A stretch of DNA of 33,198 nt from positions 1-33,198 of the forward strand of contig DAOMFH010000002.1 of assembly GCA_035429705.1 (NCBI GenBank), written 5' to 3'. This DNA is from Actinomycetota bacterium. GTDB lineage: Bacteria > Actinomycetota > Actinomycetes > S36-B12 > UBA10799. Both the position numbers and the translations under genes were made by a program. Under the pieces are notes generated by a model. That model saw only the letters and a program-made list of their open reading frames with translations, did not search any database and was not told the DNA's origin. Positions 1 to 33,198 of the stretch are shown in pieces; position 1 is the first letter of the stretch; the number at the start of each line of letters is the position of its first letter.

Positions 1-154
1 TTCTACCTGAACTGACCCCCCGGCCCACAATCCAGCAACAGCCGGCCAGCGGGCCTTCACACGGTCCCCTTGCACCGCGCAGTCACTCACCTCGATGACG
101 CTGAGCCGACTTCTCGCGACACTCCAACCTGCCTCGAGTTCAGTGGCTGATTCA

Positions 155-1300
155 TCACCCCAGTTCCGCCCTGAGGCCCGCTACGACTCGCTCGATGTCG
201 GCGTCACTGAGCCCTGCGCCGCTGGGCAGGCACAGACCCTCCGCGAAAATCCGGTCGGCGACACCGGTAAGGTGCACCTCGTTGCCGCGAAACACGGGTT
301 GCTGGTGCATTGGCTTCCAGATCGGTCGCGCCTCAATGCGCTGAGCGATCAAGGCCTCGCGCACACGACTGGCAGCGCCCGGTCGCATTTCCCGATCGAA
401 AGTCACCGTGGTCAGCCAGGAGTTCCCGACCCCCCACGGTGGATCCGGGGTCACCACCACGCCCTCAAGGTCCGCCAGCATCTCGGTGTACATCTCGCGA
501 ATCTCTCGCCGGCGGGCCATCATTTCGGGCAACCTCGTCAACTGGGCCCTGCCTAGTGCCGCAAGGATGTTGCTCAGACGGTAGTTGTAACCGATCTCCT
601 CGTGCTCGTACCAGCAGAACGGCTCTCGCGACTGGGCTGACCAGAACCGGGCCTTCTCCACCAACTGCTCGTCATCCGAGACGACCATCCCACCGCCCGA
701 AGTCGTCATGATCTTGTTCCCGTTGAAGGAGTAGACCCCGGCGTGCCCAATCGTACCGACTGCGCGCCCTCGGTGTTCGGCTCCCAGTGCCTCGGCGGCA
801 TCGATGAGGACCGGGACGTCGTACTTCGCTGCGATCGGCAGGATGCGGTCGTAGTCCGCGGGACGCCCAAAGAGGTCGACAGGGATGACCGCGGCGACAC
901 GCCGGCCCTGACTGTAGCGCTCCGCCAAGACGTGCTCGAGCAGGGCCGGATCCATGCCCCAGGACTCCTCCTCCACGTCAACGAACACCGGGGTTGCCCC
1001 CGGGTAGGTGACGGCGAAGGCCGTGGCCGCGAAGGTCAGCGTCGGGACGATGACCTCATCACCCGTGAGCACGCCGAGTGCCATGAGGGCCAGATGGATT
1101 GCCGCAGTTCCCGAGGACAGCGCGAGAGCATGGGCGACCCCTGTGAACGCGCATATGTCTGCCTCGAACCCATCGAGGTCCGGACCCACCGGGGCCACCC
1201 AACCGGATGTGATCGCCCGCGTAAGCGCCTGCACCTCAAGGTCGGTCACATGCGCCTGCGACAGCGCGATGGCCCTACCTCCAGTCACGGTTCTCCCCAC
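155..1300 (-). CDS. DegT/DnrJ/EryC1/StrS-family PLP-dependent sugar aminotransferase
   Basis: 381-aa ORF. Family motifs are GDEVIVPTLTFAATA and the PLP-lysine block YSFNGNKIMTTSGGGMVV, followed by YNYRLSNILAALG. GTG start at 1300; an alternative in-frame GTG at 1288 sits behind GGGGAGA. Confidence 0.85.
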   Translation of the reverse strand: MGRTVTGGRAIALSQAHVTDLEVQALTRAITSGWVAPVGPDLDGFEADICAFTGVAHALALSSGTAAIHLALMALGVLTGDEVIVPTLTFAATAFAVTYPGATPVFVDVEEESWGMDPALLEHVLAERYSQGRRVAAVIPVDLFGRPADYDRILPIAAKYDVPVLIDAAEALGAEHRGRAVGTIGHAGVYSFNGNKIMTTSGGGMVVSDDEQLVEKARFWSAQSREPFCWYEHEEIGYNYRLSNILAALGRAQLTRLPEMMARRREIREMYTEMLADLEGVVVTPDPPWGVGNSWLTTVTFDREMRPGAASRVREALIAQRIEARPIWKPMHQQPVFRGNEVHLTGVADRIFAEGLCLPSGAGLSDADIERVVAGLRAELG

Positions 1301-1560
1301 TCACCCGCTATCGATCAACAGCCCTAGTGTAGGGCCAAGAACGGACGTCGTCGCGTCGCGCATCACCGGTCTGCGCAAGCGGCTAACAGCCACACACCAT
1401 GTGCGGAGAGTGTGCGCCTCACCAACCGGGCCACCTCAAGGCCCTGGGCCAGCTCTCGAGCGCGATGAGGCCGGGCAGGTCGGGCCACGGAACATCCTTC
1501 GCCTACGAATCTCCAGGCAGCCGGGACTACGCTTCGGAGTGCGGATGAGGAGGTCGGGCG

Positions 1561-2790
1561 ATGGGCCAGGTCCTGTGGATGATCAACCACTATGCGGCAC
1601 TGCCGAGCGAGCCGGGCGGCACGCGGCACTACTGGCTGGGTCGGGGCCTGCAGGATCTAGGATGCGACGTTCGAATCATCCGGTCCGGTCCGACTCGCCC
1701 TCCACGCCGTCCGTGGGATCCCCAGGTCCAGGTCGTCGACGGCCTCGAGGTTACGACTATGCCCGGCCCACCCTCGACGGTGCGTGGGGTGGAACGGGTT
1801 CGAAGCTGGGCGGGGTTCTCCGCGTGGCTTCAGATGCCGACCGCCACCAGACACCTGCCAAAGCCCGACGTGGTGCTCGGTTCGACCGTGCATCTGGGTG
1901 CGGCTTGGGGTGGCCGGCACCTCGCAGAACGTCACGGGGTGCCGTTCATCCTGGAGGTCCGCGACCTGTGGCCCGAGACCCTCATCGCGATGGGGGCATT
2001 GCGGCGGAACTCCACCGTCGCGAGGGCAATGCTCGCGATGGAGTCGAGTCTGGCGAGGTCCGCTGCACTCATAGTCAGCCCGCTGTCCGGCGTCGGGCGG
2101 TACATGGCTGAACGCCATGGCATCCCGTCGGACAGGTTCGTGTGGATATCGAACGGCGTCAACTGCGACCAATACACGGGCACTCCCCCACCCCCGGAAT
2201 CCGGTCTCAGGCTTCAGTACTTCGGGGCCATAGGCGCCGCGAACGACGTCGGCTCGATCATCGATTCGGTCAAGCAAGCCAATGAGGTGCTGGCTGACCC
2301 AGTGCGCCTACAAGTGTTCGGAGCCGGCCCGCAGCGGGACCCGCTCATCGCTCGGGTCGCCTCCGATCCACAACTCGCCCCTGTCATCGCCTTTCCTGAG
2401 CCGGTGCCCTCCCATCAGGTCCCGATGGCCATGGCGTGGGGAAACGCCCTCGTGCTGACAGTCCGACAGCTGCCGGGGCTGTACAAGTATGGGATAAGCA
2501 TGAACAAGTTGTTCGACTACTTGGCCAGCGGGCGATGGATCGTGATGGGCTCGGACGTGACGGAGAACCCCATCGCGGCCGCCCCGGGAATCAGCCTGTG
2601 CTCTCCGTCCGTGGAAGCGTTGAGTTCCGCCATAGTCGATGCAGCCCGGATGGACCCCAGCGAAAGAATCCGCATGGCTCGTGGCAATACCGCGCTGGCC
2701 CAGGAACGTTATGACTATCGGGCACTCGCCAGGCAACTCGCTCCGCCACTCGAGCGTGTGATCAGCGAGCACGGGCACGCGAGGCGGTGA
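1561..2790 (+). CDS. GT4-family glycosyltransferase (WbuB-like)
   Basis: 409-aa ORF. The opening WMINHYAALPSEPGGTRHY is typical of WbuB-type GT4 enzymes, and a C-terminal GT-B half is present (..NKLFDYLASGRWIV..). A GAGGAGG Shine-Dalgarno lies 8 nt before ATG 1561. Confidence 0.8.
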   Translation: MGQVLWMINHYAALPSEPGGTRHYWLGRGLQDLGCDVRIIRSGPTRPPRRPWDPQVQVVDGLEVTTMPGPPSTVRGVERVRSWAGFSAWLQMPTATRHLPKPDVVLGSTVHLGAAWGGRHLAERHGVPFILEVRDLWPETLIAMGALRRNSTVARAMLAMESSLARSAALIVSPLSGVGRYMAERHGIPSDRFVWISNGVNCDQYTGTPPPPESGLRLQYFGAIGAANDVGSIIDSVKQANEVLADPVRLQVFGAGPQRDPLIARVASDPQLAPVIAFPEPVPSHQVPMAMAWGNALVLTVRQLPGLYKYGISMNKLFDYLASGRWIVMGSDVTENPIAAAPGISLCSPSVEALSSAIVDAARMDPSERIRMARGNTALAQERYDYRALARQLAPPLERVISEHGHARR

Positions 2791-3077
2791 CTCCTCAGCG
2801 GCCGGCTTCTCGCCTCGCCGTGAGTTCGGCCTGCAATCCGCAGTGCGACTTGGCCTGCCGACTACGCTCAGTGACGGCCAGAGGTACGCGCACTCGCGGG
2901 ATCAGGACCCCTGGGCACCCCATCGACAACACCCGCCCGGCCACATCGATCCAACCTCCGCCACAGCAAAGGCGCGGCGCGCTTCCGTGGTGCGACCACC
3001 GGCACGCCCGCTATCCTGTTGTCCGCGCAGCCGCCATCCATTGCCCCGCAACGGGCACTACCAGGCAGGAGCGATGA

Positions 3078-4019
3078 ATGAGCGGGAACGAGCGGATCGA
3101 ATGGCCGGACGGCAAGTCTTTTGCTTTCAGCATCTTCGATGACACGGACAACGCCACCCTCGAGAACGTTCGACCGGTGTACGACTTCCTGCGCGACATA
3201 GGCCTTCGCACCACGAAATCGGTCTGGGCAATGAGCGGTGACAGCGTCCCCGCACGGGGCGGCGGCGCGACAGGTGACGACCCGGCATACCGCGACTGGA
3301 CCCTGCAGGTCCAAGCCGCCGGCTTCGAGATCGCGTCACACGGGGCGACGCCCACTACATCTGACCGGGAGATGGTCCGTCGGTCGCTCGACCGCTTCCG
3401 CGACATCTACGGCCATGACCCGGCGACCTTCGCGAACCATGTAGGACAACTCGAGTCGATCTACTGGGGTGAGGACCGCATCGGGGGGGTACCGAAACTG
3501 GCCTACAACGCCATGACGCGCTTCAAGAGGCGTCGCGTCTTCAGAGGGCACCACAAGGGGGATCCGCTGTTCTGGGGGGACTTGTGCAAGGAACGGATCC
3601 GCTACGTTCGCAACTTCACATACTCCGAGATCGACACCCTGGCGGCCTGCCCGGTGATGCCCTACTACGACCCGAAGCGACCGTATGTCAACGCGTGGTT
3701 TGCCTCCTCGGAGGGCACCGACGTCGATCAGTTCACCGCACTTCTCGAGGAAGCCGGCCAGGATCGTCTGGAGGCAAACGGCGGGGTTTGCATCATGTAC
3801 ACCCACCTCGCCTCGGGTTTCAGCCGAGATGGTGAGATCGAGCCGCGCTTCCGCCGGCTCATGGAGCGTCTGGCGGCCCGCAATGGCTGGTTCGTCCCAG
3901 TGGCAACGTTGCTCGACCACATGGTCGAGCAACGCGGACTCACGGTGCTCACCGCCCGCCAGCGCCAAGCACTGGAGTTCCGATGGCTGCGGAGCAAGAT
4001 CCGAGTAGGGCACAGCTGA
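3078..4019 (+). CDS. Hypothetical protein, possibly CE4/NodB-fold polysaccharide deacetylase-like
   Basis: 313-aa ORF with AGGAG 6 nt upstream of the ATG. The N-terminal WPDGKSFAFSIFDDTD resembles the WP-G-x-x-A-x-x-F-D-D opening of CE4/PuuE-type deacetylases, with a later His (EIASHG). The functional call is tentative. Confidence 0.5.
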   Translation: MSGNERIEWPDGKSFAFSIFDDTDNATLENVRPVYDFLRDIGLRTTKSVWAMSGDSVPARGGGATGDDPAYRDWTLQVQAAGFEIASHGATPTTSDREMVRRSLDRFRDIYGHDPATFANHVGQLESIYWGEDRIGGVPKLAYNAMTRFKRRRVFRGHHKGDPLFWGDLCKERIRYVRNFTYSEIDTLAACPVMPYYDPKRPYVNAWFASSEGTDVDQFTALLEEAGQDRLEANGGVCIMYTHLASGFSRDGEIEPRFRRLMERLAARNGWFVPVATLLDHMVEQRGLTVLTARQRQALEFRWLRSKIRVGHS

Positions 4020-4164
4020 CCCTCATGCCACTTCGGTATTCGTAGCCCGCGTCGACCGGACGCAGGCCGCGGGTCGTGCACGCCGGGGGACGTTCAGTCG
4101 CCACGACTGATCGCCGCGGCCCCGATGGATCAGCCAACGGGTGATGGGGCACTAGACTGACACG

Positions 4165-4767
4165 GTGATCGCCATCGTGGACGTGGGACTCGGGAACGTG
4201 GCGTCCGTGCGGAACATGCTCGACCGGCTCGGCTATGCGGCCGATTGCCGCGGTTTGCCAGACGGGCTCACCGAAACCGATCGATACATCCTCCCGGGGG
4301 TGGGGGCGTACGACGAAGGGGTTCGCCGACTGTCCGAGACCGGTTGGTACGACCACCTGCGTTCCCTACCCGAGTCCACCCATGTCCTGGGCATCTGTCT
4401 GGGGATGCAGCTCCTCGGCACCTCCAGCGAGGAGGGTGAACTGGATGGCCTCCAAAGGGTCCCGGCCCACTTCGAGCGCTTCAACGTGGCCCCGTTGCGT
4501 GTGCCGCACATGGGCTGGAACCTGGTGCAACCCGTCAACGCGGACCCGATCTTCGATCCTGAACTGCCGGAGTGGCGCTACTACTTCACGCACTCATTCC
4601 GGGCTGTGTGCGACGATGCTTCGGTGGAGATCGGACGCACGCGCTACAACACCGACTTCACATCCGCCTACCGAAGCGGGAACACCCGCGGCGTCCAGTT
4701 CCACCCCGAGAAGAGCCACCGCTTCGGGATGTCACTTCTCTCGCGCTGGGCGGAACTGCCTTGCTGA
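4165..4767 (+). CDS. hisH: Imidazole glycerol phosphate synthase HisH-type glutamine amidotransferase, glycan-locus paralogue (WbuY-like)
   Basis: 200-aa ORF. It opens IAIVDVGLGNVASV, has the nucleophile motif LGICLGMQLL and the His/Glu motif VQFHPEKS. It lies among glycan genes, not in a his operon. Confidence 0.85.
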   Translation: MIAIVDVGLGNVASVRNMLDRLGYAADCRGLPDGLTETDRYILPGVGAYDEGVRRLSETGWYDHLRSLPESTHVLGICLGMQLLGTSSEEGELDGLQRVPAHFERFNVAPLRVPHMGWNLVQPVNADPIFDPELPEWRYYFTHSFRAVCDDASVEIGRTRYNTDFTSAYRSGNTRGVQFHPEKSHRFGMSLLSRWAELPC

Positions 4768-5528
4768 GACACCGGGTGATCCCCGTGCTGCTCGTCAAGG
4801 ATCACGGCCTGGTCAAGACCACCAAGTTCGAGAACCCGAAGTACGTCGGCGACCCCATCAACGCGATCCGGATATTCAATGAGAAAGAGGTCGACGAGCT
4901 CGCGCTCCTCGACATCAGCGCCACCCCCGGCAACCACGGGCCCAGTTTCGACCTCGTCCAGGATGTCGCGTCGGAGTGCTTCATGCCGCTTGCTTACGGC
5001 GGGGGTATCCGAACGCTCGAGGACGCCAAGCGCCTGTTCGGCTACGGGGTCGAGAAGGTGGTTCTGCGCTCTGCCGCCGCATCGAATCTCGCACTGGTGA
5101 CGCAGATCGCCGACTTCGCCGGATCGTCCTCAGTGACAGTCTCGATCGATGTGAAGCGCGCTCGGTTCGGCCGCGTGAGCATCCACTGTCCAGGCACTCC
5201 CATGCACGGGAATGCGGACTGGCTCGGATACCTGCGAAGGGCAACGACCGCTGGTGCTGGGGAGATCATCCTGAACGCCGTGGATCTGGACGGGACGATG
5301 TCCGGCATGGACAAGGACCTGATTGCGCAAGCGGCTCAAGTCACCACGGTGCCTCTCGTGGCGGTGGGGGGCGTTGGCTCCCTGGATCACATCCTGGCGG
5401 GTGTTCGGGCAGGCGCGGATGCCGTCGGTGCGGGGGCGTTCTTCGTGTACCACGGGCCTCGCCGCGCGGTGCTGATCACGTATCCTGGCTACGATGAGTT
5501 GTCGGCGTTACTAGGGGCCGTCGAATGA
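4761..5528 (+). CDS. hisF: HisF-type cyclase subunit paralogue (WbuZ-like, acetamidino modification)
   Basis: The sequence RVIPVLLVKDHGLVKTTKFENPKYVGDPINAIRIFNEKEVDELALLDISAT matches the HisF N-terminus. The likely start is TTG 4761 (or GTG 4776), overlapping the hisH stop at 4765-4767. The longer track ORF from 4572 is an upstream extension inside hisH. Confidence 0.8.
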   Translation: MLRHRVIPVLLVKDHGLVKTTKFENPKYVGDPINAIRIFNEKEVDELALLDISATPGNHGPSFDLVQDVASECFMPLAYGGGIRTLEDAKRLFGYGVEKVVLRSAAASNLALVTQIADFAGSSSVTVSIDVKRARFGRVSIHCPGTPMHGNADWLGYLRRATTAGAGEIILNAVDLDGTMSGMDKDLIAQAAQVTTVPLVAVGGVGSLDHILAGVRAGADAVGAGAFFVYHGPRRAVLITYPGYDELSALLGAVE

Positions 5529-6667
5529 CCGAGCGTGACTATCAGATTTGCACGTTCTGCGTGATGGACACATCCGATCCCGACATCGAGTTCGACGCTG
5601 ACGGCCGATGCAACCACTGCAGGGAGGTCGAGAACCTCCGCGGAACGGTGTGGTTCCCCGACGACGAAGGAGCCCGTCGTCTCGAGCGGATGATCGAGTC
5701 GGTGAAGCAGGAGGGCCGCGGCAAGGAGTACGACTGCGTCCTGGGGATCAGCGGCGGCATTGACAGTTCCTATCTCGCCCTCAAGGCCTACGAGTGGGGG
5801 ATTCGCCCACTGGTCGTCCACGTGGACGCCGGCTGGAACAGCGAGATGGCCGTGCAGAACATCGAACGCATCGTCAAGCACTGTGGGTACGAGTTGCACA
5901 CCCACGTGGTCAACTGGGAGGACATGCGGGAGTTGCAGCTGTCGTACTTGCGCGCCGCGGTCGCCAACCAGGACGTCCCGCAGGACCACGCCTTCTTCGC
6001 CGGGCTGTACCACTTCGCAACCGACAACAAGGTGCGCTACGTCCTGAACGGCGGCAATGTTGCCACCGAGGGCATCTTCCCCATGGCGTGGCACGCAGCG
6101 GCGATGGACGCACGCAACCTCAAGGCCATACACCGCACATACGGGACTCGGCCGCTGACCGACTACCCACTCATCAGCTTCAGCCAGTACTACTTCTGGT
6201 ATCCGATCGTCAAGCGGATGACTCCTCTGCGGCCACTGAACCTGATGCCCTACTCCAAGGATCAGGCAGTCTCGGAGTTGGAGGAGATCGGGTGGCGGGC
6301 GTACCCACGCAAGCACGGCGAATCCCTGTTCACCAAGTTCTTCCAGAACTACTATCTGCCCACCAAGTTCGGCTACGACAAGCGTCGGCCGCACCTGTCA
6401 AGCCTCGTTGCGTCAGGTGCGATCACTCGCGACAAGGCCATAGAGTTGCTGCAGGAGCCACTCTATGACGAGGAGGAACTCAGGCGGGACCGCCAGTACA
6501 TCTGCCGCAAACTGCGGATCAGCGATGACGAGCTCCGGGACCTGATGAATCGCCCGATCCACCACTACACCGACTTCGACAACTGGGACAGGCAGTACGC
6601 GCGGCTGAAGTGGGCACAGTCGGGGATCGGCCGGATCACCGGCAAGACCGTCACCGCATACCGTTAG
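5525..6667 (+). CDS. N-acetyl sugar amidotransferase (PP-loop ATPase; WbuX/WbpG/PseA-like)
   Basis: 380-aa ORF. It has an N-terminal zinc-ribbon CTFC..x17..CNHC and the PP-loop LGISGGIDSSYLA. An ATGA start/stop overlap couples it to the HisF paralogue at 5525-5528. Confidence 0.85.
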   Translation: MTERDYQICTFCVMDTSDPDIEFDADGRCNHCREVENLRGTVWFPDDEGARRLERMIESVKQEGRGKEYDCVLGISGGIDSSYLALKAYEWGIRPLVVHVDAGWNSEMAVQNIERIVKHCGYELHTHVVNWEDMRELQLSYLRAAVANQDVPQDHAFFAGLYHFATDNKVRYVLNGGNVATEGIFPMAWHAAAMDARNLKAIHRTYGTRPLTDYPLISFSQYYFWYPIVKRMTPLRPLNLMPYSKDQAVSELEEIGWRAYPRKHGESLFTKFFQNYYLPTKFGYDKRRPHLSSLVASGAITRDKAIELLQEPLYDEEELRRDRQYICRKLRISDDELRDLMNRPIHHYTDFDNWDRQYARLKWAQSGIGRITGKTVTAYR

Positions 6668-6680
6668 GCCCGCGGACTCC

Positions 6681-8000
6681 ATGACCGGCGCGGCAATGTC
6701 GGAGCATCGCCCCCGGCGCGTGCTGAAGGGATTCCTCGGCATCCTCACGGGCTCCGCCCTGGCCCAACTCTTCGCCTTCGCCGCACTGCCTCTCTTGTCA
6801 CGCCTCTACACGCCTTCAGAGACCGCACACTACGCGGTACTCCTGGGCATAGGCGCGGTCCTCACCTCATTCGCGGGCTTGCGACTGGACCTCGCGGTTC
6901 CTATTCCTACGGCTGCTGAGGACAGTCGGGGACTGTTCTGGCTCGCGTCCCTCGCCCCGCTGGTCGTGCTTCCCGTCACCGGACTGCTGGCTTCCCTCCT
7001 TCTTCTTGCCGGGGTCTGGGACGGAGGAGGCCTCGACCTCGTGGACTACCTGCTGGTGGGCGCCTTCGTGGTGGTGGTGAGTCTGTTCACGGCGGCCAGC
7101 CAACTGGCCATTCGCCTCCGCTCGTACGGCCTGCTCGGCCGGATTCCGGTGATCCAGATGGTGGGGACTCTGGTGGGTCAGGTGGCACTGGGGGCCGTCG
7201 GCTTCGGCCGCGGGCTCTTCGTCGGCGGGTTGATCGGCAGGTCACTGGGAATCGCGCGACTCGTTCGCTCCTGTGACGTGCGCCTGCACCAGATCCCTGG
7301 GCGGTCGAGGACGCTGGGTCTGCTCCGGGAATACTGGCGCTTCCCTGTGATCTTCGCTCCGGCGAGTCTCGTCGAGGTCCTCGGGGCCAACCTCGCAGCA
7401 CTGATGCTGCCGTCCCTGTTCGGGTTCGGGCCGGCTGGCCTGTATGCCATGGCGGTGAGGGTCTCGGGAGTCCCAGGAGCGATTCTCAGCCAGTCCGCCG
7501 GCCAGGTGTTCCTCGGCGAGTTCGCCCGGGCGCCTTCCAACGCGGCCTCCCTTAGGGTCTTCTTCCGGTGGTCCACGGCCCTGTTGCTCATGGCTATCGC
7601 CGTGACCTCAGCCCTGTGGGTGTTCTCACCCCTCGTCTTGCCGTGGCTCCTTGGCGACGACTGGTCGGGAACCGCCGAACTCGCCCAGTATGCGGGGGTC
7701 ATGGCGGGTGCGGCGATCTTCGGGTCGCCGGTCCAGCACGTGTGGACGGTGCGTCAGCGCGGGATCATGCAGTTCTCATGGAACATGATCCGGCTCGGCA
7801 CCACCGCCGCGGTCATCTGGACTGGCGCCCAGGCGGGAGTCAGCCTCGCCACGGTCATCGCGAACCTGGCGATCGCCACAACCGGGGTCTACCTGCTCGC
7901 ATGGCTCGGGTGCCTCTGGGCAGCGGCCCGTCCGGCTGCTGGAAGGCCGCGCCCTGCGGCCGAGTCGCGGTTCGACCACTCCGGGCCGTCGACTCCGTAG
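6681..8000 (+). CDS. wzx: Polysaccharide flippase (Wzx, MOP superfamily)
   Basis: 439-aa polytopic membrane protein. The opening ..LKGFLGILTGSALAQLFAFAALPLLSRLYTPSETAHYAVL.. is typical of O-unit flippases, and the gene sits in a glycan locus. Confidence 0.7.
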   Translation: MTGAAMSEHRPRRVLKGFLGILTGSALAQLFAFAALPLLSRLYTPSETAHYAVLLGIGAVLTSFAGLRLDLAVPIPTAAEDSRGLFWLASLAPLVVLPVTGLLASLLLLAGVWDGGGLDLVDYLLVGAFVVVVSLFTAASQLAIRLRSYGLLGRIPVIQMVGTLVGQVALGAVGFGRGLFVGGLIGRSLGIARLVRSCDVRLHQIPGRSRTLGLLREYWRFPVIFAPASLVEVLGANLAALMLPSLFGFGPAGLYAMAVRVSGVPGAILSQSAGQVFLGEFARAPSNAASLRVFFRWSTALLLMAIAVTSALWVFSPLVLPWLLGDDWSGTAELAQYAGVMAGAAIFGSPVQHVWTVRQRGIMQFSWNMIRLGTTAAVIWTGAQAGVSLATVIANLAIATTGVYLLAWLGCLWAAARPAAGRPRPAAESRFDHSGPSTP

Positions 8001-9183
8001 TTGGTCGGGTGTCCTGTCTCCATTCGATCGCCGGCAGCAGCAGGCAGGGGATCAGTGCGATCCAGAACACGCGGTAGGTCAGGTCGGAACTGAACTGCTG
8101 TCCCATGAACATGACGACGGCGACAGCAGCCACTATGCGAGCCTCCGGCGCTGACCGTGTTCGCCACACGCCCCTAGCCGCCATCGCCAGCAGAACCAGC
8201 AAGCAGATCAGCCCGACCATACCCAGTTCTGCCGCGGTTTCCATGAACAGGTTGTGAGGGTACTCGTCGATCCAGTTGACCGCGGCGTAGCCACCCCATC
8301 CCAGACCGAAGACGGGATTCTCGAGGAAGGCCCGGCCCGCTGTGGCCCACAACTCCTCCCGCGCCGGATCCTCTAGGACGAGGTGGGAGAGGGCCGCTTC
8401 GGAGGCCTCTCGCAGCCCGATCAGTACGACTCCCGCCATCAGGCCCAGGACCGCCAGCGACCTCGGGTTCAGGACGCCCCGCAGGAGTATCCAGGTCAGG
8501 AAACCGAGGGTCGCCCCGATCAGCGGCCCGCGAGAGCCGATCATGAACAACACCACGCCGCTCACCGCCACCCCGGGCAGTACCAAGACCGGGGGAAGGA
8601 GCTTCTCGCCCAGTGCGGCCCCCCCGACCACCACCGCCACGGCTGCCAGGTAGGCAGGGCCGAGCGTCGCTTCACCGATGCCCGCTCGGCCGTAGAGATC
8701 CTTGGCTCCCCCCACGATGGGCACAAGCGCCGCTACGAAGGCCCCTCCCACGAACCACGCCACGAACAGGCCACGCAGATCCCGGACGTCCCGCAGGATG
8801 ACGGGGATACACCAGACGACCACGCCGGTCAGGAAGAAGAAGTCCCGCGACTTGAGAGACTGATACTCCCCCGGCTCACTCAGGGCTATTCCCAACAGCA
8901 CGACCATCGCGAACAACAGGAAGGGAAGCATCTGCTGGACCGGATAGCGTGGATGCCTCAGGAAGGTCGTCACACTGGCCATCAGGACAAGGACGACGCT
9001 GAGGATCGTCGTATCCACACCGCCCAGCGAGTCGAACCCAGTGGCCTTCACCGTTCCGACGACGATGATCGGCAGGAGCGCGAGACTCGGCCACAACTTG
9101 ATGGGCCGATCCGGGGTGCTCCTGGGTGTCCTGCGGCTCCTGGCCGATGGGCGGACCCGGACCCCGCTAGTCACCAGGCCCAC
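7855..9183 (-). CDS. wzy: O-antigen polymerase/ligase-family membrane protein (Wzy-like)
   Basis: Polytopic membrane protein with a Wzy_C-like core (..LFMIGSRGPLIGATLGFL.. and ..NPVFGLGWGGY....YPHNLFMETAAELG..). The track ORF begins at 9402 inside the upstream dehydrogenase. Likely starts are GTG 9183 or GTG 9174, overlapping that gene's stop (9167) by 8-17 nt. Confidence 0.65.
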   Translation of the reverse strand: MGLVTSGVRVRPSARSRRTPRSTPDRPIKLWPSLALLPIIVVGTVKATGFDSLGGVDTTILSVVLVLMASVTTFLRHPRYPVQQMLPFLLFAMVVLLGIALSEPGEYQSLKSRDFFFLTGVVVWCIPVILRDVRDLRGLFVAWFVGGAFVAALVPIVGGAKDLYGRAGIGEATLGPAYLAAVAVVVGGAALGEKLLPPVLVLPGVAVSGVVLFMIGSRGPLIGATLGFLTWILLRGVLNPRSLAVLGLMAGVVLIGLREASEAALSHLVLEDPAREELWATAGRAFLENPVFGLGWGGYAAVNWIDEYPHNLFMETAAELGMVGLICLLVLLAMAARGVWRTRSAPEARIVAAVAVVMFMGQQFSSDLTYRVFWIALIPCLLLPAIEWRQDTRPTTESTARSGRTATRPQGAAFQQPDGPLPRGTRAMRAGRPRLWRSPGSR

Positions 9184-10459
9184 ATCCGTTCCCGATGGTG
9201 ATCGCGCCTGGAATACCCGACTGGATCCGGCGTCCATCGAGGAACACCCGGGCTCCGGGAAGATCCGCCGCGGTGAGGCTACGGTACTCAGGATGGTCAG
9301 CCTGCAAGATGGCGGCATCGACGTGTTCGCCCAGATGGTAGGGCTCCCAGCCGAACGCCGTAAGCTCCTCATCCGCGAACATCGGGTCGTGAACCACGAC
9401 ATCCGCCCCGGCCTCTCTCAGGGCGGCCACAACCGGGAACACCCCGGAGAAGGCGGTCTCCTTCACACCGCCCCGGTAGGACGCGCCCAGCACAGCGACC
9501 TTCGCGCCGCTCAGATCCCCGTAGGACTCGACCAGGCGATCCACCGCGTACTCCGGCATTCCCGCATTAGCCTCCCGTGCGGCGGCGACGACGGTGGCCT
9601 CGGGATGGTTGTGCAGGTAGAGCCTCGGGTACACCGGGATGCAGTGGCCGCCCACGGCGATCCCCGGCCGGTGGATGTGGCTGTACGGCTGGGAGTTGCA
9701 GGCCTCGATCACCGCGTACACGTCGATGCCGTTCCTGTCGGCGAAGCGCGCGAACTGATTGGCCAGGCCGATGTTGACATCGCGGTACGTGGTCTCGGCC
9801 AACTTGGCCATCTCCGCGGCCTCAGCCGACCCCATCGCCCAAACGCCGTTCGCTCTCGCCAGGTCTTCGCGCTCGTCGAAGTCCAGGACCGACTCGTAGA
9901 AAGCGATCCCTCGCGCCTCGGACCCGGCGTCAACACCACCTACGAGCTTGGGATACCTGCGCAGGTCCGCGAAGACTCGCCCCGTCAGGACCCGTTCCGG
10001 GGAGAACACGAGGTGGAACCCCTCTCCAGCGGCCAGCCCCGAGCCCTCAGCGATCATCGGCGCGTAGCGGTTGCGCGTCGTTCCGACGGGGAGGGTTGTC
10101 TCGTAGGAGACCAGGGATCCGGGTTGCAGGCCCTGACCGATCGCCTGAGTGGCCGCGTCCATCCACTGGAAGTCCGGGCGCCCCGCTTCGTCGACGAACA
10201 GGGGCACGACTACCACGATCGCTTCAGACCGAGCAACGGCCGCAGTGGTGTCGGTGGTGGCTGTGAGCAGACCGCGAGAGACAACGTCCTGCAGCGCCTC
10301 GGCCAGGTGCGCTTCGCCGGGAAACGGCTCGATCCCCTCGTTCACGAGTCGGACGGTGTCAGCGTTGACATCCGCGCCGATGACCTGGTGCCCTTTCGAC
10401 GCGAACTGAACGGCCAGTGGCAGTCCGATTTTCCCGAGTGCGACGACACAGATCCTCAC
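9167..10459 (-). CDS. UDP-N-acetylhexosamine 6-dehydrogenase (UDP-glucose/GDP-mannose dehydrogenase family; WbpA/WecC-like)
   Basis: 430-aa ORF. It has the Rossmann opening RICVVALGKIGLPLAVQFASKGHQVIGADVN and the catalytic Cys motif GIAVGGHCIPVYP. A GTGA overlap joins it to the upstream oxidoreductase. Confidence 0.85.
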   Translation of the reverse strand: MRICVVALGKIGLPLAVQFASKGHQVIGADVNADTVRLVNEGIEPFPGEAHLAEALQDVVSRGLLTATTDTTAAVARSEAIVVVVPLFVDEAGRPDFQWMDAATQAIGQGLQPGSLVSYETTLPVGTTRNRYAPMIAEGSGLAAGEGFHLVFSPERVLTGRVFADLRRYPKLVGGVDAGSEARGIAFYESVLDFDEREDLARANGVWAMGSAEAAEMAKLAETTYRDVNIGLANQFARFADRNGIDVYAVIEACNSQPYSHIHRPGIAVGGHCIPVYPRLYLHNHPEATVVAAAREANAGMPEYAVDRLVESYGDLSGAKVAVLGASYRGGVKETAFSGVFPVVAALREAGADVVVHDPMFADEELTAFGWEPYHLGEHVDAAILQADHPEYRSLTAADLPGARVFLDGRRIQSGIPGAITIGNGCGPGD

Positions 10460-11472
10460 GGCGCCTTCACCCCGAACCCCTCGATTCGGACCACCTGGTC
10501 AGTGGCTGCGGACTCGGCGACGGCGTTCGCGACCGCGACCGTAGCGGCAGCCTGCTGGAGGGTCACGATGTCCGCCCCCCTTCCCAGGACCGCGTCGCGG
10601 AAGTTCTCGTGCTCCACCCGCAGCGGCTCGGGCTTGGGGTAGGCGAATCGGGTCATGTTCCCCTCGGTGACCCCGCGGAAGCGGGCCACGTCGCCCCACT
10701 CCGTCGGGATGACCCCGTTCTCGTAGAAGGTGAGGTCGGCGCTCAGAGTGTCGGCGACGAACGCCCCCTCCTCTCCGGTGATGACCGTCACACGCTCCTT
10801 CATCGGAGACAGCCAGTTGACCAGGTGATTGGTCACAGTGCCGTCGGCCAGTCGCCCGGTGATCGCGACCAGGTCCTCGTGCGGCCGGCCCGAACGGAAG
10901 GCGGTGCGTGCCGCAACCGAGTGGTAAGGCTGCTGAGCGACCCAGGCGGTCAGGTCTATGTCGTGCGTGGCCAGGTCCAGAACCACCCCGACGTCTGCGA
11001 TCCGGCCGGGGAACGGTCCCTGCCGGCGGGTGGTGATCTGATAGATCTCACCAAGGTCACCATCGGCGATCCGTCGACGGGCTTGCTGAAGGGCGGGGTT
11101 GTAGCGTTCGATGTGGCCCACCGCGCCGACCAGGCCGGCAGCCGAGAATGCCTCGGCGACCTCGCGAGCCGATTCGACGTCCGTGGTCAACGGCTTCTCG
11201 ATCAGGCAGTGCACCCCGGCGGGCGCCAGGATGAGCGCGGCGTCGCGGTGGAACCTAGTCGGGGTGGAGACCACTGCGTAGTCGATCCCCAGAGCAAGCA
11301 ACTCGTCGAGGTCGTCGACCAGCGGGACCCCATGAGGGGCGGCGCCCGCGACCCCGCCCGTTGGATCGGCGATACCCACCAGTTCGACCCCGTCTAGCGA
11401 GGCCAGGACTCGGGCATGGTTGCGGCCCATCATGCCCAGGCCAAGGAGTCCAGCGCGAAGGACCGTCATCAC
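10456..11472 (-). CDS. Gfo/Idh/MocA-family oxidoreductase (WbpB-like UDP-GlcNAcA 3-dehydrogenase)
   Basis: 338-aa ORF with the opening RAGLLGLGMMGRNHARVLASLDGVELVGIADP and the motif ..HCLIEKPL... It sits between the WbpE-like and WbpA-like genes with overlapping stop/start codons. Confidence 0.8.
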   Translation of the reverse strand: MMTVLRAGLLGLGMMGRNHARVLASLDGVELVGIADPTGGVAGAAPHGVPLVDDLDELLALGIDYAVVSTPTRFHRDAALILAPAGVHCLIEKPLTTDVESAREVAEAFSAAGLVGAVGHIERYNPALQQARRRIADGDLGEIYQITTRRQGPFPGRIADVGVVLDLATHDIDLTAWVAQQPYHSVAARTAFRSGRPHEDLVAITGRLADGTVTNHLVNWLSPMKERVTVITGEEGAFVADTLSADLTFYENGVIPTEWGDVARFRGVTEGNMTRFAYPKPEPLRVEHENFRDAVLGRGADIVTLQQAAATVAVANAVAESAATDQVVRIEGFGVKAP

Positions 11473-12545
11473 GCACCGGCCTTCGCCACGTCGTTCACGG
11501 CCTCGACGATGGTGTCGAGGTCCGCCTCGCTCAAGGCCGGGTGGACGGGAAGCGAGATCACTTCCCGGGCTGCCCTCGCCGTCTCAGGAAGGTCCAGGGT
11601 GAGCCCGAACGACGGCAGCGCGTGCACAGGGGTCGGGTAGTAGACGCCCGAGCCGACGCCGAGTTCCGCCAAAGCCGCCACGAACGCGTCCCGGTCATGT
11701 CCGGGGACCCTGACCGTGTACTGGTGGTAGACGTGCACCGCCCCCTCGGCGACGCTGGGAGTGACGACACCGACGAGGTTGGCCGTCAGGAATGCGGCAT
11801 TCGCCTGGCGCTGGGCCGTCCAGCCGGGCAGTTTGCCCAGTTGGACTCGTCCTATCGCGGCGTGGATGTCAGTCATTCGGGTGTTGAAACCGACCACCTC
11901 GTTGCGGTATCGAACCTCCATGCCCTGGTTGCGCAGCAGGCGAACCATGCGGGCGGTGTCCGGAGCCGCAGCGGAGACCATCCCTCCCTCTCCGGACGTC
12001 ATGTTCTTCGTCGGGTAGAAACTGAAACACCCGGCATCGCCGAGTGCGCCGACCGGGGTTCCGTGCAGCGACGCGGCGTGGGCCTGGGCGGCGTCCTCTA
12101 CGACGAGGAGATCGTGGGCCTCCGCGATCCGCGCAATCCTGTCCATCGCGGCTGGATGGCCGTAGAGGTGTACCGGCATGATGGCCGTACTCCGGGGGGT
12201 GATCGCGGCCTCGATGGCTTCCGGGGAGATGCAGAAAGAGTCCGCCTCGATGTCGACGAAGACCGGGAGCGCCCCCGTCAGTGCCACGGCGTTGGCAGTC
12301 GCCGCGAACGTGAAGGAGGGGACGATCACCTCGTCGCCTGGGCCGATACCCAGCGCGATCAGGGCCATGTGCAGCGCGGAGGTTCCGGAGTTGACCGCGA
12401 CGCACTGCCGGTCGTCGACGATGCCTGCGAACTCCTGCTCGAAGGCCGCCACCTGCGGGCCTTGTGCAAGGCCACCGGATGCGAGGACGGCATCGACCGC
12501 CACCCTCTCCTCATCCCCGATCAGTGGCCTGGCCGCTGGGATCAT
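11469..12545 (-). CDS. DegT-family aminotransferase (WbpE-like by context)
   Basis: The sequence MIPAARPLIGDEERVAVDAVLASGGLAQGP.. is a typical DegT start, with GDEVIVPSFTFAATANA and the PLP-lysine block CFSFYPTKNMTSGEGGMV. The start is ATG 12545 or GTG 12551 (GAGGAG 7 nt upstream). The track start at 12662 would overlap the acetyltransferase by about 110 nt. Confidence 0.85.
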   Translation of the reverse strand: MIPAARPLIGDEERVAVDAVLASGGLAQGPQVAAFEQEFAGIVDDRQCVAVNSGTSALHMALIALGIGPGDEVIVPSFTFAATANAVALTGALPVFVDIEADSFCISPEAIEAAITPRSTAIMPVHLYGHPAAMDRIARIAEAHDLLVVEDAAQAHAASLHGTPVGALGDAGCFSFYPTKNMTSGEGGMVSAAAPDTARMVRLLRNQGMEVRYRNEVVGFNTRMTDIHAAIGRVQLGKLPGWTAQRQANAAFLTANLVGVVTPSVAEGAVHVYHQYTVRVPGHDRDAFVAALAELGVGSGVYYPTPVHALPSFGLTLDLPETARAAREVISLPVHPALSEADLDTIVEAVNDVAKAGA

Positions 12546-12552
12546 CTGCACG

Positions 12553-13152
12553 TCAGCACTCCTCAAGTTGGCTGTCATGAACCTGTCGGTAGTGGGATCC
12601 CGTCGCCGGGCACACCCAGATGCTGGGATCGCCGGCCGTCTGCTCGAGCGGCAGACCAGCACGGCCGACCCAGCCGACCCGGCGAGCGGGAACGCCCACG
12701 ACCAGGGCGTAATCCGGGACGTCGCGGATCACGGTCGCTCCCGCCGCCACGAGCGCCCAGCGGCCGATCGTGACCGGAGCGACGCACACGGAACGGGCAC
12801 CGATCGAGGCACCCTCGCACACGGTGACGCCTTCAGGCTCCCAGTCATGGCCCGACTTCAGGGAGCCGTCCGGGTTGACCGAACGCGGGAAGTGGTCATT
12901 GGTGAAGACTACGGCCGGGCCGATGAACGCGCCTTGCTCGACACGCGCAGGTTCGTAGACCAAGGCGTAGTTCTGGATCTTGACGTTGCGGCCGATCTGC
13001 ACGCCGCTGCCGATGTACGCACCGCGGCCGACGATGCAGTTCTCGCCGAGAGCCGCGCCCTCGCGCACTTGTGCGAGATGCCAGATCGAGGTTCCATCGC
13101 CGACTCCTGCGTCGTCGGCCACGTCGGCTGACGGGGCGATCCAGACTGACAT
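12553..13152 (-). CDS. Left-handed beta-helix N-acetyltransferase (WbpD/WlbB-like, 3-amino sugar N-acetylase)
   Basis: 199-aa ORF with hexapeptide repeats (..IGRGAYIGSGVQIGRNVKIQNYALVYE..VEQGAFIGPAVVFTNDHFPRS..). The C-terminal ..VGVPARRVGWVGRAG....WVCPATGSHY is typical of WlbB-type enzymes. Confidence 0.85.
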   Translation of the reverse strand: MSVWIAPSADVADDAGVGDGTSIWHLAQVREGAALGENCIVGRGAYIGSGVQIGRNVKIQNYALVYEPARVEQGAFIGPAVVFTNDHFPRSVNPDGSLKSGHDWEPEGVTVCEGASIGARSVCVAPVTIGRWALVAAGATVIRDVPDYALVVGVPARRVGWVGRAGLPLEQTAGDPSIWVCPATGSHYRQVHDSQLEEC

Positions 13153-13319
13153 GGTGACACCCCCCTGCCGCTCGAGATCAGCAGAATTCTACAGGACGTG
13201 CGCGAGCGGGTTCCTGCTGAATCCGCTCGCCAACGGGTGACATCCGGCCTGGCTGCGACTGCAGGTGCCTGGGGCCCCTGCCTGGGTGGGCGCTCATGAT
13301 CAATGATTCGATGGCGCCC

Positions 13320-14552
13320 TCAGCACCTCGGTGTTGCGTCCCGCATGGCGTCCAGCATCTGGTCGGCAAGCACCTCTTGCCGCATGTGCTGCTCAACATA
13401 TGTGCGCCCATTCTGCCCCCAGGTCGCCCTCTCCTCCGCCGAGGACTGCGCCATCTGGCGCAACGCTTCGATCAGGGACTCCGGGACGTTCGGGTCCGCC
13501 GCCAGGCCACACGCCGCGTCAGCGACCGGGGAATTGGCGGCCCCTATGTTCTCGAGCAACGGCAGACCGGCAGCGAGGTAGTCGTAGATCTTGTTGAACG
13601 AGACCCCGAAGCGGTACAGCGGCGATGGCCGAGCGCCCGCATAGGCGAAGTCAGCCAGGCGAAGGGCCTGCGTCACCTCCGATCGAGGGACCGGGTCGAA
13701 GAAGCGGACATTGGGACAGTCCGCGCAGCGAGCCTGCAGGTCTTCCTTCAGCAGGCCCGAGCCCACGAGAGCGAATGCGATCCCCAGCTGTTCAGCCGAG
13801 CCGGCACTGTCCAGGAGATCCTCCAGGGCGTTCGCCGTTCCGTGGGCGCCAGCGTAGACCAGCACCACGGGATACGACCTGCGCAACTCCGCCACCCCGT
13901 CTTGGACGGACCGCAGTGCCGCGGACGGGCTCGGAGTCGCAGTCCGCGGGCTGAATTCCACGCCGTTCGGAATCCAGATCCAACGACCTTCGGCGAGCCC
14001 CCGCGACCGCATATACCCCTCGGTCTTCGGGAGAAGCGATACGACCAGGTCTGCATTCAGGTAAGCGAAGCGTTCCTCCCGCTGCATGAGGCGAATCGCG
14101 GGGTGCTCCTGCGATACGCCACCCAGGAGGATCGGCGTGAGCGGCCACAGATCGTGCACCTCATAGACGAATCTCGCACCGGTCGCGCGCGCCAAACGCA
14201 AGGCAGGACGAACGTCGAACGGATGGGTCGAGGATGCGATCACAACGTCCGGTTCGAAGCGCGCGAGCCGTGGGTGACTCCAGCCCAGAACGGCACCGAA
14301 AGACAGCAGGTTGGCAAAGCGAGCCGGGCCGTTGGCCTTGTAGGGGGTGGTCGGGAGGACCTGGAACCGAACACCCTCGTACAGTCTGCGGCCCCGGTCG
14401 ATTTTCGCGGTTGTGCGCAGATGTGATCGGTCACCACAGACGACCAGGACCTCGTGGCCGCGCTCCTGCCAGCGTCTGGCCATCCAATGGGGACGGTACT
14501 CCATACCCAGGCTGGGGCCGCCGGCGTACTGGTTGATCAGCAGAATCCTCAC
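13320..14552 (-). CDS. GT4-family glycosyltransferase (second WbuB-like)
   Basis: 410-aa ORF. The opening RILLINQYAGGPSLGMEYRPHWMARRWQERGHEV has the same architecture as the 1561-2790 product. Its GTG start shares 1 nt with the stop of the upstream phosphoglycosyl transferase. Confidence 0.8.
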   Translation of the reverse strand: MRILLINQYAGGPSLGMEYRPHWMARRWQERGHEVLVVCGDRSHLRTTAKIDRGRRLYEGVRFQVLPTTPYKANGPARFANLLSFGAVLGWSHPRLARFEPDVVIASSTHPFDVRPALRLARATGARFVYEVHDLWPLTPILLGGVSQEHPAIRLMQREERFAYLNADLVVSLLPKTEGYMRSRGLAEGRWIWIPNGVEFSPRTATPSPSAALRSVQDGVAELRRSYPVVLVYAGAHGTANALEDLLDSAGSAEQLGIAFALVGSGLLKEDLQARCADCPNVRFFDPVPRSEVTQALRLADFAYAGARPSPLYRFGVSFNKIYDYLAAGLPLLENIGAANSPVADAACGLAADPNVPESLIEALRQMAQSSAEERATWGQNGRTYVEQHMRQEVLADQMLDAMRDATPRC

Positions 14553-15166
14553 TAGCCGAACACCACTTCACGCAGTGTCCGGACGATAACCATGAGGTCG
14601 CCCGTCAGAGTCCTGGTCTGGGCGTAACCGGCGTAGGCCTTCACCTTCTGGGGCAGCAACACGAGCCGGTAGTAGTCCTCGGGCTCGGATGACGACGCCA
14701 GCAGACTCTCCTCGCGTCGCAGCGAAAGCGTCATCGGGTCAGTGATTCCCGGGCGGATCGACAGCACCAACTCACGCAGATCCGGATCCCACTGATCCAC
14801 GAAGCACCGTAACTCGGGACGTGGACCGACAAGACTCATGTCTCCCTTCAACACATTGAAGAGCTGGGGCAACTCGTCGATCTTGGAGGATCGCAGCCGC
14901 GCGCCCAAGGGCGTCACCCGAACATCCGTGGACGAAGTGACGGAAGGTCCGTTGCCACCTGTCCGCATGGTCCGGAACTTGTAGATGATGAAGGGTTTGC
15001 CGTGACGTCCTATTCGCTGCTGCCGGAAGATGGCCGGACCACGGCTCTCTCTGCGAACCAGGACCGCGATGATACCCATCGGCGGCGCGAGCACAACCAA
15101 GCCGACAGCCGACACCACCACGTCCAAGGTGCGCCGAACCGCCGCCGAGGCTTTGGAGTCCGTCAC
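14552..15166 (-). CDS. Small monotopic phosphoglycosyl transferase (bacterial sugar transferase family, PglC-like; initiating enzyme)
   Basis: The sequence ..RRTLDVVVSAVGLVVLAPPMGIIAVLVRRESRGPAIFRQQRIGRHGKPFIIYKFRTM....DELPQLFNVLKGDMSLVGPRP.. carries the family motifs. GTG 15166 overlaps the upstream stop (GTGA). The 298-aa track ORF is an extension into the upstream gene. Confidence 0.85.
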   Translation of the reverse strand: MTDSKASAAVRRTLDVVVSAVGLVVLAPPMGIIAVLVRRESRGPAIFRQQRIGRHGKPFIIYKFRTMRTGGNGPSVTSSTDVRVTPLGARLRSSKIDELPQLFNVLKGDMSLVGPRPELRCFVDQWDPDLRELVLSIRPGITDPMTLSLRREESLLASSSEPEDYYRLVLLPQKVKAYAGYAQTRTLTGDLMVIVRTLREVVFG

Positions 15167-16314
15167 CCGAGAAGAGCCCTCACACTCTCCACGACTCGCA
15201 CGACCTGGGCGTCGGTCAACTTGCTCGATATCGGCAGGCTGACCGCCCGCGGGGCTTCGGCGACGGCAACCGGAACGGTAGCCTCCGGGCTGGCGACGAA
15301 GTCCCGCCAGTAGGTGTGCTGGTGCAGCGGAATGAAATGAACGCTGGTGCCGACCCCCCTGTCGCACATACCCGCGATGAATTCGTCGCGATGCAACCGG
15401 CCATCGGCCTGCAGACGGATGACGAAGAGGTGCCAGGCATGCAGGCACGGTTCCTGCGCGCGCTGGGGCAACTGCACGGGCAGATCCGCGAGCTCCGCTG
15501 CGTAGAAGTCGGCGATCTGTTGACGGCGCTCACGCATCCTGAAGGCCCGAGCCAACTGAACGCGGCCCATGGCTGCCGCCATGTCCGGCATGTTGTACTT
15601 GAATCCCGGCGCAACGACGTCGTAAGACCATGCCGGCTGAGATGACGTGTACCGGTGGAATGCATCGCGGTCGATTCCATGCAACCGCATGAGCCGGCTC
15701 CGCTCGGCGATCTCCGGACTGCGGGTGGTGATCATGCCGCCCTCGCCGGTCGTGACCGGCTTAGTGGCGTAGAAACTGAATACTGCAGCATCGCTGTATG
15801 CCCCACTACCCACGAACCCGGCAGTACCCACTGCTGGCAGCGCGTGGGCTGCGTCCTCCAGGACTGCGATGGGGCGGTCAGCGATCACGTCGCGCAGCGC
15901 GACCAGATCCATGGCGAGCCCGGCGAAGTGAACCGGGATCACCGCCTTGGTGAGGTGTGTGATGGCATCAGCCGTGGCCTGGAGATCCATGTTCAGGCTG
16001 ACCTGGTCCACGTCCACGATCACCGGGTTGGCACCCAGATAGCGAACCACCTCAGCCGTGGCGGTGAAGGTCCAGTCGGGCACGATGACTTCGTCGCCCG
16101 GGCCGACACCTAGTGCCTCCAGCACCAAATGCAGGCCCGCGGTTCCCGAGTTGACGGCGATGGCCTCCGCCCCACCGCCGACGGTCTCGACGAACTCACG
16201 CTCGAATTCGCGCATCAGGGGCCCTGAGGTCACCCATCCGGAGCGGATGGCCCCAGCGACCGCCTCTGCTTCCTCATCCCCCACATCCGGCAGCGCGAAC
16301 GGGATGTGCTCCAT
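15163..16314 (-). CDS. DegT-family aminotransferase (PglE/ArnB-like, likely 4-aminotransferase)
   Basis: It opens MEHIPFALPDVGDEEAEAVAGAIRSGWVTSGP.., with GDEVIVPDWTFTATAE and the PLP-lysine block VFSFYATKPVTTGEGGMI. The start is ambiguous between ATG 16314 and GTG 16353. Confidence 0.85.
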   Translation of the reverse strand: MEHIPFALPDVGDEEAEAVAGAIRSGWVTSGPLMREFEREFVETVGGGAEAIAVNSGTAGLHLVLEALGVGPGDEVIVPDWTFTATAEVVRYLGANPVIVDVDQVSLNMDLQATADAITHLTKAVIPVHFAGLAMDLVALRDVIADRPIAVLEDAAHALPAVGTAGFVGSGAYSDAAVFSFYATKPVTTGEGGMITTRSPEIAERSRLMRLHGIDRDAFHRYTSSQPAWSYDVVAPGFKYNMPDMAAAMGRVQLARAFRMRERRQQIADFYAAELADLPVQLPQRAQEPCLHAWHLFVIRLQADGRLHRDEFIAGMCDRGVGTSVHFIPLHQHTYWRDFVASPEATVPVAVAEAPRAVSLPISSKLTDAQVVRVVESVRALLG

Positions 16315-16359
16315 CTCTTCAGGTCGCCCAGACTCCCCGCTCGCCACCCCCAAAGGCTA

Positions 16360-16413
16360 GCAATTCGATCCGCACTACGCAGTGGTGACGGGGTGAACCG
16401 TCACCCGAATTGC
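16360..16413 (-). other. Nested inverted repeats (compound hairpin) in a 300-nt non-coding gap inside the glycan operon
   Basis: The outer arms GCAATTCG (16360-16367) and CGAATTGC (16406-16413) are perfect complements. The inner arms GGTGACGG (16384-16391) and CCGTCACC (16398-16405) are also perfect, with a 6-nt loop. The two 3-prime arms are contiguous, and there is no U-tract. Confidence 0.3.
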
Positions 16414-16650
16414 CAGTCGCAGGCACCTGCTGTGACACGGCAATACCTGCTGGGGGGGCGATCGCCGAGGGCGGCCGGGCAGTCGACGTGCACTCTGCAG
16501 TCGTTGCCTGTGTTCGACTTTGCCATCGAAGGCCACCTGAACACCCCTGGTCGCCACGGTCCACTCCGTCCACGTGGGCTTTCGGCGCCGGGTCGCTCGA
16601 CGAGGTCCGGTGGCCGCCTTCACGTTCGCGAGGCGTCGACGGCGCCTTGG

Positions 16651-17289
16651 TCATTCGATCGCGACGATCCTTCTGGCCGGGTTGCCCAGCACCTTGGTAC
16701 CCGCCTGCACGTCGGTCAATGCGACGCTGCCGGCACCCAGGTACGCGTCATCACCCACGTTCTTGCCGGGCACGACAGTGACATGACTGGCCAAGAACAC
16801 GCGTTTGCCTATCGTCACTCCGCCGGTGATATCGCAGTAGGAAGAAATCGTCGTGTAGTCCCCGACAGATGCGTCATGCCCGATCTGCGAGTTCAGCAAC
16901 GTCACGAAATCGCCCACGACGGCGTTGACGGTGATCACGGACTGCGGGAAGGCGATCAGCCCCTCCCCCAGACTGTTCAGGTCGCCGATGGTGGCGGTCG
17001 GATGAATGATGGCTTCGAACACAGCACCGCGGGCCTTCAATGAGGCTACGACTCGCTCCTTGGTGCGGCAATCCGCAATCGCACACGCAAAGACCTCATC
17101 GGCCGCTGGAATCCAGTCACGCACACTGCCGATAACCCCGTAGTCGCAGTCCAGGCCGTCGAGTTTGCTGGGGTTGTCATCCAGGAACCCCTTGATGCGC
17201 CAGGTCTCCTCCACCTCATTGACGTCCTTGGCCCACTGCAACAACTCCCTTCCTAGCCCACCTGCGCCAACGAACAACAGGTTCTTCAC
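16651..17289 (-). CDS. NeuD/PglD-family sugar N-acetyltransferase (hexapeptide)
   Basis: 212-aa ORF. It has an N-terminal Rossmann-like LLFVGAGGLGRELLQW and C-terminal hexapeptide repeats ending ..GAGSVALTDVQAGTKVLGNPARRI. GAAGGA lies 9 nt before the GTG start. Confidence 0.8.
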   Translation of the reverse strand: MKNLLFVGAGGLGRELLQWAKDVNEVEETWRIKGFLDDNPSKLDGLDCDYGVIGSVRDWIPAADEVFACAIADCRTKERVVASLKARGAVFEAIIHPTATIGDLNSLGEGLIAFPQSVITVNAVVGDFVTLLNSQIGHDASVGDYTTISSYCDITGGVTIGKRVFLASHVTVVPGKNVGDDAYLGAGSVALTDVQAGTKVLGNPARRIVAIE

Positions 17290-17337
17290 GCGGTCACATC
17301 CTTCGTCGCTTGTCGCCTCTCGCAGAAGACACCGAAC

Positions 17338-19176
17338 TCAGCGAGCCCCAGTCGAGTCCACCGCTCCAAGTGCCGAGAGTATACCCAGAGAGGCCGCAAA
17401 CAAGTAGACCATTGATTCCGTCTCGCTACACCGCCCGGAGGTCCTGCTGCGTTCGGCCCTCCGGCGCACGCCAGACTCGTCCATGAGCTCATCCGGACAC
17501 CTCGAGATGAGGTCAATCAGTGCGCCGAAGGCGTCATCATCCCGCAGCAGGAAACTGGCATCCACGCGGAAGGCGGCCTTCTCGAAATCCAGTGCCCGGA
17601 GTCTGGGATTCCTGTCGGCCAGGCGCGCAAGCAGTTGCCGCACGGGCAGTTTGCCCGTGTCAATCCCGATCAGAGTGCTGGGGTCCTGGTCCAATGCCCA
17701 ACTCGCCACCGGCGCCGCCAGATAGGGCGGACGAAGTTCGACCCCCTCCTCCATCCATGCGTGATCCCCCTGCACCGTCAGCAAGTAGGCTCCCAGCAGT
17801 CCCTGTAGATCGGCGGCTCGGCGCGACTCCAGCGCCGCCACGACGTCGCCCCCCTCGTCCGGCGGTTCGGGAACCCGCAGCAATTGGTCCCTCAGCGGCT
17901 GCCGGAACAGGTCCGCGACCGGCTTGAGCAACGCGGCGCGCATGGTGACGGTTTTGCCCGCCAGGCCGATGGTCCCGCGCCAGTAGGCACGCATCCAGGT
18001 GCTGCTGCGATCAGCACCGATCTCCGGTATGCCGAACTGCCCCCAGTCCAAGGTGTCAATCGGACCGAATAGCCCTTCCCGCGCCGCGATCACCCGATAC
18101 GAATCGTACCCACAGAAGAGTTCATCGGAACCTTCACCCGAGATGACGCCTCGGACTCCCTGCTTCCTGGCGAACTGAGCCAGCGCCGTCATCCCGATCG
18201 GACCCAGACGTACCAGGGGGACTCGCCGTGTGGAGACGTAGTCGACGAAGACGTCCATGACCACGTCAGGGGTCAATCGCAGTTGGCTGAGATCCATGTC
18301 GAGGGCCTCGGCCACCATCTGTTGTCTGGCTCGCACCGTTTCGTCACCGTCAAGAAAGAGACCCAGCCCGAGTCGCTGACCGAATTCCGCCGCCAGTGCG
18401 CCGACGACAGTCGAATCGATACCGCCGCTGAGCAAGCAGGCCACCCGGCCGGTCGACCTCAGCCGGACCTCGACGGACTTGCGAAGTGCCGATTCCAGAC
18501 TGGCGACATCGGGCTGTTCGTACCGTCCCTCTGTCCAGGAGGGCACCCAGCGTCCGCCGGAATCGATCCTGTCGTTGACGATGGTCAGCGCACATCCCGG
18601 TGCCACCTGATGAATCCCGGTGAACGGTGATAGGTCGCCCTGGGGAGCCCATTCCTCAAGGATTGATGAGAGGCCCGGCAGAGACAGGTTCCATCGCCCG
18701 CCGACCGCCTGCATCAGCGCCTCGATGCCAGAGGCAACGGCCACGCCCCCGTCGAACTCACAGTAGTAGAGGGGGCAGATACCGAAGCGATCACGAACAG
18801 CCAGAACGGGCCCATCCGTCGTCGGCCTGACCAGTGCCGCGAACTGACCATCGATTCTGGTCAGGAAACGGGGACCCTCGCGCGCGAGTCCGGCGACGAG
18901 GATGCCGACCTCGGATCCGTCGGGCCAGTCAAGGTACTGGCGCAGTTCGTCCAGGTTGTAGATCTCGCCGTTGAAGACCGCTGCGGCGCCCCCCTGACCG
19001 ACATAGGGCTGGGTGGATGCTCCCTCCTCCCAGTGGGTCAGTCGCGATGCGACGAGGGAGAGGCCCGGCTCCTGCCAGGCGCCGGTCTCGTCAGGGCCTC
19101 GTCTCGCCAGGGCATTTGCCACGCCCTGCGGGTTCGCGATGCCCGCGTGCCCGACCACACCGGCAAACCCGCACAC
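17338..19176 (-). CDS. asnB: Asparagine synthetase B-family glutamine-hydrolysing amidotransferase
   Basis: 612-aa ORF. It has the N-terminal nucleophile M-CGFAGVVG, the PP-loop ACLLSGGIDSTVVGALA and the motif GEGSDELFCGYDSY. The start is GTG-TGC. Confidence 0.85.
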   Translation of the reverse strand: MCGFAGVVGHAGIANPQGVANALARRGPDETGAWQEPGLSLVASRLTHWEEGASTQPYVGQGGAAAVFNGEIYNLDELRQYLDWPDGSEVGILVAGLAREGPRFLTRIDGQFAALVRPTTDGPVLAVRDRFGICPLYYCEFDGGVAVASGIEALMQAVGGRWNLSLPGLSSILEEWAPQGDLSPFTGIHQVAPGCALTIVNDRIDSGGRWVPSWTEGRYEQPDVASLESALRKSVEVRLRSTGRVACLLSGGIDSTVVGALAAEFGQRLGLGLFLDGDETVRARQQMVAEALDMDLSQLRLTPDVVMDVFVDYVSTRRVPLVRLGPIGMTALAQFARKQGVRGVISGEGSDELFCGYDSYRVIAAREGLFGPIDTLDWGQFGIPEIGADRSSTWMRAYWRGTIGLAGKTVTMRAALLKPVADLFRQPLRDQLLRVPEPPDEGGDVVAALESRRAADLQGLLGAYLLTVQGDHAWMEEGVELRPPYLAAPVASWALDQDPSTLIGIDTGKLPVRQLLARLADRNPRLRALDFEKAAFRVDASFLLRDDDAFGALIDLISRCPDELMDESGVRRRAERSRTSGRCSETESMVYLFAASLGILSALGAVDSTGAR

Positions 19177-19177
19177 G

Positions 19178-19420
19178 TCAGAGGCTTTGGTAGAAGGCGT
19201 GGATGGATGCCAGACTGCGGAAGTCCGACGACCCCGCCCGCATCATCGCGTCCTCGTTCCCAGTCATCTCCACCAAGATGTCCAGAATCGCCACAATCGA
19301 CAGTGAATCGAGCATCCCGGCCTGCGCCAGATTCTCAGAGTCCCGCACGACTGTGTCCTCGTGCGCATAGAAGACCCGCTCCAAGAGCTCGTCCTCCACA
19401 TCACTCCACATAGCCTTCAT
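19178..19420 (-). CDS. Acyl/peptidyl carrier protein (DltC-like)
   Basis: 80-aa ORF with the phosphopantetheine-site motif AGMLDSLSIVAILDIL (Ser39, nt 19304-19306). A strong GGAGGAG SD lies upstream of ATG 19420, and only a 1-nt gap separates it from the asnB-like start. Confidence 0.65.
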   Translation of the reverse strand: MKAMWSDVEDELLERVFYAHEDTVVRDSENLAQAGMLDSLSIVAILDILVEMTGNEDAMMRAGSSDFRSLASIHAFYQSL

Positions 19421-19499
19421 GCCATCCCTCTCCTCCAGGCCACAGAGGCTGAAGTCCTCTTCCTACTCGGGCGTGTGCCCTATCCCGTGCTTCGGCACG

Positions 19500-20438
19500 T
19501 CAACCGCGAAACCGTAGGCTCCGCGTGTGCTGGTACCGAAGCGTGGCAGCGAGCCCGGTTCCAACCTGGCGCAGAGCGTCCACACTCCAACCAGGGCACT
19601 GGGCCGCGAGCCCGGACAGATCCGCCGCATCCAGTTCACCAGATTCCGCCCTTGCCGCCAATTCGGTCAGGACTGCAGCGGGCAGCGCGTAGTAGTAGTC
19701 ACTCTGGGTCTGGGCAAGCTGGTACGTGTCAGTTGTGGGAGGACGCGCGATGATCTCACGCGGAACCCCCACGGCTTCGGCGAGTTCGTAGACCTGCGAC
19801 TTCGACATTCCTCCGATCGGGCAGATGTCAGCCGCGTCATCACCGTATTTCACCACAAACCCAGAGTCCAACTCGTCCCCGTTAGAAGCTCCCACCACCG
19901 CCAGATTCCTGGCCTCGGCTTCAGCATACGCGAAGAGCATCCGCGTCCTCTGCTTCCGGTTCTGGTATGCGATGAGCCTGCGCAAGTCGTCCACTGAAAG
20001 CCGCAGCACCCGCTCAGGCTGACCACGGCGAGGGCCGATCACAGCCTGATACACGAGAGCCCCGAGTTGGCGCGTCAGACCCTGCGAGATGTTGATGGCG
20101 TAGGCATGAGTGGCGGAGTCGTACTCCGGTGCGTACTTGCGGATCAACTCGTCGATCTCGACCGATGGCTGTTGCGACTCGATCGTGGCAGCGATGGACC
20201 GCTCCACAACTTGCACTCCCGCGGCATCAGCAGCGCTCAATACGAACGCGTGAGTCTCCGGGCTGGTCGCCGTGTCGGGCAGATAGAGGGCAGTCACATT
20301 CTCGGGCCCCAGCGCGCGCGCGCAGAGCATGAGCACGGTGGAGGAGTCGACTCCTCCGGAGAGTTGGACAAGAGCCCCCTTCTTGCCCAGGCGATGGATT
20401 TCGGAAGCGATCCAGTCGCTGACGCCGCCGCCGGTCAT
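19500..20438 (-). CDS. NAD+ synthetase (NadE)-like PP-loop ATP pyrophosphatase paralogue
   Basis: 312-aa ORF. It has the PP-loop ALVQLSGGVDSSTVLML and the NadE-type block VVGASNGDELDSGFVVKYGDDAADICPIGGMSKSQVYELAEAVGVP. An ATGA overlap joins it to the upstream ligase. Confidence 0.75.
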   Translation of the reverse strand: MTGGGVSDWIASEIHRLGKKGALVQLSGGVDSSTVLMLCARALGPENVTALYLPDTATSPETHAFVLSAADAAGVQVVERSIAATIESQQPSVEIDELIRKYAPEYDSATHAYAINISQGLTRQLGALVYQAVIGPRRGQPERVLRLSVDDLRRLIAYQNRKQRTRMLFAYAEAEARNLAVVGASNGDELDSGFVVKYGDDAADICPIGGMSKSQVYELAEAVGVPREIIARPPTTDTYQLAQTQSDYYYALPAAVLTELAARAESGELDAADLSGLAAQCPGWSVDALRQVGTGLAATLRYQHTRSLRFRG

Positions 20439-21676
20439 TTGCCACTCTCCCCCAGGCTCAGTTGGTCAACGACGCGCAAGCGTACCATACTCGCCAAAGC
20501 GCCGATCTCCTCATGTAATAGTCTGCGCACTTCACCGAGGTTGCCCACCGGCTGGCTCCCTTCCACGATCTCAACGACAACGATGGAGTCGCCAGTAACC
20601 CTCGCAGGCTGACCAGCTGCCTTGACGACCAGGGGGTGGAAGTGCGCGTCGATGAGCCGCTCGATCGCTTGCAGGTCGACCCTCGTTCCGGCGACGTTCA
20701 GCCACCTGTCCGCCCGCCCATGGTGGATGATCTCCCCACTGTCGAGTCTCGTGCCCAGGTCCCCGGTATGGATGAAGTCCGCGGCCGTGGGCCCGTCAGT
20801 GACCTCACGGTAAGGGGGCTGCAGTATGCACCGCATGGCGTACTCACTGCGTGCCAGAAGCTCTCGCGGCTGCGGGCCGCCAGGGTCGCCGGCGAGTTCG
20901 AGTTCGACACCGGGAATCGGGAAGCCGATGTTGCCCTCCCGGAATCCGGCGAGGGGTCCGCTCCACATGGACAGCCGAGGACCCATCTCGGCCTGGCCGT
21001 ACATGTTGTCCAACCGCGCTTCCGGGAATGCGCCCTGCAGGCTCTGCGCAGACGTCGCCGACAAGCGGCCGCCGGCCACGATCAGGCGCGCGACACTGTC
21101 TGGCTCCAGACCTGCCGAGAGGATCAAGGGGGTGTGCTGCGGCAGCATGTAGATCGCCAGGGGTTCCCCCGAACCCTTGGTCCCGGTGTCGAGACCGGAC
21201 AGCCCCCAATCCGCATCCAGATACTTGACTGCTACGCCGGCCAGGTTGTGACTGTGCAGAATGCTCAATCCATACGCATAGCGAACCGGCGGCAGGGCCA
21301 GGTACAGGCAGTCCTGGTTCAATCGGAGTGCTGAGGCGATGGCGGCGGCATGGCGCTCGACCGTCGACCGATCGTAGACGACGCATTTGGGATTGCCCGT
21401 GGAACCGGACGTGAAGAAGCCGAGGATCGGTCCATCAGCAGCGCCGCCCGGATCAGGCACATCCAGGACGTGCGACGCCGCAGCGAGGTCGGTGACGAGC
21501 GTCGGGCGGTTGGACAACGTCCCGAGGAGGGCTGTGATCCTGTCCAGCCCGTCGAAAGGCTCGCGCGGGCGGATCAGAGCGGACATCCCCTGCTCCACGG
21601 CAGTGAGGTACTGCTCTATGTGGGTCTGCGCAAGCAAGTCCTGATGTTGGATTCTGTTCATCTCTGCTTGCACCAC
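20435..21676 (-). CDS. Short ANL-superfamily adenylate-forming enzyme (acyl/aminoacyl-AMP ligase)
   Basis: 413-aa ORF. It has FFTSGSTGNPKCV at residues 87-99, the motifs NMYGQAEMG and HTGDLG, the hinge motif GRADRWLNVAGTRV and a terminal ..GESGK lysine. The start is GTG 21676 or ATG 21661. Confidence 0.8.
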   Translation of the reverse strand: MVQAEMNRIQHQDLLAQTHIEQYLTAVEQGMSALIRPREPFDGLDRITALLGTLSNRPTLVTDLAAASHVLDVPDPGGAADGPILGFFTSGSTGNPKCVVYDRSTVERHAAAIASALRLNQDCLYLALPPVRYAYGLSILHSHNLAGVAVKYLDADWGLSGLDTGTKGSGEPLAIYMLPQHTPLILSAGLEPDSVARLIVAGGRLSATSAQSLQGAFPEARLDNMYGQAEMGPRLSMWSGPLAGFREGNIGFPIPGVELELAGDPGGPQPRELLARSEYAMRCILQPPYREVTDGPTAADFIHTGDLGTRLDSGEIIHHGRADRWLNVAGTRVDLQAIERLIDAHFHPLVVKAAGQPARVTGDSIVVVEIVEGSQPVGNLGEVRRLLHEEIGALASMVRLRVVDQLSLGESGK

Positions 21677-22033
21677 TCAGCGCAGCACCCCACGAAACTC
21701 CACCCATCCCTACGTGGGCCCCGCCACACACACCCGGGCGTGAGAATCCGCGAGCAGTCCGCGGCGCACGCATGGGTGCTGGTGCAGGGCCACCTACCAA
21801 TGACATGAAGAGGATAGCGTCTTTGCTGTGCCAGGTCCTGGCTCGGCGGACCACCATTCACATGACCCGTCGACCTGGTTCCAGTTCAACCGACCCGCAC
21901 CCCCGGTGCCGGGTTCACCAGACGAGATCCGCGTCAATCGAGCCCGTCACCACCCCGACGTAGGCCAAACTCGCGCCGCCACCCGCCAGAGGCTCAACCT
22001 CTACGATCATGTACGCGAGAGGAGGGTGCCGCT

Positions 22034-23308
22034 GTGGACCTGAAGCAGTACATCGCCGCCTCGGCGCCGATGTTCGACGATCCGCCCGCAGTCTCCCGCG
22101 AGGCCTTCCAGGCATGTGCAGCACTGCTCGCCGCCGGGGAACCGTCCGGCCTGGAGCGACTGGCCGCGTACCTGGGCTGGAGGCGCGAGGAGGTCACCGC
22201 GCTCGCCGAGCAGGGCCGCGCCTTCCGAAGCACCGCTCCGCCGACTCTGCGTGCCCTCATCGCCGCCGGCCACACCGAACAGGTGGAGACGTACGCGCTG
22301 TTCATGGTCCAGGTGACCCGCTTGGCGTGCCTGCAGTTCGCCGCCGGCGACGCCGGGGCCAGCCGCGCGGCCAGTGCCATAGCGGCCACCGTCACCCGCA
22401 CCGCACCGATCAGCAACACCCGGCTGGAACCCGCAGCGCCGGATCCCCAACCCACCGCGCCGGATCCCAAACCCACCGAACAGAGCCTCCGCCCCGACAT
22501 GACGGCCGTCGGCAGGGCTCTCGACGACCTCGAACGCCTCGTCGGGCTCGAGGAGGCCAAGCGGGAGATCAACCAGCAGGTGCAGCTGATCCGGATCGCC
22601 CAGTTGCGCGAGACCGCGGGGCTGCGCAACCCCACCGTCAGCCGGCACCTCGTGTTCGTCGGCAACCCGGGCACCGGCAAGACCACCGTCGCGCGCATCG
22701 TCGGCCGCATCTACACGGCACTGGGCGTCGTGAGGAACGGCCAACTCGTGGAGACCGATGCATCCGGGTTGGTGGCCGGCTACGTGGGGCAGACCGCGCT
22801 GAAGACCCAGGAGCAGATCGACAAAGCGCTCGGCGGCATCCTGTTCGTCGACGAGGCCTACGGGCTGACGCGCAACGACTTCGGGGTCGAGGCCGTTGAC
22901 ACCCTCGTCAAGGCGATGGAGGACCACCGGCACGACTTGGTGGTCATCGTGGCCGGCTACCCGGACAACATGCGCGAGTTCATCTCCAGCAACCCCGGGC
23001 TCGAATCGCGATTCCCCGTAACCGTCGCCTTCGCGGACTACTCCCCCGATGAACTGCTGCTCATCCTGCAACGCATGTGCGCCGACGCCGACTACCAACT
23101 GGCCGAGGACGCCCAGGTCCCGGTTCGCCAAGTGCTCGAGGGCTTGACCGGCGAGTCCGACTTCGGCAATGCCCGCACCGTCCGCAACCTCTTCGAGGCC
23201 GCCGTCCGTGAGCACGCATGGCGGTTGCGTGACGTCACCGAGGTGAGCGTGGAGCAGATGCGCACTCTCGGTGCCGATGATTTCGCGGCGGCGGTTGCGC
23301 CCGAATGA
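22034..23308 (+). CDS. AAA+ ATPase, CbbX/SpoVK/EccA-type, with an unassigned about 190-aa N-terminal region
   Basis: 424-aa ORF. It has Walker A VFVGNPGTGKTTVARI, Walker B ILFVDEAYGL, the block VVIVAGYPDNMREFISSNPGLESRF and a sensor-2-like GNARTVRNLFE. GAGAGGAGGG lies 8 nt before the GTG start. Confidence 0.85.
   Translation: MDLKQYIAASAPMFDDPPAVSREAFQACAALLAAGEPSGLERLAAYLGWRREEVTALAEQGRAFRSTAPPTLRALIAAGHTEQVETYALFMVQVTRLACLQFAAGDAGASRAASAIAATVTRTAPISNTRLEPAAPDPQPTAPDPKPTEQSLRPDMTAVGRALDDLERLVGLEEAKREINQQVQLIRIAQLRETAGLRNPTVSRHLVFVGNPGTGKTTVARIVGRIYTALGVVRNGQLVETDASGLVAGYVGQTALKTQEQIDKALGGILFVDEAYGLTRNDFGVEAVDTLVKAMEDHRHDLVVIVAGYPDNMREFISSNPGLESRFPVTVAFADYSPDELLLILQRMCADADYQLAEDAQVPVRQVLEGLTGESDFGNARTVRNLFEAAVREHAWRLRDVTEVSVEQMRTLGADDFAAAVAPE
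22436..22477 (+). repeat. 21-bp tandem duplication (2 copies, 1 mismatch) inside the AAA+ ATPase linker
   Basis: GCGCCGGATCCCCAACCCACC (22436-22456) is followed directly by GCGCCGGATCCCAAACCCACC (22457-22477). The two copies encode APDPQPT/APDPKPT. Confidence 0.85.
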
Positions 23309-23332
23309 CCTGCGCCCGGGCATGATTGGGCA

Positions 23333-23986
23333 ATGGACGCCACGACCATCCGCCGCGCCGTGGTCATGGCAGTCGGGCTGGCCATCACCTCCGCGGGGCT
23401 GACCCTGGTCTTTCTCGGCATGCGCGCCGTGATGGACGTCGGCGGCTACTGCGCCTCGGGCGGGCCGTACGTCATCGCGCAGGAGTGCCCGCAGGGCACG
23501 GCTGCACTGATTCCGCTGGGGATCATCGGTGGACTGATCGGGCTGGCGATGTATGCGGTGACCTCCGCGAAACTGCCCGGCCCCCGGCTGACGCTGCTGG
23601 CATGGTCGGCGCTGTTCCTCAGTCTCGGGTGGAACTTCTGGGAGTACGGCCTCAACCCGCCGGACGGGTCCGCGGGGCTCGTCTGGGGGTGGATCATCTG
23701 CGGGGTCATGTTTGTCATCATGGGCGCCTTCCCCCTGCTGGGACTGTTCAGCCGCGACATCGCCAAGCGGTTGCTGTGGGCAGATGCACCGTCGGGACAA
23801 CCAGTCGGTCCCAGCCAAGTACGGGCCGCGATCATCCCCCGCCGCGTGTCACCGTCCTCCCTTCCGGCGTCGCAGCAGGACTCCGTCACCGGGGCACTGG
23901 AGAGACTCGCCGCACTACATCAGGCCGGAGCATTGACCGACGAGGAATTCACGGCAGCCAAACAGCGGATTCTGGAGGATCAGTGA
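23333..23986 (+). CDS. Four-TM membrane protein with a C-terminal SHOCT domain
   Basis: 217-aa ORF with four hydrophobic segments. The C-terminal LERLAALHQAGALTDEEFTAAKQRIL matches the SHOCT (short C-terminal) motif. Confidence 0.75.
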   Translation: MDATTIRRAVVMAVGLAITSAGLTLVFLGMRAVMDVGGYCASGGPYVIAQECPQGTAALIPLGIIGGLIGLAMYAVTSAKLPGPRLTLLAWSALFLSLGWNFWEYGLNPPDGSAGLVWGWIICGVMFVIMGAFPLLGLFSRDIAKRLLWADAPSGQPVGPSQVRAAIIPRRVSPSSLPASQQDSVTGALERLAALHQAGALTDEEFTAAKQRILEDQ

Positions 23987-24090
23987 GCAACTCCAGCACC
24001 ACGAAGGCGGCATTCGCGATCCTGCAACTCATCGCGATCCTCGTGGGCGTTGCGCTCGGTGTTCAGCTGTTCCAGTTGTTCTCCGGCTGA
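23983..24090 (+). CDS. 35-aa single-TM micropeptide (hypothetical), translationally coupled to the SHOCT gene
   Basis: Its GTG start overlaps the upstream TGA (GTGA at 23983-23986). It encodes MSNSSTTKAAFAILQLIAILVGVALGVQLFQLFSG. 30 of 35 third codon positions are G/C, which is coding-like. It falls below the ORF-track size cut-off in its own right. Confidence 0.5.
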   Translation: MSNSSTTKAAFAILQLIAILVGVALGVQLFQLFSG

Positions 24091-24105
24091 CCGCGGGCCG
24101 GTCAG
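24085..24105. terminator. GC-rich hairpin between convergent genes (possible bidirectional terminator)
   Basis: GCTGACCG (24085-24092) and CGGTCAGC (24098-24105) form a perfect 8-bp stem with a 5-nt loop. The hairpin lies in the 22-nt gap between the micropeptide stop and the oxidoreductase stop. There is no clear U-tract. Confidence 0.35.
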
Positions 24106-24112
24106 CAGCGGC

Positions 24113-25651
24113 TCAGATCCGTGCGTTGATGAGCTGGTACCCGGAGTCCTCCCGCGTGCCGCCCATCCCGTCGCCGTACCTGCGGTAGTCGTCGACCCAC
24201 TCCAGGCTGCGGATGTACTTGACCATCTTATAGCCGACGTAGGACTCGATGCGGATCCGCAGCGGCGCACCGAAGGTGTAGGGCAACGGCTTGTCGTTCA
24301 TCTCCCAGGCGAAGATGGACTCGTCCTCCCGGCACGCGTCGATCGGGATGCACGAGTAGAACGGCTCCAGCGGCCGGTGGTCGTGCATGTGCTGCGCCAG
24401 GCCGAAGGACGTCACCAGCAGGTACTTGGCACCCGCGGGCGGCGGACCGGACAACGCCATCAGGTCCATCACCTTCGGGCCGGTCCACTTGGCGATCCCG
24501 GTCCAGCCCTGCATACAGGCGTGCAGGGAGATCTGGGTCTGCTGCGGCAGCGCCTTGATCTGCTCGAACGCAACCATGACCGTGTTGGTCCCCTTGATCT
24601 CCAGCACGTAGTCCGCGAAGTCGTCCTGCGCCAACCGGGTCCACTCCGGGGACTCCTGCGGGGTGGGGTAACGGCCGTTGGTCCAGTGGTACGGCGAGAT
24701 GTCCTTCTCGCTGTAGGTGCCGAGCCGGCGGGTGCGCGACTGCATCTTGTTGATCGTGTGCTTTCGCAGCGGTTCGGTCAGGTGGTTGAGGAAGATCTGG
24801 GTCCTGCGCTTGTCGACGAGACTGAGGTAACTGATTGCGATCCACGCCACGACCGACACCAGGATGACGATCAGCATCACGGTGGTCGCCTGCGCCACGC
24901 GGGCCGGGTCGTATCCCCCGAAGACCATGTTCGTGACGTTGTGCGGCCGGTGCACGAGGAACACCAGGGACACGTGCATCACGATGAAGAAGGTCAGGAA
25001 AGCCATCCCCAGGAAGTGGATGGAGCGAGCCGCCTGACGGCCGCCGAACAGTTTCGGCAACCACGGGTACTGGCCGATCACGGCCGGCGACATGCAGGGG
25101 CCGGTGAGCATCATCAGCGGTGCGGCCACGAAGACGACCACGAAGTACATCAGCGACTGCAGAGGATCGTACGGGTTGAAGTGTTCGATGTCGGGAATCC
25201 CGAATCCCGCGTAGATCTTCAGCGACTCCCATGCCTGCGGGAAGACGTCCCCCGACGTCGGGACGATCCGCCTCCAGTTGCCGGTCGCGAACAACAGGGT
25301 CACGTAGACCAGCCCGTTCAACACCCACAGGGCCGTGATCAGGCCGTGCCAATGGCGGCCCAGCCCCGGGTTGCGCCCGCCGGGCAGGGTCAGCCAGCTC
25401 GGCGGCTCCGACTCGTCGTCGTGGGCTGTGTAGGCGCCCTCCTCCGGTGGCACCACCCGCTTGGTGAATTTGATCCACTCGGTGCCCGGTCCGCAGTCGT
25501 TGCGCCAGTAGAACCGGGGATGCGTCGCGATGATCTGCCAGCCCGAGCGGATCAGCAGAACGATCAGGAAGAAGTTGATGAGATGTGTTGCGCGGAGCCA
25601 CAAAGGGAACCCGAACTCCGCCGTGGCGAGCAGCGTCATACTTGTCACCAT
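24113..25651 (-). CDS. Fused membrane cytochrome-b-like domain + molybdopterin-dependent oxidoreductase (sulfite oxidase/MsrP-YedY fold)
   Basis: 512-aa ORF. The N-terminal approx 270 aa is polytopic with conserved His in the TM helices (RATHLINFF, RHWHGLITALW, RSIHFLGMAF, MHVSLVFLVH). The C-terminal approx 200 aa carries Oxidored_molyb-like blocks (..ISLHACMQGWTGIAKWTG.., ..FGAPLRIRIESYVGYKMVKYIRSLE..). Confidence 0.8.
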   Translation of the reverse strand: MVTSMTLLATAEFGFPLWLRATHLINFFLIVLLIRSGWQIIATHPRFYWRNDCGPGTEWIKFTKRVVPPEEGAYTAHDDESEPPSWLTLPGGRNPGLGRHWHGLITALWVLNGLVYVTLLFATGNWRRIVPTSGDVFPQAWESLKIYAGFGIPDIEHFNPYDPLQSLMYFVVVFVAAPLMMLTGPCMSPAVIGQYPWLPKLFGGRQAARSIHFLGMAFLTFFIVMHVSLVFLVHRPHNVTNMVFGGYDPARVAQATTVMLIVILVSVVAWIAISYLSLVDKRRTQIFLNHLTEPLRKHTINKMQSRTRRLGTYSEKDISPYHWTNGRYPTPQESPEWTRLAQDDFADYVLEIKGTNTVMVAFEQIKALPQQTQISLHACMQGWTGIAKWTGPKVMDLMALSGPPPAGAKYLLVTSFGLAQHMHDHRPLEPFYSCIPIDACREDESIFAWEMNDKPLPYTFGAPLRIRIESYVGYKMVKYIRSLEWVDDYRRYGDGMGGTREDSGYQLINARI

Positions 25652-25838
25652 AGCCCTTGTGAAAATTCGCCGGACGGCGGGTTGGGAGGCGGTTACCGGA
25701 CACTGAGTTGATCATGATATGGAGGCTTCGGATCTCAGCGGCGGTAGGACCAGCCGGTGGCTCGAACGGCGCAGTCGTGAGCCTGCGCGACCAGCCGATT
25801 CCGGTTCACGGATGCAGCACACCGGCCCCGGAGTCCGG

Positions 25839-27458
25839 TCAGTGTGTCGCAGCGGCCTGCCACGGCAGGGTCAGATCCCGCACCACCGCTTCCAACTCCG
25901 CCGCCCGGCGCTCGTCGTCCCAGTGCAACTCATCGCCCACCACATCGGCGACGGCTCGCAGGACCCGCTCATCGGGTAGACCCAGCGTGCCCAGACCGGT
26001 GCGGCGCAGCAGCACATCCGACAGGCGGCGGGCCGATTCGTGACGCGCCGCGACCAGCGCCTGGGCCAGCAGTTCGCCGTCCGCATCCAACTGCTGCGCC
26101 AGTTCCGGATGCGCCCTGGCCAGGTCGAGCACGGCGTCATGCTCGGTGCCGTGGTGGCGGGCCAGGTACCTGACGGTGCCGACTGGGAAGTCCCGGTTAC
26201 GCGTCACGCTGCCGGCCACATACTGCTCGATCGGTCCGGTTCCGCAGGCGTGCAAAGGGCTTGTTGCCGTGCGGCTCGGCGCCAGCGGCCTGCCGAGCTT
26301 CGCCCCGACCAGTTGCACCACCTTGTGCGCGAAACCCCGACTGGTCGTGTACTTGCCGCCCGCAGCCGTGACCAGACCCTGCAAACCGCCGTGTTCCGCG
26401 TGGGCGTGATCGATCACCTCGGCGGCACGGGTGGCGTGGTATGTGTCGCCACCGGCATCCTCGGTCAGCGGCCGCAGACCGCCGTAGGCGTGCAGCACGT
26501 CGTCGAGTCCCAGCCGCACCGGCAGCAGACCCGCGGCGTTGATGTCGGCGAGGAACTGCGTCACGCTCTCCTGCGTCACCCGCCACTGCGAGACCTCCCC
26601 CCGGTAGGCCTTCTCGGTCGGCCCGATCATGCTGTGGCCCCGCCAAGGGGCGCAACTGAAGTGACCGGTCGGGGTGACGTGCAGGGTCATCCGGTCGGTG
26701 AGTTGCCGCGTGATCAGGTAGATGCCTTCGGACCGGATGGCTGGAGCCGGCCCGGCGGTCCCGCACGTAGCGGCTGACCCGGCCAGCATGTCGAAGACCC
26801 ATGGTCCGGTGGCATTGACCACCATCCTCGCCCGAATCTCCTGCCGGACGCCTGTCAGCACGTCGCACACCCGCGCGCCGACGACGGCGTTGCCGCGCGT
26901 GAGGAACTCCTCGGCCTCGGTGTGGTTCGAGACCAGCGCCCCACAGGCGGCGGCCGACCGCACGAAGGCGAGCGTCAGGCGTTCCGGGCAGATCATCAGG
27001 CAGTCGTGGTACAACTCTTCGTTCGCCGACAGGCGGCGGTGCCGGGGAATGCGTTTGGCCGGGTCGTCCACGCGATTGCGGTCGAACGACAGCAGATCGT
27101 AGGCCGTCAGGCCCAGTCGCACGACGGGCCCGGAGTCGGGCAGCACGATGGGGTAGACGTCGATCAGGTTCGGGGCGATGTTGCCCAGAATCCGCCGCTC
27201 CCGCAACGACTCGCGGACCAATCGGATCTCGAACTGTTTCAGGTACCGCAACCCGCCGTGGATGAGTTTGCCGGTCGCCGCGGAGGTGGCACCCCCGTAG
27301 TCACGCGCCTCGACCAGCGCAACCCGCAGGCCACGCGAAGCCGCCTCGTAGGCCACGGCCGCGCCCGTGATCCCGCCGCCGACGACCAGCAGATCCACGG
27401 CCCGCACGGGCATCGCGTCGTCCTCGACGAACCTCCCGATGGTGAACGGAGCGGTCAT
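25839..27458 (-). CDS. glpD: FAD-dependent glycerol-3-phosphate dehydrogenase family protein (GlpD-like)
   Basis: 539-aa ORF with DLLVVGGGITGAAVAYEAASRGLRVALVEARDYGGATSAATGKLIHGGLRYLKQFEIRLVRESLRER. An ATGA overlap joins it to the upstream kinase. Confidence 0.85.
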   Translation of the reverse strand: MTAPFTIGRFVEDDAMPVRAVDLLVVGGGITGAAVAYEAASRGLRVALVEARDYGGATSAATGKLIHGGLRYLKQFEIRLVRESLRERRILGNIAPNLIDVYPIVLPDSGPVVRLGLTAYDLLSFDRNRVDDPAKRIPRHRRLSANEELYHDCLMICPERLTLAFVRSAAACGALVSNHTEAEEFLTRGNAVVGARVCDVLTGVRQEIRARMVVNATGPWVFDMLAGSAATCGTAGPAPAIRSEGIYLITRQLTDRMTLHVTPTGHFSCAPWRGHSMIGPTEKAYRGEVSQWRVTQESVTQFLADINAAGLLPVRLGLDDVLHAYGGLRPLTEDAGGDTYHATRAAEVIDHAHAEHGGLQGLVTAAGGKYTTSRGFAHKVVQLVGAKLGRPLAPSRTATSPLHACGTGPIEQYVAGSVTRNRDFPVGTVRYLARHHGTEHDAVLDLARAHPELAQQLDADGELLAQALVAARHESARRLSDVLLRRTGLGTLGLPDERVLRAVADVVGDELHWDDERRAAELEAVVRDLTLPWQAAATH

Positions 27459-28288
27459 CGTGGGTCCTTCAGCAGCGACAGGACCTCCTGCCGCAGACGG
27501 TCCCGCTCACTGGCGACATCCAGCGTGCTCATCCGCAGGACCACGACCGGTAGCCGCCAGGCCCGGATCCGCTCGTCGGTCATGCCTGTCGATCGGCGGT
27601 ACTCGGCCAGATAGGCCGACAACACGATGCCCCGGATCTGCTGGATGACCAGTCGCTTCAATGCGGGTGTTCCGGGCCACAGTTCGGCATCGCGGATCAA
27701 CAGCACGGTCATGGCCACGTCCGCGGCCGGGTCCCCGCGCAGCGTGGTCTGCCAGTCGATGACCACCAACCGGTCGCCATCACGGAAGACGTTCTCAGTG
27801 TGGAAGTCCATGTGCAGTATCCGGTCGCCGGCCGGCAAGGCCTCGATGTTGCGGATCGCCTGAGCGCGCTGGCGATCACTCAGGAAGTTCAGCGGCGGGG
27901 TGTTCAGGGCCGCGACGGATTCCTCGCGAACCTCGCTGAACTGCGAGGTGGGTGCTGCATGCAGTTGAACGTGAGTGCTGGCCAGGGCTCGGGCGCCACT
28001 CCGGATCTGCAGTGGATTGCGTTCGGCTCGCGTGGTGAGCGACTCGCCCGCGATCCGCTCCAGGAGCAGGCCCGGCCGGCCGTCGACCTCGACCAGCCCG
28101 TGGCAGGCCGCCGTGTCCACCCCGATCCGCAGCGCCTCCTCGATCGACCGGCGCTCCAGGTCGGCCCGCTCCACCGGATAACCCGCCTCGAACAACTTCA
28201 GGACGAGCCCGCCTTCGGGCCAGTCGAATATCTGCGCACTGCGCCCGGTCGCGAAGGGCTCGCCGAGGTCCGCCAGGTTCACACTCAC
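27455..28288 (-). CDS. APH/ChoK-family small-molecule kinase (phosphotransferase enzyme family)
   Basis: It has a glycine-loop-like region FATGRSAQIF, the lysine motif LVLKLF, the catalytic loop ILHMDFHTENVF and the metal-binding motif VVIDWQ. GTG 28288 overlaps the aldolase stop (GTGA). The track start at 28417 lies inside the aldolase gene. Confidence 0.75.
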   Translation of the reverse strand: MSVNLADLGEPFATGRSAQIFDWPEGGLVLKLFEAGYPVERADLERRSIEEALRIGVDTAACHGLVEVDGRPGLLLERIAGESLTTRAERNPLQIRSGARALASTHVQLHAAPTSQFSEVREESVAALNTPPLNFLSDRQRAQAIRNIEALPAGDRILHMDFHTENVFRDGDRLVVIDWQTTLRGDPAADVAMTVLLIRDAELWPGTPALKRLVIQQIRGIVLSAYLAEYRRSTGMTDERIRAWRLPVVVLRMSTLDVASERDRLRQEVLSLLKDPR

Positions 28289-28950
28289 GGTTTCGCCTTT
28301 CTCGCAGTGCCGTAGTGGGAGGCCACGGCCGCCTCGATCACGGCTCGTTGCTGGTCGTCGGTGAGCGCCCGAGGCCGCCCGATCGCCGCCGCCCGCCAGT
28401 ACAGTTCGGCGGCCCACTCCAGTAGGACCGCGTTGTCCATGGCCTGTTGCAGATCAGCACCCAGCGCGACAGTGCCGTGGTTGGCCAGGATCGCCGCCTG
28501 CTTACCCACCAACGCTGCACGTACCGCGGCAGCCAGTGCCTGGCTGCCGAATACCTCGAACGGCGCCACCCGGATCGCACCCCCCAGTAGCAGTTGCTGA
28601 TAGTGCACGCACGGCAGTTCGTCGATGACTAGCGACAGGGCGGTTGCCATCGCGGAATGGGTATGGACAACCGCACCCCCACGCTCACGCAAGGCATCGA
28701 GGTGAAGCTCCATCTCGGAGGTCGGCACGAGGTCACCGGCGAGCAATCGGCCCTCGAGATTCACCACGCTGACCTGTTCGGCACTCGCCTCGGCCAGCCG
28801 GATGCCCGTTGCCGTGATGGCCACCTCATCACCCGTGGGCCCCACGAACCGATGGCTGACGTTTCCGGCGGTACCCACCAGCAAGCCCCGGGCAGCGAGT
28901 TCCCTACTGGTGTCCGCGACGGCGGTTCGAGCGTGTTCACGGGCATCCAC
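28285..28950 (-). CDS. Class II aldolase/adducin-family protein (FucA/AraD/MtnB-like)
   Basis: 221-aa ORF with the motifs GTAGNVSHRF, ..ITATGI.., PTSEMELHLD and GAVVHTHSAMATALS. Confidence 0.8.
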   Translation of the reverse strand: MDAREHARTAVADTSRELAARGLLVGTAGNVSHRFVGPTGDEVAITATGIRLAEASAEQVSVVNLEGRLLAGDLVPTSEMELHLDALRERGGAVVHTHSAMATALSLVIDELPCVHYQQLLLGGAIRVAPFEVFGSQALAAAVRAALVGKQAAILANHGTVALGADLQQAMDNAVLLEWAAELYWRAAAIGRPRALTDDQQRAVIEAAVASHYGTARKAKP

Positions 28951-29003
28951 GAACCCAGTATCCGTGTAGTATCAAACCAAAGTCAAGTTTGCTTAGGAGT
29001 CTC

Positions 29004-29642
29004 GTGAGCGATCAGGAACACCCGGCCCGCGCGGCTCTGCGCCGGGTTCCCACCCAGGCCCGGGCCCGGCAGAAGGTCGACCGTGCCCTCGACGCGGCCG
29101 AGTCGCTACTGGAACGTGAGGGAGTCCGGGCCATCACCCTGCCCCGGGTCGCCGAGGAGGCGAACATCTCCGTGGGCGCCCTCTACCAGTACCTGCCGGA
29201 CCGGGATGCGATCGTCGCGGCCCTGTCCGCGACCTACTACGCCCGGCTCGAGTCCCTGATGGACACCCTGGTGGCCGAGCTGTCGAGCACCCGCCCGCCC
29301 GACCCGGTGGGAGCCGTGGTGTCAGCCTTCGCCCGGTTCTACCGGACCCAGGCAGGCACCCGCGCGACCCGCGCAATGCTGCAGGGAAGCGGCCAGTTGA
29401 CGTTGGCCCGCGAGCACAAACTGCGGATGGTCGGGAAGGTCCAGACCCTGCTGATCGCTTTGGGAATGATCGCCCCGGACGATCCGGAGACGGTCGCGCA
29501 CACGGCCTTCTTCGCCGCGGACGCGATCATCCACGAAGCCTTCGCCGACGATGACTACGGCGACCCGGCCCTTCTGGGCGAACTCACGGCAATGCTGCGG
29601 GCCTACCTGGAGGAGCGGGTGGTAGCCGGATCGGGTCACTGA
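29004..29642 (+). CDS. TetR-family transcriptional regulator
   Basis: It has an N-terminal HTH (RQKVDRALDAAESLLEREGVRAITLPRVAEEANISVGALYQYLPDRDAIVAAL). GTG 29004 sits behind AGGAG, with an alternative TTG at 28989. It is divergent from the aldolase operon. Confidence 0.8.
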   Translation: MSDQEHPARAALRRVPTQARARQKVDRALDAAESLLEREGVRAITLPRVAEEANISVGALYQYLPDRDAIVAALSATYYARLESLMDTLVAELSSTRPPDPVGAVVSAFARFYRTQAGTRATRAMLQGSGQLTLAREHKLRMVGKVQTLLIALGMIAPDDPETVAHTAFFAADAIIHEAFADDDYGDPALLGELTAMLRAYLEERVVAGSGH

Positions 29643-29652
29643 CACGCGTCCG

Positions 29653-29883
29653 CTAGCCGCGACTCTGGGCGATCGCCACGGCCAGTCTGCTGGCCACCTC
29701 GTCCACGGTGGACTGGTCGTAGTCCGCGAGCAGCCGCATGGACAGTTCCGCGAGCATGGCGAAGGCCAGTACGCGCTGCGCGTCGTTGTCGAACTGTCCG
29801 AGCAACTCGTCGGCGGCCGCGAAGTCGCCGCGGGAGCGGGCCGCCACGAAGGCAGCCGCCCGCTGCACGCACTCGGTGGTCAT
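29653..29883 (-). CDS. Small helical hypothetical protein (76 aa) downstream of sodA
   Basis: ATG 29883 lies 7 nt after the sodA stop. 70 of 76 third codon positions are G/C, which is strongly coding-like. I recognised no motif. Confidence 0.55.
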   Translation of the reverse strand: MTTECVQRAAAFVAARSRGDFAAADELLGQFDNDAQRVLAFAMLAELSMRLLADYDQSTVDEVASRLAVAIAQSRG

Positions 29884-29890
29884 CACCGCA

Positions 29891-30496
29891 TCAGCCCGCG
29901 GACGTGGCCCCCGCATCCGCTAGCCGCTGGCTGACATCGGCCCAGTTGACCAGATCCCACAGTTTCTCGACGTAGTCGGGCCGCACGTTCTTGTACTGCA
30001 GGTAGTAGGCGTGCTCCCAGGCGTCGAACACCAGGAGGGGGGTCGAACCGATGCCCACGTTCCCGTGGTGGTCGTAGACTTGCGTGACGATCAGTTGGCG
30101 CCCGAGCGGCTCCCAGGCCAGCACACCCCACCCGGAACCTTGCACCGATTGGGTGGCCACGGTCAGTTGCTTCTTGAAGCTGTCGAAGGAGCCGAAGTGC
30201 TCGTCGATCGCGGCCGCCAGCTCGCCGTCGGGCCGGTCGCCCCCCTCTGGCGAGAGGTTGTTCCAGAAGATCGAGTGCAGCACGTGGCCGGAGACGTTGA
30301 ACGCCAGGGTCTTCTCCAGGCCGACGAGTCCGCCGAACTGACTCTTGTCCCTCGCCTCTGCGAGTTGTTCCAGGGTGTCATTGGCACCCTTGACGTACGC
30401 GGCGTGGTGTTTCGAGTGGTGGAGTTCCAGAATCTCGCCGCTCATGGCCGACTCCAGCGCGCCGTAGTCGAACGACAGGTCGGGCAGGTTGTACAT
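29891..30496 (-). CDS. sodA: Fe/Mn superoxide dismutase
   Basis: It encodes [35 protein letters not shown]...FWNNL...GSGWGVLAW...[21 protein letters not shown] (201 aa) with all four metal ligands in context. GGGGAG lies upstream of ATG 30496. The 311-aa track ORF is an upstream extension. Confidence 0.95.
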
Positions 30497-30526
30497 GTGC
30501 TCCCCAGATCTTGACGATGGATCTTG

Positions 30527-30543
30527 TTGCGAATAGTTCGCAA
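30527..30543. promoter_or_regulatory. Perfect 7-3-7 palindrome TTGCGAA-TAG-TTCGCAA, a candidate operator upstream of sodA
   Basis: The arms at 30527-30533 and 30537-30543 are exact reverse complements. The site lies 31-47 nt upstream of the sodA ATG, in a locally AT-richer patch. Confidence 0.4.
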
Positions 30544-30553
30544 TAAGGAGCCT

Positions 30554-30877
30554 ATGCCCTCCTGCCGGGACCAGCACTCCCCGTGGCCTTCTCGAGTGGC
30601 CAACCTGCCGGACCAGGTCAGCCTCGGCTTCGACAGGCGGGCGCCGCGGGTGGTGCCGCTGCGGGTGCCGAACTGGCGACGGCGCAGGGTCCACCTCCCG
30701 CACGAAGAGCATCGAGCACGTCTCCTGCCCGGCGGGGCCAGCACAGTCGTCTGCCTCATCGGGCTCCTGCTGGGAGACGTGATGGTCGCGAACGTCTCGC
30801 CGGCCGCTGACGCTGATCATCGGCAAGGGCTCGCAACCGCTCAGCCGAGCGACGACTTCCGTGCGGCGGCGCAGTAA
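30554..30877 (+). CDS. Candidate 107-aa single-TM protein divergent from sodA (hypothetical, uncertain)
   Basis: AAGGAG lies 3 nt before ATG 30554. Hand-counted codon-position GC is about 78/53/82 %, which is periodic and coding-like. It has one hydrophobic segment, [20 protein letters not shown]. Against it, the product is Arg/Pro-rich and only 57 nt separate its ATG from the sodA ATG. Confidence 0.25.
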
Positions 30878-30890
30878 GCCTCAGACCGGC

Positions 30891-33041
30891 TCAGGGCCGC
30901 AACGTCTTGAGCCGACCTGCCCGCCAGGCAGCGAAGTCGCTGGCATACCACCGGGACCGCACCCGGTCCGACGGTCCCCCGGCCAGGACGGTGTGCGCGG
31001 CATCCTCGGCGAAGTCCGTGGCGATCCGCAGGGTGGGCATGAACGAGGTGTCAGCTCCCGCCGAGCGGAACAACTGCCCCTGCTGGACCGTGCCCCGGCC
31101 CCCGGCAAGCGGGAAAGGACCGCGGTCGAAACCCAGTCTGGCCAGCGGCGTGCCGCCGAACAGCAGGTGACGCGCGGTGGTCGGGCGCAACTCGCCCCAC
31201 GGCACGACCGGACCGGGTAGCGTCCGCCTGGCCACCTGGGCGTAGATGTCGGCCCGGGAGCGCCCGCCGAACCACCCCGAGTCTGCGCGCAGCAGCACAC
31301 CGTCGAAGCTACCCTCGAAGTCTGCGAGGATCCCCGTCTCGGCGAACAGGTAGTCGATCACCTCACCGCCGAGCACACTGCCGAACACCTCCTCGACCAG
31401 CCCGCGATGCCAACGCTCGAACAGGGTGGCGCCGAGCGAGTCCACCGCGTAGGAACAGTCCCAATCCCGCAGGATCCGCTCGTTGTCGCTGTCACCGAGC
31501 AGCGGCAACAGCACCTCGAGGTAGGCCCGGGGGTGCGCCGCGACGAGGTCGACCTGCAGCCGTTGGGTGTCCTGAACGGTCCAGGAATCGTTTGCTTGCA
31601 GCGTCTCGGCGATCCGCACGGCCCGCGAGTCACTCATCGGAAGGTTGATCGGCGCCCGGCGGCCGAGGTGATTCAGGTCATCGTTAGCGGTCACGATGAA
31701 CCCGGCCTCCGGGTCCTGCGTGCGGGGCAGGTCCTCGGCGGGTGCGTAGCCTCGCCAGGCCGTCGCCGGATCCCAGGCCGGCAGTGGTGCCAGACCCGAA
31801 TCGGGCCGGTCCCGCAGCGGCATCAGGCCGGACATCTGGTAACCGATGGACCCGGCCTGGTCGGCCAGCACCCAGTTGAACGCCATCTCCAGCCCGCCCA
31901 GGGCGGCCATGCCCGCAGTGACATCCTGCGCACGCAGCACCTGCACCATCGCGGTCATCGATGCGCCTCCGCCCTCGGCGCCGGACCAGCGGGTGGCCAA
32001 CCGCAGCCCGTCCTCCTCTGGATCACCGTCGAGCACGCCCCGGTCGGTCTCGTGGACCACCAGGCGCACGGGTTTGCCCCGCCGCACGCCGATCTCCTCC
32101 ACCCGGGTCCGTACCGGCACCCATGTCTGCTCGCCATCAACGTCCCGGCGGACCAGACCATCACGGCACTGCTCGACCCACGAGTCGGTGGCATCCATGA
32201 ACGCATACGTCGCCGTCCAGGCCAGTGCATCAGTCCGGCCCATGAGGAAGGCGGGCAGCCCCGGCATCGTCGCGGCGATCACCCAGTGACCCGGCCAGGT
32301 GCCGACAACCTCGCTCCAGATCGCGGGCAACCGAAGTTCCAGATGCGGATCCCCGGACAGCACCGCCCGTCCGCTGCGCGTACGCGACGGGCCGACCGCC
32401 CAGTTGTTCGAGGCGATCGGGCGCGGCACGTACGGCGTCCAGCGCACTTCCGGGGGCACCAGCGGTTCACCGAGGTCGACCCGTGCGACAAGCTCCTCGT
32501 CCAACCCGTCGAGCCCGCTTGGAAAGACCTCGGCCAGCAGGTCCCGGGGCACACCGGCTTTGACCATCTGGACGAGCAGCCGCTCCATCTCCCCCTGACT
32601 CTGGGCCAGGCCCACGAAGCCGACCAGCCTGGCGAGCACCACGCAGTCGGCCGGAGTCCACGGATCCGGGTGCTTGATGCCGAACAGCCTGAGTTCCCAG
32701 GGGGCGGTCCCGCGCAGTGCCAAGTTCACCCCCTCGCAGTAGGCCGCCAGCAACGCGTAGACATCCGGGGACAGCGACCCCACCTGCTCCTCGACACCCA
32801 GATGGAAGCCCATCCGACGGAACGCCTTGTCGGCCGCGAGCAACGGCGGCCCGGGCAGCCGCTCAGCGAGCCGACCCCGCCCGGCCATCCTTGTGAGCAG
32901 CATCTGCAGGGCCCGGTCGGTGCCATGTACCCAGCCCAGACCTCGGTAGAGGTTCGGCTCCGAATCCGCTTCGATGTGCGGAACACCGTGGACGTCCCGC
33001 TCGACTGACACTCCGGGCAGGCTGAGCAATTTCTTCCCCAT
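30891..33041 (-). CDS. Penicillin/AHL acylase-family Ntn hydrolase
   Basis: 716-aa ORF. It has the N-terminal block VERDVHGVPHIEADSEPNLYRGLGWVHGTDRALQM and the processing/nucleophile site ..PRPIA-SNNWAV.. (Ser211, nt 32409-32411), followed by GDPHL. No N-terminal hydrophobic signal segment is present. Confidence 0.85.
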   Translation of the reverse strand: MGKKLLSLPGVSVERDVHGVPHIEADSEPNLYRGLGWVHGTDRALQMLLTRMAGRGRLAERLPGPPLLAADKAFRRMGFHLGVEEQVGSLSPDVYALLAAYCEGVNLALRGTAPWELRLFGIKHPDPWTPADCVVLARLVGFVGLAQSQGEMERLLVQMVKAGVPRDLLAEVFPSGLDGLDEELVARVDLGEPLVPPEVRWTPYVPRPIASNNWAVGPSRTRSGRAVLSGDPHLELRLPAIWSEVVGTWPGHWVIAATMPGLPAFLMGRTDALAWTATYAFMDATDSWVEQCRDGLVRRDVDGEQTWVPVRTRVEEIGVRRGKPVRLVVHETDRGVLDGDPEEDGLRLATRWSGAEGGGASMTAMVQVLRAQDVTAGMAALGGLEMAFNWVLADQAGSIGYQMSGLMPLRDRPDSGLAPLPAWDPATAWRGYAPAEDLPRTQDPEAGFIVTANDDLNHLGRRAPINLPMSDSRAVRIAETLQANDSWTVQDTQRLQVDLVAAHPRAYLEVLLPLLGDSDNERILRDWDCSYAVDSLGATLFERWHRGLVEEVFGSVLGGEVIDYLFAETGILADFEGSFDGVLLRADSGWFGGRSRADIYAQVARRTLPGPVVPWGELRPTTARHLLFGGTPLARLGFDRGPFPLAGGRGTVQQGQLFRSAGADTSFMPTLRIATDFAEDAAHTVLAGGPSDRVRSRWYASDFAAWRAGRLKTLRP

Positions 33042-33198
33042 CCCATCACGGTAGTCACCGCTTCGCCGAGCCGCAGTCGCTTCGACCCAGCAGCGCGCAG
33101 GCTGGCGCCGCCGGTAGCTGCCCGGTGGTCCTGGTTCCCTTCGGGTTCAGTCTCGTCGGTGGTGTTTGGGGTGGCTGGTTCGGGTGGTGCCGAGGGGT

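Follow-up and report, generated by a model that had tools for sequence, protein, structure and literature searches.

The question raised by this locus is what a short ANL ligase, a NadE-like PP-loop enzyme, a small carrier protein and an AsnB-type amidotransferase make together at the head of a glycan operon. The window, i.e. the whole stretch of DNA analysed, comprises 33,198 nucleotides of an Actinomycetota contig (DAOMFH010000002.1). A first-pass annotation had described the four genes as one cassette and had proposed that an acid tethered to the carrier is amidated there and then installed on the glycan.

Organization of the cassette

All four ORFs are present on the minus strand, tightly packed (Table 1), and coding-type GC3 was found in 4/4 of them. 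Both junctions were re-read in the sequence. The ligase end, GGC AAA TGA, shares an ATGA (20435-20438) with the NadE-like start, ATG ACC. The carrier end, CTC TGA, is followed by c, a 1-nt gap at 19177, and then by GTG TGC GGG, from which the N-terminus of AsnB reads M-C-G-F. These junctions, the number of co-directional genes in the operon (13, the last being Wzy) and all four family assignments are as first annotated. The ligase probably starts at the ATG at 21661, five codons downstream, since the 99%-identical homologue P0001 has 408 aa. A 603-aa minus-strand ORF upstream of the ligase was rejected as a gene, being an antisense shadow; the true upstream neighbour is a divergent AAA ATPase gene, 22034-23308(+). 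On the basis of this divergent arrangement, the operon promoter is presumed to lie in the region between the two genes, where a sigma-70 consensus site, a terminator, an Rfam family and a tRNA were looked for and none was found.

Table 1. Coordinates of the cassette genes and adjoining features in the window
Feature	Position	Strand	Basis
Short ANL ligase, 413 aa (408 from later ATG)	20435..21676	-	PF00501 2e-16
NadE-like PP-loop ATP pyrophosphatase, 312 aa	19500..20438	-	PF02540 8e-39; translationally coupled to ligase
Stand-alone carrier protein, DltC / type II PCP-like, 80 aa	19178..19420	-	Profile and fold
AsnB-type class II (Ntn, Cys2) glutamine amidotransferase, 612 aa	17338..19176	-	PF00733 1e-35, PF13537 1e-18
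PglD/NeuD-type LbH N-acyltransferase	16651..17289	-	PF17836 and PF00132
Divergent intergenic region, 357 bp, between ligase and AAA ATPase gene	21677..22033	.	GC3 gene calls

Recurrence of the module

Close loci were defined by a ligase at least 38% identical (n = 15). All 15 share the four genes and their order, as far as each contig reaches, and the hosts include Nanopelagicales, Dermatophilaceae, Nigerium and Ilumatobacteraceae. Cultured hosts of the cassette include Mobilicoccus pelagius NBRC 104925, Kineosphaera limosa NBRC 100340 and Dermatophilus congolensis. The best-conserved cassette gene is that of the NadE-like enzyme (50-73% identity). Among 23 larger loci, only the four cassette clusters were near-universal (21-22 loci each), the next commonest cluster being found in 5; a fifth conserved gene beside the cassette was sought across the loci and none was found. 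In Mycobacterium relatives, whose ligase is 32-35% identical, only ligase and carrier are present, with a ketosynthase on one side and a thioesterase on the other; this pair is the more ancient core of the module.

The neighbourhood survey suggested in the first-pass annotation showed that distant versions of the four families adjoin one another in metagenomic EPS loci with a GC content of 0.32-0.66, in at least 6 gene orders. For the outgroup, the 80 loci that matched the query profile best were taken, and one subclade is possibly over-represented among them; where at least 5 kb was available to either side of the NadE-like gene, AsnB was found within 6 kb in 12/14, the ANL ligase in 13/14, the carrier in 14/14 and all three together in 11/14. 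The 64 control loci contained 0 AsnB and 0 NadE-like genes. The NadE-like enzyme and the same three partners recur in other phyla. The cassette, as first annotated, is a unit and not a chance arrangement. The distant NadE-like versions are ~330-aa proteins labelled 'PRK00876 NAD synthase'.

Most loci that host the cassette are of the polysaccharide type, their neighbours including Wza/Wzc/WbaP, GT2, GT4, Wzy and rml genes, and so are the outgroup loci with annotated neighbours. The first-pass annotation would have abandoned a glycan role had non-glycan contexts prevailed; they do not prevail, but three close loci (L013, L015 and L085) have non-glycan neighbourhoods, with thiolase, methylmalonyl-CoA mutase, ribosomal and replication genes. 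In view of these three, the acceptor may be something other than a glycan in some hosts. The parallel with exosortase-associated loci drawn in the first-pass annotation was borne out in part: the ligase, AsnB and hydrolase 1/2 families concerned were matched, but each under its curated cutoff.

The carrier protein and the ligase

The 80-aa ORF gave no match in Pfam or NCBIfam. It carries the LDSLS segment on which its first assignment as a carrier had relied, and two sets of orthologues, of 15 and of 29 sequences, retain D38-S39 without exception. When the PDB was searched with a profile, carrier proteins made up 8 of the 9 best matches, each with the Ser aligned. The AF2 model (pLDDT 93, pTM 0.82) places Ser39 at the N-terminus of helix II, and Foldseek returned carrier proteins for all of the top 50 PDB matches (TM 0.50-0.72). 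Judged by its model and fold matches, the ORF is a genuine carrier protein, in which Ser39 is the predicted phosphopantetheine attachment site.

The ligase motifs reported earlier, TSGSTGNPK at residues 89-97, the hinge motif GRADRWLNVAGTRV and a terminal GESGK, were all confirmed, and motifs A3, A5, A7 and A8, together with the A10 lysine, are invariant among 24 members of the ligase clade. The ligase had been placed near the PaaK/CapK branch. This holds for its size but not for its family: no PaaK or CapK family match was obtained, and the top 50 fold matches include neither; closest among them are stand-alone aminoacyl-carrier ligases. From its homology, the enzyme would charge the carrier with an organic or amino acid.

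The two PP-loop enzymes

The NadE-like protein passed the generic nadE domain model TIGR00552 (126.6 bits versus a cutoff of 63.65) and stayed under the cutoff of NF002048 (232 versus 313 bits). Since it passes the generic model, genuine NAD synthetase activity is compatible with the sequence alone. Apart from this generic model, no curated equivalog was passed by any cassette protein. The SGGVDS PP-loop and the N..E...GFVVKYGD...D core are conserved, and the protein belongs to a distinct clade separated by a large gap from other NadE proteins. Its homologues are labelled 'NAD(+) synthase' in public annotation. Three natural fusions were found. P0228 joins an ANL domain to the NadE-like enzyme; P0231, present on two independent assemblies and adjoining an ANL-PCP protein, joins the NadE-like enzyme to AMP-binding_C and PP-binding; P0227 joins it to ACPS (PPTase). 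These fusions link the NadE-like enzyme physically to carrier-protein chemistry, and give further backing to the earlier proposal that the chemistry takes place on the carrier. The enzyme would adenylate a carboxylate and then amidate or ligate the carrier-borne substrate.

Neither active site of AsnB shows any substitution among 11 orthologues (C2, N69-G-E71, the PP-loop S250-G-G-x-D-S255 and E348/D351), and the enzyme would amidate a free carboxylate in a glutamine-dependent manner. It scored 214 bits against TIGR01536 (cutoff 267) and 107.8 bits against TIGR03108, the WbpS family model (cutoff 816.9), and because both scores are under cutoff it falls in neither equivalog. The latter score places it outside the WbpS family (PMC7468200).

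Candidate transferases

According to the first-pass annotation the window contains no transferase of the DltB/DltD or GNAT type. This account was incomplete, as a PglD/NeuD-type LbH acyltransferase (TIGR03570, 161.4 bits versus a cutoff of 160.8) is encoded 48 bp downstream of AsnB. The gene also directly follows AsnB in L001/L002, where its 77% identity was the highest among the genes compared. Across lineages, acyltransferases that use thioesters, of four folds, flank the module: an alpha/beta-hydrolase pair, whose fused form has an invariant G-V-C-A-G elbow, NAT / PF00797, AT3 and LbH. The first three, each attached to the module in other lineages, are absent from the window. Outgroup loci L098, L118 and L144 also have hexapeptide (LbH) acyltransferases beside the module, with weak similarity to the PglD-type protein of the window (26-33% identity in partial alignments). 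We regard the PglD-type enzyme as a candidate for transferring the acyl group from the carrier. Since genes after it encode a DegT aminotransferase and a PglC-like transferase, it may instead be an ordinary acetyl-CoA-dependent acetyltransferase for bacillosamine (diNAcBac).

Proposed function and alternatives

We assign a probability of about 0.5 to the reading that the four genes work as a self-contained unit, in which an amide-bearing acyl group is built in activated form on a carrier of its own and then passed to a glycan. Homology and conserved pairing suggest that the ligase would adenylate a small amino or polycarboxylic acid and thioesterify it onto the phosphopantetheine arm of the carrier. 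The tethered acid would then be modified by two ATP-dependent, carboxylate-adenylating PP-loop enzymes, AsnB drawing ammonia from glutamine and the NadE-type enzyme using free ammonia or another amine; between them they would convert the free carboxylate(s) to amide(s). The scheme gives no reason for having two different amidating enzymes, and if the acid has a single free carboxylate, one of the two must do something else. Finally, a lineage-specific transferase would move the finished group from the thioester to an acceptor, in the window most likely by the adjacent PglD-type enzyme to an amino sugar of the Wzx/Wzy-made glycan.

The best-surviving alternative, possible but unlikely, is that the NadE-like enzyme does not use ammonia. 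The carboxylate that it adenylates would instead be joined to a nucleophile on the carrier (the amine of an aminoacyl-S-carrier or the thiol of phosphopantetheine), giving a two-part, pseudo-dipeptide acyl group, and AsnB alone would amidate. In P0231 the NadE-like enzyme replaces the ANL N-terminal core before AMP-binding_C and PCP, which is a carrier-loading architecture, and ligase and carrier resemble aminoacyl-carrier pairs, which would supply the amine. The coexistence of two PP-loop enzymes would also be accounted for. The NadE-like enzyme has an insertion of ~60 aa relative to solved NadE structures, and the insertion region and the GFVVK segment differ from the aligned solved NAD synthetases. 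However, in its catalytic core it has the residues of ammonia-dependent NadE, P0231 is one architecture in one lineage, and we know of no NadE-type PP-loop enzyme that uses a carrier-linked nucleophile.

We consider it improbable that the cassette combines two unrelated functions, with AsnB (perhaps with the NadE-like enzyme) making the uronamide of a 2,3-diacetamido-uronic acid, as WbpS does, and ligase and carrier supplying an N-acyl group. The same operon encodes WbpA/B/E/D-like enzymes, and the AsnB-type enzymes WbpS, WbqG and PGN_1234 yield uronamides (PMC7468200). Against this, AsnB is far under the WbpS-family cutoff and stays with the other three genes even in non-glycan loci and shuffled orders. 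In addition, nearly all related loci lack both a UDP-sugar dehydrogenase and WbpB/E/D-like genes in the +/-10 kb around the cassette; only L004 shows a dehydrogenase-like stretch. This lack of co-occurrence, with the low WbpS-family score, also counts against an amide link to a uronic-acid carboxylate, the other attachment first proposed.

Still less credible is a module that serves a small amide metabolite, or lipid or protein modification, and stands in glycan loci incidentally. The three non-glycan close loci and the ketosynthase and thioesterase beside the mycobacterial ligase-carrier pair fit this explanation; the prevalence of polysaccharide loci among close and annotated outgroup loci does not, nor does the position of the cassette at the head of an operon ending in Wzy. 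Even lower in our estimate stands sequential action on one carbon, in which AsnB forms a carboxamide whose oxygen the NadE-like enzyme then adenylates, yielding an amidine or nitrile, as in QueC or WbuX/PseA-type enzymes. Activation of amide or ureido oxygens is known for the PP-loop enzymes QueC, ArgG and GuaA; two enzymes would be needed, and the two are very commonly neighbours (of the 41 outgroup loci having AsnB, 26 have the NadE-like gene no more than 300 bp away), but the core of the NadE-like enzyme matches carboxylate-activating NadE, not QueC or WbuX. That these are housekeeping NAD and asparagine synthetase genes placed here by chance is very hard to credit: the TIGR00552 match and the public labels would favour it, but the NadE-like gene is translationally coupled to the ligase, accompanies the cassette in every close locus, forms its own clade and keeps the same partners and fusions elsewhere, and Actinobacteria typically have a large glutamine-dependent NadE.

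Comparison with known systems

Literature searches aimed at the four-gene module found no described pathway for it, in agreement with the first-pass annotation. Most likely, carrier-based synthesis by this conserved, widespread and so far undescribed module provides an unusual amide-bearing acyl decoration of surface polysaccharides. Its ligase has VinN and beta-aminoacyl-ACP synthetases as best PDB sequence matches, and its AF2 model (pLDDT 86) has EntF-A, HitB, CytC1, Thr1, DltA and PigI as fold neighbours; compared with its PDB relatives, the A3 motif lies 64-112 residues closer to the N-terminus. The structures nearest to the carrier are HitD, VinL, PigG/PltL and DltC, and three of these are cognate carriers of PDB relatives of the cassette ligase (HitD of HitB, VinL of VinN, PigG of PigI).

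Layout of the cassette

The four adjoining genes for the ANL ligase, the NadE-like enzyme, the carrier and the AsnB-type amidotransferase were all found on the minus strand exactly where the first-pass annotation had placed them, and each ORF has the GC3 pattern of a real gene in a sequence of 65% GC. For the 80-aa ORF, GC by codon position is 0.59/0.36/0.80. Direct reading of the sequence bore out both junctions, an ATGA stop/start overlap where the ligase gene meets the NadE-like gene and a 1-nt gap separating the carrier gene from AsnB, and every sequence motif quoted in that annotation was found. The ligase probably starts at an ATG five codons into its ORF, since P0001, a 99% identical homologue, has 408 aa. 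The cassette also stands, as claimed, at the head of 13 co-directional genes of which the last is Wzy, because the same-strand ORF upstream is a high-GC antisense shadow. This 603-aa ORF was first considered as a fifth cassette gene because a 584-aa gene of Mobilicoccus overlaps its ligase; it was rejected, having no similarity, an antisense-type composition and an AAA ATPase on the plus strand. Neither the window nor the operon head gave a match in scans for promoters, terminators, Rfam families and tRNAs.

Features of the window discussed in the text
Feature	Position	Strand	Remarks
DegT-type sugar aminotransferase	155-1300	-	
Gene of 313 aa	3078-4019	+	coding-type GC3
HisH-type glutaminase	~4165-4767	+	GICLGMQLL...FHPEKS
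AglZ/HisF2-family protein	~4764-5528	+	316 bits vs 310-bit cutoff
WbuX N-acetyl sugar amidotransferase	5525-6667	+	301 bits vs 203
WbpA/WbpB/WbpE/WbpD-like set	9167-13152	-	UDP-sugar 6-dehydrogenase, GFO/UDP-GlcNAc 3-dehydrogenase-like, DegT aminotransferase, LbH acetyltransferase
DegT-type sugar aminotransferase	11469-12662	-	
PglC-like sugar transferase	14552-15448	-	longest ORF
DegT-type sugar aminotransferase	15163-16353	-	
AsnB-type amidotransferase	17338-19176	-	612-aa ORF
Carrier protein	19178-19420	-	80-aa ORF
NadE-like PP-loop enzyme	19500-20438	-	312-aa ORF
ANL ligase	20435-21676	-	413-aa ORF
Rejected ORF of 603 aa	22007-23818	-	antisense shadow
AAA ATPase	22034-23308	+	gene call; divergent true neighbour of the cassette
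SHOCT-domain protein	23333-23986	+	gene call
Cytochrome b561 + molybdopterin oxidoreductase fusion	24113-25651	-	GC3 0.92

A complete and separate acetamidino-forming system occupies 4165-6667 (+), which brings the distinct nitrogen-adding systems of the locus to three or four. From its gene content, the Wbp-like set predicts a 2,3-diacetamido-2,3-dideoxy-uronic acid in the glycan. Three DegT-type sugar aminotransferases are present in the window and only two LbH N-acyltransferases. At L001, the locus most closely related to the window, the orthologue of the leftmost aminotransferase adjoins a FemAB/Acetyltransf_6-type gene, which in the window's organism would fall just beyond the left end. 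The PglC-like sugar transferase, taken as its longest ORF, runs 285 bp into the upstream aminotransferase gene and matches Pfam only from residue 105 onwards; the true start probably lies further downstream. The 313-aa gene, flanked by a GT4 glycosyltransferase gene on one side and the acetamidino genes on the other, has no match in Pfam or NCBIfam and no relative in any fetched locus. Among three overlapping long ORFs at 24050-25715, the cytochrome b561 fusion alone is real.

Identity of the four proteins

Searches of Pfam and NCBIfam confirmed the proposed ANL, NadE-type PP-loop and AsnB-type families but missed the carrier. The ligase scored 60 bits against PF00501 (Pfam cutoff 29.9 bits). 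The core motifs by which the ANL superfamily is recognized, A3 (T/S-S-G-S/T-T-G-x-P-K), A5 (Y-G-x-x-E), A7 (T-G-D), the A8 hinge (G-R-x-D) and the catalytic Lys of A10, are all invariant or nearly so among 24 members of its clade. An AF2 model (pLDDT 86) has the ANL fold, with matches at E 1e-22, and its neighbours are stand-alone aminoacyl-carrier ligases and NRPS A domains (HitB, CytC1, Thr1, DltA, PigI, EntF). The A3 motif lies 64-112 residues nearer the N-terminus than in solved relatives. A suggested affinity to PaaK/CapK did not hold up: no PaaK/CapK model was found in Pfam, among the top 25 NCBIfam matches or among the top 50 Foldseek matches, and length alone is similar. Nor is the ligase a member of TIGR03098, the exosortase A-associated acyl-CoA ligases (54.8 bits, below the 592.35-bit cutoff). 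Its A4-region motif (ALPPxRYAYGLS) is nearer the acyl-CoA-ligase type than the NRPS Asp235 type, a likeness too weak for substrate prediction. The clade is tight, with ~54 clusters at E below 1e-66 and then a gap to 1e-16, and every named member belongs to Actinomycetota. Exact-sequence look-ups of the window ligase and of the proteins P0031 and P0009 returned no record.

The 80-aa ORF has no match in Pfam or NCBIfam, and the PF00550 HMM does not detect it. Carriers of the ACP/PCP/DltC type are small helical bundles with a D-S-L-type Ser at the N-terminus of helix II, and this is the fold of the AF2 model (pLDDT 93, pTM 0.82; helices 5-16, 22-27, 39-53 and 70-79), in which Ser39 starts helix II. 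D38-S39 is invariant among the orthologues. When a profile of 15 orthologues was compared with the PDB, eight of the nine best matches were carrier proteins, and in the displayed alignments the serine of LDSLS coincides with the attachment serine. All of the top 50 Foldseek matches of the model are likewise carriers (PltL/PigG, DltC, VinL, HitD and a glycyl carrier); three of them, HitD, VinL and PigG, serve the ligase's own PDB relatives as cognate carriers. By fold, the protein is a carrier of the phosphopantetheine-dependent type, and its phosphopantetheinylation is predicted. The called genes of the window include no PPTase, as had been noted. NadE-like relatives elsewhere are fused to ACPS or adjoin an Sfp-type PPTase.

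Class II (Ntn) amidotransferases combine an N-terminal Cys nucleophile with a synthetase domain that has a PP-loop and E348/D351-type residues. Across 11 orthologues of the AsnB protein, C2, the glutaminase triad N69-G-E71, the PP-loop S250GGxDS255 and E348/D351 are invariant. It falls below the cutoffs of both TIGR01536, the glutamine-hydrolysing asparagine synthases (214.4 versus 267.1 bits), and TIGR03108 eps_aminotran_1 (107.8 versus 816.9 bits), and is a member of neither family.

The NadE-like protein belongs to the NadE sequence family (TIGR00552, 126.6 bits versus a cutoff of 63.65). Its SGGVDS PP-loop and its N..E...G-F-x-V-K-x-G-D...D core are kept and align to solved NadE structures, and it has a ~60-residue insertion missing from every solved NadE. 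It scores 232 bits against NF002048/PRK00876, a subfamily in which no member has a solved structure, and is not a member at the cutoff of 313; a module member from the metagenomic outgroup locus L096 passes with 419 bits. The passing relatives, annotated as PRK00876 'NAD(+) synthase', are ~35-43% identical to the window protein. At E of 1e-30 or better, NadE-like relatives form ~1,100 clusters at 50% identity.

Three of these relatives are fusions. In P0228, a full ANL ligase is joined to the NadE-like domain; P0231, present on two independent assemblies, consists of NadE-like, AMP-binding_C and PP-binding domains; and P0227 combines the NadE-like domain with an ACPS phosphopantetheinyl transferase. 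The neighbours of P0231 encode an ANL-PCP protein, a GDSL acylhydrolase, two alpha/beta-hydrolases and an Sfp-type PPTase. The NadE-like fusion locus L170 (6207-12594) shows these neighbours and lacks a recognisable AsnB. Three longer NadE-like matches (P0225, P0252 and P0321) look like frameshift or read-through artefacts with Arg/Pro-rich junk and were not counted as fusions.

Conservation and recurrence of the module

Wherever the contig reaches, the four genes keep one order in all 15 loci whose ligase is at least 38% identical. The hosts include a Nanopelagicales MAG, Mobilicoccus, Kineosphaera, Austwickia, Dermatophilus, Piscicoccus, Nigerium and Ilumatobacteraceae. Of the four genes, the NadE-like one is best conserved (50-73% identity). 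None of the other glycan genes of the window, including the UDP-sugar dehydrogenase and WbpB/E/D-like genes, is conserved with the cassette in the related loci. Mycobacterium relatives (32-35% identity) keep the ligase and carrier alone, between a ketosynthase and a thioesterase, and the loading pair is therefore the older core. The mycobacterial pair apparently has a different use, of lipid or polyketide type. At L016-L019, from Mycobacterium and Mycolicibacterium (for example L016, 8601-12342), the pair lies beside a 4HBT-type thioesterase and is accompanied by neither a NadE-like gene nor AsnB.

A neighbourhood survey was run on the 80 best metagenome matches to the NadE-like query. Where at least 5 kb of flank was available on both sides (14 loci), AsnB was found within 6 kb in 12, an ANL ligase in 13, a DltC-like carrier in 14 and all three in 11; with at least 2.5 kb of flank (26 loci), the corresponding numbers were 18, 22, 20 and 14. 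Among 64 control loci, neither AsnB nor the NadE-like gene was found (0/64 for each). Gene calling and clustering of 23 larger loci placed AsnB, the NadE-like gene and the ANL ligase each in 22 and the carrier in 21, while the next most common cluster occurred in 5. The four families travel together far beyond one clade, with no universal fifth gene. At least six different orders of the four genes occur, contiguous and co-directional in each, across DNA of GC 0.32-0.66; these shuffled contiguous orders indicate functional coupling, not inherited synteny. The host loci are of typical EPS type, with genes for WbaP/PglC, Wza, Wzc, GT2, GT4, Wzy and GDP-mannose dehydratase.

Acyltransferases flanking the module

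From the gene neighbourhoods, the fifth component appears to be a transferase, and a variable one, with different thioester-using acyltransferases attached in different lineages. In the window and at L001/2, a PglD/NeuD-type LbH acyltransferase directly follows AsnB (77% identity to each other). Hexapeptide (LbH) acyltransferases also lie beside the module at three outgroup loci (L098, L118, L144), with weak similarity to that of the window (26-33% identity, partial alignments). An AT3 membrane acyltransferase accompanies the module at L089 and L121. At L015 and L085, a gene of the arylamine N-acetyltransferase family (NAT) directly follows AsnB, and the neighbourhoods are non-glycan. In Dermatophilaceae and at L014, a 584-aa protein is encoded directly upstream of the ligase or overlapping it. 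Weak matches link its halves to exosortase-A-associated hydrolase 2 (3.5e-6) and then hydrolase 1 (5.5e-9), and two separate L170 hydrolases correspond to the halves in that order. An invariant G-V-C-A-G forms the nucleophile elbow of the C-terminal half; in the N-terminal half the invariant motif is G-L-R-x-G-A, and there is no nucleophile. This ~584-aa fusion, found at L003 (8250-10004, +) and also at L007, L008, L009, L011 and L014, has no Pfam match, and its cysteine elbow is of the kind seen in PHA synthases.

Proposed pathway and alternatives

The four parts are intact and identified, they are co-conserved, and relatives of the NadE-like one are fused to carrier-related domains. In the best-supported reading, a group would be loaded, amidated on the carrier and transferred. 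The ligase would load an acid onto the carrier, and the two PP-loop enzymes would then turn the free carboxylate(s) of the tethered acid into amide(s). A lineage-specific transferase would deliver the group, whose probable acceptor in the window is an amino sugar of the Wzx/Wzy glycan; the assignment of a transferase there is itself uncertain. The chief uncertainty is the need for two amidating enzymes.

In a serious variant, the nucleophile of the NadE-like enzyme would be carrier-linked and would take the place of ammonia. The architecture of P0231, with a NadE-like domain where the ANL core would be, suggests such a nucleophile. For the NadE-like enzyme, an ordinary NAD+ synthetase function is opposed by the context, from which NaAD seems unlikely to be the substrate. 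We disfavour the view that AsnB is a uronamide former of the WbpS type. WbpS, WbqG and PGN_1234 are uronamide-forming AsnB homologues of the Wbp pathway, and WbpS has been placed in the TIGR03108 family (PMC7468200). The TIGR03108 score and the co-occurrence pattern both count against this role. The proposals that the NadE-like and AsnB genes are housekeeping genes, or that the module is unrelated to the glycan, are disfavoured in the same way by co-occurrence, family scores, translational coupling and fusions.

The cassette finding is real and more general than was visible at first. We give roughly one chance in three to the joint proposal that the ~330-aa PRK00876-type 'NAD(+) synthase' is a new PP-loop adenylating class acting on or loading a phosphopantetheinyl carrier, and that with the ANL ligase and AsnB it forms a widespread module putting an unseen amide-rich acyl decoration on exopolysaccharides and cell-wall glycans. 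The chance that the 'NAD synthase' component has a new enzymatic role is substantial. If the proposal is true, a sizeable family routinely annotated as NAD synthase is mis-assigned, which matters for metabolic reconstructions, and phylogenetically diverse bacteria have, besides Dlt-type D-alanylation, a distinct carrier-protein-dependent route for tailoring their surface polysaccharides. From the module, one would expect an amide-bearing substituent on the EPS and cell-wall glycans of its hosts, among them activated-sludge Dermatophilaceae and Dermatophilus congolensis, an animal pathogen, in which amide groups would affect charge, aggregation and antigenicity. Since the module is small (four genes) and present in cultured strains, the proposal is directly testable in vitro and by deletion.

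Comparison with known systems

No description of the four-family combination came up in literature searches directed at it, in agreement with the earlier statement that it could not be mapped to a described pathway. The closest named analogue is the exosortase A (XrtA/PEP-CTERM) set, which was defined in silico and comprises the TIGR03098 ligase, the TIGR03108 amidotransferase and hydrolases 1 and 2 (TIGR03100/TIGR03101). It shares with module loci an ANL ligase, an AsnB-type amidotransferase and an alpha/beta-hydrolase pair in EPS loci, and its models are among the best matches of the outgroup ANL and AsnB proteins. The scores are far below the cutoffs, however, both in the window (54.8/592 and 107.8/817) and in the outgroup (281-338/592 and 381-484/817), and the window has no exosortase gene. 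The set itself is uncharacterised, being classed as 'hypoth_equivalog', and the main text of the PEP-CTERM paper does not mention the ligase and hydrolases. To our knowledge, the NadE-like enzyme is not a listed part of it.

Dlt D-alanylation (DltA ligase, DltC carrier, DltB MBOAT and DltD) likewise uses a stand-alone ANL ligase and a ~80-aa carrier to decorate an envelope glycopolymer. The carrier model superposes on DltC structures (TM ~0.6-0.72), and DltA is among the fold neighbours of the ligase. The absence of DltB/DltD noted earlier is upheld, with no MBOAT or DltD match in any called gene of the window, and the cassette is not a Dlt system. In contrast to Dlt, the module adds two amidating enzymes, and its transferases are of other folds (LbH, alpha/beta-hydrolase, NAT, AT3).

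The nearest solved relatives of the ligase and carrier, and their best sequence and fold matches, are the natural-product loading pairs VinN/VinL, HitB/HitD, PigI/PigG and PltF/PltL. The vicenistatin pathway modifies a dicarboxylic amino acid while it is tethered to the carrier. The module differs in its ligase, which is 64-112 residues shorter N-terminally, in its location in a polysaccharide locus and not a PKS/NRPS locus, and in that its on-carrier tailoring enzymes would be PP-loop amidotransferases.

The AsnB-type amidotransferase shares with WbpS, WbqG and PGN_1234 a locus with WbpA/B/E/D-like enzymes, but it is not of TIGR03108 and travels with the ligase, carrier and NadE-like genes, not with uronic-acid genes. 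The NadE-like enzyme conserves the PP-loop and catalytic core of NadE, the NH3-dependent NAD+ synthetase, whereas it sits in a carrier-protein module and is fused to ANL, PCP and PPTase domains. The tetronate N-acylation genes rfbK-O of Vibrio cholerae O1 encode an ACP, an ANL-type ligase, reductases and an acetyltransferase-like protein. The carrier and ligase of this O-antigen locus presumably make an unusual N-acyl substituent for an amino sugar. Tailoring there is reductive, not amidating, and involves neither AsnB nor a NadE-like enzyme. Against these systems, the cassette can be regarded as a variant of the carrier-protein-dependent decoration of envelope glycans.
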